Part shown: positions 1-32,726 of the stretch, piece by piece
Layout of the letters: each line of letters starts with the position of its first letter
Numbering within the stretch: the first letter of the stretch is position 1
DNA from: Solirubrobacterales bacterium
GTDB taxonomy: Bacteria > Actinomycetota > Thermoleophilia > Solirubrobacterales > 70-9
Assembly: GCA_049425265.1 (NCBI GenBank)
Contig: JBMSXD010000001.1
Coordinates: forward strand, 1-32,726
Length of the DNA: 32,726 nucleotides
Reading direction: 5' to 3'
The notes under the pieces: model-generated
Database searches by the model: none
Seen by the model: the letters and a program-made list of their open reading frames with translations, nothing else
What the model was told of the DNA's origin: nothing
Translations under genes and position numbers: made by a program

Positions 1-1
1 C

Positions 2-1960
2 TTGATCACCGACCTCCTGCTCTCGCGATGGGTCAGCCACAACCTCAAACTCGGCTACTTCTGGCTGGCCAGGGCGAGGCGCCTCCTTCCGGCCCTCTTC
101 CTGATGTTGGTCGTCGTTCTGGCCTGGGTCTGGATCGCCGACCCCGAGCGACTGGATCAGCTGAGGGGCGAGGCAATCGCCTCATCGCTCTTCGTCAGCA
201 ACTGGTGGATGATCTTCCAGGACACCTCGTACTTCGAGCGGTTCGGGCCGGTCTCGCCGCTCAGCCACCTCTGGTCGCTTGCAGTCGAGGAGCAGTTCTA
301 CATCGTCTGGCCCTGGCTGCTCCTGGGGGGACTCTGGCTTTTCAAGGGCACCAGGAACGGCAAGCGACAGGACACCCAGCCTGCCCTCGCCCTGGCCACC
401 CTCGGCCTGGGACTCGTCTCGGTGGTCCTGATGCTGATCCTCTACAAGCCGGGCTTCGACACGACCCGGGTCTACGAGGGAACTGACACCCGCGCCTTCG
501 GACTCCTGTTCGGGGCAGCGCTGGCGATGGTCTGGCCTAGCCGGCTCCTGACCAAGACGATCTCCGAGAAGGCCCGGAACCTGCTCGATATTGCGGGGAT
601 CGGTGGACTTCTCGTAATCGCCCTCCTGATCTGGGCGACCGACGACTACTCCCCCTTCATATACCGAGGGGGACTGGTCATGCTGACCATCGCGACCGTG
701 GTCGTGGTCGCGGTCCTGGCCCACCCGGCCTCCCGGCTGGGGGTCGTGATGGGAATCCTGCCGCTTCGGTGGATCGGGGTGCGCTCCTACGGAATCTACC
801 TCTGGCAACTGCCGATCATCGGCTTGACCACGCCACCCGAGAGCCAGGGATTGGACCCCTTGAGGGCACTGATCCAGGTGGGGGCCGTCTTCGTCATCGC
901 GGCGCTCTCCTGGAAGTTCGTCGAAGACCCGATCCGGCACGGTGCCATGGGCCCCTGGTTGAGGAAGATCACCGGCGCGATCCGGGAAAAACGAATGCCG
1001 GACTGGTCCCTCAAGGGACGGATCGTCGCCGGGGTCTCGATCGTCGTAGGCCTGCTCGCCTTCCTGAGCCTGGCCGGGCTTACCCCGTCGGGGCCGGTCG
1101 CCCCGCTCGCCGTGACCGCCTCCGCCGAGGCCGAGAAGGCGAGGGAGCTCGAGCAGGCCGTCTCGACGACCCGCACCGGCTCGGGCGAACCGGTAGCCGA
1201 CGGGGACACGGCCTGTGCCGAGGTTGCCTACATCGGGGACTCGACCTCGGTCGGCCTGCTCTCCCCCGACTACCTGCCCCGTCCCGAGCAGAGGATCGAC
1301 GCCCTCCTGGCCGAGAAGGGGATCGAGACCCAGCAGATCGACATAGACGGGGCCCGCTCGATCGTCGAGAAAGTCGAGGGCCAGCTGAACGCCGAGGAGG
1401 CGGCCCAACTGATCCGGGACGACGGCTTCGACGGCTGCTGGATCCTCGCCCTCGGGACCAACGAGTCGGCCAACGTAGCGGTCGGCTCGACGATCAGCGA
1501 GAGGACCAGGATCAACACGATGATGGAGGTCGCCGACGGCGACCCGGTGCTCTGGGTGAACGTCAAGTCGATCGTCTCCGGCACCCCGTATGACGCCGCG
1601 AACATGGAGGGCTGGAACCGGGCGCTGCTCGATGCCTGCCCCTCCTGGCCAAACATGCGGATCTACGACTGGTACGACCAGGTGAGGGAGGACTGGTTCG
1701 TAACCGACGGGATCCACTTCACCTCGGAGGGCTACGCCAACCGGGCGAGGATGATCGCCGACGCGCTGGCCGAGGCCTTCCCGCCCGACTGGGAGCCCGA
1801 CGGCCCGGTGAAGGGCCGCGACTGCCTGGTCAAGGCGCCCAAGGCGCCCCCGATCGATGAGTCGGACGTACTGGCGCCGCTGCCTGGCGAACCGCTGGAG
1901 CCGACCCCGGAACAAATCTCGGATGCGGTCACCTGGCCCTGGCCGGCCGAGGACCGCTAG
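2..1960 (+). CDS. Membrane O-acyltransferase (acyltransferase family 3, OafA/YrhL-like) fused to a C-terminal SGNH/GDSL hydrolase domain; 5' end cut by the window edge
   Basis: The ORF is open to the window start. The multi-TM N-terminal part carries the family-3 block 'HLWSLAVEEQFYIVWP'. The soluble C-terminal part has the GDS block 'AYIGDSTSVG' and the 'DGIHFT' (DxxH) block typical of SGNH hydrolases. Confidence 0.85.
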   Translation: MITDLLLSRWVSHNLKLGYFWLARARRLLPALFLMLVVVLAWVWIADPERLDQLRGEAIASSLFVSNWWMIFQDTSYFERFGPVSPLSHLWSLAVEEQFYIVWPWLLLGGLWLFKGTRNGKRQDTQPALALATLGLGLVSVVLMLILYKPGFDTTRVYEGTDTRAFGLLFGAALAMVWPSRLLTKTISEKARNLLDIAGIGGLLVIALLIWATDDYSPFIYRGGLVMLTIATVVVVAVLAHPASRLGVVMGILPLRWIGVRSYGIYLWQLPIIGLTTPPESQGLDPLRALIQVGAVFVIAALSWKFVEDPIRHGAMGPWLRKITGAIREKRMPDWSLKGRIVAGVSIVVGLLAFLSLAGLTPSGPVAPLAVTASAEAEKARELEQAVSTTRTGSGEPVADGDTACAEVAYIGDSTSVGLLSPDYLPRPEQRIDALLAEKGIETQQIDIDGARSIVEKVEGQLNAEEAAQLIRDDGFDGCWILALGTNESANVAVGSTISERTRINTMMEVADGDPVLWVNVKSIVSGTPYDAANMEGWNRALLDACPSWPNMRIYDWYDQVREDWFVTDGIHFTSEGYANRARMIADALAEAFPPDWEPDGPVKGRDCLVKAPKAPPIDESDVLAPLPGEPLEPTPEQISDAVTWPWPAEDR

Positions 1961-1964
1961 GTAC

Positions 1965-2675
1965 TTACCTCGAGCTGCCGAAGACCCGCAGCAACAGCAG
2001 GAAGAGGTTGATGAAGTCGAGGTAGAGGGCCAGGGCGCCGACGATCGCCGCCCGGTCGGAAGCCTCCTCATCCATTTCCCCCGCACCGATCTCCTTCAAC
2101 TTCTGCATGTCGTAGGCGGTCAGCCCGCAGAAGATCAGGATCCCGATGCCGGTAAGGACCCAGTAGATCGTCTCGTTGAACCAGATCAGGTTGACGATCG
2201 ATCCGATGATGAATCCGATCAGTCCCATGAAGAGGATTGCGCCCAGCGAGGAGAGGTCCCTCTTGGTGACGAAGCCGTAGATCGCCATTGCCCCGAACAT
2301 CCCGGCAGTGATCGCGAAGGTCGAGGCGATCGACCCGGGGGTGTAAGCCGAGACGATCATCGAGAAGAGGAATCCGGTCAGGCCCGAGTAGAGGAGGAAC
2401 ATCGCCGTGGCGAGCGCCGGCGAAATCCGGTTGACCATCGCCACCAGGGCGATCACCAGGACGAGCTGGGCGATTACCGTGCCGATCAGGACGAAGGGGT
2501 TGTCGGCGACAAAGGTCGCCATGTCGACCGTCTGGCTGAACCAGGCCGCGATCCCGGCAGTCACCAGGAGGCCGAGGAACATCCATCCGAAGACCTTGGC
2601 GAGGAAGGCGCGCTGGGCGTCCTCCCTGACCCCGGGTACGGCCAGTCCCTGTTTCTCGACTCCCTCCTCCATCAA
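1965..2675 (-). CDS. Bax inhibitor-1 / YccA family membrane protein
   Basis: 236 aa with about 7 TM segments. The N-terminal 'AFLAKVFGWMFLGLLVTA' and the charged C-terminal tail are typical of the BI-1/YccA (UPF0005) family. It is convergent with the acyltransferase, with only 4 nt between the stop codons. Confidence 0.82.
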   Translation of the reverse strand: MMEEGVEKQGLAVPGVREDAQRAFLAKVFGWMFLGLLVTAGIAAWFSQTVDMATFVADNPFVLIGTVIAQLVLVIALVAMVNRISPALATAMFLLYSGLTGFLFSMIVSAYTPGSIASTFAITAGMFGAMAIYGFVTKRDLSSLGAILFMGLIGFIIGSIVNLIWFNETIYWVLTGIGILIFCGLTAYDMQKLKEIGAGEMDEEASDRAAIVGALALYLDFINLFLLLLRVFGSSR

Positions 2676-2712
2676 GCGGCGATCTTATGGATTCGGCTGG
2701 CGGGTCACCCGG

Positions 2713-3471
2713 TCAGCGAGCCGTATAGCCGCCGTCCACATAGAGCTCGGTACCGGTGACGAAGGAGGCATCGTCGCCGGCAAGGTAGGCGATCGCGGCG
2801 GCAACCTCCTCCGGCCTTCCGAGCCTGGCCATCGGCGTGGTCGAGACCAGTAACTCCTCGAAGGGCGTTCCCTTGGCCTGTTCGAGCAGGGGCGTGTCGA
2901 TGAATCCGGGGTGGATCGAGTTGACCCGAATCCCCTCGGCAGCCCAGTGGAGGGCGGCGTTCTTGGTCAAGGTGGTAACGGCACCCTTTGCCGCGTGGTA
3001 GGCGGGCGAGGCCCCGAACCCACCAGTCGTGCCGAAGATCGAACTGACGTTGATGATCGAGCCGTGACCCGAATCGATGAGCATCGGGGCGGCCAGCTTC
3101 ATCCCGAGGAAGACCCCGGTCTGGTCGACCGCGATCGTCCTCTCATACTCGTCGAGGTCGGTCTCCTCGATCGGCGCCGTGTCACCGATTCCGGCGTTGT
3201 TGACCAGGACGTCGAGCCGTCCGAATTCCTCTTTGGTGGCCTGAAGGGCCGCTTCCCAGCCGGCCTCCTCCGAGACGTCGTGGTGGACGAAGATCGCCCT
3301 GCCGCCGTCATCCCTTATTCCCGATGCGACTGCCTCGCCAGCCCCGTCCTGGAGGTCGGTAACGACGACCGCGGCGCCCTCGGAGGCGAGCCTTTGGGAG
3401 GTCGCCTTGCCTATGCCGCTGGCCGCCCCGGTCACCAGGGCGACTCGTCCATCGAGCCGTCCGGAATCCAT
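2713..3471 (-). CDS. Classical short-chain dehydrogenase/reductase (FabG / glucose-1-dehydrogenase-like)
   Basis: Motifs 'VALVTGAASGIGKA' (TGxxxGxG), 'NNAGIG' and S...'YHAAK' (YxxxK). I moved the start to ATG 3469-3471 ('MDSGRLDGR'), which is preceded by GGAGA. The longer ORF to 3750 would overlap the divergent MFS gene and has an implausible N-terminus. Confidence 0.9.
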   Translation of the reverse strand: MDSGRLDGRVALVTGAASGIGKATSQRLASEGAAVVVTDLQDGAGEAVASGIRDDGGRAIFVHHDVSEEAGWEAALQATKEEFGRLDVLVNNAGIGDTAPIEETDLDEYERTIAVDQTGVFLGMKLAAPMLIDSGHGSIINVSSIFGTTGGFGASPAYHAAKGAVTTLTKNAALHWAAEGIRVNSIHPGFIDTPLLEQAKGTPFEELLVSTTPMARLGRPEEVAAAIAYLAGDDASFVTGTELYVDGGYTAR

Positions 3472-3592
3472 TCCCGTCTCCTTTCCCCACGGACACTCCT
3501 CCGCGGACTCGCCACAACTCGCTTCCGACCGTAGCACCGGGGCGATCCCGGCCGGGTGATCCGCCCCTGGATCGGAGTATCCTGATCCGCCA

Positions 3593-5164
3593 GTGGGTGG
3601 AGGATCGGGAAGAGGGGGCGCATGGGTCCTGGCCGCGATGGTCTTCGCGGTCGGGATGACCTTCATCGACCAAACGATCGTCTCGATCGCGATCCCAGAC
3701 CTCGAGCAGAACCTGGACCTGAGCGAGACGGGCGTCCAGTGGGTGGTCAACGCCTACCTTCTGGCCCTCTCGGCCACTTTCGCACTCGGCGGCAGGCTGG
3801 CCGACACGATGGGTAGCCGACGGATGGTGACGATCGGGGTTGCAACCTTCGCAATCGCCTCGGCCCTCTGCGGCCTGACCCCGGTCACTTCCTACGCGGA
3901 GGCCTGGATCGTCGTCTTCCGGGCGATCCAGGGGGTCGGCGCGGCGATGATGATCCCGGCCGCCCTTGCGCTGGTGATCGGCTCCTTCGAGGTCCACAAG
4001 CGCGGCCAGGCCCTGGCGATCTTCTTCGGGATCACCGGGGCGCTCACCTCGATCGGACCGCTCGCCGGTGGCTACCTGACCACGATCGACTGGCGGGCGA
4101 TCTTCTGGGTCAACGTGCCGATCGCGTTGATCGCCCTGGTGCTGATCGCCTACTCGAAGCCGTCCGACACCCGAAAGCCCTCCCCGATCGACATCCCGGG
4201 TGCCTTGCTTGTGACCGGCGGGATGGCGCTCTCGGTCCTCGGACTCCAGCAGTCGAGCGTCTGGGGCTGGGGCTCCTGGATGACGATCGGCTCGATCGTC
4301 GTGGGAAGCCTGCTCCTGGTCGCTTTCGTACTGCGGGAGCTCAAGGTCGAGGATCCGCTCCTCCGAATAAGGATCTTCACCGACCGGGCCTTCTCGTCCC
4401 AGAACGTCGTCCTGTTCATCCTCTCCTTCGGCTTCATCCCGCTCTTCTTCTTCACCTCGACCTACGCCCAGCTCTCGCTCGGGGAGAGTCCTTCGAATGC
4501 CGGCCTCTACATCCTCACCTTCTTCATCGGATTCGCCGTAGCAGCCCAGGTCGGCGGTCGGATACTCGACAAGGTCGGGGCCAGACCTGCGGTGGTCGCC
4601 GGGGGTGCGATCGCGGCGGTCGGCTTCTACCTCTGGGGAAGCAGCCTGACCGACCTCTCCTGGTCGGCCCAGACCCCCTGGATCATCATGTCCGGGTTCG
4701 GGATGGGGATGGTGCTCGCCCCCTCGAACACCGACGCGATCAACCGGGCGCCGGCCACCAGCTACGGCGAGGCGACCGGGATCACCCAGACCGTCCGGAA
4801 CTACGGAGCGAGCCTCGGAATGGCCGTTCTCGGCACGATCCTGATCACCCAGAATCGGCTGAACCTGGAGGACAAGCTGGGCGATGTCGGGATCCCGAAG
4901 GCGGTCGCCGACCGGATCGCCTCACAGGTCGTAGGTGGCGGCGGCCCCGAGGGTGGACCGTCCGGGGCGAATGGGGAGAAGGTCCTCGAGGCGATCCAGA
5001 ACGCCTACGCCGCCTCGACCTCGACCGTCTTTTTCGTGATCGCCGGGGCGATGGCGGTGATGTTCCTCTTCTCCCTCGTCTTCGTCCCCAGGGGGCGCGC
5101 GCCTGAGAAGGTCGCCGACGACGCCTTCGAGTCCCCGGCCGAAGCAGACTCGGAAACGGCCTGA
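3593..5164 (+). CDS. MFS transporter, DHA2 (EmrB/QacA-like, 14-TMS) drug:H+ antiporter family
   Basis: N-terminal 'MTFIDQTIVSIAIPDLEQNLDLSETGVQWVVNAYLLALSATFALGGRLADTMGSRRM' is the typical DHA2 TM1-TM3 signature. Many TM segments follow over 523 aa. GTG start at 3593. Confidence 0.85.
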   Translation: MGGGSGRGGAWVLAAMVFAVGMTFIDQTIVSIAIPDLEQNLDLSETGVQWVVNAYLLALSATFALGGRLADTMGSRRMVTIGVATFAIASALCGLTPVTSYAEAWIVVFRAIQGVGAAMMIPAALALVIGSFEVHKRGQALAIFFGITGALTSIGPLAGGYLTTIDWRAIFWVNVPIALIALVLIAYSKPSDTRKPSPIDIPGALLVTGGMALSVLGLQQSSVWGWGSWMTIGSIVVGSLLLVAFVLRELKVEDPLLRIRIFTDRAFSSQNVVLFILSFGFIPLFFFTSTYAQLSLGESPSNAGLYILTFFIGFAVAAQVGGRILDKVGARPAVVAGGAIAAVGFYLWGSSLTDLSWSAQTPWIIMSGFGMGMVLAPSNTDAINRAPATSYGEATGITQTVRNYGASLGMAVLGTILITQNRLNLEDKLGDVGIPKAVADRIASQVVGGGGPEGGPSGANGEKVLEAIQNAYAASTSTVFFVIAGAMAVMFLFSLVFVPRGRAPEKVADDAFESPAEADSETA

Positions 5165-5176
5165 ACAGACCACGAA

Positions 5177-5250
5177 TCGGGGCGGCCGGATTTGAACCGG
5201 CGACCCCCTGCTCCCAAAGCAGGTGCGCTACCAGGCTGCGCCACGCCCCG
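5177..5250 (-). tRNA. tRNA-Pro (anticodon TGG), 74 nt, CCA not encoded
   Basis: The minus-strand sequence CGGGGCG-TG-GCGC-AGCCTGGTA-GCGC-A-CCTGC-TTTGGGA-GCAGG-GGGTC-GCCGG-TTCAAAT-CCGGC-CGCCCCG-A folds into a perfect cloverleaf: 7-bp acceptor, 4-bp D, 5-bp anticodon and 5-bp T stems, and a TTCAAAT T-loop. The anticodon loop is TT-TGG-GA. The 3' flank is TTC, not CCA. Confidence 0.93.
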
Positions 5251-5283
5251 TCCGACGGCTGAGTCTAGGGGCCGGGACGGGGC

Positions 5284-6249
5284 TCAGAGGCCCTGGGCCT
5301 CGCGCCAGGCCGTGAACGCCTCGAGGCTGGTCATCTTCGGGGTGTAGCCGAAGACTTCTTTGAGCCGGGTGTTGTCGAGCACCGGGCGGTAGCGGAGGAA
5401 ATCGACCTGGGCCGGCCCATGTGGCGTCCTGCCGAGCCGGTGACCGACCAGGAGGGCGGTCTTGATCAGCCAGGCCGGAAGCGCAATCGTCGGCTTCCCC
5501 AACTCCCCGGCGATCAGATCGAGGGGCACCGTGCCGTCGCCCGCGACGTTGTAGATCCCGGGCGGCCCCGAGCCGGCCGCCCGGGCGATGATCGCGGCGA
5601 CGTCTTCGTCCCAGATGAAGACGAATGGAGTTTCCGAGCCACGAACCTTGAGCAGGCGGTCCCGCCTGAACAGGGCCGTGATCTGGTTGTCGACCGTCTC
5701 CCCCAGGATCGTCCCGATCCGAAGTACGACCTGCTCGAGCTCGGGGTTGCTCTCGCGGTATCCGGCCAGCATCTCCTCGACCAGGCGCTTGTGGAAGGAG
5801 TATGGGAAGGCCCGGTTGCCCCTTATCGGGTCGGTCTCTACGAGTGGCACCGGACTGTCGGCGTGGTAGCCGTAGGCGGCCCCGCTCGAGGAGATGACAA
5901 TCCTTCTCACCCCGTGCTCGACCGAGGCTTCGAGCACGTTCCGGGAGCCCTCGACGTCGACCTCGTATTCACGCTCGGGAGTCGTGTCGCGCCCGGGGTT
6001 GACGATCGAAGCGAGGTGGACGACCGTCCCTACCCCGTGCTCCCCGATCAGGTCACCGATCGCGCCCCGGTCGGTCACGTCGGCAGTCGCGTAGACCACG
6101 CCCGGGACCCGTTGGTCCGGTTCAGGGATCCGGAGATCGGCACTCACCACCGGGCCTTCGGGCCCGTCGCCCTTCGCCAGTGCAGCGACCGCCGACCTGC
6201 CGAGGAAGCCGCTCCCGCCAGTGACCAGGACCCCATCCGCGACGTCCAC
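5284..6249 (-). CDS. NAD-dependent epimerase/dehydratase family protein (extended SDR)
   Basis: N-terminal Rossmann motif 'VLVTGGSGFLGRSAV' and catalytic 'YSFHK' (YxxxK). GTG start 3 nt after the stop of the upstream transporter gene. Confidence 0.8.
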   Translation of the reverse strand: MDVADGVLVTGGSGFLGRSAVAALAKGDGPEGPVVSADLRIPEPDQRVPGVVYATADVTDRGAIGDLIGEHGVGTVVHLASIVNPGRDTTPEREYEVDVEGSRNVLEASVEHGVRRIVISSSGAAYGYHADSPVPLVETDPIRGNRAFPYSFHKRLVEEMLAGYRESNPELEQVVLRIGTILGETVDNQITALFRRDRLLKVRGSETPFVFIWDEDVAAIIARAAGSGPPGIYNVAGDGTVPLDLIAGELGKPTIALPAWLIKTALLVGHRLGRTPHGPAQVDFLRYRPVLDNTRLKEVFGYTPKMTSLEAFTAWREAQGL

Positions 6250-6252
6250 GGT

Positions 6253-7203
6253 TCAGGCCTCCCGGGGCTCGGGTGCCTGGCCGGAGTCGGGGCTTCCCCC
6301 ACCCCTCCTTGCCCACCAGGAGGCAAGCCCGAGTCCGGCGATTATGTCCCAGATACCCCAGACCCCGGCAACCATCGCCATGCCCCCGAGACCGTCGAAG
6401 AAGGAGAAGATGATTCCCAGGCCGAGGCCGGCATTCCGGACTCCGACCTCGAAGGTGATCGGCCGTCGGTTGTATTCGCTCACCTTGAAGCCGGCCGCGA
6501 TCCCGTACCCGAGGCCAAGCGCCAGAGTGTCATGGATCACGACCGCGACCAGGACGACGAGGAAGTAGTCCTTGAAGTTCTCGAAGTTCCCGAACAGGGC
6601 GACGACGATGAAGGCGACCAGCGCCAGCAGGCTGATCCGCTTGACCGTCGGCTGAACCTTCGCCGCAAATGCGGGGAAGCGGTTCGCTATGGAAAGGCCC
6701 AGGGCGAATGGGATCGCGATCACGATCGCGATGTCGAGCAGCATCTCGATCGCGTCCAGCTCGATCGCGGTGAGGATCTGGGAGGCCTCGGGATGGATCC
6801 CGCCCCAAAAGGCGATGTTCAGCGGCATCAGAAAGATCGCGAGCAAGTTCGAGATCACGGTCATCGAGACCGAGAGGGCGACGTTCCCTCCGGATCGGTA
6901 GGTGAGGATGTTCGAGACGTTCCCGGGCGGACAGCAGGCGATCAGGATCATCCCGAGGGCGATCGAAGGGCCGACCCCCAGGACCAGGGTAAGGGTGAAG
7001 GTGATCGCGGGAAGGGCGATGAACTGGGCGAGGATGCCGACCGTCATCGCCTTCGGCTCCCTGGCGACGGCCCTGAAGTCGGCCGGTCGGGTGTCCAGCG
7101 CGATCCCGAACATGATGAAGGCGAGGACGAAGGCGAGGACGAGCAGTGATGACTCGTCGAAGTTCAGTCGAACGTCGTCTATGGAGGCGAAGATCGGGGT
7201 CAA
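6253..7203 (-). CDS. Bile acid:sodium symporter (BASS/SBF) family transporter
   Basis: 316 aa, polytopic. 'FIMFGIALDTRPADF...GILAQFIALPAITF...LIACCPPGNVSNILTYRSGGNVALSVSMT' matches the SBF-family core. Confidence 0.83.
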   Translation of the reverse strand: MTPIFASIDDVRLNFDESSLLVLAFVLAFIMFGIALDTRPADFRAVAREPKAMTVGILAQFIALPAITFTLTLVLGVGPSIALGMILIACCPPGNVSNILTYRSGGNVALSVSMTVISNLLAIFLMPLNIAFWGGIHPEASQILTAIELDAIEMLLDIAIVIAIPFALGLSIANRFPAFAAKVQPTVKRISLLALVAFIVVALFGNFENFKDYFLVVLVAVVIHDTLALGLGYGIAAGFKVSEYNRRPITFEVGVRNAGLGLGIIFSFFDGLGGMAMVAGVWGIWDIIAGLGLASWWARRGGGSPDSGQAPEPREA

Positions 7204-7218
7204 GCGGGCGCCAGTGGT

Positions 7219-8520
7219 TCAGCCATCCAGCGCCGCGAGGTGCCGGCGGATCTCCCGCCGGTAGGCGTCCTTGTTGACGTAGAAGGGAATCCTGTCGAGC
7301 TGGAGGTAGTCGTAGCCCCCGAACAGGTCGGGAGAAGGCCCGTTGATCCGGTCCCACATCCGGTCAGCCAGCCGTGGTGATTCGCGCCCGGCCCGGATGA
7401 ACTCGGCTACCAGCTCCGACTGGTCATACCGACCCTGCCAGCCGAGGCCGGTGGCCTCGATCATCCCGAGCACGAACAGGTTCCGGTGTCGGGGGGTGAA
7501 GATGTTCAGGTAGAGGTCGGGACCGGGGGTCCCGTTCCAACTCAGGTGCTCACGGTCGATGAACGGGTAGTCCAGCCGGTAGCCGGTTGCGAGCATCACC
7601 AGGTCGTATTCCGACCGGGAACCGTCGGCGAAGACGACCTCGCTGCCCTCGAACCGCCCGACATCGGGCCGGACCCGGATGTCCCCATGTCCCGCGTGGT
7701 AGAGGACGAGGGTGTTCATCACGGGATGGGTCTCGTAGATCTTTCCCTCCGGAACAGGGAAGCCGAGGCGAGCCGGGTCGCCCGTGATCAGACGGATTAC
7801 CCGCGAGTCGATTCGCTGCTTGACGGGGGGTGGCAGGGTCGGGCCCTCGTTCAGGGTGTCGGAGGGACGACCGAGGATGTACTTGGGGAAGAACCAGTAG
7901 CCACTCCTCAGGCTCATGTCGACCGAGCGGGCCTGGCCGACCGCGTCGACCGCGATGTCGCAGCCCGAGTTGCCGGCGCCGATCACCAGGACCTTCTTGC
8001 CGCGGAAGACTTCCGGCCTCCGGTACTCGCTGGTGTGCAGGAGTTCGCCGGTGAACTCGCCCTCGAACTCCGGAATGCTCGGGGTCGAGAACAGCCCGTT
8101 GGCGATGATCACTCCGGCGTGGCGTGTGGTTTCGGCCTTGCCGCCAGGCCCTTCGGCCGTGACCAGCCATTCGCCGTCGTCGGGCTCCACCCGGGTAACC
8201 GGGTTCGAAAAGCGGAAGTGACGCCTCAGGTCGAAGGTGTCGGCGTAGTCGCGGAAGTAATCGCGCATCTGCCAATGGCTCGGGTAGTCGGGCGTCCCCT
8301 CCCTCATCGGGAACTCGCCGTAGGCGGTCGTGGTCCGGGAGGAGATCAGGTGAGCCGTCTCGTACATCGTGCTTCGGGGCCCGTCGATGTCCCAGAGGCC
8401 ACCGACGTCGGAGTGCGCCTCGAAGCCGACGAACGGGATTCCCCGTCGGGCGAGGTTCCTGGCTGCGCCTAGCCCGCTCGGTCCTGCGCCGATCAGTGCC
8501 CAGGGAAGCTCCCCGCTCAT
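7219..8520 (-). CDS. Flavin-containing monooxygenase (class B FAD/NADPH-dependent, FMO-like)
   Basis: FAD motif 'LIGAGPSGLGAA', FMO motif 'FTGELLHTSEY' (FxGxxxHxxxY) and NADPH motif 'VLVIGAGNSGCDIAVD'. I chose the start at ATG 8518-8520 ('MSGELPWALIG') because GGAGGAG lies immediately upstream. The ORF remains open to 8595. Confidence 0.8.
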   Translation of the reverse strand: MSGELPWALIGAGPSGLGAARNLARRGIPFVGFEAHSDVGGLWDIDGPRSTMYETAHLISSRTTTAYGEFPMREGTPDYPSHWQMRDYFRDYADTFDLRRHFRFSNPVTRVEPDDGEWLVTAEGPGGKAETTRHAGVIIANGLFSTPSIPEFEGEFTGELLHTSEYRRPEVFRGKKVLVIGAGNSGCDIAVDAVGQARSVDMSLRSGYWFFPKYILGRPSDTLNEGPTLPPPVKQRIDSRVIRLITGDPARLGFPVPEGKIYETHPVMNTLVLYHAGHGDIRVRPDVGRFEGSEVVFADGSRSEYDLVMLATGYRLDYPFIDREHLSWNGTPGPDLYLNIFTPRHRNLFVLGMIEATGLGWQGRYDQSELVAEFIRAGRESPRLADRMWDRINGPSPDLFGGYDYLQLDRIPFYVNKDAYRREIRRHLAALDG

Positions 8521-8588
8521 CTCCTCCAAAGCGCTGTCGGCACCCCCGACCATCGGACCGGATCCTACCCCGGTGGGGGCCCTTCCCA

Positions 8589-9884
8589 ATGGCACCGCCG
8601 GTCCGGGTCAACCGTTACCGTTGCCGGGTGGCCGAGGTCCTTCCCTTCAGAGCCCTCCATTACGAACTCGCCTCGGTCGGGTCGCTGGCCGACGTGACGG
8701 CACCGCCGTACGACGTGATCGACGAGGCCGAAAGGGCCGGATTGATGGCCCGCTCGCCCTTCAACGTGGTCGAACTCGACCTTCCCATCTCTCCGGAACC
8801 AGATGGCGATCCCTACACCCGGGCGGCCGAACTGCTCGAGGGTTGGCTGCTCTCCGGGGTACTGGCCCAGGACCGGGACCAGACGATCTGGGCCCTGACC
8901 CAGGACTACACCGGGCCGGAGGGAGGGAAGCAGCGACGAAACGCGATACTGGCACGGGTCCGGGTCACCGATTACGGGCCTGGCCAGATCAGGCCCCACG
9001 AGCGGACCCAGCCCGGCCCCAAACGGGACCGGCTCGACTTGACCAGGGCGACCAGGTACAACCTCTCGCCGATCTTCTCGCTGACCACCCGGGATGCCTG
9101 GCAACACGTCGAGCCGGTGACCGCCGGGGCTCCCTGGGCCGAAGTGACCGACGAGGACGGAACGGTCCACAGGCTCTGGCCGGTCACCGACCCGGAGGTC
9201 CACGATGCGGTGACCGGTGAGCTGGCCGGCTCCGAATTGCTGATCGCCGACGGACACCATCGCTACGAGACGGCCCGCGCCTACCGGGACGAGATCGGCG
9301 GCGAGGGCGACCACGAGTTCACCCTGATGGCCCTGACCGGCCTCGACGACCCGGGGTTGACGGTCTTTCCCACCCATCGGCTGTTGACCGACCTCGACTC
9401 GGACGGACTGGCTCGGCTGAGGGAGGCCCTCGCCGGGCCCTTCGAGGTGACCGAGGTAGCGGCCGGAGCCGACCCCGACCCCGCCGGACTGGAGGCGACC
9501 GGCTGCTTCGGCTACGTCGACCGGACCGGGGCACGCCATCTGCTCGAGCTAAGGGATCCCGGGACCCTGATCGACCTCATGCCAGACCGGAGCGATGCTT
9601 ACCGGACCCTCGACGCAGCGATCCTCGAAAAGGTCGTGCTCGAAGGAATGCTCGGGATGACCGAGGCCGACGTCGAGGCGAAGAAGGGCATCGGATACTC
9701 GAAGTCGATCGAGGACGCCCTGGACCGGATCGAAACCGACGAGGCCGATGCTGCTTTCATGCTCCGGGCGACTCCGGTCGAACAGGTAAGAGCGGTTGCC
9801 GATGCAGGCGAGACGATGCCACCGAAATCGACCTACTTCTTCCCCAAACTACTCTCGGGCATGGCATTCAACCCGCTGAGCTGA
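8589..9884 (+). CDS. DUF1015 family protein
   Basis: 'VLPFRALHY...APPYDVI' near the N-terminus and 'LIADGHHRYETA' are characteristic of DUF1015. The start is uncertain: ATG 8589 or GTG 8628. The ORF is open from 8496 but would then overlap the divergent FMO gene. Confidence 0.75.
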   Translation: MAPPVRVNRYRCRVAEVLPFRALHYELASVGSLADVTAPPYDVIDEAERAGLMARSPFNVVELDLPISPEPDGDPYTRAAELLEGWLLSGVLAQDRDQTIWALTQDYTGPEGGKQRRNAILARVRVTDYGPGQIRPHERTQPGPKRDRLDLTRATRYNLSPIFSLTTRDAWQHVEPVTAGAPWAEVTDEDGTVHRLWPVTDPEVHDAVTGELAGSELLIADGHHRYETARAYRDEIGGEGDHEFTLMALTGLDDPGLTVFPTHRLLTDLDSDGLARLREALAGPFEVTEVAAGADPDPAGLEATGCFGYVDRTGARHLLELRDPGTLIDLMPDRSDAYRTLDAAILEKVVLEGMLGMTEADVEAKKGIGYSKSIEDALDRIETDEADAAFMLRATPVEQVRAVADAGETMPPKSTYFFPKLLSGMAFNPLS

Positions 9885-9902
9885 TCGGTCAGGAGCCAAC
9901 CG

Positions 9903-10460
9903 ATGAAGATCTACACGCGAAAAGGAGACGACGGGAGCACATCCCTCTGGTACGGGGGCCGGGTGCCGAAGCCCGATCTGAGGACCGAGGCCTACGGGAC
10001 GCTCGACGAGGCCTGCTCGGACTTGGGCTGCGCCCGGGCGCTATGCGGTGAAGGAGAGGCCGAGCTGGCCGGCGACATCCTCGCCCTCCAGAACGCCCTG
10101 TTCGTCGCCGGAGCGGAACTGGCAACGGCCCCGGAAGCTGCCGACCGACTCGAGGACGGGATCAGTCGGATCACCGAGGCGATGACCTCGGAGGTCGAGG
10201 AGGCAATCGACCGATACATGGACCGCGTCGACCTGCCGCCGAAGTTCGTGATCCCCGGCGGCAATGAGCTCTCGGCCCACCTCGATGTTGCCCGAACGGT
10301 GATCCGGCGGGCAGAGCGGCGGGTGGTCACGATCAAACTGGAGGACGAGCTCACCTCCGACGAGCTGATCCGGTTCCTAAACCGGGCATCCGACCTCTGC
10401 TTCGCGATGGCCCGATTCGCCGACGTCGACGACCCGGAGCTGTTCGAGGGAAGAGGCTGA
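9903..10460 (+). CDS. ATP:cob(I)alamin adenosyltransferase, PduO-type
   Basis: 'MKIYTRKGDDGSTSL...RVPKPDLRTEAYGTLDEA' is the canonical PduO/MMAB N-terminus. AGGAG lies 7 nt upstream of the ATG. Confidence 0.88.
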   Translation: MKIYTRKGDDGSTSLWYGGRVPKPDLRTEAYGTLDEACSDLGCARALCGEGEAELAGDILALQNALFVAGAELATAPEAADRLEDGISRITEAMTSEVEEAIDRYMDRVDLPPKFVIPGGNELSAHLDVARTVIRRAERRVVTIKLEDELTSDELIRFLNRASDLCFAMARFADVDDPELFEGRG

Positions 10461-10861
10461 TGGAGACGACGGCAAGGGTGACCACGGGGCCCGACCTCCC
10501 ATGCGAAGTCGAGCTTGAAGCAGGCGATACGGTCCGGTCGATCGTCTTCGACCATGCCGGCGAGCTCTCCGACGGGGATGCCGGTCCCTCCTCGACCCAG
10601 GCCGTCAGCGCAGCCCTCGCTGCCTGTACCGCAGTCACCCTGAGGATCTACGCCGAGCGCAAGGGCTGGAGCCTCGATGGACTGGAGGTCGAGGTCGCGA
10701 CGACCTACGACGGCCCGAACCCCAGCCTGTTCACGGTGAGGATCGGCTGGCCCGAACACCTCGGACCCGACCAGGTAGAACGGCTGGAGCGGATCGCCGG
10801 CAAGTGCCCAGTCCACCGCCTGGTCGGCGAGGCGACCACGGTGGAGCTCGAGTCGGCCTGA
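10460..10861 (+). CDS. OsmC/Ohr family protein
   Basis: 133 aa with 'SSTQAVSAALAACTAVTLRIYAERKGW' and C-terminal 'KCPVHRL', the two conserved Cys regions of OsmC-like proteins. The ATG overlaps the upstream TGA (TGATG). Confidence 0.8.
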   Translation: METTARVTTGPDLPCEVELEAGDTVRSIVFDHAGELSDGDAGPSSTQAVSAALAACTAVTLRIYAERKGWSLDGLEVEVATTYDGPNPSLFTVRIGWPEHLGPDQVERLERIAGKCPVHRLVGEATTVELESA

Positions 10862-10866
10862 CGGAG

Positions 10867-11454
10867 GTGGCGGACGGTCCGCATCGGGGCGTCGTCCGGC
10901 CCGGGGACCTGGGCCCGGTACTCCTTTCGGAGGACGAAGCCGCGGGGATGACCGCCTACGGTGGTCGCGAGGCCGCCGTACTCGTTCCGGTTCGGGAGCG
11001 TGACGGGCGCACCGAAATCCTCTTTACCGAACGGCCTGAGCACCTCGAGAAACATGCCGGGGAGATCTCCTTTCCGGGCGGAAAGGTCGAGCCGGATGAC
11101 CGGAGTCCCCTCGAGGCGGCCCTCCGTGAGACCAAGGAAGAGGTCGGGCTCGCCCCGGAACAGGTCGAGGTGGTCGGGGCCCTGGCACCGGTCGGAACCT
11201 TCGTCACCTCGTTCAGGATCAGGCCCTTCGTCGGGATCCTCGACCGGGCGGCGGTACCCGTGCCCGATCCCTCGGAAGTCGCAGCCGTGCTCGGCTTCGG
11301 GATCGAGGAGCTGGCCCAGGCCTATGGGATGAGGCGGCTGGTCCGCCGGGGCGTGCCGATAAGGACACCGACCTTCACGATCGGGGACCACCTGATCTGG
11401 GGGGCGACCGCGAGGATCCTGACCGACCTGATGCGTCGAGCAGAGGCGCTTTAG
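10867..11454 (+). CDS. Nudix hydrolase, CoA pyrophosphatase (NudL-like)
   Basis: Nudix box 'GGKVEPDDRSPLEAALRETKEEVGL' preceded by the CoAse signature 'ILFTERPEHLEKHAGEISFPGG'. The start is uncertain: GTG 10867 just after the OsmC stop, or ATG 10948. Confidence 0.75.
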   Translation: MADGPHRGVVRPGDLGPVLLSEDEAAGMTAYGGREAAVLVPVRERDGRTEILFTERPEHLEKHAGEISFPGGKVEPDDRSPLEAALRETKEEVGLAPEQVEVVGALAPVGTFVTSFRIRPFVGILDRAAVPVPDPSEVAAVLGFGIEELAQAYGMRRLVRRGVPIRTPTFTIGDHLIWGATARILTDLMRRAEAL

Positions 11455-11470
11455 GACGGCCCTCCAGATG

Positions 11471-11489
11471 GGTCGGGAGCACCCCGACC
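11471..11489. terminator. GC-rich hairpin between convergent genes (Nudix gene and trxB); possible bidirectional terminator
   Basis: GGTCGGG (11471-11477) pairs perfectly with CCCGACC (11483-11489) around a 5-nt loop. It lies in the 39-bp gap between the two stop codons. There is no U-tract. Confidence 0.4.
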
Positions 11490-11493
11490 GGAC

Positions 11494-12447
11494 TCAGTCG
11501 CCGAGGCCCTCGTCCCTCAGGTACCACTCGGAGTCGAGTGCGCCCTGGCAACCGGACCCGGCCGCAGTGACCGCCTGCCGATAGGTGTGGTCGACCAGAT
11601 CGCCGACCGCGAAGACCCCCGCGAGGTTGGTCCGGGTCGAGCCGGGCTCGACCTTCACATAGCCGCCATCGTCGGTGTCGACCTGGCCGGTAACCAGTTC
11701 GGAGCGCGGGATATGACCGATCGCAACGAAGGCACCGTCGACCTCGAAATCCTCGACTTCGCCATTGTCGGCCTTCCTCAACCGTACGGCCGCCAGGGCC
11801 CCGTCGTCACCGGCGATGAACTCCTCGGGGACCCATGGCGTGCGCACCGTGATCTTCGGGTTGTCCTCGACCCGCTGCTGCATGATCTTCGAGGCGCGGA
11901 ACTCGTCCCGTCGGTGGACCAGCTCCAGACTCGAGGCAAACTTCGAGACGAAATCGGCATCCTCCATCGCCGAGTCCCCGCCGCCGATCACCATCGTCCG
12001 GCGATCCTTGAAGAAGGCCCCGTCGCAGACCCCACAGGTCGAGACGCCCCTACCGGTGAGCTCCATCTCCCCGGGAATTCCGAGCCTCCGGGGCTCGGCC
12101 CCCATTGCGAGGATCACCGTGTGGGCCTCGTACTTCTCGTCGCCGAGGATCGCCCGGTGGACGTCTCCGTCGGAGAGCTCGAGCTTTTCGACGTCATCGG
12201 AGATGAATCGGGTACCGAATCGCTCCGCCTGCTCACGGAACCTGGTCATCATCTCCGGACCCATGATCCCCTCCGGGAAGCCCGGGAAGTTCTCGACGTC
12301 CGTGGTGTTCTGGAGCTGTCCGCCCCACTCGAAGCCCTCGAACAACAGGGGCTCGAGTTCGGCTCGAGCGGCATAGATCGCCGCGGTGTAGCCGGCCGGG
12401 CCACCGCCGACGATGATCACTTTCTCAGTCCCGCTCGTTTCGGCCAT
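11494..12447 (-). CDS. trxB: Thioredoxin-disulfide reductase (low-Mr TrxR)
   Basis: 'VIIVGGGPAGYTAAIYAARA', redox motif 'CGVCDGAFF', NADPH motifs 'VIGGGDSAMEDA' and 'HRRDEFRA', and C-terminal 'GDLVDHTYRQAVTAAGSGCQGALD'. Confidence 0.92.
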   Translation of the reverse strand: MAETSGTEKVIIVGGGPAGYTAAIYAARAELEPLLFEGFEWGGQLQNTTDVENFPGFPEGIMGPEMMTRFREQAERFGTRFISDDVEKLELSDGDVHRAILGDEKYEAHTVILAMGAEPRRLGIPGEMELTGRGVSTCGVCDGAFFKDRRTMVIGGGDSAMEDADFVSKFASSLELVHRRDEFRASKIMQQRVEDNPKITVRTPWVPEEFIAGDDGALAAVRLRKADNGEVEDFEVDGAFVAIGHIPRSELVTGQVDTDDGGYVKVEPGSTRTNLAGVFAVGDLVDHTYRQAVTAAGSGCQGALDSEWYLRDEGLGD

Positions 12448-12521
12448 CTCGTTCCTTTCGAAGACCCGGTTGACCCGGGTGAGGCACTTTACTTAATGAA
12501 GTGGCGGAGCGTCACCCGGCC
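12448..12521 (-). promoter_or_regulatory. trxB leader/promoter region containing an AT-rich inverted repeat and a small hairpin
   Basis: A locally AT-rich island holds the inverted repeat CACTT-N9-AAGTG (12485-12503). On the minus strand there is a candidate -10 TAAAGT 18 nt after GTGACG. A 6-bp stem hairpin ACCCGG/CCGGGT sits at 12464-12480, and AAGGA lies before the ATG. Confidence 0.3.
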
Positions 12522-13625
12522 TCACGGTCCAGTTGCCGCCATGTCGCTGGAGGGGTTCCTGTCGATCGGCAGGCCCTTCGTCTTCCAGCCCTTGACCGTC
12601 TGTCGGAGCTGGACGAAGGCAACGACACCGAACGGGATCGGCAGCCAGAAGGCGATCAGTCGGTAGATCAGAACGGCCGCGAAGACGCCGGCCTCGGGAA
12701 GGCCGAAGAGGACGAAGGTCCCGATCATCCCGGCATCGACCGCGCCGACCCCGGCCGGCACGAAGGGGATCAGGTTGGCGGTCAGACCGATGAAGAAACC
12801 GAGGACGACCACGCCGAAGGTGACCGGTACCCCGAGTGCGAGGAATGAGGCCCAGAGGATGCCCACATTCGCCGCCCAGAACCCGACCGCACCGAAGAAG
12901 GCGAGGCCGGCCTTGCCCGGTGTCGCAAGCAGGCGGAGGGCATCGCGGAGCCGGGCGGTCAGGATGCGCCCACCGCGACGGTGACCGGCCAACTGCCTCA
13001 GTCGCCGTTCGATGTCGGCCGGTACGAGAGCCACTGCCAGACCTACAAGCATCACGAGGCCCGCGACTGCGGCCGGGACGATCGTCAGGCCGCTGGCCGT
13101 CGAGCCGCTCAAGACCCCGGTCTTCAACAGGACCCCGAAAACGATGATCGCGAGCGGGTAGAAGATGTAGTGGAGGGCGATGAAGGCGACCATCCGGGTC
13201 GCGACGTCACGTCGGCCCATGCCACCCTGCCGAAGGGCCCAGTAGGTGAGCACCACTCCCCCCGCCCCTCCGGCGGAGAAGATCAGGGTGGCTGCGAATC
13301 CGGCCATGTTTATTTCGTAGGCCTCGCGGATCGTGATCGGGAAGTCGTGACCACCGACCACGGAGCGAAACAGGGCGATGTAGGCGACGAAGGAGAGGAC
13401 CCCGCAGACCAGGGCGACCCCGACCCAGAACGGGTTCGCCGTCCCGACGGTCGTTATCGCATCGCCGAAGCCGGCCAGCTTGGGAAGGAGGAAGTTGATC
13501 CCGACCACCAGGATCACGATCAGGAGGGCCGACTGCACCGCTGCCTGGGTCGAGATGGTCGGGAGGTCGGGCCCCTCTTCCTCCGCCTCCGGTCGGTCCG
13601 CTTCCTCCCCCTCCCCCTTTTCCAC
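12522..13625 (-). CDS. Lysylphosphatidylglycerol-synthase-TM-region-like (YbhN/UPF0104 'flippase-like') membrane protein
   Basis: 367 aa and polytopic, with an acidic N-terminal tail followed by 'LPKLAGFGDAITTVGTANPFWVGVALVCGVLSFVAYIALFRSV', typical of the LPG_synthase_TM family. It starts 3 nt after the PAP2 gene stop. Confidence 0.72.
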   Translation of the reverse strand: MEKGEGEEADRPEAEEEGPDLPTISTQAAVQSALLIVILVVGINFLLPKLAGFGDAITTVGTANPFWVGVALVCGVLSFVAYIALFRSVVGGHDFPITIREAYEINMAGFAATLIFSAGGAGGVVLTYWALRQGGMGRRDVATRMVAFIALHYIFYPLAIIVFGVLLKTGVLSGSTASGLTIVPAAVAGLVMLVGLAVALVPADIERRLRQLAGHRRGGRILTARLRDALRLLATPGKAGLAFFGAVGFWAANVGILWASFLALGVPVTFGVVVLGFFIGLTANLIPFVPAGVGAVDAGMIGTFVLFGLPEAGVFAAVLIYRLIAFWLPIPFGVVAFVQLRQTVKGWKTKGLPIDRNPSSDMAATGP

Positions 13626-13628
13626 TGC

Positions 13629-14606
13629 TCAGCCGCTCCCGTCGGCCGCCACGGCCTCGAGCTGTCTCAGACCACCGTTCACCAGCGCCGTGAAGGGCCT
13701 GGCCAAGGGCTCGCCCTTCCTGACCAGCAGCACGATGGCAAGGCCTGCGAGGAGGTCGACCACGTAGTGCTCACCGAGGTAAACGAGGGCGAAGCCCAGG
13801 GTTCCCGCATAGACCCAGCCAAGTGCTCCCTGGACCTTCCCCCCTGACTCGGAGAGGAGGATCGCCGCCATCACCGAGGTCGCGAAGTGGAGCGACGGCA
13901 TGGCCGCCCAGGGATTCGACCCGAGGGTCCCGAAGATCCTGGTCCAGGCCGGCCCCCAGAGCCTCTCCCCGAACTCGACCATGACCCGCTTGACCTCCTC
14001 ATCGGTATGGCCGTTCTCCGACGCCCACCAAGGTGGCGCTGTCGGAGCGGCGAAGTAGACGACGCACCCGAGGTCGAAGACGGCCGCCATCTGGCGGGCC
14101 GAATGCGGGAAGGCATCGCGGTCTCGGAGCAGGATCCAGAACAGGGCCAGGTAGGGCTGGACAAACCAGAGCCAGTGGGTCCAGGCCGAGATCCGGGTCA
14201 GGACCCCCCCGGCCGGACCATCGTGCAGCAGTCGCTGGAGTCGCGCGTTGGGAAGGACACCCCGTCCGATCCACCGGTCGGCGACGATCGGGTAATCGAT
14301 CAGGAGCCTTCGTCTGAGTCGTGTCGGATTGTCGTAGGGGAGCTCATGGGTTACGGCGAAGGCCCACATCTGCCCGAGGAACAGGGCAACATCCCGTCGG
14401 CGCGAACGGGGCCAGAGGACCGCGATCGCAGCCGGTGCGAGCACCGTAGAGGCGACCGTGACCGCGGCCGGAATCCGAAGCTGGCGGCGAATGTGGGGAA
14501 CCACGACCGCGGCAGCCAGCGCGGTGACGGAGGCCGCCCTGAGCAGGGTCGAGGCCGTCGACCGTCTCCTTCGCCCGGGTCTGGGCTGGAGCAACGAACG
14601 GAGCAT
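13629..14606 (-). CDS. PAP2 superfamily (PAP2_3 / inositol-phosphoceramide-synthase-like) membrane protein
   Basis: C-terminal motifs 'AMPSLHFATS' and 'YLGEHYVVDLLAG' (PSxH ... HxxxD). I set the start at ATG 14604-14606 ('MLRSLLQ'). The longer ORF to 14843 would overlap the divergent subunit II-like gene. Confidence 0.72.
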   Translation of the reverse strand: MLRSLLQPRPGRRRRSTASTLLRAASVTALAAAVVVPHIRRQLRIPAAVTVASTVLAPAAIAVLWPRSRRRDVALFLGQMWAFAVTHELPYDNPTRLRRRLLIDYPIVADRWIGRGVLPNARLQRLLHDGPAGGVLTRISAWTHWLWFVQPYLALFWILLRDRDAFPHSARQMAAVFDLGCVVYFAAPTAPPWWASENGHTDEEVKRVMVEFGERLWGPAWTRIFGTLGSNPWAAMPSLHFATSVMAAILLSESGGKVQGALGWVYAGTLGFALVYLGEHYVVDLLAGLAIVLLVRKGEPLARPFTALVNGGLRQLEAVAADGSG

Positions 14607-14684
14607 CGCGGCCAAGGGTAGGCGACCGCGTCCCCGGCTGCCGACGGGCGGCCGGGAGGAAGGCGCCCGTCCGTTCCTTCCGCA

Positions 14685-14690
14685 TAGAAT
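14685..14690 (+). promoter_or_regulatory. TAGAAT (-10-like hexamer) overlapping the first ATG of the subunit II-like gene
   Basis: The sequence 'gcaTAGAATGgcc' is seen directly. This is one of only three TAGAAT hexamers I found by eye on either strand of the window. Confidence 0.25.
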
Positions 14691-15507
14691 GGCCACGCTC
14701 GTGGTGCTCTCCCGGAGAAAGCCGCTGCCCCTCGCCGTGGCCGCGATCGGAACCGTCGCGGCCGTCCTGATCGGTGCCGATCCGGCATCGGCCCTCTCGC
14801 TGAACCCGGATGCGATCTCGCCCGGGATCGCCAAGGGCAACACCCTTCACACGATCATGTTCGTCGTGATCGTGCTCGGGATCCTCGTGGTCAACCTCGC
14901 GATCCTGAGGGCGGTCCGCCCGCGTCATCGCTACGTCGAGGCCGAGGAGGTCGAGAGACCGAGCCGCTCGGGTCGTGTTGGGATCCTGCTCTCCCTGGTC
15001 GCCGTGGCGATCTTCGTCGTGGCGACCGTCTACACCTCTGCTTCCCGCGAGGTTCCCGAAAGCCGCGCGTCGGTCGATGGGACCCTCGAGGACGGCTCCC
15101 TCCGGATAACGGCAACCGGCCAGCAGTGGCTCTGGCGATTCAGTTACCCGAACGGTGCCTTCGGCTACCACCGACTGGTCGTACCGAAGGGCGTAACGAT
15201 CTCGCTCGAGCTGACTTCGAGCGACGTCGTCCATGGCTGGAACGTTCCCCCGCTCACCGGCAAGGCGCAGGCCGTTCCGGGCCAGACCCACCAGATCAGC
15301 TTCCGCGCCGACGAGGAGGGAACCTTCCGCGGCTGGGCATCCGTACTCTCGGGACAGGGCTACGCCGACATGGAATCGGTGGTCGAGGTCGTCCCGCCCG
15401 ATGAGTACCTGACCTACATCCGACGGCTCAAGAGGGAGATTCAGGGTGCTCAGGACATCGTCGAGGGCCAGGTCCAGGCCCAGGCCAGAAGGGCGATGAA
15501 CCAGTGA
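14689..15507 (+). CDS. Heme-copper oxidase subunit II-like cupredoxin protein lacking the CuA cysteines
   Basis: Two N-terminal TM segments plus a cupredoxin domain colinear with CtaC ('QQWLWRFSYP', 'DVVHGWNVP'). The CuA loop reads 'GWASVLSGQGYADM' where CtaC has 'ICTELCGAGHSVM'. The start is uncertain: ATG 14689, or GTG 14701/14704 if the mRNA is leaderless. Confidence 0.75.
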   Translation: MATLVVLSRRKPLPLAVAAIGTVAAVLIGADPASALSLNPDAISPGIAKGNTLHTIMFVVIVLGILVVNLAILRAVRPRHRYVEAEEVERPSRSGRVGILLSLVAVAIFVVATVYTSASREVPESRASVDGTLEDGSLRITATGQQWLWRFSYPNGAFGYHRLVVPKGVTISLELTSSDVVHGWNVPPLTGKAQAVPGQTHQISFRADEEGTFRGWASVLSGQGYADMESVVEVVPPDEYLTYIRRLKREIQGAQDIVEGQVQAQARRAMNQ

Positions 15508-17444
15508 GCGAGGAAGACGAGACGGGCATGGAAGGTCAGGAGGAGGAAACAGGGGCGGCCCCGGAAGAGGCTGTGGCCGAGGAAGAAGCCGCAACGGCTG
15601 AGACTCCCCCCGACGCATCCGGGGAAGAAGCCACCGTTACGGAGTCCACCGTTACGGAGTCCGAGGCGGAAATCACCGTCGTGGACTCCGGGGAGGAAGT
15701 CACCACTGTCGAGCAGTCTGAGGATGCGGCCGACCCCTCCCCCGACGCTGGGCTCTATCCCAAGACCGAACCGATCCCCAGGCCGGAGGTATCGGTCGAG
15801 GGCGAACCGGGGCCAAGGCAGCGCTGGATCGAACTCGCGACCAGCGCCGACCACAAGGACATCGGTCGAATACTCATCGGCACCTCCGTCGGCTCCCTCT
15901 TTCTTGCGGCCGTGCTCCTGGTGCTGCTCCGGCTCCAGCTGGCCATCCCCGAAAACGGCTTCCTCGAGCCGGTCACGTTCGACCGGTTGCTCTCGCTCTA
16001 CGGGGCAACAGCGATCTTCTTCTTCCTCCTGCCGCTCTTCTTCGGACTCTTCTACTTCCTGGTGCCCCTGATGATCGGGAGCCGGGGGACCGCCCTTCCC
16101 CGGCTGGGTCAGGTCGGCATGTGGCTGATCCTGCTCGGTGGGGTACTGCTCTACTCGACCATCCTCTACACGCCACCGGAAGCAGGGATCAACCCGCTTC
16201 CGCCGCTCTCGGAGCTCGCCTTCACCTCGAACAACGGGGTCGACGCCTGGATCGCCGGGGTCGGTTTGGCGACTCTCGGGTACATCCTGATCACGATCGA
16301 CCTGCTGGTGACGATCCGGCACCTGCGGGCCCCCGGGATGGCCTGGCGTCGGACGCCGGTTCTGGTCTGGACCGCCGCCGTGGTCACCTGGCTGTTCGCG
16401 ATCATCGGACCGATCTTCCTCGCCGCGGCGACGATGCTGATGATCGACCGTCGCCTAGGGGGAGGGTTCTTCACCGGTGGCGCGGGCGGGGCCCCGCTGC
16501 TCTGGCAGCACCTCTCGTACATCTTCTTCGCGGGGGTCTACGCGCTCACCGCGATCTCGGCACTCGGTGTGGCGACCGAAGTGATCCAGACATTCACCGG
16601 GCGGCGTTCTCCCGATCGCAAAGTGATCTTTGGATCGATGGTGGCGATCGCAGTGATGGGAACCCTTGCCTGGGGCCAAAACATGTACACGGCACCGATC
16701 GGAATCGGGGTCAAGTACTTCGCGATGTTCATGGCCATCGGCCTCATCGTTCCCTTCGGGCTGATCTACAACTCGTTGATTCGAGCGGTTTCCAGGTCCG
16801 ATTTCCACATGCGGGCCCCGCTTAGGTATGCGATGGGGGCGCTCTCGTTCGGCTCGATCGGACTCCTGGTCGAGCTCAGCCAGTCGACGATCGCGGTCGG
16901 TACCCAGCTCCAGCAGACCTACGACGCCTGGGCCGCGACCCACTTCGCGATGATCGGGTTCGGCCTGTTCGGAGGCCTCGCCGCCCTCAGTTACTGGTAC
17001 CCGAAGATGACCGGCCGGATGCTGAATGAGGACCGTGCCAGGAAGTCGTTCTGGCTCGTGGTCGGCGGCACGGCGATCGCCGTAGTGCCCCTGTTCGGTG
17101 CCGGCGTCGAGGGGCAGGTGACCGACGCCTTCCGGTTCGCGGAGGGTGAGGGAGTAAGCGCCTACAACCTGATCGCGACCCTTGGCACCCTGCTGCTCTT
17201 CCTGGGCATCGTCCTGACGATCGGGAACCTGATCCGCAGTCGGGTCGAGGAACCCCTGGCGCCCCCGGACCCCTGGCTCGGGGAGACGCTCGAGTGGCTC
17301 GCCCTCTCCCCGCCCCCAGCCCACAACTTCGATGAGCTGCCGGATGTCCGCAGCGAGGTCCCGCTGACCGACATCCGCGAAGTCCTGACCCGTTTAGACC
17401 GTGAGCGTGATCATGAAGCGCGCGAAACCGAGCCGGTAGCCTGA
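15504..17444 (+). CDS. Heme-copper oxidase subunit I-like 12-TM protein lacking heme/CuB ligands, with an acidic N-terminal extension
   Basis: Colinear with CtaD from 'ADHKDIG' to 'TLEWLALSPPPAHNFDELP', but 5 of the 6 ligand His are replaced (see findings). The GTG start overlaps the upstream TGA (GTGA). The first ~100 aa are Glu/Thr/Ala-rich, so the true start could be later. Confidence 0.8.
   Translation: MSEEDETGMEGQEEETGAAPEEAVAEEEAATAETPPDASGEEATVTESTVTESEAEITVVDSGEEVTTVEQSEDAADPSPDAGLYPKTEPIPRPEVSVEGEPGPRQRWIELATSADHKDIGRILIGTSVGSLFLAAVLLVLLRLQLAIPENGFLEPVTFDRLLSLYGATAIFFFLLPLFFGLFYFLVPLMIGSRGTALPRLGQVGMWLILLGGVLLYSTILYTPPEAGINPLPPLSELAFTSNNGVDAWIAGVGLATLGYILITIDLLVTIRHLRAPGMAWRRTPVLVWTAAVVTWLFAIIGPIFLAAATMLMIDRRLGGGFFTGGAGGAPLLWQHLSYIFFAGVYALTAISALGVATEVIQTFTGRRSPDRKVIFGSMVAIAVMGTLAWGQNMYTAPIGIGVKYFAMFMAIGLIVPFGLIYNSLIRAVSRSDFHMRAPLRYAMGALSFGSIGLLVELSQSTIAVGTQLQQTYDAWAATHFAMIGFGLFGGLAALSYWYPKMTGRMLNEDRARKSFWLVVGGTAIAVVPLFGAGVEGQVTDAFRFAEGEGVSAYNLIATLGTLLLFLGIVLTIGNLIRSRVEEPLAPPDPWLGETLEWLALSPPPAHNFDELPDVRSEVPLTDIREVLTRLDRERDHEARETEPVA
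15631..15660 (+). repeat. Perfect 15-bp tandem duplication (2 copies) inside the acidic N-terminal coding region
   Basis: CCACCGTTACGGAGT occurs at 15631-15645 and again at 15646-15660, encoding 'TVTES-TVTES'. Confidence 0.9.
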
Positions 17445-17448
17445 TGTC

Positions 17449-18378
17449 ATGAGCGCTGACGCCACCGGTGCAGGAGTGCGCAGAAGGACTGAGTCGGGCA
17501 ACTCGCTGCTCGGCGACGTGGCGACAGTCGTCCTCGACTACCTGAGTCTGACCAAGCCGAGGATCATCAGCCTGCTTCTCCTGACCACGGTCGCGACGAT
17601 GTTCGTCGCCGATCCGAACGGGCCTTCGCTCTCGGTGATCCTCTGGACGATGCTCGGGGGCTACCTGGCAGCCGGGGGGGCAGGTGCGATCAACCACTAC
17701 CTCGACCGTGACCGGGACGCCCTTATGGCCCGGACCAGTGGGAGGCCACTGGTTACCGGGCGGATCGAGCCGATCAACGGCCTGATCTTCGGGATCGGCC
17801 TCGGGATTGCCGCCTTCGGACAGCTATGGATGACGGTCAACCTGCTGACCGCCGTACTCGCGATGGTCGGGCTGCTCGGCTACGTCCTCCTCTACACCCT
17901 CTGGCTGAAGCCCCTGACCCCGCAGAACATCGTGATCGGCGGCAGTGCCGGCGCGGTCCCGCCGCTGGTCGGCTGGGCAGCAGCCACGGGAACCCTCTCC
18001 TGGGAGGCCGCATGGCCCTTCCTGATCGTCTTCTTCTGGACCCCTCCCCACTTCTGGGCCCTCTCTTTGATGATCAAGGACGACTACGCCCGGACCGGCA
18101 TCCCGATGCTCCCGGTGGTCCGGGGTGAAGCCCACACCCGGCGCCAAATCCTCCTCTACGCGGTCGTCCTGCTGGCAGTGTCGCTCGGACCGGTCGCAAC
18201 CGGGCTGCTCGGGGGCCTCTACCTGGCCTCGGCCCTTGTCCTCGGGGTCGCCTTCATCGGGTTTGCCCTGCTGCTCGAGAGACGTGCCGGGGAGCGCCTT
18301 GCCCTGAGGACCTACATCTTCTCCCTCGCTTACCTTGCCCTGTTGTTCATCGCAATGGCCGTCGACGCGGTCGTCTGA
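17449..18378 (+). CDS. ctaB: Protoheme IX farnesyltransferase (heme O synthase)
   Basis: UbiA-type polytopic protein with 'YLSLTKPRIISLLLLTTVATM', 'GAINHYLDRDRDALMARTSGRPL' (NxxxDxxxD) and 'WTPPHFWALS'. Confidence 0.92.
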   Translation: MSADATGAGVRRRTESGNSLLGDVATVVLDYLSLTKPRIISLLLLTTVATMFVADPNGPSLSVILWTMLGGYLAAGGAGAINHYLDRDRDALMARTSGRPLVTGRIEPINGLIFGIGLGIAAFGQLWMTVNLLTAVLAMVGLLGYVLLYTLWLKPLTPQNIVIGGSAGAVPPLVGWAAATGTLSWEAAWPFLIVFFWTPPHFWALSLMIKDDYARTGIPMLPVVRGEAHTRRQILLYAVVLLAVSLGPVATGLLGGLYLASALVLGVAFIGFALLLERRAGERLALRTYIFSLAYLALLFIAMAVDAVV

Positions 18379-18390
18379 TCGGAGGCTGGA

Positions 18391-18504
18391 ATGGACCGAA
18401 ACGAATCGAAGAAGCTGCTTTCCTCAGGCCTCCTGACCGGTACGGGAATCGCGATTCTCTTCGCGCTCACCTTCCTGTTCTCCACCTTCTACCTCGCCTC
18501 CTGA
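18391..18504 (+). CDS. Small single-TM protein (37 aa), not in the supplied ORF track
   Basis: ATG 18391 is preceded by GGAGG (18381-18385, 5-nt spacer), 12 nt after the ctaB stop. The product is 'MDRNESKKLLSSGLLTGTGIAILFALTFLFSTFYLAS', a basic N-terminus followed by one hydrophobic helix. The TGA at 18502-18504 lies 4 nt before the next ATG. Confidence 0.45.
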   Translation: MDRNESKKLLSSGLLTGTGIAILFALTFLFSTFYLAS

Positions 18505-18508
18505 ACCG

Positions 18509-18811
18509 ATGGCCGACGAGTCCAGCCAGCCAACCATTCCCGAGCCGACGGAGACGATCCGCCTGCCGGCACCGTCCTGGGCACCGGCCGTCCTCGCCTT
18601 CGGGATCCTCGGAATCGTCGCGGGTGCCTTCGCGACCGGCTTCATGTTCCCACCGCTCTGGTTCGCGATCCTCGGAGCGTTCCTCGCGGTTTTCGCCCTT
18701 CGGAGCATGATCCGACGCGGCGTCCGGTCGTTCTACGGGCTCCCGCGTGAAGAGGATCAGCCGCGAGCGGAGATCCCGGTCGACAGCTTCGGTCCACCCC
18801 GTCTGGACTGA
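18509..18811 (+). CDS. Hypothetical 2-TM membrane protein (100 aa)
   Basis: Two hydrophobic helices ('APAVLAFGILGIVAGAFATGF', 'LWFAILGAFLAVFALRSMI') with high-GC3 codon usage. It is tightly packed after the 37-aa ORF. I recognised no family. Confidence 0.6.
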   Translation: MADESSQPTIPEPTETIRLPAPSWAPAVLAFGILGIVAGAFATGFMFPPLWFAILGAFLAVFALRSMIRRGVRSFYGLPREEDQPRAEIPVDSFGPPRLD

Positions 18812-18818
18812 ACTGCCC

Positions 18819-19262
18819 TCAGGCAGCCTGCCGGTCGGGGGGATCTTCCGAGGTTGCACCGTCGGAAGTCCAGGCTCTCATGATGTCCCTCATCGAGAGG
18901 ACTCCGACCAGCTCGCCGTCGGAACAGACGACCAGATGCCTTATTCCCCGCTTTGACATCTCGGTCGCAGCCCGCTCCATGCTCCAGTCCGGGGATGCGG
19001 TGATCACCTTCTCACTCATGTGGTCCCGAACCAGCTCCGAGTCTGGATCGAGTCCCGAGCCAATGGCATTCAGGAGATCTCGTTCCGTCAGCACCCGGGG
19101 AACGGGCCACTCCTCGTCCTCGACGATCGCCGCTCCTATCCCCCGCTCCGACATCCGCGAAGCGGCTTCTCGAAGACTCAAACTGGGGCCGATCCTCAAG
19201 ACGACCTCCGACATCCCGACTTGAATCTCCACTTCTGTTCCTTCCTCCGAACCCGGATTCAC
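18819..19262 (-). CDS. CBS-pair domain protein
   Basis: Two CBS repeats ('IGAAIVEDEE..VLTERDLLNAI' and 'GIRHLVVCSDGELVGVLSMRDIM'). The start is GTG 19262, or ATG 19214 ('MSEVVLRIG'). Confidence 0.8.
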   Translation of the reverse strand: MNPGSEEGTEVEIQVGMSEVVLRIGPSLSLREAASRMSERGIGAAIVEDEEWPVPRVLTERDLLNAIGSGLDPDSELVRDHMSEKVITASPDWSMERAATEMSKRGIRHLVVCSDGELVGVLSMRDIMRAWTSDGATSEDPPDRQAA

Positions 19263-19312
19263 AGTTCCAGGAGTTTGTGCTGATTGCCTCCAGCCTACCC
19301 CAATCCCCTGGG

Positions 19313-19341
19313 TTCGTAAACATCTGACCGATCGGTAGAAT
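19313..19341 (+). promoter_or_regulatory. Candidate promoter of the cytochrome c / ctaA unit (TTCGTA-N17-TAGAAT)
   Basis: TAGAAT at 19336-19341 lies 11 nt before ATG 19353, and TTCGTA at 19313-19318 gives a 17-nt spacer. The region is locally AT-rich and intergenic. Confidence 0.35.
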
Positions 19342-19352
19342 CTGGAGTCCCG

Positions 19353-20063
19353 ATGAGTCGTCGTTCCCTCACCCTCAAGACTCTCTCGACCCTTTCGGCG
19401 GGCGGACTCCTCATCGCGCTTGCCTCCGGATGCGGGACCGAGAGTTCGGCCGAGATCTCAGGCGGCTTCCAGGACAGGGGCCGTCAGATCTTCAACTCCA
19501 AGTGCGGGACCTGTCATAAGCTGGCTCAGGCGGCGAGCCAGGGTAACCAGGGACCCAACCTCGATACTGCCTTCGCCGCGGCCCGAGCTGCCGGAATGAG
19601 CGAGGACACCGTGAAGGGAGTGGTGCTCTACCAGATCTACCATCCCCGTCCTTCGGTCAAGGGTTACCCCGGCGTCTCGATGCCGGCGAACATAGTCACC
19701 GGCAACGACGCCGAGGACGTAGCCGCCTACGTCGCCCGTTACGCGGGTGTCCCGGGTGCCAAACCGCCGATCGCCCCGGGTGAAGGTCCAGGTGCCCAGG
19801 TGTATGCGAATCAGGGCTGTGGCTCCTGCCATATTTTCGCCGCCGCCGAATCGGCCGGTGTCCTCGGGCCCAACCTCGACGAGTACATCCCGAAGATGTC
19901 CAAGGCTCAGATCAAGCAGGCCATCACCAACCCGAGCGCAACCAAGGCGAAGGGGTACGAGAACGCCGTGATGCCAAATCGCTGGGCTAACCTCCCGCCG
20001 AAGGAACTCGACGAGCTAGTCAACTTCCTCGTCGATTACGCCGCCGGACCCGGCGGGAACTGA
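19353..20063 (+). CDS. Di-heme class I c-type cytochrome, probable lipoprotein
   Basis: Signal peptide ending 'LIALASGCG' (lipobox-like). Two heme-binding motifs, 'CGTCH' and 'CGSCH', each followed by a candidate Met ligand ('VSMPAN', 'AVMPNR'). Confidence 0.85.
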   Translation: MSRRSLTLKTLSTLSAGGLLIALASGCGTESSAEISGGFQDRGRQIFNSKCGTCHKLAQAASQGNQGPNLDTAFAAARAAGMSEDTVKGVVLYQIYHPRPSVKGYPGVSMPANIVTGNDAEDVAAYVARYAGVPGAKPPIAPGEGPGAQVYANQGCGSCHIFAAAESAGVLGPNLDEYIPKMSKAQIKQAITNPSATKAKGYENAVMPNRWANLPPKELDELVNFLVDYAAGPGGN

Positions 20064-20091
20064 GGACCGGCCCGCTACCGGACCCGGCAGC

Positions 20092-21042
20092 GTGGCCGCC
20101 CGCTTGAAGAACCTCTCGATCTCTCCGGAGACCTACTCGAAGGTCGCCGGGGCCGCCCTCGTCGCGCTGATCCTGATCGTCTTCACCGGATCGGCGGTGC
20201 GTCTGACCGCCTCGGGGCTCGGCTGCCCCGACTGGCCCCGCTGCTACGGCGAATACATCCCGCCCAGCCAGCTGAACGCCTGGATCGAGTTCGGGAACCG
20301 GATGTTGACCGGCCTGGTCGGTCTGGCCGTGGTCGCCGCCTCCCTGCTCGCCTTCTTCCGGCGACCCTTCCGGTGGCATCTGGCAGCGTTCGGCGCTCTG
20401 CTGCCCCTCGGGGTGATCGGACAGGTCATGCTCGGTGCCTTCGTGGTCGAGTACCACCTGCCGCCGGAACTGGTGATCGGACACTTCATCCTCTCGATGA
20501 TCCTGCTCGACGCGGCCTTCGTGCTGTTCTGGTGCTCTCGCTACGAGCCCGGTGAACGTCGCTTCTCGACCGATGTCTTCGGGGTGTGGTCGGTCAGGGC
20601 CCTGATTCCACTCGGCCAGCTAACGGTGCTCCTGGGAACGATCACGACGGCGTCCGGGCCACACCCCGGTGACCACGATCGTGAGCTGGTCCAGAGGTTC
20701 GACTTCAAGGGGCCCGAAACGCTCGAGTGGATCGTCCAGCGACACGCGACGATGGCCGTCCTGTTCGGGCTTGGGACCCTTGTAGTGCTGGCGATCCTGA
20801 TGCGTCGGGGGGGTGACCGCAGGGCAGTCAGGCCCGTCTCGGTCGTTGCCGGTCTGATCGGCTTCCAGATCGCACTCGGGATAACCCAGTGGCTCCTCGA
20901 GCTGCCTGCGATCCTGGTCTGGTTCCACGTGGTGACCGCAACCCTGATCTGGGTCGCGGTGCTCTGGGCGGTCGCGACGGCCGGCCAGATCGACTACGCA
21001 CGGGGACGAGCGCCTGCCCGTGCCGCGCCGGGGGTATCCTGA
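20092..21042 (+). CDS. ctaA: Heme A synthase (COX15/CtaA family)
   Basis: 8-TM protein with 'GSAVRLTASGLGCPDWPRCYG' and conserved His in the TM helices ('HFILS', 'HPGDHD', 'WFHV'). Confidence 0.88.
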   Translation: MAARLKNLSISPETYSKVAGAALVALILIVFTGSAVRLTASGLGCPDWPRCYGEYIPPSQLNAWIEFGNRMLTGLVGLAVVAASLLAFFRRPFRWHLAAFGALLPLGVIGQVMLGAFVVEYHLPPELVIGHFILSMILLDAAFVLFWCSRYEPGERRFSTDVFGVWSVRALIPLGQLTVLLGTITTASGPHPGDHDRELVQRFDFKGPETLEWIVQRHATMAVLFGLGTLVVLAILMRRGGDRRAVRPVSVVAGLIGFQIALGITQWLLELPAILVWFHVVTATLIWVAVLWAVATAGQIDYARGRAPARAAPGVS

Positions 21043-21046
21043 CTCC

Positions 21047-21409
21047 ATGGAAGATTTTCTCGAGGGGTCACACCCCGTTTTCCAGGGCTTCGAGCCCGAT
21101 CCGTTCGATCCCGACCAGGTGATCGACGGTGACCCCGAGGCCTTCGACCTGACCCTCTCGGAATCGGGAGACGGGGCAGAAGTGGCCGGCTTCTGGATGT
21201 GTACCCCGGGGACCTTCTCCGACACCGAGGAGGAGGAATCGTTCGTCGTCATCCGGGGCAAGGCCGAGGTCGAGATGGCCGACGGCACGAGGATCGCCCT
21301 CGGGCCGGGCGACACCCACAGCTTCCGGGCCGGTGAAAAGACCGTCTGGAAGGTGACCCAACCACTGGTCAAGTCCTACTGGGCCAGACCGACTCACGGC
21401 CCGGCCTAG
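21047..21409 (+). CDS. Cupin domain protein (DUF861 / cupin_3-like)
   Basis: About 120 aa with 'GFWMCTPGTFSDTEEEESFVVIRGKAEVEMADGTRIALGPGDTHSFRAGEKTVWKVTQPLVKSY', the typical small cupin_3 pattern. ATG 21047 lies 4 nt after the ctaA stop. Confidence 0.7.
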   Translation: MEDFLEGSHPVFQGFEPDPFDPDQVIDGDPEAFDLTLSESGDGAEVAGFWMCTPGTFSDTEEEESFVVIRGKAEVEMADGTRIALGPGDTHSFRAGEKTVWKVTQPLVKSYWARPTHGPA

Positions 21410-21417
21410 CCCGGAGC

Positions 21418-21741
21418 CTAGCCGTCCTCGGAATCCCCGTCGCGGCCAGTTGGCGGCCCCTCCGGCCCCTCGCCCTCGAGCGTGTCGGTCCCACGGAGCC
21501 TCCGCCAGGCGCCCCGCATGGCGACGACCGAGACGAAGGCCCCCAGCAGCAGCGCAGCGATGAACCCGACCGTGGACGAGATCAACTTGGCGAGGAGGAT
21601 GACCAAGGCGGCGGCAACGATCACCGCAACGACCCATCTGAACGCGGCCTGTTCGGACTCGAGCGGGTTGCCCAGCCTGAACCTCCGATCTGACCGGCCC
21701 TCGGTCAGAGGATGTAGATCGTCGTGAACACCACGACCCAC
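21418..21741 (-). CDS. Hypothetical 2-TM membrane protein downstream of ctaE (possible small oxidase subunit)
   Basis: Two hydrophobic helices ('FRWVVAVIVAAALVILLAKLI', 'VGFIAALLLGAFVSVVAM') and an acidic tail. GTG 21741 would overlap ctaE by 37 nt, and the only later in-frame candidates are CTG/GTG, so the start is uncertain. Confidence 0.45.
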   Translation of the reverse strand: MGRGVHDDLHPLTEGRSDRRFRLGNPLESEQAAFRWVVAVIVAAALVILLAKLISSTVGFIAALLLGAFVSVVAMRGAWRRLRGTDTLEGEGPEGPPTGRDGDSEDG

Positions 21742-22340
21742 ATGATGTCCACGAAGTGCCAGTAGATGCCGGGCACTTCGACACCCAGGTGGTCCTTCTC
21801 GGCGGGGCCGAAGTGGCCGCGGAAGGCCCTGATGTTCGCGAAGGTCAACAACAGCAGGCCGACGAATACGTGGGCCCCGTGAAGTCCAGTGAGGCTGAAG
21901 AAGATCGAGCCGAAGGCGCCGTCAGCAGGCGAGAAACCGATGTGGATGTACTCGTTGATCTGGATGAAGAGGAAGGTCACACCGAGCAACCAGGTCATCA
22001 CAAGCCCCAGCTTCAGTCCGTTGTGGTTGTTGTGCCGGATCGCCTCCAGCGCGTAGTGCACGGTGAAGCTCGAGGAGATCAGGATGACCGTGTTGATCCC
22101 GGCGATAAGGACAGGCAGTTCGATCCCGACCGGAGGCCAGGTATCGGGGCCGACGACGACCCGGAGGAAGAAGTAGGCCGCGAAGAAGCTTGCGAACAGC
22201 ATTACCTCCGAGAGGATGAAGAGGAGGATCCCGAGGATCGTCTGATCGATCCGGGCGCTCTGGTTAGCCTCGGGAGGACCGTGGTGGTGGTCCTCGGCGG
22301 GGGTCGCGTGACCGGTTGTGGCGACGCTGGCGCTCTCCAT
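21705..22340 (-). CDS. ctaE: Cytochrome c oxidase subunit III
   Basis: 'FFSLTGLHGAHVFVGLLLL' and C-terminal 'VEVPGIYWHFVDIMWVVVFTTIYIL' are canonical COX3 blocks. Confidence 0.92.
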   Translation of the reverse strand: MESASVATTGHATPAEDHHHGPPEANQSARIDQTILGILLFILSEVMLFASFFAAYFFLRVVVGPDTWPPVGIELPVLIAGINTVILISSSFTVHYALEAIRHNNHNGLKLGLVMTWLLGVTFLFIQINEYIHIGFSPADGAFGSIFFSLTGLHGAHVFVGLLLLTFANIRAFRGHFGPAEKDHLGVEVPGIYWHFVDIMWVVVFTTIYIL

Positions 22341-23215
22341 CAGACCTCCACCCCAGCTTCCTCGCCGTCTCCGGCCGCGACCGCGGCGACCACGGTCTCC
22401 CCGGCGCGCCCTGCCTCATGATGGGAAACCGGTTTGTCGGTGAACTCCCGGACCCGCCCGATCAGGTCGTCTTTGAGCCATTGGGACTCGTCCCCGGGCA
22501 GGGTCGAAATCAGGATGTCATCCACCTGGTAGAACTCGATCGCATTCTTGACCGCGGAGAACGGGTCCGAAGCGAGCGGCTGGCCCGTCGCGTCGACATC
22601 GCTCTCGTAGAGCCTCGCCATCAGTCCCGCCAGCCCCCGGGTGACCGCTGCCTGGGGTACTCCCTCGGTCGATGGGGCGATGATCGTGTACCTGTGGGGG
22701 CTCTCGGCAGCCCTTGCCAGCAGGCGATCAGCAAGATCGGGACTCGAAAGGGTCTGGTTGCCGATCACCAGGGTGTGGGTTACGTCCTGACGGACCGAGT
22801 CGTCCTCGATCCGAACCGGAATGTGGGTCACCGTGGTGCCGGGGGCGAATTCACCCTTGGCCCACTCGACCAGGTCTCGCCTCGCGAAGCCGAACCTCGT
22901 CTCGTACAGGCATGAGAGCAGGACCTCGGACGGTCGATGGCTCCTGACCGCGTCCCCGAGCGCTAGCTCGGGGGCCGGATCGAGAACCTCGCCGACCGCC
23001 TCGATACCGAACTCCTCGAGAACTGCAAGGGTGACCTCGACCCGGCTGCGTGCAGCCTGGGCCGTCTCCTCCGGAGAAGTGATCTGGCCGGCGGTCGGGC
23101 GGTTGGCAGGGGCTACGGCCACCACGTACGAGGCTTCCGGCGCCCGTTCCTGGGCGGCACCCAGGAGTTTCCGGCCACCGGCAACCTCATTCAGGAATAG
23201 GAGCAGGGGCCGCAC
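22340..23215 (-). CDS. Uncharacterised soluble protein made of two tandem alpha/beta (USP/HUP-like) domains, embedded between ctaD and ctaE
   Basis: The internal duplication is visible by eye (aa 3-133 vs 146-265). The GTG start is 3 nt after the ctaD stop, and the TGA overlaps the ctaE ATG (TGATG). High-GC3 codon usage. Confidence 0.7.
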   Translation of the reverse strand: MRPLLLFLNEVAGGRKLLGAAQERAPEASYVVAVAPANRPTAGQITSPEETAQAARSRVEVTLAVLEEFGIEAVGEVLDPAPELALGDAVRSHRPSEVLLSCLYETRFGFARRDLVEWAKGEFAPGTTVTHIPVRIEDDSVRQDVTHTLVIGNQTLSSPDLADRLLARAAESPHRYTIIAPSTEGVPQAAVTRGLAGLMARLYESDVDATGQPLASDPFSAVKNAIEFYQVDDILISTLPGDESQWLKDDLIGRVREFTDKPVSHHEAGRAGETVVAAVAAGDGEEAGVEV

Positions 23216-23218
23216 CGG

Positions 23219-25132
23219 TTACGTGGCGGCAGGTACGGTCGACGGCTTCGGCTCCGGGACGGTCGCCTCCGAGTCCTCGTCGCCCATGATTGCGTGCCTG
23301 GCGCCAGGCGTCCCATACTCGTAGGGACCGCCGACGACCCTCGGGATTTCATCGAAGTTGAAGGTAGGAGGCGGTGAGGAGACGAGCCACTCGATCGTCT
23401 TCGACCTCCAGGGGTTGCCGCTCGCCCTGGGGCCGTACTTCCAGCTGACCACCATGTTGTAGAGGAAGACCAGCTGCGCAAGCCCGAGGATCAGGGAGAA
23501 GAAGCTGATCACAAGGTTCCACTCCCCGAACTGGCTGGCGTAGTCGGCGACCCTCCGGGGCATCCCCTCGAGACCGATCCAGTGCTGTGGAATGAAGGTC
23601 CCCCAGGTGCCGATCATCGTGCCCCAGAAGTGAATCCGGCCGAGCCGTTCGTCGTACATCCGGCCGGTCATCTTCGGGAACCAGTAGTAGATCCCGGCGA
23701 AGATCGTGAACACCGAGCCGCCGAACAGGACGAAGTGGATGTGGGCGACGACGAAGTACGTGTCGGACATGTGGATGTCGAGCGGAACCATCCCGAGCAT
23801 CACGCCACTGATCCCTCCCACCGTGAAGGTCACGATGAACCCGAGGGCGAACAGCATTGCCGTCGAATAGGTGTGGATCTTGCCGTAGAAGAGGGTTCCC
23901 AGCCAGGAGAAGATTTTGATCCCAGTCGGGACCGCGATCAGCAGGGTCGTAATCATGATCGGGACCCGCAGCCAGGAGAACATCCCGGCCACGAACATGT
24001 GGTGGGCCCAGACCGAGTAGGAGAGGACGACGATCCCGAGCAGGGCGAGGGCCATCAACCGGTAGCCGAAGATCGGTTTCCGGGCGTTGGTCGCGATTAC
24101 CTCAGAGATGATCCCGAAGCCGGGCAACATCATGATGTAGACCGCCGGGTGTGAGTAGAACCAGAAGATGTGCTGGTAGCTGAGGACGTCACCGCCTTCG
24201 AGGAAGTTGAAGAAGTTCATCCCCATGATCCGGTCGAAGAGGACCATGAACTGGACCCCCGCGATGAACGGGGTGGCCCCGACCACGATCAGCGAAGTCG
24301 AGAGGTTCGCCCAGACGAGCAGGGGCATACGCCACAGGTTCATCCCGGGCGCACGCATGGTGATGATCGTGACCAGGAAGTTGAGCGCGGTCGCGATCGA
24401 GGACGCCCCGGCGAACTGGACACCTACATTGAAGAAGCTCTGCCCCAGCGGTGCCCCGGTCGATAACGGTGCATAGCCGGTCCAGCCTGCATCGAACGAG
24501 CCACCCGGCGCCAGGAAGCTGCCCATGAAGATCAGCCCGGCGATCGGCAGCAACCAGAAGCTGAGGGCGTTCAACCTCGGGAAGGCCATGTCGGGCGCCC
24601 CGATCATGATCGGCAGCACGTAGTTGGCGATCCCGGCGAACATCGGGATGATGAACAGGAAGATCATCACCGTCGCGTGGGTCGAGAACAGTCCGTTGTA
24701 GACGTTCGGGTCGACGATCTGGGTCCCGGGCTGGGCCAGCTCGGCCCGGATCAGCATCGCCAGAAGTCCACCGACGAAAAAGAAGAAGAAGGTGGTGACG
24801 ATGTACTGAATGCCGATGACCTTGTGGTCGGTGTTGAAGGTGAAGTAGTCCTGCCATCGGGTGGCACCGTGGCCGGAATGGTCATCGGGAACGGTCGGCT
24901 TGCCCGCTGCCCAGCGGAACCAGTAGGAGAAGGCTCCGAAGCCGATCAGGAAACCGAAGGGCGCAGTGATCAGCGGGACCACGACCTGTGGGTACCCGGT
25001 CTGCTCGGTCTGGAAGGCGTCGAGTCCGGAAACGAGCCTGAGAATTACGACCAGGCCGAAGCCGAATGCGGCCCCGATCAAGGCCCCGAGGGCTCCCCGA
25101 TACCAGCCGGGCTCTCTCAAAGCATGTGCCAT
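23219..25132 (-). CDS. ctaD: Cytochrome c oxidase subunit I, A2-type, with an extra N-terminal 2-TM extension
   Basis: All six ligand His are present ('FSTHATV', 'YSHPAVY', 'WAHHMF', 'VAHIHF'), together with 'GMPRR' and 'PTGIKIFSW'. Confidence 0.95.
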   Translation of the reverse strand: MAHALREPGWYRGALGALIGAAFGFGLVVILRLVSGLDAFQTEQTGYPQVVVPLITAPFGFLIGFGAFSYWFRWAAGKPTVPDDHSGHGATRWQDYFTFNTDHKVIGIQYIVTTFFFFFVGGLLAMLIRAELAQPGTQIVDPNVYNGLFSTHATVMIFLFIIPMFAGIANYVLPIMIGAPDMAFPRLNALSFWLLPIAGLIFMGSFLAPGGSFDAGWTGYAPLSTGAPLGQSFFNVGVQFAGASSIATALNFLVTIITMRAPGMNLWRMPLLVWANLSTSLIVVGATPFIAGVQFMVLFDRIMGMNFFNFLEGGDVLSYQHIFWFYSHPAVYIMMLPGFGIISEVIATNARKPIFGYRLMALALLGIVVLSYSVWAHHMFVAGMFSWLRVPIMITTLLIAVPTGIKIFSWLGTLFYGKIHTYSTAMLFALGFIVTFTVGGISGVMLGMVPLDIHMSDTYFVVAHIHFVLFGGSVFTIFAGIYYWFPKMTGRMYDERLGRIHFWGTMIGTWGTFIPQHWIGLEGMPRRVADYASQFGEWNLVISFFSLILGLAQLVFLYNMVVSWKYGPRASGNPWRSKTIEWLVSSPPPTFNFDEIPRVVGGPYEYGTPGARHAIMGDEDSEATVPEPKPSTVPAAT

Positions 25133-25145
25133 CAGCTCGCTCCAA

Positions 25146-25985
25146 TCATGACTGAGTCACGTTGTCCCGCGTCGTCTCCTCGACACCGCTGCCACCGATC
25201 CCGCCTTCCGCCTTTTGAATCTGTCTCTGGATCTCGAGCGCCTGGTCGGCCGTCAGGATGAGGCCCGTCGGCACCTTTTCGTCCAGTTCCTTTACCCAGC
25301 GGTTGAATTTCTTCACCGGCTCGACCACCACCTTGGCCCGCATAACCGAATGGCCAGCCCCGCAGAGCTCGGTACAGATCAGCTGGAAGGTACCGACCCG
25401 GTCCGGCGTGATGACCGCGTCCGTTGTGATCCCGGGCACGTTGTCCTTCTTGATCCGCCACTCGGGAACCCAGAACGAATGGAGCACGTCCTGGGCGTGC
25501 ATGTTGAAGACGACCTGCCGTCCCACCGGAACGTGGAACTCGCCCTCCGACCACTTGTTGCCCTCGGTGGGGTACCCGAAAGTCCAGGCGAACTGCTGGG
25601 AGTAGACGTTGACGATCAGTGGGTCGGAGTCGACCTCCTCGATGTCATCGAGGACGGCCCAGCTGTACCCGGCCGCGAACAGGACGATGATCGTCGGGAT
25701 GATCGTCCAGATGAGCTCGAGCTTCGTATTGCCGTGGATCGGCAGGCCATCGCTCTCGTCGCCAGGCTTGACCCTCCAGCGGTAGAGGGCGTAGCCCAGG
25801 AAGACGCAGACGATCGCGAAGACGAAGGAGGAGATGATGATCATCCAGTCGAGCAGCGTGTCGATCGGGCCGGCCGCAGTGGACCCGGCCTCGCCGTTCC
25901 AGTCGATCTGGACCATCAGCACCGCGATGACGGCACCGATCGCGAGGGAGACGATCGCAAGTCTGAGGTAAGGGACCTTTGGCAT
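25146..25985 (-). CDS. ctaC: Cytochrome c oxidase subunit II (CuA-containing, no fused cytochrome c domain)
   Basis: Two N-terminal TM helices plus a cupredoxin domain with a full CuA site ('DVLHSFWVP' ... 'CTELCGAGHSVM'). There is no CxxCH motif. Confidence 0.93.
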   Translation of the reverse strand: MPKVPYLRLAIVSLAIGAVIAVLMVQIDWNGEAGSTAAGPIDTLLDWMIIISSFVFAIVCVFLGYALYRWRVKPGDESDGLPIHGNTKLELIWTIIPTIIVLFAAGYSWAVLDDIEEVDSDPLIVNVYSQQFAWTFGYPTEGNKWSEGEFHVPVGRQVVFNMHAQDVLHSFWVPEWRIKKDNVPGITTDAVITPDRVGTFQLICTELCGAGHSVMRAKVVVEPVKKFNRWVKELDEKVPTGLILTADQALEIQRQIQKAEGGIGGSGVEETTRDNVTQS

Positions 25986-25997
25986 CAGACCTCCCGG

Positions 25998-26003
25998 ATT
26001 CTA
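25998..26003 (-). promoter_or_regulatory. TAGAAT (-10-like hexamer) 12 nt upstream of the ctaC ATG
   Basis: The minus strand reads 'ctcGGGTAGAATCCGGGAGGtctgATG' inside the 44-bp gap between the glycosyltransferase stop and the ctaC start. Confidence 0.3.
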
Positions 26004-26029
26004 CCCGAGAGCCCCCCCGGACGACCGCC

Positions 26030-27585
26030 TCACGGACCGGACGGCGGAAGCGGCCGGATCTCGCCGGCCGATGCCCGGATCACGTCCCGGGCCACCCCTT
26101 CCCAGCTCCAGTGGTGATCGGCCGAGGCGGCCAGGGCGAGTTCGAGCGCCGTGCGCTGTTCGCCGGAGGTCTCGAGCCACCGATCGAGCCGGGATGCGAT
26201 CTCGGGAACCGCATCCGGTCCGAGGTCGAAGGAGAGGAAGGGGGCGGCGGCGGGCACGTCTTTCGAGAGGGTCGCGGTGACCTCCTCGAGTCCGGAATGC
26301 CTTGCGCAGACGGGCAGCACCCCGGAGGCGGCAGCCTCGGCCGCGACCATTCCGAACGCCTCGGGGAAGGTGCTCGGTACGACCATCGAATCGGTCGACG
26401 GGACGAGTTCGGCGACCTCGTCGTGTTCGAGGCGCCCGGTGAACAGGATCGCCCCTGCCGATGATCGGGCCGAGGCCCGGTAGTCGGCCGGCGGCGCGGG
26501 CAGGCAGGCGGAGCGGCCAGGAAGTCGTCGAGCATCCCGAGCCTGCCGGCCGTGCCCCCTTCCAATCCCCGGCCCTCTGCGGCAATCGCCCGAGCGCCGG
26601 CGAGATCTCCCTCGGAGAGTCTTTCCACCAGGGCTTCGAGACCATCGGCGAACTCCCCGAACCCGGCGAACAGGAGGGTCGCCCCCGGGTGGTTACCGCG
26701 AACCATCGGCCAGGCCGCGGCCAGCAGGTCGGCCCCCTTGGAGACGATCAGCTTGCCGACAAAGACGACTCGGGGACCCTCCGAGTCGGCGAAGACCCGA
26801 ATTGCAGCCGAGGCCCTCGGGCGATCACGGCCTAGGCCGGAGCCACCGTTCCCGTCGGCGATCCGGTCGGCGAGCCCGGCGAGCAGGTCCCCGGCCTGCG
26901 AACGATCGATCGGGTGGAATCGCCGGGCATCCACACCGGGAGGCCCGAGGCCGGTCTTCTCCTCGAGGCCGATTCCCGGAATCGTCTGCCAGAGGCTTTC
27001 GGCCGTGTGGCGGGAGCCGACCAGGATCGCCGAGGCGCGGTCTAGGCCTTCCCGCGCCCAGGGGATGAAGCGCGGATTCGGCCGGATCGTGTATTCGAGG
27101 TCGGAACCGTGGTTCTTCACGGCGAACGAGGTGATCCCGGCCCGGGCCAGGATCGCCGGTCCCATTACCAGGTGGTTGGCGAGTGCTGCATCCGGCTCCC
27201 CCACCCGTTCGACTACTTCGCCCACCGCGCGGACGTTGGCCTCGACGTAGGCCTCGATCTCCCGATCCTCGAGCGACGGGAATGCCCTGGCATCGAACCC
27301 CTCATAGCGATCCTCTACGTAGACGGGAAGCAGCGTCCCGATCGGGGGCCGGTAGACCGTTACAGACCCCGGTCCGTCGCCTCCTCCCGAGGTCGTCACT
27401 GTCAGCTCACCGGCCTCCCAGTCGCCGACTGCATCGACCCAGTCGAAGCCGGCCGCATCGCGATCCTGGCAGAAGAGGTGGACTTCGTGGCCCAATCCGG
27501 CAAGGGCTCGGGCCAGGTTGGCGTTGTAGATGTTGCTCCCGGTGCCGCGCAGCAGGTAGCCGTGGAAGACCAGGATCCTCATCAC
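26030..27585 (-). pseudogene. GT4-family (GT-B) glycosyltransferase interrupted by a single frameshift
   Basis: The N-terminal frame (from 27585) is a good GT-B N-domain ('MRILVFHGYLLRGTGSNIYNANLARALAGLGHEVHLF') up to '...GRLGMLDDFL'. It then degenerates into Pro/Arg-rich nonsense. The true continuation, 'PPADYRASARSSAGAILFTGRLEHDEVAELVPSTDSMVVPSTFPEAFGMVAAEAAASGVLPV', lies in another frame that ends at 26030. The total span is 1556 nt, which is not a multiple of 3. Confidence 0.75.
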
Positions 27586-27609
27586 TCTCTATTCTCCCCA
27601 ACCGAACCG

Positions 27610-27873
27610 ATGGGAAGCATCACCAACGGACAGCTATGCCGATTGAGGGCCCCCGCATCCGGGCGGGAGTCGCTCGCCATCGTCGAGGGCGACACCGTCT
27701 ACCGGGATGAGCAGACCGGGGAGGAACTGGATCCGGTGGCCGTCGTGTTGCCCCTTGCCCCGACTGCCTCCCGGCTGCCACGGGCTCCCCTGAACCTCAG
27801 GATCTGCAGGCGCTGTCGCCAGTTGACTGCGCGGGACCTGGCCGAGTGCCAGTTCTGCGGGCTCGTCTCCTAG
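27610..27873 (+). CDS. Small zinc-ribbon-like protein (87 aa), hypothetical
   Basis: ATG 27610 has no Shine-Dalgarno sequence and lies about 25 nt from the divergent GT start. The C-terminal 'CRRCRQLTARDLAECQFCG' is a CxxC-N11-CxxC motif. Codon usage is compatible with coding. Confidence 0.4.
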   Translation: MGSITNGQLCRLRAPASGRESLAIVEGDTVYRDEQTGEELDPVAVVLPLAPTASRLPRAPLNLRICRRCRQLTARDLAECQFCGLVS

Positions 27874-27906
27874 AGCCGCTGCAGCCGGGGCGAAGTTCGA
27901 AGGGAA

Positions 27907-28779
27907 TTAGTTCCTGCCGACGATGGTCGCCGTGTAGAGCAACGCATTCGAGCCGTAGTAACAGGCGTACTTCCGAACGGAGTTCTCCTTGCGCTGCGGA
28001 CGGGAGCTCTCCAGGGCCGCATTCGGCTGGCCCGTGTCCGGATCGACTCCCAGGCGGCACTTGCCCGGGGCCCGGCTGGCCCTCCAGGTGTAGTTGGCCT
28101 CTGCCTCGGCGCAGGTTGCCGGATCGAGCACGCCGGAGATCGAGTTGAAGTTGCAGGCCCGGGGCTTCCAGAGGGCCGGGGCCCAGGTCGGGATCGTCAG
28201 GCCGATCATCTGCCCGGCGACCACGTTGAGCGGCTCGTCGAGGGCGAAGTGGACCCTGCTGCCGAAGTAGGGGTTGAGCGTCTCGACCGGGCTCTGGCGA
28301 ACCATCCGCCACTGCGGGGGTCCGGACTTCTTCTTCTCCCGCTTGAGTACCGAGATTCCGGCCTGGGAGGGTGAGCCGAACAGTTCGTTGAAGAAAGGCG
28401 CCTGGGCCGGGCGGACCGTGCCGGCATCGTCGATCTCCCGCTTGGTCGGCCTGGAGAGGTAGATCGACCAGGCGACGATCTTGCCCGTCCACGGAACGGC
28501 GAAGGGGAGGCTTCGGGAGGAGTCGGAGCGCTTCACCTGGTAGGCGGTCACCTTCCCCTCGACCACGCAGTCACGGCTGAAGTCGGTCCCGCAGTTCGGC
28601 TCGAGGTCCTCCCGGCCGGTGCCGAGGGTGATCCGGCGCTCGGACTTGGCACCTGCATCGGTCGGCATGGTCGAAGCGAAGTGGAGTCCGATCACCCCGA
28701 AGACGATTCCGAGCGCGATCAGGAGTCGGACGGCCGCCCCGTGGGATGACTTGGCGCTTGTCTGGCTGCTTAGAGGCAT
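27907..28779 (-). CDS. Hypothetical secreted or membrane-anchored protein with 6 Cys, unknown family
   Basis: I set the start at ATG 28777-28779 ('MPLSSQTSAKSSHGAAVRLLIALGIVFGVIG'), preceded by AGGAGA. The longer ORF would overlap infA. It has an N-terminal signal-anchor helix and I recognised no family motifs. Confidence 0.65.
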   Translation of the reverse strand: MPLSSQTSAKSSHGAAVRLLIALGIVFGVIGLHFASTMPTDAGAKSERRITLGTGREDLEPNCGTDFSRDCVVEGKVTAYQVKRSDSSRSLPFAVPWTGKIVAWSIYLSRPTKREIDDAGTVRPAQAPFFNELFGSPSQAGISVLKREKKKSGPPQWRMVRQSPVETLNPYFGSRVHFALDEPLNVVAGQMIGLTIPTWAPALWKPRACNFNSISGVLDPATCAEAEANYTWRASRAPGKCRLGVDPDTGQPNAALESSRPQRKENSVRKYACYYGSNALLYTATIVGRN

Positions 28780-28828
28780 GTTCTCCTGAGGTAACACCTG
28801 ATCCCCGGCCGGGTTGCTGGCAGCGGGA

Positions 28829-29047
28829 CTACTTGTAGCGGTAGGTGATCCGTCCCCTGGTGAGGTCATAGGGCGAAAGCTCGATCTTCACCCGGTCGCC
28901 GGGGAGGATCCGGATGTAGTGGCGGCGCATCTTTCCCGAGATGTGGCCGAGTACCTCGTGGTCGTTATCGAGGCGCACCCTGAACATGGTGTTCGGCAGG
29001 GCCTCGGTGATCTCGCCCTCCATCTCGATTTTTTCTTCTTTGCCCAT
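28829..29047 (-). CDS. infA: Translation initiation factor IF-1
   Basis: 72 aa; '[66 protein letters not shown]' is near-canonical IF-1. Confidence 0.96.
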
Positions 29048-29065
29048 CTCGTTCGAGGCTACTAC

Positions 29066-30517
29066 TCACCCGTCCTGGACTATCTCCCTGGCGAGGGCCA
29101 CAGCATCGCTTGCAGATTCGACCTCGCCGGTCCAGACCGCGCCCTCCAGGCGCTCGATCAGCTGTCCCAGTTCCGGTCCTTCCTCGATACCGATCTCCCG
29201 GGCGAGTTGATCACCGCTGATCGGCAAGCGGGGAGGTCCGTTCTCCCGCCAGGTGAGTCCCTCGGCGACCATCCGCGATGCGAGTTCGAGGTGGGCCTCG
29301 ACCATCTCGGTGCTCGCAACCGGACCGGTGCCGCGGGCCGCCAGCCTGTCGGCGACCGTCAACAGGGTGACGTCGACCGAGACCGGCGAGGTCTCCTTCA
29401 GGTACCGGTAGATCTGGTCCGGAGTCGGGGGTTCACCGGCCGCCATGAATCCGAGGATCAGGTGGTGACGGGTCAGGTCGGCTACATGACCGGCGAGTCG
29501 CCGGGATCCCCTCAGGCGAGCGAACATCTCGGTGACCTTCGAGGCCCCGACCTCGTCATGCCCGCGAAAGCCCACGAAGCCGTCCCGCTCTGTCCTCGTC
29601 TCCGGTTTCGCACAGTCGTGGAAGAGGGCCCCCAACCGAAGGCCGACCGCCCGGTCGATCCCGTCGGCGAGTGGCTCCGACAGGAGTTCCGAGGTCCGGG
29701 CTGCGGAATCGCCGACGAACCGGTCGAGCTCGGTCTCGATCCGCAAGACGCCCTCCAGCACCTCGATCGTGTGTCCGTACACGTCGAGGTGGTGGTTCGG
29801 ACCCTGGATCACCCCCTTCAGCCCGGCGAGTTCAGGCAGCACGGCCGCCATGGCTCCCACCCGGTCCAGGGCATCGACACCACGGAGCGGATCGCGGGAT
29901 CCGACCAGCAGGAGGAATTCCGAGAGGACCCTCTCGCCCGCGACGGAGTCGAGCTGGGGGGCTGCGGCCCGGGCGAGGCCGAGGGTTTCCGGGTCGATCT
30001 CCCAGCCGAACTGCGAGGAGAGACGGGCTGCCCTCATCACCCGCAGCGGATCGTCGGTCAGGGCTCGGTCCGACACCGCCCTCAGCACCCCGTCCTGGAT
30101 ATCGCCGAGACCCCCCAGGGGGTCGACCAGGGAACCACCTCCGATCGGGACTGCGATCGACCCAACGGTGAAGTCCCGGTGCTCCAGGTCGGCCTCGATG
30201 GTCGAACCCCTCAGGGCGGTCACGTCTACCTGCCAGTCGAGGGAACGACCTTGGGCACGCCAGGTGTCGAACTCGTCCGAGAGCTCGAAGGCGATGCCGT
30301 CAAGATGTCCGGCGATTGCCCGAGTGAGCATCTCGGGATCACCGGATACCACCAGGTCGACGTCGGTTACTTCATGTCCGAGAAGTGCGTCCCTCACCGC
30401 CCCTCCGACGATCCAGGCGCCGCTTCCGTCGTCCCCGGCAGCCTCGACCGCCTCCTGCAGCCGGGCCACCGCGCCTGCGGAGAGCAGCCTCTCGACCGCG
30501 TCGTCCGCCGCCATCAC
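29066..30517 (-). CDS. cca: CCA tRNA nucleotidyltransferase (poly(A) polymerase head domain + HD domain)
   Basis: 'WIVGGAVRDALLGHEVTDVDLVV' (nucleotidyltransferase GG..RD...D.D motif), 'RVMRAARL' and the HD motif 'LFHDCAKP'. The GTG start overlaps the alr stop. Confidence 0.85.
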   Translation of the reverse strand: MMAADDAVERLLSAGAVARLQEAVEAAGDDGSGAWIVGGAVRDALLGHEVTDVDLVVSGDPEMLTRAIAGHLDGIAFELSDEFDTWRAQGRSLDWQVDVTALRGSTIEADLEHRDFTVGSIAVPIGGGSLVDPLGGLGDIQDGVLRAVSDRALTDDPLRVMRAARLSSQFGWEIDPETLGLARAAAPQLDSVAGERVLSEFLLLVGSRDPLRGVDALDRVGAMAAVLPELAGLKGVIQGPNHHLDVYGHTIEVLEGVLRIETELDRFVGDSAARTSELLSEPLADGIDRAVGLRLGALFHDCAKPETRTERDGFVGFRGHDEVGASKVTEMFARLRGSRRLAGHVADLTRHHLILGFMAAGEPPTPDQIYRYLKETSPVSVDVTLLTVADRLAARGTGPVASTEMVEAHLELASRMVAEGLTWRENGPPRLPISGDQLAREIGIEEGPELGQLIERLEGAVWTGEVESASDAVALAREIVQDG

Positions 30518-31650
30518 CGGGACCCGGCAGCCTCCCGCGGTACCCGGGCAGAAATACCGCAGGTCACCTCGTAGTTGATCGTGTCGAGCAGTCCGGCGAG
30601 GTCTTCGGCGAGGATCCGCTCGTCACCATCGCGGCCGATCAGTACGACCCGATCACCTGTCTCCACCCCGGACTCGCCGGGCGGCCCGAGGTCGACCGCG
30701 ACGTTGTCCATCGAGATCGTTCCGGCGACCGGCAGGCGGTGACCACCGACCAGGACGGAGGCCCTCCCGGAAAGCCCTCGCCTGTACCCGTCGCCGTAGC
30801 CGATCGGGACGGTTGCCACCTCGGAGGGGCCGGAGGCGATCCAGGTCCGGCCATAGCCGACCGAATCCCCCGCCGCGAGGGTCCTGGTCGAACCGACCCA
30901 GGAGACGAGAGAGAGGACCGGCTCCAGACCGAGGTCCGACGGATCCCCTCCGAACGGATCCATCCCGTAGAGCGCAACGCCTGGCCGAACCAGGTCCAGG
31001 TGGGAAGCTGCCTCACGAAAGACCGCAGCACTATTGGCCGCGTGCGCAAGGGTCCCCGGATGGTCGCTCCGTACGGCCTCGACGACCCTGAGGAACTTCT
31101 CGAGCTGCTCGTCCAGGAACGGGTCCGACCGATCGTCGGCCGTTGCGAAGTGGGTCCAGACGGCTTCAAGTTCCAGACCATCGGCAGCCGCGATTCGCTC
31201 CGCCATCCGAAGGACCCGTTCGGGGTCACGACAGCCCAGGCGACCCATCCCCGAGTCGTACTTGAGGTGGAGCTTGATCGGTCCCGGTGCCCGCTCCGTC
31301 AGCCGTTCCACCCGATCGATGAAGTCCTCCTCCCAGACCGGCAGCTCGGCCCCGGCACCGATCGCGACCTCGACTTCGGACCCGGTCAGGGAACCGAGGA
31401 CCACCACCGGAACCTCGCTGGAGACCTCCCGGGCCGCGACGGCTTCGTCTGCCGTTGCGACGCAGAACCGATCCACCCCGGCCTCGGCCAGGGCGGATCC
31501 ACAGAGCCACATACCGTGCCCGTAGGCATCGGCCTTGATCACCGGGCAGATCCCGACACCATCGCCGACGGACCTACGAACCACCTCCAGGTTCCGACGG
31601 AGTGCGTCGAGGTCGATCCGGGCGACCGCCCGGACGCCGGGGGAGCTCAC
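30514..31650 (-). CDS. alr: Alanine racemase
   Basis: PLP-Lys motif 'VIKADAYGHG', 'HLKYDSGMGRLG', and C-terminal 'GYGDGYRR' and 'ISMDN'. Confidence 0.92.
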   Translation of the reverse strand: MSSPGVRAVARIDLDALRRNLEVVRRSVGDGVGICPVIKADAYGHGMWLCGSALAEAGVDRFCVATADEAVAAREVSSEVPVVVLGSLTGSEVEVAIGAGAELPVWEEDFIDRVERLTERAPGPIKLHLKYDSGMGRLGCRDPERVLRMAERIAAADGLELEAVWTHFATADDRSDPFLDEQLEKFLRVVEAVRSDHPGTLAHAANSAAVFREAASHLDLVRPGVALYGMDPFGGDPSDLGLEPVLSLVSWVGSTRTLAAGDSVGYGRTWIASGPSEVATVPIGYGDGYRRGLSGRASVLVGGHRLPVAGTISMDNVAVDLGPPGESGVETGDRVVLIGRDGDERILAEDLAGLLDTINYEVTCGISARVPREAAGSR

Positions 31651-32111
31651 CCGCCGGTCAGGGCCGCCAGCACGTCGACCCTGGTCACCACCCCGACGAG
31701 CTTGCCGTCATCGTCTACGACCGGGAGTCGGTTGTGGTGCTTGCTCGAGATGAGGCGACCGGCCTCGCTTGCATCCTCGTCAGGTCCGACCGTCAGTGGA
31801 TCGGGGGTCATCAGGTCGGCCGCACTCGTGGCGAACGCCTTCTGTGCCCTCTCTTCGAAGTGCTTCATCGACTCGAGGAAGACCACCCCGCCCATGATGT
31901 TGACGTAATGGGGAAGGTGGAAGTCGGTCTCGTCGTCCGAGATCACCAGGTCGGACTCGGTGATGATCCCGACTACTTTCCGGTCTCCGTCGACCACGGG
32001 AACCCCGGGGAGGTCGTGCTCACGCAAGACCTCGAGGACCCTGCGGACATCCTCTTCCGGAGTCACAGAGGGCGGATCCACGTCCATTATTTCCGCAACG
32101 GTAGGCATCAA
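31647..32111 (-). CDS. CBS-pair domain protein
   Basis: Two CBS repeats ('LPGVPVVDGDRKVVGIITESDLV', 'HNRLPVVDDDGKLVGVVTRVDVL'). Its stop overlaps the alr start by 4 nt. Confidence 0.8.
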   Translation of the reverse strand: MMPTVAEIMDVDPPSVTPEEDVRRVLEVLREHDLPGVPVVDGDRKVVGIITESDLVISDDETDFHLPHYVNIMGGVVFLESMKHFEERAQKAFATSAADLMTPDPLTVGPDEDASEAGRLISSKHHNRLPVVDDDGKLVGVVTRVDVLAALTGG

Positions 32112-32138
32112 CCCGAGTCTAGTCGGTCCCCCACCCGC

Positions 32139-32726
32139 TCAGGGCAGGGGCCCGATCGCCTCCGGTAGCGCTTCGACCACATCCGAGGCGATCATGCCAT
32201 CGGTCGATCCAACCCTTCCGGCAGCGATCCTGCCCGCCCTGGCATGGACGAAGACTGCTGCTGCGGCGGCGTCGAACGGATCAAGGCCCCGTGCGAGGAA
32301 GGCGCCGCAGACCCCCGCCAGGACGTCGCCCGTGCCGGCAGTTGCCAGACCGGGAGCCTCGAGATCGTCGATCGCGATTCCCCCGGACCCGGCAACGATC
32401 GAGTCGTCGCCTTTGAGCACCACGACAGCCTCGGTTCGGGCGGCCTCCTCGACGGCCGAGCCGAGTCTCTGGGCCTCGACAGCTGCCGGCTCCCGGCCGA
32501 GCAGAAGGGCCATCTCGCCAGGATGGGGGGTGATCACCGTCGGGTGCGCCCGAGTGGCAATCGGACCCGGGTCATCGCCCAACAGGCTCAGGGCGTCCGC
32601 ATCGACCACCAACGGGGCTTCGACCTCCTCGACCAGCTGGCGTACGAGCGCGGCCGTCCCGTCGGCCCGACCGCTCCCCGAGCCGCGCACGACCGCTGCC
32701 GCTCCCTGGCAGTGGTCGAGGATCAT
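32139..32726 (-). CDS. nnr: NAD(P)H-hydrate dehydratase domain (YjeF C-terminal / Nnr); 5' end beyond the window
   Basis: 'PLVVDADALSLL', 'VITPHPGEMALL', 'VVVLKGDDSIV' and 'GTGDVLAGVCGAFLARGLDPFDAAAAAVFVHARAG' are the YjeF_C carbohydrate-kinase-fold blocks. The ORF is open to the window end. Confidence 0.85.
   Translation of the reverse strand: MILDHCQGAAAVVRGSGSGRADGTAALVRQLVEEVEAPLVVDADALSLLGDDPGPIATRAHPTVITPHPGEMALLLGREPAAVEAQRLGSAVEEAARTEAVVVLKGDDSIVAGSGGIAIDDLEAPGLATAGTGDVLAGVCGAFLARGLDPFDAAAAAVFVHARAGRIAAGRVGSTDGMIASDVVEALPEAIGPLP

Follow-up and report, generated by a model that had tools for sequence, protein, structure and literature searches.

The locus lies in a 32,726-nucleotide stretch of a Solirubrobacterales genome (assembly GCA_049425265.1, contig JBMSXD010000001.1), which was analysed as a whole and is referred to in the following as the window. 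Between positions 14689 and 18811 the window harbours five genes on the same strand, encoding a protein similar to oxidase subunit II (II*), one similar to subunit I (I*), the heme O synthase CtaB, and two membrane proteins of 37 and 100 amino acids (s37 and s100); no gap between them exceeds 12 nt. The features of the locus and its surroundings are as follows:

14685..14690, plus strand: TAGAAT, a -10-like box at the operon head (hexamer search), candidate promoter
14689..15507, plus strand: II*, subunit II-like membrane protein, cupredoxin domain lacking the CuA site (PF00116), alternative start GTG at 14701
15504..17444, plus strand: I*, subunit I-like protein with 12 helices (Pfam COX1; ligand alignment)
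17449..18378, plus strand: ctaB, heme O synthase (NF003349, TIGR01473)
18391..18504, plus strand: s37, single-helix protein of 36-37 amino acids (alignment A4, 10 genomes)
18509..18811, plus strand: s100, two-helix protein resembling helices 1-2 of subunit III (CtaF-like; profile A3)
18819..19262, minus strand: convergent CBS-pair gene (PF00571, 1.8e-24), operon boundary
19353..20063, plus strand: c-type diheme cytochrome preceded by a TAGAAT box, context gene
20092..21042, plus strand: ctaA, heme A synthase (PF02628, 94 bits), context gene
21705..25985, minus strand: canonical A2-type oxidase operon with ctaC, ctaD, a USP-like gene and a five-helix ctaE, context

The tight packing of the five genes, described in the initial annotation, is borne out by the coordinates of the open reading frames and by the junction sequences: the GTG start of I* overlaps the stop of II* as GTGA, ctaB begins 4 nt after I*, the 37-aa frame begins 12 nt after ctaB and is preceded by a GGAGG 6 nt upstream, and the 100-aa frame follows after another 4 nt. 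The stretch was found without indels in contigs from three independent metagenome studies. TAGAAT occurs only three times in the window: once at the operon head and once each on the 5' side of the cytochrome c gene and of the canonical ctaC. A TAGAAT or TACAAT likewise marks the beginning of the subunit II gene in other genomes (G025, G020, G050, G010, G035, G040, G005, G022 and G018). The start/stop overlaps or spacings of 4-12 nt, the conserved head box and the convergent next gene all point to co-expression, and we infer that the TAGAAT box is a candidate promoter of the operon. Because this box overlaps the ATG at 14689, II* may actually start at the in-frame GTG 14701.

II* possesses two N-terminal helices and a cupredoxin domain, aligns colinearly with CtaC and matches Pfam COX2 (PF00116) with 59.8 bits; its score for TIGR02866 (128.5) is under the cut-off of 147.7. 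Tested for the CuA ligand pattern H...C-x-E-x-C-x3-H-x2-M, its CuA positions read H-A-V-S-Y-M versus H-C-E-C-H-M, i.e. both cysteines and the second histidine are gone, and the CuA-less pattern (S/S/Y or F) is the same in all 12 tabulated ligand-less loci of the family. The Trp of the QQW.W motif is retained. In two genera (G102 and G094) a cytochrome c domain whose CGGCH motif is intact is fused to the C-terminus of II*, the CuA site being gone there too.

I* matches Pfam COX1 (PF00115) with 241 bits, and its best NCBIfam model is CtaD_CoxA (TIGR02891) with 334.3 bits, below the equivalog cut-off of 670.75. Five of the six His ligands are missing (the positions read Y, A, Q, N and A) and the second heme-a His alone is kept; the cross-link Tyr is replaced, the D- and K-channel residues are gone (D132 to G, N139 to G, K to I), and the propionate Arg pair has changed from RR to T-D. 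The first ~110 residues form an acidic extension. An AlphaFold2 model (pLDDT 81.6, pTM 0.86) has 12 long helices and is matched by Foldseek to CtaD of C. glutamicum (7Q21_D, TM 0.91, 28-30% identity). Of the 121 sequences in the genus-level clade to which the window belongs, all have Tyr in place of the first heme-a His and 118 keep the second His. Across the family both positions vary, the first being Y, F, S, A, G or H and the second H, Y, F, L, G, A or I; no heme-capable set of conserved His, Cys or Tyr residues is shared family-wide, and other genera do not conserve the Y...H pair seen in the window's genus. New conserved polar residues (Q190, Q392, N393, E457 and D541) are found at one-time cofactor positions, and 134 columns, those of Q392, N393, E457 and D541 among them, are at least 90% conserved among 31 genera.

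CtaB is a heme O synthase by its scores for NF003349 (357.5 bits, cut-off 246) and TIGR01473 (323.5, cut-off 210.3), and it is the sole one found in a search of its own genome, which is 91% complete. This search and the ligand alignments uphold the earlier claim that a pair deprived of its redox ligands has stayed joined to the only heme O synthase. In many relatives ctaA is placed between I* and ctaB, and in 18 of 20 further genera s100 is followed by a gene for a diheme cytochrome c that is a lipoprotein. The canonical A2-type oxidase displays the YSHPAVY motif and all ligands. Its ctaE, present in a single copy per genome, matches the COX3 profile at positions 78-255 only. SURF1 is absent from liganded and ligand-less families alike, so that the II*-I* pair is not an obvious SURF1 replacement.

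The two small proteins had been regarded as unrelated to the oxidase, with the positions of subunits III and IV missing, a description that the comparisons do not support. The s100 profile A3 matches residues 6-65 of bovine COX3 (E 3.6e-4) and subunit III of R. sphaeroides (1.6e-3), likewise the C-terminal helices of QoxB/CyoB and CtaF of M. smegmatis (E 0.049). PF12270 matches 10 of 13 s100 members with a best E of 9.3e-6, all of them below the cut-off (listed score 19.1 vs 26.9 bits). s100 has two hydrophobic segments and ctaE of the same genome is devoid of helices 1-2; in family f8 a single frame runs from subunit I through an s100-like piece into the five-helix part. These similarities suggest that s100 is equivalent to helices 1-2 of subunit III, or CtaF. 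s37 was aligned in 10 genomes from five families and has no match in Pfam or the PDB. Both small proteins are also part of liganded operons.

The origin of the cluster can be traced by comparison with its relatives. I* is present in 135 of 151 genomes of the window's family, nearly always accompanied by the canonical A2-type oxidase, and the co-occurrence check proposed in the initial annotation gave a canonical cta operon in 93 of 94 near-complete family genomes, with I* in 91 of these 94. The proposed survey of synteny likewise found the order II*-I*-ctaB to be conserved and not unique to this genome: it occurs in all 12 ligand-less loci examined first, in 20/20 further genera and in liganded operons of sister families. 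Indeed, sister families of the order and another Thermoleophilia order possess an operon ctaC-ctaD-(ctaA)-ctaB-s37-s100 (G002-G054, G201-G266) that shares gene order, small proteins and a TAGAAT-type box with the window's cluster and is orthologous to it by tree and synteny. Unlike the window's pair, which lost them, the syntenic orthologues in f2, f3, f4 and the other order (f9) are A1-type and keep the six His, the cross-link Tyr, the channel residues D132, N139 and K, the Arg pair and a full CuA site; the orthologous subunit II genes in f2, f3, f4 and f6 read H-C-E/Q-C-H-M at CuA, and in f8 subunit II has a cytochrome c domain (caa3-type). Subunit I is degenerate in a similar way in one other family of the order. 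In the trees the ctaB-linked subunit I genes of the order form one clade (SH-aLRT 96), in which the ligand-less genes form a clade of their own (support 99), sister to the ctaB-linked genes with ligands; the USP-linked A2 genes make up a separate clade (support 100), and CyoB of E. coli is the outgroup in both trees. The cluster thus very probably descends directly from an ancestral operon of the Thermoleophilia, ctaC-ctaD-(ctaA)-ctaB-s37-s100, for a second, A1-type cytochrome c oxidase. Since the sister-family operons carry all ligands, a full CuA site and an A1-type subunit I, this ancestor was a cytochrome c oxidase and not of the cyo type.

Evolutionary rates indicate that II* and I* are still under selection despite the loss of their metal sites. 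The NG86 method gives a dN/dS of 0.19-0.21 for I*, 0.22-0.27 for II*, 0.23 for s100 and 0.17 for ctaB, the latter measured in the same genome pair as the other three, and 0.17 for the liganded A1 pair. Relative branch rates covary between II* and I* (rho 0.60, p 4e-5) and between I* and s100 (rho 0.41, p 0.008). Covariation with ctaB is nil (rho -0.03 for I*, 0.07 for II*), and I* has none with the canonical CtaC or CtaE and a rho of only 0.30 with CtaD. Frame-broken copies were found in seven genomes (G076, G139, G062, G101, G082, G163 and G090). In G076, I* is broken by at least nine frame changes and II* is a fragment, with ctaB and s100 intact, and the II*-I* pair can therefore be lost. 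Most frame breaks, however, sit in few-contig assemblies, and single breaks also occur in ctaB (G062, G066) and ctaA (G163), so that many of them may be sequencing errors.

In this very probable scheme, both catalytic subunits lost their heme, CuB, CuA and proton-channel residues in the window's family. Their fold and open frames persisted, as did both small subunits and the position ahead of ctaB, and respiration would be carried out by the neighbouring A2-type oxidase. We infer that II* and I*, probably with s100 and s37, assemble into an oxidase-shaped, cofactor-free membrane complex, which would be encoded on the same transcript as the heme O synthase; rate covariation supports such a complex for II*-I* and is only suggestive for s100. 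What this complex does is a matter of more tentative judgement. Possibly, though at somewhat less than even chance, it serves not as an enzyme but as a non-catalytic scaffold in oxidase biogenesis or in the supply of heme O/A to the canonical oxidase. A more specific version, which we hold to be rather doubtful, would make II*-I*-s37-s100 an assembly platform that docks the heme O and heme A synthases and passes heme to nascent CtaD in a clade without SURF1. The linkage to ctaB was inherited from the working operon, and synteny alone is therefore no proof of a new functional tie. Also against the scaffold speak the nil rate covariation of I* and II* with ctaB, the lack of a family-wide residue set able to hold heme, the missing propionate Arg pair and the loss of the pair in G076.

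Several other explanations have to be weighed against the scaffold. II* and I* could be jobless relics, kept because they lie between the essential ctaB and its promoter and are translationally coupled to ctaB, with selection merely keeping them translatable and harmless in the membrane. The promoter-like box upstream of II*, the overlapping or 4-nt junctions, the lack of I*-ctaB rate covariation and the frame-broken copies would all fit. We nevertheless consider such a relic unlikely: dN/dS of about 0.2 equals that of the working A1 oxidase pair and of ctaB, the highly conserved columns include specific polar replacements fixed at old ligand sites, II* and I* covary strongly, and the frame breaks are open to the sequencing-error explanation given above. 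Alternatively, the empty complex could be a structural or docking part of the respiratory chain, which sits beside the canonical oxidase and/or complex III and positions c-type cytochromes or supercomplex contacts. This is suggested by the cytochrome c domain fused to II* in G102 and G094, by the diheme cytochrome c gene that so regularly follows the operon and by the Trp retained in the QQW.W motif; in addition, III-IV contacts in actinobacterial supercomplexes are mediated by CtaE and CtaF (PMC8361435). The fusion, however, was seen in only 2 of the ~32 genera that were examined and may have been left over from a caa3-type ancestor (cf. subunit II of f8), and the rates of I* follow neither CtaC nor CtaE and CtaD only slightly, so that a docking part, too, appears improbable to us. 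Lower still we rate a new non-redox activity, in which the Q, N, E and D residues in the old heme a3-CuB pocket would form an ion, proton or small-molecule site of a channel, transporter or sensor. The fold is intact by AlphaFold2 and Foldseek and the five family-specific polar residues lie at buried positions, but the D- and K-channel residues are lost and, to our knowledge, no analogous non-redox activity exists in the oxidase superfamily.

Two further readings have next to no probability in our view. The initial annotation had taken the cluster for a cyoABCDE-type quinol oxidase operon stripped of subunits III and IV, and the likeness is real insofar as E. coli cyoABCDE (bo3 quinol oxidase), whose gene order was quoted correctly as cyoA-B-C-D-E, also starts with a CuA-less subunit II, continues with subunit I and includes the heme O synthase. 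Nevertheless, quinol oxidase ancestry is contradicted by the CuA sites and A1-type subunit I of the orthologous operons and by the outgroup position of CyoB, which, unlike I*, is fully liganded and has a quinol site and extra C-terminal helices. Its R71, D75, H98 and Q101 correspond to L/V, E, T/I and R in I*, and R71 and H98 are also missing from the liganded A1 relatives. I* scores 334 bits for CtaD_CoxA vs 272 for CyoB (TIGR02843, cut-off 1020) and 273 for TIGR02882 (cut-off 1015), and has 12 helices, not 14-15; the window's order II-I-ctaB-s37-s100 differs from that of E. coli, and a probably subunit III-like piece, s100, is present. Hardly more credible is a surviving redox enzyme with heme held by unconventional ligands, e.g. 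Tyr/His at the old heme a site. The near-constant Tyr and His of the window's genus-level clade would suit it, but both heme-a positions vary freely across the family, and the CuA site has disappeared, as have the CuB ligands and the propionate Arg pair.

Besides the liganded A1 operons, a close known system is the actinobacterial aa3 core CtaC/CtaD/CtaE/CtaF (C. glutamicum 7Q21, M. smegmatis 6HWH/6ADQ), the best structural match of I*, in which subunit III is split into a five-helix CtaE and a piece supplying helices 1-2 (PMC8361435). Compared with this core, I* and II* are without cofactor sites, s100 has two helices where CtaF has four, and the window's operon includes ctaB and no ctaE. A 'deranged COX1-like protein' without conserved metal ligands, clustered with ctaB, is known from Acetobacter (Matsutani et al. 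2014, as presented by Degli Esposti et al. 2023, PMC10715153), and it has been suggested to play a structural role towards CtaB. As far as that account describes it, the Acetobacter case is like I* in that a ligand-less subunit I homologue is kept beside a heme O synthase gene; the window comes from another phylum, adds a ligand-less subunit II and two small subunits, and differs in that a working aa3 oxidase co-exists in the genome and liganded sister-family orthologues reveal the state before the losses. The two ligand-less genes likely arose independently, because I* descends from the Thermoleophilia A1 oxidase.

If the complex helps in making or delivering heme O/A, it would be a new player in oxidase biogenesis and would explain why blank subunit I genes stand beside ctaB in unrelated bacteria such as Acetobacter. 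If the more specific assembly platform were true, a whole one-time oxidase would have turned into a chaperone of its sister enzyme, and the liganded orthologues of the sister families would form a natural before-and-after pair. Databases name these genes cytochrome c oxidase subunits, and counting them as such inflates the respiratory capacity credited to an uncultured but widespread group of actinobacteria from water and soil. This locus offers a clean example of the transition of a multi-subunit membrane enzyme into a pseudoenzyme, with the working orthologue still present in sister families and the blank version, which is decaying in a few lineages, retained under selection in more than 50 genera.

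The subunit II-like and subunit I-like proteins that lack metal ligands (II* and I*) are encoded together with the heme O synthase gene ctaB and two small membrane proteins (s37 and s100) by five genes on the forward strand, and coordinates and junctions bear out the tight packing described in the initial annotation:

14689-15507 (+), II*, COX2 in Pfam and NCBIfam; limits from the ORF and junction sequence
15504-17444 (+), I*, COX1 in Pfam and NCBIfam; its GTG start overlaps the II* stop as GTGA
17449-18378 (+), ctaB, heme O synthase in Pfam and NCBIfam; 4 nt after I*
18391-18504 (+), s37, a 37-codon ORF 12 nt after ctaB, with GGAGG upstream
18509-18811 (+), s100, a 100-codon ORF 4 nt after s37

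This stretch recurs without indels in contigs of three independent metagenome studies. The heme O synthase, initially described as the only one in the window, is also the only one found in the source genome (1.6 Mb, metagenome-assembled, 91% complete). This genome, assigned to Solirubrobacterales by the source names of homologues, has two COX1 genes, both likewise in the window. A hexamer search detected TAGAAT only three times in the 32.7-kb window, each copy directly 5' of one of the three respiratory units:

14685-14690 (+), TAGAAT 5' of the II* operon
19336-19341 (+), TAGAAT 5' of the cytochrome c gene
25998-26003 (-), TAGAAT 5' of ctaC of the canonical, A2-type oxidase operon

This count is not above chance; the placement is striking, and TAGAAT or TACAAT is also found where the subunit II gene begins in nine relatives belonging to five families. 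The motif is probably a shared -10 element of short-leader or leaderless mRNAs. It overlaps the ATG of II* at 14689, while an in-frame GTG at 14701, which may be the real start, has the same spacing from the box as in the other two units. A scan of 14200-19500 for sigma-70 and terminator consensus sequences gave no match. Because a box so placed and conserved stands at the head of the operon and a convergent CBS-pair gene lies directly downstream, II* to s100 likely constitute one transcription unit. The divergent PAP2_3 gene, read as its longest ORF (13629-14843, -), overlaps both the II* start and the box, so that its real start must be further downstream (minus strand). In one freshwater study, contigs differ from the window at 1 base in the I* part (15991-17301) and at 37 bases in the ctaB-s37-s100 part (17312-18900), the listed positions being mostly spaced in multiples of three; in two runs these contigs break at ~17301-17312, and the I*/ctaB junction may be a recombination boundary.

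The proposal that the pair has lost its redox chemistry is confirmed at the ligand positions. In an alignment with the neighbouring canonical CtaD, five of the six His ligand positions of I* are occupied by Y, A, Q, N and A, the cross-link Tyr is missing, Asp and Asn of the D-channel are both replaced by G, the K-channel Lys by I and the Arg pair by T-D. Likewise, the CuA set H-C-E-C-H-M of CtaC reads H-A-V-S-Y-M in II*, and the same replacements occur in the 120 closest database homologues (58-98% identity). A Tyr/His heme site in I* was considered and dropped, as the pattern is confined to the genus-level clade of the window. Restricted to the closest relatives (624-646 aa vs ~564 elsewhere) are ~110 acidic, low-complexity residues at the N-terminus of I* (15504-15833). 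Among the nearest 150 50%-cluster representatives of I* (P0121-P0270), well over half were flagged for incomplete His sets in an alignment not checked by hand, many of them being fragments and many falling outside the I* family; judged by such sequences, ligand-poor subunit I look-alikes seem to be common in metagenomes.

The ancestry of the operon follows from its relatives. Our survey of the order searched 61 Solirubrobacterales genomes, and in all 30 loci fetched the genes for subunits II and I precede ctaB, either directly or with ctaA (heme A synthase) in between. Of the unpublished genomes used, G057 (locus L023) supplies one of 18 liganded rows and G036 is one of the 11 genomes of family f5 in the order tally; none of our claims depends on an unpublished genome by itself. 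The ligands of both subunits are gone in the window's own family (f1) and those of subunit I in f5, while the syntenic genes of three further families (f2, f3, f4) encode fully liganded A1-type enzymes with GHPEVY, all six His, Asp and Asn of the D-channel, Lys of the K-channel, the Arg pair and an intact CuA site; in f6 the same position is taken by a liganded A2-type enzyme. In another order of Thermoleophilia (f9) the layout ctaC-ctaD(A1)-ctaB-s37 is found again, liganded in 11 of 12 copies. One ctaB-linked subunit I of that order (locus L098, genome G221) is partly degenerate, with the signature HQNFAHAYQHNHSR and one in-frame TGA; its close relatives are fully liganded, and here the same operon has decayed a second time, independently.

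In maximum-likelihood trees (quick search, SH-aLRT as the only support measure) the ctaB-linked subunit I genes of the order form one clade (96), within which the ligand-less clade (99) is sister to liganded genes (91); the canonical A2 genes linked to a USP-like gene form a separate clade (100), and E. coli CyoB falls outside all of these. The f5 sequence joins f1, a placement of which we are less sure given the long branches. The initial annotation had seen a stripped quinol oxidase operon of the cyoABCDE type. This is rejected, because the syntenic liganded orthologues are A1-type enzymes bearing CuA and CyoB lies outside: the operon originated from that of an A1-type cytochrome c oxidase and lost all redox sites, and II* and I* are orthologous to the subunits of a cytochrome c oxidase that bears CuA. 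The family models that fit I* best are CtaD-type, and its AlphaFold2 model has 12 helices; I* as a quinol oxidase remnant was also dropped because R71 and H98 of the quinol site of CyoB are absent.

The arrangement is not peculiar to this genome: II*-I*-(ctaA)-ctaB-s37-s100 is conserved in 20 of 20 further genera, usually with the cytochrome c gene next. I* (E of 1e-90 or better) was found in 135 of 151 family genomes (a tally that takes in the unpublished G064, G104, G164 and G173) and in 91 of the 94 near-complete ones; the companion oxidase, about which the initial annotation had asked, is present through canonical CtaD in 140 and 93, respectively. The seven genomes with I* and no canonical CtaD match are each fragmented (at least 150 contigs) or at most 85% complete. 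Neither I* nor ctaB was found in G030, probably an assembly gap and not a loss. Frame-broken I* genes in seven genomes count against a universal need; all are few-contig assemblies and single breaks also affect ctaB of G062 and ctaA of G163, so that most cannot be separated from indel errors. In G076, I* has nine or more frame changes and II* is a fragment, with ctaB and s100 intact, and this I* is most likely a true pseudogene.

Selection was gauged by dN/dS (NG86, two within-genus pairs); with dS at 0.6-1.0, the values are upper bounds:

I*, 0.19-0.21
II*, 0.22-0.27
s100, 0.23
ctaB (same pair), 0.17
liganded A1 subunit I pair, 0.17

At least 90% conservation is seen in 134 columns of I* (31 genera) vs 167 in 27 liganded sequences, and new conserved polar residues (Q392, N393, E457, D541) stand at former cofactor positions. 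AlphaFold2 predicts I* with confidence, and the model superposes with TM 0.91 on actinobacterial CtaD; by tree length, I* evolves ~2.6x as fast as canonical CtaD, at about the rate of CtaC and ctaB. The pair is thus retained under purifying selection, constantly upstream of ctaB and in coexistence with a working oxidase.

Both small proteins are conserved families found 3' of ctaB whether the operon is liganded or ligand-less. For s37, searches of Pfam, NCBIfam and PDB profiles gave no match. The s100-family profile matches helices 1-2 of subunit III in R. sphaeroides and in bovine COX3 (residues 6-65, E 3.6e-4), mycobacterial CtaF, and the additional helices at the C-terminus of QoxB and CyoB; PF12270 is matched by 10 of 13 family members, below the Pfam cut-off. 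In M. smegmatis, subunit III consists of CtaE and CtaF, the latter providing helices 1-2 (review, PMC8361435). The view that the positions of subunits III and IV are empty and the small proteins unrelated therefore probably fails for s100, whose profile matches subunit III helices 1-2. The genomes examined, including those with two working oxidases, have one full-scoring five-helix ctaE apiece; G050 has a weak second COX3 match besides. At locus L101 (G260, family f8), which has a divergent ctaB and a subunit II with a cytochrome c domain, a caa3-type subunit I-III fusion contains an s100-like two-helix piece that connects subunit I and the five-helix CtaE part in one frame. The N-terminus of the window's canonical CtaD is extended by ~95 residues (24848-25132, -) that include hydrophobic segments.

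Rate covariation was explored with 8 proteins from 25 genomes, all branch lengths being taken from a single fixed topology; for each of the 28 pairs, only the other six proteins served for normalisation:

II* and I*, rho 0.60, p 4e-5
I* and s100, rho 0.41, p 0.008
s100 and CtaD, rho -0.32, p 0.042
s100 and CtaE, rho 0.07, p 0.648
I* and ctaB, rho -0.03, p 0.835
II* and ctaB, rho 0.07, p 0.682

After Bonferroni correction for the 28 tests, II*-I* alone remains significant, and the pattern fits a surviving II*-I*(-s100) complex. The rates of s100 do not follow those of canonical CtaD or CtaE; given this and the N-terminal extension of CtaD, the canonical oxidase may not use s100 at all. A coupling of I* to CtaB was dropped, this exploratory set of 25 genomes giving no signal.

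Among published cases, the 'deranged COX1-like protein' of Acetobacter comes closest: it is described as devoid of all metal ligands and kept in a cluster with ctaB, and has been suggested to play a structural part towards CtaB (Matsutani et al. 2014, as related in PMC10715153). The Solirubrobacterales pair differs in belonging to another phylum, in an operon that adds subunit II and two small subunits, and in standing beside an aa3 oxidase, with liganded orthologues in sister families. A literature search for ligand-less heme-copper oxidases of Actinobacteria or Solirubrobacterales yielded no specific result and no paper on this pair.

As to function, linkage to ctaB was inherited from the working operon and is therefore by itself no evidence of a new functional tie. 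The pair could be an expression relic, kept translatable since ctaB is read through II*-I*, or might have acquired a new ion or ligand site. Alternatively, it could serve the respiratory chain structurally or by docking cytochromes, as hinted at by two genera (L063:107-1294, +, in G102; L064, -, in G094) whose II* bears a C-terminal cytochrome c domain with intact heme-binding motif CGGCH, the CuA ligands being gone; this extension either survives from a caa3-type ancestor or was added by fusion at a later stage. SURF1 (PF02104) was not detected in five Solirubrobacterales genomes (G000, G050, G008, G009, G017), control genomes being matched; missing in liganded and ligand-less genomes alike, it does not discriminate. 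II*, I*, s100 and perhaps s37 are inferred to form a cofactor-free, oxidase-shaped complex that is made together with the heme O synthase. As to its job, we rank first, as a tentative guess, a non-catalytic role in oxidase biogenesis or in heme O/A supply.

Follow-up and report, generated by a model that had tools for sequence, protein, structure and literature searches.

Gene organisation of the locus

The window, a stretch of 32,726 nucleotides from an uncultured Solirubrobacterales bacterium, carries at positions 14686-17444 a remnant with two subunits (II'-I') that derives from an A-family aa3-type cytochrome c oxidase. The subunit II paralog (COX2', 14686-15507, forward strand) combines a signal/TM region with a cupredoxin domain that has lost its CuA site, and it contains no c-type cytochrome domain. 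Its start was taken as Met 14686, although the reading frame opens at 14458, because homologous ORFs have 272-281 codons. Its stop overlaps by 4 nt (GTGA) the start of the subunit I paralog (COX1', 15504-17444, forward strand), a protein of 646 aa with the 12-TM fold of the heme-copper oxidases (HCOs).

The gene ctaB for heme O synthase (17449-18378, forward strand; Pfam UbiA, E 1.2e-63; NCBIfam heme o synthase equivalog, 357 bits, above cutoff) begins 4 nt past the COX1' stop and belongs to the same operon, an adjacency shared by every locus examined. Downstream of ctaB, a small 2-TM ORF of 100 aa with the motif LPxPSWAP (18509-18811, forward strand) has no significant Pfam match and no NCBIfam assignment. 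It finds tblastn matches at 30 of 32 degenerate-clade loci (33-99% identity), the short loci L013 and L027 giving none, and is possibly a further operon member. A diheme c-type cytochrome (19353-20063, forward strand; Pfam Cytochrom_C and Cytochrome_CBB3) and the heme A synthase gene ctaA (20092-21042, forward strand; Pfam COX15-CtaA, E 1.1e-26) follow. In three deep-branching family members (L029, L030, L067), a CtaA-like ORF lies between COX1' and CtaB.

A canonical, ligand-complete aa3-type oxidase operon occupies 21705-25985 on the minus strand, comprising ctaC (25146-25985), ctaD (23219-25132), a 291-aa gene (22340-23215), to which Pfam and NCBIfam give no assignment, and ctaE/COX3 (21705-22340). 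The ligand columns of this CtaD all read HDWHYEHHTKHHRR. The preliminary description had taken the gene as a colinear paralog with canonical ligands, which stands, with the correction that it lies on the minus strand. The intact ctaC-ctaD-x-ctaE operon is found about 4 kb from the pseudo-pair in every locus, and respiration is presumably performed by this operon rather than by II'-I'.

The gene order LPG-synthase(-) PAP2(-) COX2 COX1 [CtaA] CtaB CBS(-) is common to the degenerate and the canonical clades, and in Conexibacter, Patulibacter and Solirubrobacteraceae a canonical ctaC-ctaD pair fills the same slot upstream of ctaB. Judged by this shared position, the II'-I' pair descends from a normal ctaC-ctaD pair of the same chromosomal slot. 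The ctaB linkage was then inherited from a canonical ancestor and so gives no independent support to a new function related to heme A. As canonical orthologs are equally linked to ctaB, we have downgraded this linkage as proof of such a role.

An oxidase fold with its cofactor sites replaced

COX1' is a full-length homolog of heme-copper oxidase subunit I. After an acidic, low-complexity N-terminus of about 100 aa, it matches Pfam COX1 (PF00115) at profile positions 2-435 of 436 (E 2.7e-71), and this homology over the full 12-TM core places it in the HCO superfamily. It also matches the CtaD of its own window (BLASTP, E 2e-60, 29% identity across 534 aa) and solved CtaD structures (phmmer, E 2e-70). 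An AF2 model returns the 12-helix fold (pTM 0.85; Foldseek TM 0.88 to actinobacterial CtaD), its confidence being minimal at about 460-480 and 530-550, the former heme-propionate region. The earlier proposal of a COX1-type paralog at 15504-17444 is thus borne out by profile, pairwise match and predicted fold. Against the NCBIfam CtaD_CoxA equivalog, COX1' scores 334.3 bits, about half the curated cutoff of 670.75; this cutoff alone is a soft test, because the window's intact CtaD, at 655.9 bits, also falls marginally short of it.

Heme-copper oxidases are defined by six His ligands. Five of these are replaced in COX1', and the sole survivor is the helix X heme a His (His480). Tyr166 stands for the helix II heme a His (15999-16001, forward strand), Ala343 for the helix VI CuB His of the HPxVY block, and Gln392-Asn393 for the helix VII CuB His-His (16677-16682, forward strand). 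In helix X, Ala478-Thr479-His480 (16935-16943, forward strand) leaves Ala in place of the heme a3 His. The heme-propionate Arg-Arg has become Thr540-Asp541 (17121-17126, forward strand), the K-channel Lys Ile421 and the D-channel entry Asp Gly195. The column of the cross-linked Tyr holds Ala347, with Met in most homologs; one position before it, Tyr346 is invariant in the window's clade. Among 121 homologs, Tyr166, Gln392-Asn393 and Asp541 are found in 121/121 and Ala478 in 118/121, and Glu359 of helix VI, the equivalent of E286, is likewise never replaced (121/121). Tyr166 and His480 each occur in more than 97% of homologs, and together in most members, though L027 keeps Tyr at 166 and has Ser at 480.

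The ligand columns were checked by BLASTP, by phmmer to PDB chains, and by MAFFT (auto and L-INS-i) and hmmalign with hundreds of homologs. Identical columns were given by BLASTP, phmmer, MAFFT and hmmalign to the canonical profile, so a misalignment masking His residues was rejected. The seven substitutions first described for this gene were all recovered at their codons, and in the profile alignment proposed as a check, five of the six ligand columns are without His.

COX1' accordingly lacks what defines a functional A-family oxygen reductase (aa3/caa3/bo3): the six His, the Tyr of the His-Tyr cross-link, and the residues of the D- and K-channels, of which Glu359 alone is retained. The NOR families (cNOR, qNOR, eNOR, bNOR, sNOR, gNOR, nNOR) have His or His/Asp as metal-B ligands (PMC11214002), and COX1', with its non-His ligand columns, has neither the high-spin heme His nor the three metal-B ligands of a NOR. 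From these residues, COX1' is predicted to be unable to bind a binuclear centre. Outside the catalytic core, the motifs ADHK, LRAPGMxWRR, YWYPKMTG and LEW..SPPP.HNFD are kept, and 111 positions are identical in degenerate and canonical COX1 orthologs. Small-to-large switches in the core (Gly to Leu454, Gly to Glu457, Gly to Thr257, Ala to Leu306) are consistent with a filling of the heme space.

New beyond the preliminary description is COX2' as a CuA-less partner of COX1'. COX2' is recognised by Pfam COX2 (E 1.6e-16) and scores 128.5 bits against NCBIfam CoxB, under the cutoff of 147.7. Of its CuA ligands, one Cys has become Ala/Ser, the other Cys Ser and a His Tyr, with the first His and the Met kept. 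The motif reads 'GWASVLSGQGYADM' against the canonical 'LICTELCGAGHSVM', and the stretch 'HGW...ASVLSGQGYADM', without both Cys and the second His, departs from the CuA pattern H...CxExCxxxHxxM. The loss of CuA is seen at 31/31 degenerate-clade loci compared, and CxxxCxxxHxxM is kept at all canonical-clade loci. The loss of CuA in subunit II is coupled to the loss of ligands in subunit I, in exactly the same genomes.

Selection, relatives and distribution

The COX1' reading frame is intact over 646 codons, with a GC3 of 0.84 against an overall GC of 0.66. Its dN/dS against close relatives is 0.041 (dS 0.54) and 0.099 (dS 0.92), well below 1 and in the same range as the neighbouring ctaB, ctaA and ctaC; that of COX2' is 0.11-0.18. 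The same pattern of replacements is carried by 32 species-level Solirubrobacterales MAGs (GTDB species genomes) and kept across about 120 protein clusters, and the replacement residues and loop motifs are conserved across lineages to 46% identity. All carriers are uncultured MAGs. A plain pseudogene was rejected on the intact frame, the dN/dS values and the conserved replacements. The original view of a maintained, non-redox membrane protein, as opposed to a decaying pseudogene, gains support from the same data and from the predicted fold. With its cofactor residues gone, its modelled fold kept and purifying selection acting on it, COX1' would qualify as a pseudoenzyme.

It could still be argued that the protein has no function, and that the ORFs persist through polar effects of stops on the essential ctaB, which begins directly behind COX1', or as a slowly decaying relic. 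COX1' does diverge much faster than the intact CtaD (57% vs 82% identity in the same genome pair), and at two loci, L026 and L067, both from MFD MAGs, it gives split HSPs. However, selection for polarity alone predicts a dN/dS of about 1, not values that match ctaB and ctaA, and the replacement residues and loop motifs are invariant even at such distances. The split HSPs were rejected as a sign of decay; they are probably assembly indels, because other MFD loci (L017, L030) also show split neighbouring genes. What a true frameshifted gene looks like can be seen in the same window, in the GT4 gene with which COX1' had been contrasted from the outset and which is indeed frameshifted near 26506-26536 relative to intact homologs. 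Absence of function is therefore largely refuted and very improbable.

Sister sublineages in the same syntenic slot (the P0122 cluster of 62 members, and P0124) have lost all six His and the polar cluster of the window's clade too, with Lys at 457, Phe at 474 and Val/Phe at 346. The 166/480 pair is replaced in sister sublineages by Phe/Phe, Leu/Trp or Gly/Gly, and P0122, P0124 and L029 lack both Tyr and His. One slot therefore holds a natural series, from canonical (Conexibacter) through intermediates lacking 4-5 His to sublineages lacking all six. Since the sisters lack both the six His and the polar cluster, a new active site common to all is less likely and a structural role more so.

The window protein is not unique, as metagenomes contain many further COX1 lineages deficient in ligands. 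About 40% of the full-length nearest representatives in a library of 1.8 billion proteins lack at least one ligand, and 8 of 12 other ligand-deficient lineages examined adjoin a UbiA/CtaB gene. In a neighbour-joining tree of representatives, these other lineages fall in several separate clades; the tree is not relied on for counting independent origins, because it is crude and prone to long-branch attraction. Automatic annotation labels genes of the COX1' type 'cytochrome c oxidase subunit I' or 'cbb3-type', and the aerobic capacity deduced for MAGs is thereby overstated.

Possible functions and known systems

Judged by its residues, II'-I' has lost the CuA and CuB sites, the ligand of heme a3 and one of those of heme a, the propionate Arg pair and the key residues of both proton channels. 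Retained are the fold, the subunit pairing, the position at the head of a heme-A-biosynthesis operon (ctaB; ancestrally ctaA-ctaB) and strong purifying selection. We tentatively prefer, as quite possible, the reading that this conserved aa3 oxidase remnant works as a non-redox scaffold, most likely in oxidase biogenesis. Presumably unable to reduce O2 or NO, the pair may permanently imitate apo-subunit I, serving as a docking site for the heme O and heme A synthases and/or passing heme A to the true CtaD. Tyr166-His480 would bridge helices II and X at the old heme a iron position, or would transiently hold one heme. In reviews, CtaA and CtaB are proposed to form a complex, with CtaA possibly binding apo-subunit I to hand over heme A (PMC9145763). 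An association of Cox15 with Cox1 assembly intermediates has been reported (cited in PMC5249081). In Paracoccus, a stable association of CtaA with subunit I could not be confirmed (PMC5249081), which counts against the biogenesis reading.

Many pseudoenzymes pair with their active paralogs. The II'-I' pair might likewise have a structural or regulatory part in a respiratory supercomplex with the intact aa3 or a bc-type complex, with no role in heme A handling. The intact operon 4 kb off in every locus, the absence of a subunit III of its own, the surface and loop motifs retained in common with canonical CtaD, and the nearest solved structures, which are CtaD of obligate actinobacterial III2-IV2 supercomplexes, all speak for such a partner. 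Yet it leaves the coupled retention of subunit II' unexplained, and for three ligand-deficient lineages (P0154, P0180, P0187) canonical oxidase genes are missing from the surrounding 5 kb or so; we regard this partnership as rather unlikely.

Other readings give the emptied core a chemistry of its own. Glu359, Glu457, Asp474, Asp541, Gln392 and Asn393, all acidic or polar and invariant in the window's clade, line what was once the binuclear and propionate region and might alternatively belong to a newly acquired site for an ion or a substrate. A channel or transporter, in which the emptied heme/CuB cavity binds or conducts a hard cation (Mg2+, Ca2+, Mn2+, Fe) or protons, would agree with this polar and acidic lining, which with Tyr346 is (nearly) invariant in that clade and replaces canonical Gly, Phe, Arg and His, and with the universal Glu359. 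But the D-channel Asp and K-channel Lys are lost, and the cluster is not a family-wide requirement because P0122 and P0124 lack it in the same slot; the cluster as a family-wide new active site is thereby weakened, and the channel is improbable. Slightly less so is a single-heme protein, a heme O/A carrier, buffer or sensor with heme ligated by Tyr166/His480 at the old heme a site. The near-constancy of these two residues, their joint replacement in P0122, P0124 and L029, and the neighbouring ctaB would fit it. So would the retained Arg143, which we take to be equivalent to bovine R38, the heme a formyl partner; this was rejected as evidence of heme binding, being uninformative because Arg143 is also kept in lineages without Tyr166 and His480. 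Against a heme stand the invariant Asp of Thr-Asp, which should repel heme propionates, the Ser at 480 in L027, and a hydrogen bond from Tyr-OH to His-N across the old iron position, which would explain the co-variation equally. Least credible of all is a redox enzyme with Tyr, Gln, Asn, Glu and Asp as ligands at a non-heme metal centre. Other HCO families do tolerate single ligand changes, and in gNOR, for instance, one CuB His is an Asp (PMC11214002), but here Ala occupies the proximal position at the catalytic heme, the partner has neither the CuA electron-entry site nor a c-type cytochrome domain, and the sister lineages lose the remaining residues too.

Returning to the scaffold, the conservation of II'-I' over dozens of species suggests that the HCO fold has a selectable non-redox function: in a soil actinobacterium, an oxidase core has apparently been turned into a conserved non-redox membrane protein with nearly all heme and copper ligands gone. 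A broader and more doubtful proposal is that cofactor-free HCO-fold proteins are an unrecognised, recurrent class of membrane pseudoenzymes in Actinomycetota, functionally tied to heme O/A synthases and, as permanent apo-subunit-I mimics, organising both heme A synthesis and heme A delivery to the real oxidase. If true, this class would fill a long-standing gap, the handover of heme A to bacterial subunit I. The one-slot series could be used to study non-catalytic roles of the oxidase core, in assembly, heme A trafficking and supercomplex architecture.

To our knowledge, the heme/metal-B centre is present throughout the described HCO families (A, B, C and the NORs). No description of ligand-less HCO subunits was found in the literature searched in full text, in agreement with the opening claim that no described family lacks the His ligands. 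The A1-type aa3 CtaD of Corynebacterium glutamicum (7Q21 chain D) and Mycobacterium smegmatis (6HWH/6ADQ) is homologous to COX1' and shares its 12 TM, the motifs ADHK, RAPGM, YW(F/Y)PKMTG and LEW..SPPP.HNF, the pairing with a subunit II gene and the ctaB linkage. COX1' differs from it by the absence of five of six His, the cross-link Tyr, Arg-Arg, the K-channel Lys and the D-channel Asp. Its closest canonical relative is ctaD1 of Conexibacter, Patulibacter and Solirubrobacteraceae (L032-L080; 33-37% identity, vs 29% to the window's CtaD), where ctaC1-ctaD1 has the same slot and gene order and, unlike II'-I', keeps every ligand (HDWHYEHHTKHHRR) and the CuA motif. The other ligand-deficient lineages (P0126, P0149, P0154, P0180, P0187, P0223, P0169) are also full-length COX1, lacking 2-6 His where COX1' lacks 5, but have their own replacement residues and operon partners (COX3', ACIII, longer UbiA proteins).

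Like COX2', the subunit II of quinol oxidases (CyoA, E. coli bo3) is a cupredoxin with the CuA Cys/His replaced, and gNOR subunit II is likewise without CuA (PMC11214002). In quinol oxidases, however, subunit I is fully active and fed by quinol, whereas in II'-I' subunit I is predicted to be dead too. Conceptual analogues are two cofactor-poor paralogous subunits of cytochrome bd, CydB and the CydA' of archaeal cydAA' (bioRxiv 10.1101/2021.01.16.426971), in which the duplicate of a catalytic respiratory subunit has been kept as a structural partner. Cytochrome bd belongs to an unrelated superfamily, and its degenerate copy shares a complex with the active one.

An intact subunit I paralog and its partner subunit

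The subunit I paralog COX1' (15504-17444, plus strand) is an intact open reading frame of 646 codons, and its match to the Pfam COX1 family (PF00115) takes in positions 2-435 of the 436 in the profile (E 2.7e-71). It is colinear with the canonical CtaD of the window, sharing 29% identity across 534 residues (E 2e-60), and among solved structures it comes closest to CtaD subunits of actinobacteria (7Q21 of C. glutamicum, E 2e-70). An AF2 model, with 60 family members as input, contains 12 TM helices (pTM 0.85) and superposes on CtaD structures with a TM score of 0.88. The preliminary description placed the canonical gene at 23219-25132; the coordinates are right, and the gene lies on the minus strand. 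Its product is extended at the N-terminus by about 95 aa, a stretch that includes two hydrophobic segments and precedes the conserved DHK motif. Against the NCBIfam CtaD equivalog (cutoff 670.75 bits), COX1' falls below at 334 bits, and the canonical CtaD lies just under at 655.9 bits.

The substitutions earlier reported at the cofactor and proton-channel positions of COX1' are all present at the codons given, namely Tyr166, Gly195, Ala343, Gln392-Asn393, Ile421, Ala478 (with His480 kept) and Thr540-Asp541. The cross-link Tyr is also gone (Ala347), with an invariant Tyr346 standing one residue out of register, and the helix VI Glu, equivalent to E286, is retained as Glu359. The coding-like composition is likewise borne out, GC3 being 0.84 against an overall GC of 0.66, as is usual for genes in this DNA. 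Residues 1 to about 100 (15504-15803, plus strand) form an acidic, Glu/Thr/Ala-rich low-complexity extension found in the closest relatives only (620-646 aa), most family members having about 565 aa.

The gene upstream, COX2' (14686-15507, plus strand), codes for a homolog of subunit II (E 1.6e-16 to Pfam COX2), and its last 4 nt (GTGA) are shared with the start of COX1'. Its frame is open from 14458, and the Met at 14686 is the likely start. The CuA motif reads 'HGW...ASVLSGQGYADM' where the canonical form is 'H...CxELCxxxHxxM', and the score against the NCBIfam CoxB equivalog is 128.5 bits, below the cutoff of 147.7. The two Cys and the second His are replaced by Ser/Ala, Ser and Tyr/Phe in all 31 degenerate-COX1 loci compared, whereas every canonical-COX1 locus compared keeps the full motif. 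Loss of CuA and loss of the COX1 ligands thus split perfectly across the loci compared.

Conservation and residue switches

A homolog search of 5.8 billion proteins returned at least 120 relatives of COX1', with 58-98% identity among the matches listed. Those with a source name are, by annotation, Solirubrobacterales, Thermoleophilia or Actinomycetota MAG proteins, with a single exception labelled Acidobacteriota, and their automatic names are 'cytochrome c oxidase subunit I' or 'cbb3-type'. The replacement residues are fixed across the alignment of COX1' and these homologs (n=121). Tyr at the helix II His column, Gln-Asn at the CuB His-His columns, Asp at the second Arg of the Arg-Arg pair and Glu359 are each present in 121/121, while Ala at the heme a3 His column and the retained second helix X His each occur in 118. 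When GTDB species were scanned, each through a single genome, the degenerate form was found in 32 loci, every one a MAG, at 46-96% identity.

Nei-Gojobori dN/dS, computed for COX1' on the TM core, is 0.041 against the locus L031 (dS 0.54) and 0.099 against L001 (dS 0.92). These values fall in the range of the neighbours at the same two loci, which give 0.07 and 0.10 for ctaB, 0.035 and 0.11 for ctaA, and 0.07 and 0.13 for ctaC. COX1' is a conserved family under purifying selection, and no decaying gene; the intact frame, the fixed replacements and the low dN/dS sustain the original view that it is maintained. The contrast drawn with the GT4 glycosyltransferase gene (26054-27585, minus strand) also stands, this gene being frameshifted near 26506-26536 relative to intact homologs (L004, with a 517-aa ORF, L052 and L067). 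Their N-terminal parts (some 200-370 residues, by homolog) align in frame -3 and their C-terminal parts in frame -2, and the shift may mark a genuine pseudogene or stem from an assembly indel. COX1' itself lies in two frames in two Microflora-Danica (MFD) MAGs (L026, 10395-10447; L067, 10993-11007); because other MFD loci (L017, L030) also have split neighbour genes, these splits look like assembly indels and not decay.

When 30 degenerate sequences (29 loci and the window ORF) were set against 48 canonical positional orthologs, 111 positions proved identical in both groups, 41 conserved within each group but switched, and 24 canonical-invariant and released in the degenerate group. The common positions are mostly loop and helix-end motifs (ADHK, LRAPGMxWRR, YWYPKMTG, LEW..SPPP.NFD). 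Small-to-large core switches include Gly to Leu454 and Gly to Glu457 in the helix IX GG motif, which we take to lie near heme a3 in A-family structures, as well as Gly to Thr257, Ala to Leu306 and Val to Tyr346; new polar or acidic residues are Glu457, Asp474, Thr479, Gln538 and Asp541. Such switches may represent a filling and re-stitching of the vacated heme and CuB space. Most members retain Tyr166, and most retain His480, whereas the divergent P0122, P0124 and L029 have other residues at both positions. A hydrogen bond from Tyr-OH to His-N across the former iron position would explain this pattern, though a remaining heme with His/Tyr ligation may be there instead.

A shared chromosomal slot and other ligand-deficient lineages

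The degenerate clade shares one gene order with Conexibacter, Patulibacter and Solirubrobacteraceae genomes, cultured strains included: LPG-synthase(-), PAP2(-), COX2, COX1, (CtaA), CtaB, CBS(-), then a second complete oxidase operon. In the latter genomes the COX2-COX1 pair is fully canonical, with HDWHYEHHTKHHRR at all columns checked and an intact CuA motif, and these are the nearest ligand-complete relatives of COX1' (33-37% identity, against 29% for the window CtaD). From this shared order and closest identity, COX2'-COX1' is orthologous by position to an ordinary ctaC-ctaD pair heading a heme A biosynthesis operon. The deep-branching degenerate members L029, L030 and L067 have a CtaA-like gene between COX1' and ctaB (about 11650-12950); in the window's subclade ctaA (20092-21042, plus strand) has moved, and now lies downstream of a diheme cytochrome c gene. 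Two more Solirubrobacterales sublineages in the same slot, P0124 and the 62-sequence cluster P0122, have lost 6/6 His, carry Phe/Phe or Leu/Trp at positions 166/480, and are missing most polar residues typical of the window's clade. P0126, in the same slot, has a different partial ligand loss and a still CuA-competent subunit II. Together, the canonical pairs, the window's clade, P0122, P0124 and P0126 are a degeneration series in one slot.

A 100-aa ORF with two TM segments (18509-18811, plus strand), just downstream of ctaB, is conserved in 30/32 degenerate-clade loci (33-99% identity) and has no significant Pfam match. Gene calling gives comparable short ORFs behind ctaB in L083, L088 and L089. 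The 'LPxPSWAP' motif of the window's ORF is reminiscent of 'PSPWP' in the N-terminal helix of subunit III with 7 TM segments, a helix missing from the window's 5-TM COX3. Between canonical ctaD and ctaE, an apparently soluble 291-aa protein (22340-23215, minus strand) is kept at the same position in all related loci (35-97% identity) and has no match in Pfam and NCBIfam searches.

Ligand loss in COX1 extends beyond this window. Among the best 150 matches from an exhaustive HMMER search against 1.84 billion representatives, 115 are full-coverage (query and window CtaD counted); at least one His ligand is missing in 48 of these and at least three in 30, figures that are not population estimates, as searching with a degenerate query enriches for such sequences. 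The ligand-deficient representatives form several clades with different operon partners. One comprises L085 (P0154), L092 (P0180) and a JGI contig with P0187, with 4-5 His lost in P0154 and P0180 and 3 in P0187; the gene after COX1, of the UbiA family, is unusually long (338-411 aa; stop/start overlap in 2/3), and the surrounding 5 kb or so contains no canonical oxidase. In L085, a COX2 with a deleted CuA loop precedes COX1. L084 (P0149) and L087 (P0223), whose flanks (DUF2017, ClpS) look actinobacterial, have the order CtaB, COX1' (3-4 His lost), COX3', a membrane protein with a cupredoxin-like C-terminal region, and a canonical caa3-type ctaC-ctaD(-ctaE). In L081/L082 (P0169; GCA_039809495.1) the cluster is alternative-complex-III (ActC/ActD/cyt c)-COX2-COX1-COX3-COX4, and this COX1 has one CuB His changed to Gln, the heme a3 His changed to Ala, and no Arg-Arg pair.

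Possible function and comparison with known systems

At the sequence level, COX2'-COX1' is demonstrably a fold-preserving two-subunit remnant that derives from an aa3 oxidase and is under purifying selection, and it is predicted to be redox-dead; that it is an unconventional redox enzyme is scarcely credible. Retention of the COX1' frame only to avoid polarity on ctaB, or as a relic, is contradicted by dN/dS and highly improbable. The pair lies in a predicted operon with ctaB, and the intact oxidase operon adjoins. The reading we favour, at somewhat less than even chance, is a non-redox scaffold in oxidase biogenesis, in which the pair would act as a standing apo-subunit I mimic, docking CtaB/CtaA or passing on heme A. 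Reviews propose a CtaA-CtaB complex, with apo-subunit I as a possible binding partner of CtaA (PMC9145763); work in Paracoccus, however, did not confirm a stable complex of CtaA with subunit I (PMC5249081). A UbiA/CtaB gene adjoins COX1 in 8/12 other ligand-deficient lineages inspected, but as a pointer to a heme A role this linkage is suggestive only, because it is ancestral in the window's clade.

With the active oxidase operon adjacent, the pair might instead be a structural or regulatory partner of that oxidase or a supercomplex, which we consider unlikely. The Tyr166/His480 pair might make it a single-heme carrier or sensor, a doubtful proposal, and the new polar residues might form a new ion site or channel, which is about as doubtful. 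A structural function is more likely for the whole family than a new catalytic or transport site, because neither the Tyr/His pair nor the polar cluster is present in the sister sublineages.

Searches of open-access full texts turned up no account of ligand-less HCO subunits. By homology COX1' belongs to the HCO superfamily, yet it has none of the features that define a functional A-family oxidase or any of the NOR families (definitions as in PMC11214002). Quinol oxidases and gNOR also have a CuA-less subunit II, like COX2', but their subunit I is active. COX2'-COX1' is rated as a pseudoenzyme derivative of an A-family oxidase, and its nearest conceptual analogue is provided by the cofactor-poor paralogous subunits of cytochrome bd (CydB, CydA').

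Follow-up and report, generated by a model that had tools for sequence, protein, structure and literature searches.

A tandem USP-like protein encoded between cytochrome c oxidase subunits I and III, a probable cytoplasmic module of the Thermoleophilia enzyme

Introduction

In most descriptions, bacterial A-family haem-copper oxidases are built from membrane subunits alone, I-III(IV). Additions to this core, such as the subunit I+III fusion of Thermus caa3 and the CtaF/subunit IV of Actinobacteria, are integral membrane segments, and to our knowledge no soluble cytoplasmic subunit or domain is known in the bacterial enzymes. Mitochondrial cytochrome c oxidase has matrix-side accessory subunits, IV and VIa, with ATP/ADP allosteric sites, and these have been proposed to act as nucleotide sensors. 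Universal stress proteins (USPs) belong to the HUP class, a Rossmann-like fold group, and the ligand crevice of a USP-like fold usually lies at the C-terminal ends of its strands. We know of no tandem USP in an oxidase operon and of no USP-like module on an oxidase, and our search of the literature on Thermoleophilia ctaD, the Solirubrobacterales aa3 oxidase and USPs as oxidase accessory subunits found nothing relevant.

Here we analyse a stretch of 32,726 nucleotides (hereafter the window) from a Solirubrobacterales genome (contig JBMSXD010000001.1, assembly GCA_049425265.1). A preliminary description, made from the sequence alone, had drawn attention to an unnamed soluble protein, here called X, encoded inside the oxidase operon. 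We found that X is a conserved member of this operon and that, in related lineages, subunit I itself carries the two domains as a fusion. These results suggest that the oxidase of a whole class of Actinomycetota has a cytoplasmic part.

Results

The oxidase genes of the window lie on the minus strand in the order ctaC, ctaD, X, ctaE. The first gene of the operon, ctaC (25146..25985), encodes cytochrome c oxidase subunit II (TIGR02866 CoxB, 173.6 bits, cutoff 147.7; also Pfam COX2 and COX2_TM) and is followed by ctaD (23219..25132), which encodes a subunit I of 637 aa (Pfam COX1, 5.7e-150; TIGR02891, 655.9 bits). The N-terminus of CtaD is extended by ~100 aa and has two extra hydrophobic segments (residues 12-40 and 49-69). 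Its C-terminal tail terminates in ...GARHAIMGDEDSEATVPEPKPSTVPAAT and runs collinear with the linker found in the CtaD::X fusions described below. X is an ORF of 291 aa (22340..23215, minus strand), sandwiched by ctaD and ctaE (21705..22340), the latter encoding a short form of subunit III with 211 aa (Pfam COX3, 5.3e-43). Separate ctaA and ctaB genes are found near X, and the window has a second oxidase gene set that does not include X.

Both junctions of X are as tight as first described. At the ctaD-X junction (23213..23221), the ctaD stop TAA (23221..23219) is followed by CCG and then by the GTG start of X (23215..23213), 3 nt past the stop. No Shine-Dalgarno sequence is present upstream of this GTG, which suggests that X is coupled to ctaD by termination-reinitiation. 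At the X-ctaE junction (22338..22342), the sequence TGATG combines the TGA of X (22342..22340) with the ATG of ctaE (22340..22338), the two having one base (A) in common. A GGAGG inside the X tail (22345..22349), 4 nt upstream of the ctaE ATG, serves ctaE. None of the RNA sequencing runs that we searched for the X gene holds it. The X protein has no hydrophobic segment (maximum Kyte-Doolittle 19-residue mean 1.08), as expected of the non-membrane protein previously proposed, and it is acidic (45 D+E vs 26 K+R). Its gene has a GC content of 0.65-0.67, similar to that of its neighbours, and a GC3 of 0.79.

We compared the window with 80 species-level related loci, the best 80 of 314 genome-scan matches, all of them from metagenome-assembled genomes (MAGs). 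The order ctaC-ctaD-X-ctaE recurred in 80/80 of these loci, and the identity of X across them (60-97 %) was similar to that of CtaC. Within the same best 80 of 314 matches, ctaD and X share 4 nt at their stop and start codons in 62/80 loci, and the X/ctaE junction is a 1-nt overlap in 58/79 and a 2-nt gap in 15/79. These conserved junctions bear out the proposed translational coupling of X to subunits I and III. More than 3000 homologues of X were found, as were 998 representative clusters, and distant tandem homologues at ~30-35 % identity (P0139, P0331, P0325, P0474 and P0456) are also encoded in the order COX2-COX1-X-COX3. X belongs stably to the operon, is conserved in it and is no recent insertion; the absence from close relatives and the atypical composition that an insertion would predict were not seen, the gene being present in 80/80 loci (best 80 of 314) and having neighbour-like GC.

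X had been called an obvious internal duplication. The duplication itself stands and the word obvious does not: BLASTP of the two halves against each other gave no match (E 1.2), and profile-profile alignment with hhalign paired residues 2-135 with 146-269 at 99.8 % probability (E 5.8e-30, 20 % identity). The two segments originally aligned by eye, aa 3-122 and aa 148-259, sit within this alignment. Moreover, an HMM of the C-domain matches the N-domain of the window's X at 6.8e-14, and an HMM of the N-domain matches the C-domain at 8.7e-13. By these profile comparisons the duplication is real, and it is visible at the profile level only.

An AlphaFold model built from the alignment (pLDDT 85.1, pTM 0.81) was used alone, a single-sequence run (pLDDT 39) having been discarded. 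The model predicts the order b1-a1-b2-a2-b3-a3-b4-a4-b5 in both halves of X, that is, the five-stranded parallel sheet of the HUP class. The N-terminal domain (aa 1-138; 22802..23215) is delimited by this model together with hhalign, the cross-HMM match and the domain alignment. The C-terminal domain (aa 142-272; 22400..22792) has the same predicted fold, and the chain ends in an acidic tail (aa 273-291; 22343..22399) that is predicted with low confidence (pLDDT 39-45). Foldseek matched the model with a probability of ~1.0 to USP structures, including the tandem USPs 3ab8, 3cis, 4r2j and 3loq and the USP domain of KdpD (7ji4), and also matched it to the C-terminal domains of KCC transporters and to 2iel. 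The USP/HUP-class alpha/beta fold of the preliminary description is thus supported by model and structure search alike. However, when X is compared with whole tandem USPs, only one domain superposes at once (query-normalised TM-score 0.30-0.34, rmsd 17-20 A), which suggests that the predicted packing of the two domains differs.

At the level of sequence, X falls outside the Pfam Usp family. It has no match among Pfam and NCBIfam models, and Pfam Usp (PF00582) gave no match at E <= 1. The best Usp HMM scores among its relatives were 14.6 bits (P0204) and 11.2 bits (P0325), against a gathering score of 24 bits, and Pfam/NCBIfam scans of distant relatives gave sub-threshold noise only. A regular-expression search for the ATP motif G-x2-G-x9-G-[ST] found it in 0/24 selected family members and in 3/484 sequences overall. 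In the X family, ST.P...S.W occupies the position of this motif after strand b4. ATP can be bound by a domain with a degenerate motif, as reported for TTHA0350, and a missing motif does not rule out ATP binding (PMC3673472). Several matches gave no functional lead. The top Foldseek match, CTP:phosphoethanolamine cytidylyltransferase, is another tandem HUP protein that superposes poorly (rmsd 15 A, TM-score 0.3). The Foldseek viral library returned generic HUP-class folds only, and the single sequence of X gave chance matches only against PDB sequences (a haem-binding protein and thymidylate kinase, E ~0.15). The cluster names "phosphopantetheine adenylyltransferase" and "LacI/PurR" on distant relatives are automatic, and we treated them as fold-level mis-annotation.

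Although no family could be named at first, a related one can be. The X family profile matches the structural-genomics "hypothetical protein" TT0030 of Thermus thermophilus (PDB 2IEL, chain A) at E 2.4e-9, with profile positions 149-271 aligned to residues 3-136 (hmmsearch against PDB sequences). The N- and C-domain HMMs match TT0030 at 2.1e-11 and 3.6e-12, respectively, and the Foldseek superposition of X on 2iel (identity 23-24 %) has a target-normalised TM-score of 0.70. TT0030 and X have LVVAh.T, vLLVP, ST.P...SRWL and PV.HV in common. By profile similarity, then, X belongs to a TT0030/2IEL-like domain family that has no Pfam or NCBIfam model; a literature search for TT0030 and 2IEL found no function or publication. 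Whereas X has two domains and lies inside an oxidase operon, TT0030 has one (~138 aa) and stands alone, away from the oxidase genes of Thermus, as does a single-domain relative in another lineage. The 4.8-kb contig of a tandem relative, P0478, likewise carries no genes for oxidase subunits. The X-like domain as such is therefore not specific to oxidases.

An alignment of 34 single domains gave the family signature LVvAN[EQ]T..G..L / vv.P / DpDP..A / ST.P...S.W[LM]r.dL / PV.HV. The conserved residues (AN[EQ]T, vv.P, DPDP and ST.P...S.W) sit at the C-terminal ends of strands b1-b4. In the window's X, the C-domain is nearer to this signature, retaining most of it (GNQT, ISTLPGDESQWL), and is the part that best matches TT0030/2IEL. 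The N-domain is a diverged copy, with LNEV for ANET and LSCLYETRFGF for ISThP..RSGW; it retains N-E, P36, G70, G75, D79-P and S101 and has lost T-x-P and S-x-W. With these losses in the N-domain, one or even both of the putative pockets of X may be dead.

The two domains of X also occur at the C-terminus of subunit I. One such CtaD::X protein (P0263, 921 aa) scores above the TIGR02891 CtaD cutoff (678.9 vs 670.75 bits), and its residues 636-914 comprise both X domains. Miltoncostaeaceae and other Thermoleophilia MAGs supplied some 30 more COX1+X proteins, with identities of 45-73 %. In the DNA of one fused locus (L091), no stop codon interrupts the reading frame from COX1 to X, and COX3 begins 10 nt further on. 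Two apparent X::CtaE or CtaD::X::CtaE fusions (P0306 and P0324) were set aside as probably frameshifted assemblies, because stretches of them look like out-of-frame GC-rich translation.

Another kind of fusion involves a small protein with two transmembrane segments (2-TM) encoded after ctaE (21418..21741, minus strand). Its start is uncertain, with an in-frame CTG (21675..21673) preceded by GGAGG, and positions 21508..21669 are homologous to the TM part of a gene in a related locus (L033, 6528..7178). The window's 2-TM protein has no soluble domain. Its homologue carries one C-terminal X-like domain, a third copy, in 16/80 loci (best 80 of 314) and in the distant locus L088. The fusion to subunit I is the key new evidence for X as a probable oxidase part. 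Together with the third domain copy on a membrane protein of the operon, it gives strong indirect support, at the level of sequence, to the earlier suggestion of a peripheral subunit.

Discussion

We propose that the A-family (aa3-type) haem-copper oxidase of Thermoleophilia probably includes X as a cytoplasmic, peripheral and stoichiometric module, possibly a ligand-sensing one. We infer physical binding to the oxidase and a cytoplasmic location from gene order and from the fusions; ligand binding and regulation are our guess. X would be translated from the ctaCD-X-E mRNA by reinitiation at the ctaD stop, with translation running on into the ctaE start at TGATG, and this coupling would keep its amounts near those of subunits I and III. 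The protein would most likely dock at the cytoplasmic face of CtaD/CtaE, a site that we favour because the same two domains form a C-terminal extension of CtaD in sister lineages. There, it could serve as a small-molecule-responsive, nucleotide-type regulatory cap, or otherwise as a structural cap, and the putative ligand site would be the crevice that holds the family-conserved residues at the C-terminal ends of b1-b4.

What might such a module do? In the more ambitious form of our proposal, the tandem domains are a ligand-gated allosteric regulator, in which an adenine nucleotide or second messenger in the crevice alters turnover or proton uptake from the cytoplasmic side. This is a tentative idea, possible but distinctly doubtful. 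The nucleotide sensing advanced in the preliminary description fares less well than the subunit idea, since the classical USP ATP motif is absent in 24/24 checked members, and for that reason we treat it as a guess. X could also be a purely structural cytoplasmic subunit that senses no ligand and acts as a stabiliser, through dimer or supercomplex contacts, or as a shield of the cytoplasmic face, which we consider rather unlikely. The same synteny and fusions would fit it, as would the absent ATP motif, the degenerate signature of the window's N-domain and the known use of USP domains as dimerisation modules (PMC3673472). However, conservation in the family is concentrated at the crevice-forming strand ends, a pattern seen more often in binding sites than in scaffolds, and the TTHA0350 domain with a degenerate motif still binds ATP (PMC3673472).

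The remaining explanations place X outside the mature enzyme. A transient assembly or maturation factor, holding the CtaD C-terminus or timing the addition of CtaE, would suit a gene located exactly between those of subunits I and III and tightly coupled to both, and assembly genes are common in oxidase operons (ctaA and ctaB in the window, CtaG in the related locus L089). Covalent fusion to CtaD throughout a lineage, and to the 2-TM protein in others, implies instead a permanent 1:1 presence, and in Pfam/NCBIfam scans X resembles no known family of assembly factors, among them CtaA, CtaB, CtaG/Cox11, Surf1 and Sco. The haem and copper insertion factors known to us are membrane-bound or periplasm-facing. 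An assembly role, also raised in the preliminary description, is less likely given the fusions, and we hold it to be improbable. It is more improbable still that X, as a USP-like protein of general stress response or regulation, has other targets and is merely co-transcribed with the oxidase. The unrelated contexts of the single-domain TT0030 group and the contig of P0478 would agree with this; the synteny in 80/80 loci (best 80 of 314), which reaches members at ~30 % identity, and two independent kinds of fusion to membrane proteins of the oxidase operon would not. That the ORF is spurious, a recent insertion or an assembly error splitting ctaD is barely credible: only the GTG start and its missing Shine-Dalgarno sequence speak for it, and the >3000 homologues, the split junction conserved in 62/80 species and the order conserved in 80/80 (both among the best 80 of 314) refute it. 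The 998 representative clusters, the normal composition and the confident fold prediction tell against it as well. A cytoplasmic oxidase part that has gone undescribed is the most likely identity of X.

Why does this matter? A whole class of Actinomycetota appears to carry the module, split or fused, in hundreds of species that are common in soil and fresh water. If X binds the enzyme, it would be a new kind of oxidase subunit, and a function could be assigned to a family whose structure is solved (2IEL) but which lacks both annotation and a Pfam model. If metabolite sensing were also true, a bacterial terminal oxidase would for the first time be seen to receive direct allosteric input of this kind, and the split forms of Solirubrobacterales and the fused forms of Miltoncostaeaceae would be versions of a single device, in which one enzyme can have as many as three sensor domains. 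Because split and fused variants exist in nature, the sensor idea can be tested directly.

How does X compare with known systems? The tandem USPs TTHA0350 (3AB7/3AB8), Rv2623 (3CIS), UspE/YdaA (4R2J) and AF1760 (3LOQ) resemble X in having two USP-type domains per chain with the same strand-helix order, whereas X falls below the Pfam Usp threshold, has no ATP motif and, judging by the model, may pack differently. The closest analogies come from the USP domain of KdpD (7JI4), TeaD of the TeaABC transporter system and the tandem USP-like domains at the C-termini of KCC/NKCC transporters (6M22, 7NGB and 6VWA). In all of these, as for X, a USP-like domain of the cytoplasm is paired, by gene context or by fusion, with a membrane protein of energy metabolism or transport, and TeaD is listed among the ATP-binding USPs (PMC3673472). 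Unlike in those cases, the proposed partner of X is a respiratory haem-copper oxidase. The caa3 I+III fusion and CtaF are, like X, lineage-specific additions or fusions around ctaD and ctaE, but X is a soluble tandem alpha/beta protein and they are integral to the membrane. Mitochondrial subunits IV and VIa have the peripheral position that we propose for X, on the N-side, outside the catalytic core of an A-family oxidase. This likeness is one of analogy only, as these subunits have different folds and are not homologous to X. If the regulator reading is true, X would represent a bacterial equivalent, evolved independently, of the way in which ATP/ADP control the mitochondrial oxidase.

Results

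The oxidase operon occupies the reverse strand in the order ctaC (COX2, 25146..25985), ctaD (COX1, 23219..25132), a 291-aa ORF that we call X (22340..23215) and ctaE (COX3, 21705..22340), the subunits being assigned by Pfam and NCBIfam models. The ctaD stop codon is followed after 3 nt by the GTG of X (...GCC ACG TAA CCG GTG CGG...), and the TGA of X and the ATG of ctaE have their A in common (...GAG GTC TGATGG...). The preliminary description had given this layout and both junctions correctly. The GTG of X lacks a preceding Shine-Dalgarno sequence, and a GGAGG lies 4 nt 5' of the ctaE ATG, within the 3' end of X. The protein had also been called non-membrane, in agreement with its lack of any hydrophobic segment (maximum 19-residue Kyte-Doolittle mean, 1.08). 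X is acidic (D+E 45 vs K+R 26), and its GC3 is 0.79.

How widely is this arrangement conserved? A word-indexed search returned >3000 relatives. The best 120 of these are ~300 aa long and 64-99 % identical to X, lack Pfam domains and are unnamed or called 'hypothetical protein'; the labelled ones derive from MAGs of Solirubrobacterales or Actinomycetota. When representatives at 50 % identity were searched exhaustively, 998 clusters were obtained at E <= 0.001, and in the GTDB species representatives a relative is encoded by 314 stretches. We compared the best 80 of these 314. ctaD lies directly upstream of X and ctaE directly downstream in 80/80, with ctaC further upstream wherever the contig extends that far. 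The ctaD stop and X start overlap by 4 nt in 62/80 loci, and the X stop and ctaE start overlap by 1 nt in 58/79 and lie 2 nt apart in 15. Identity to the window proteins in the same loci is 60-97 % for X, 55-95 % for CtaC, 71-83 % for CtaE and 80-98 % for CtaD; X is therefore selected to a degree comparable with a core subunit. Recent insertion had been named as a way for the first proposal to fail; recurrence of X in related loci and a G+C content (0.65-0.67) matching its surroundings instead mark it as a conserved gene rather than an insertion.

Tandem relatives at ~30-35 % identity keep the same position: COX1-X-next gene with overlapping junctions (P0139), COX2-COX1-X-COX3 (P0331), COX2-COX1-X-COX3-36 aa-CtaG (P0325), and caa3-type COX2 followed by COX1-X-COX3 (P0474, P0456). 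All oxidase-linked relatives seen are metagenome-derived.

X-type domains are also found fused to oxidase components. Several cluster representatives are COX1 proteins with two C-terminal X-type domains. One of them, P0263 (921 aa), has Pfam COX1 over residues 120-556 and X-type domains at 636-770 and 776-914, scores above the NCBIfam CtaD cutoff (678.9 vs 670.75 bits), and is encoded after a COX2 gene. With its C-terminal 340 residues as query we found 67 proteins, ~30 of them with a COX1 domain and 45-73 % identity; named COX1+X proteins are from Miltoncostaeaceae, Thermoleophilia and Actinomycetota MAGs. In the DNA of one Miltoncostaeaceae MAG (L091), a stop-free frame runs from the COX1 helices through ...GARHAVVFAPDEIGGGELTEHEKRTIVVVANETV... 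into both X-type domains, and COX3 starts 10 nt past the stop. In the window, CtaD ends ...GARHAIMGDEDSEATVPEPKPSTVPAAT and X begins MRPLLLFLNEV, so the split and fused forms are collinear, the split one having a stop and restart within the linker. Two candidate X::CtaE fusions (P0306, P0324) were set aside as apparent products of frameshifted assembly.

A second type of fusion involves a small two-transmembrane (2-TM) protein encoded 3' of ctaE (21418..21741, -; homology at 21508..21669). Most loci have a homologue, and in 16/80 it carries one further C-terminal X-type domain (for example, L033 6528..7178, 216 aa), an architecture also seen in the distant locus L088. The window 2-TM protein is without such a domain, which its gene has lost or never possessed. 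The start of this gene is uncertain: the listed GTG at 21741 gives a 37-nt overlap with ctaE, and homologues start where the window has an in-frame CTG (21675..21673), preceded by GGAGG (21686..21682). Both termini of A-family subunit I lie on the cytoplasmic side, and the 2-TM protein has basic residues at both ends. Both types of fusion would therefore put the X-type domain on the cytoplasmic side, anchored to the membrane portion of the oxidase.

X had been described as an obvious internal duplication. The duplication is real, but it is not obvious in the window protein, because BLASTP of residues 1-139 against 140-291 finds no match (E 1.2). Half-profiles from a 49-sequence alignment match at 99.8 % probability and E 5.8e-30 (residues 2-135 vs 146-269, 20 % identity); the window N-domain matches a C-domain HMM at 6.8e-14, and the window C-domain matches an N-domain HMM at 8.7e-13. 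The halves are plainly alike in distant relatives, and the repeats of P0193 are nearly identical. So are those of the similar tandem protein P0478 (L090 287..1261), which points to recent duplication or gene conversion. The P0478 domains resemble the single domain of the L088 2-TM fusion, and its 4.8-kb contig holds no oxidase subunit genes.

An AlphaFold model of X built with the 49-sequence alignment (pLDDT 85.1, pTM 0.81) has b1-a1-b2-a2-b3-a3-b4-a4-b5 in each half, the last 20 residues being disordered. Foldseek matched it in the PDB to the tandem universal stress proteins (USPs) TTHA0350 (3AB7/3AB8), Rv2623 (3CIS, 2JAX), YdaA/UspE (4R2J) and AF1760 (3LOQ), the KdpD USP domain (7JI4), the tandem USP-like C-terminal domains of KCC transporters and a tandem cytidylyltransferase. 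The predicted fold thus agrees with the earlier guess of a USP/HUP-class protein. On whole-chain superposition, tandem USPs reach a query-normalised TM-score of only ~0.31 (rmsd 17-20 A), which suggests that the two domains of X pack differently. Thermus thermophilus TT0030 (2IEL) is the best single-domain match, with 23-24 % identity and a target-normalised TM-score of 0.70, and the family profile finds the 2IEL sequence at E 2.4e-9, which groups X with this protein by sequence. The preliminary description named no family; X and its relatives indeed reach no Pfam (including Usp) or NCBIfam threshold, but a homologue can be named. The 399 TT0030 relatives are single-domain proteins of ~135-150 aa from Thermus, Chloroflexi and others, sometimes auto-named 'universal stress protein'; in two genomes inspected, no oxidase genes lie near them.

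Alignment of 34 single domains gave the signature LVvAN[EQ]T..G..L - vv.P - A..RL - G[iv].A.G - DpDP..A..dA - [de]I[iv][IV]ST.P...R.SgW[LM]r.dL..R - PV.HV. In the model of X, the conserved residues lie at the C-terminal ends of b1, b2, b3 and b4, where Rossmann-like and HUP folds usually have their ligand crevice. The window N-domain has drifted from the signature (LNEV; LSCLYETRFGF), and the C-domain retains more of it (GNQT; ISTLPGDESQWL). The USP ATP motif G-x2-G-x9-G-[ST] occurs in no selected family member. A 2013 survey of 26 USP structures (PMC3673472), in which 2IEL goes unmentioned, notes that a degenerate motif is compatible with ATP binding, as in the C-terminal domain of TTHA0350.

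Several features of the surrounding region were also recorded. CtaD has a ~100-aa N-terminal extension (residues 1-100) with two extra hydrophobic segments (12-40, 49-69), its COX1 domain starting at residue 106; P0263 has a similar extension before residue 120, and this may be a lineage feature travelling with X. A GT4-family glycosyltransferase gene (26080..27585, -) adjoins ctaC and appears frameshifted, by pseudogenization or assembly error: between 26518 and 26482, tblastn with the intact L089 homologue changes frame from -3 to -2, and ORF 26030..26386 contains the C-terminal part. L082 and L089, both distant loci, have the same gene beside the oxidase operon. A second oxidase gene set (14458..18378, +) comprises COX2 (14458..15507), a divergent COX1 with a ~110-aa acidic N-terminal extension (15504..17444) and ctaB/UbiA (17449..18378), and contains neither an X-like gene nor subunit III; L082 has the same COX1-UbiA pair upstream of its X-containing operon. 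Between the two sets lies a 147-aa CBS-pair protein (18819..19262, -), which keeps its position in L082 and L089 (53 % identity to the L089 copy). CBS pairs sense adenosine ligands, so this protein may provide the respiratory island with a second regulatory input. Towards the end of the operon run three convergent genes, for a di-haem cytochrome c (19353..20063, +), the haem A synthase CtaA (20092..21042, +) and a small cupin resembling EutQ (21020..21409, +); the cupin is also near ctaE in a dozen related loci.

Discussion

The evidence, all of it comparative or predictive, shows X to be a conserved gene, maintained by selection, that encodes a soluble tandem protein whose predicted fold is USP-like. 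The gene has a fixed place between ctaD and ctaE, its overlapping junctions are conserved, and natural fusions join its domains both to CtaD and to the operon's small membrane protein. From conservation, position and fusions together, we consider it likely that synthesis of X keeps pace with that of subunits I and III and that the protein remains bound to the oxidase on its cytoplasmic side, as a peripheral module. An unrelated stress protein that is simply co-transcribed is unlikely, because the synteny is so extensive. An assembly factor, as had also been suggested, is less likely than a peripheral module because the fusions are permanent.

What would such a peripheral module do? The position of the conserved residues, together with precedent from KdpD (its USP domain), TeaABC (with TeaD) and KCC transporters (their C-terminal domains), tentatively suggests a ligand-responsive regulatory cap; we regard this role as a guess, and a rather doubtful one. 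The main alternative is a purely structural or dimerising subunit.

The only solved relative of the family is an unpublished structural-genomics entry, and full-text literature searches of incomplete coverage turned up nothing published on that entry or on a USP-like subunit linked to an oxidase. Membrane proteins with USP-like regulatory modules are already known. We know of no earlier example in the operon or polypeptide of a haem-copper oxidase, and to our knowledge it is this setting that is new here.
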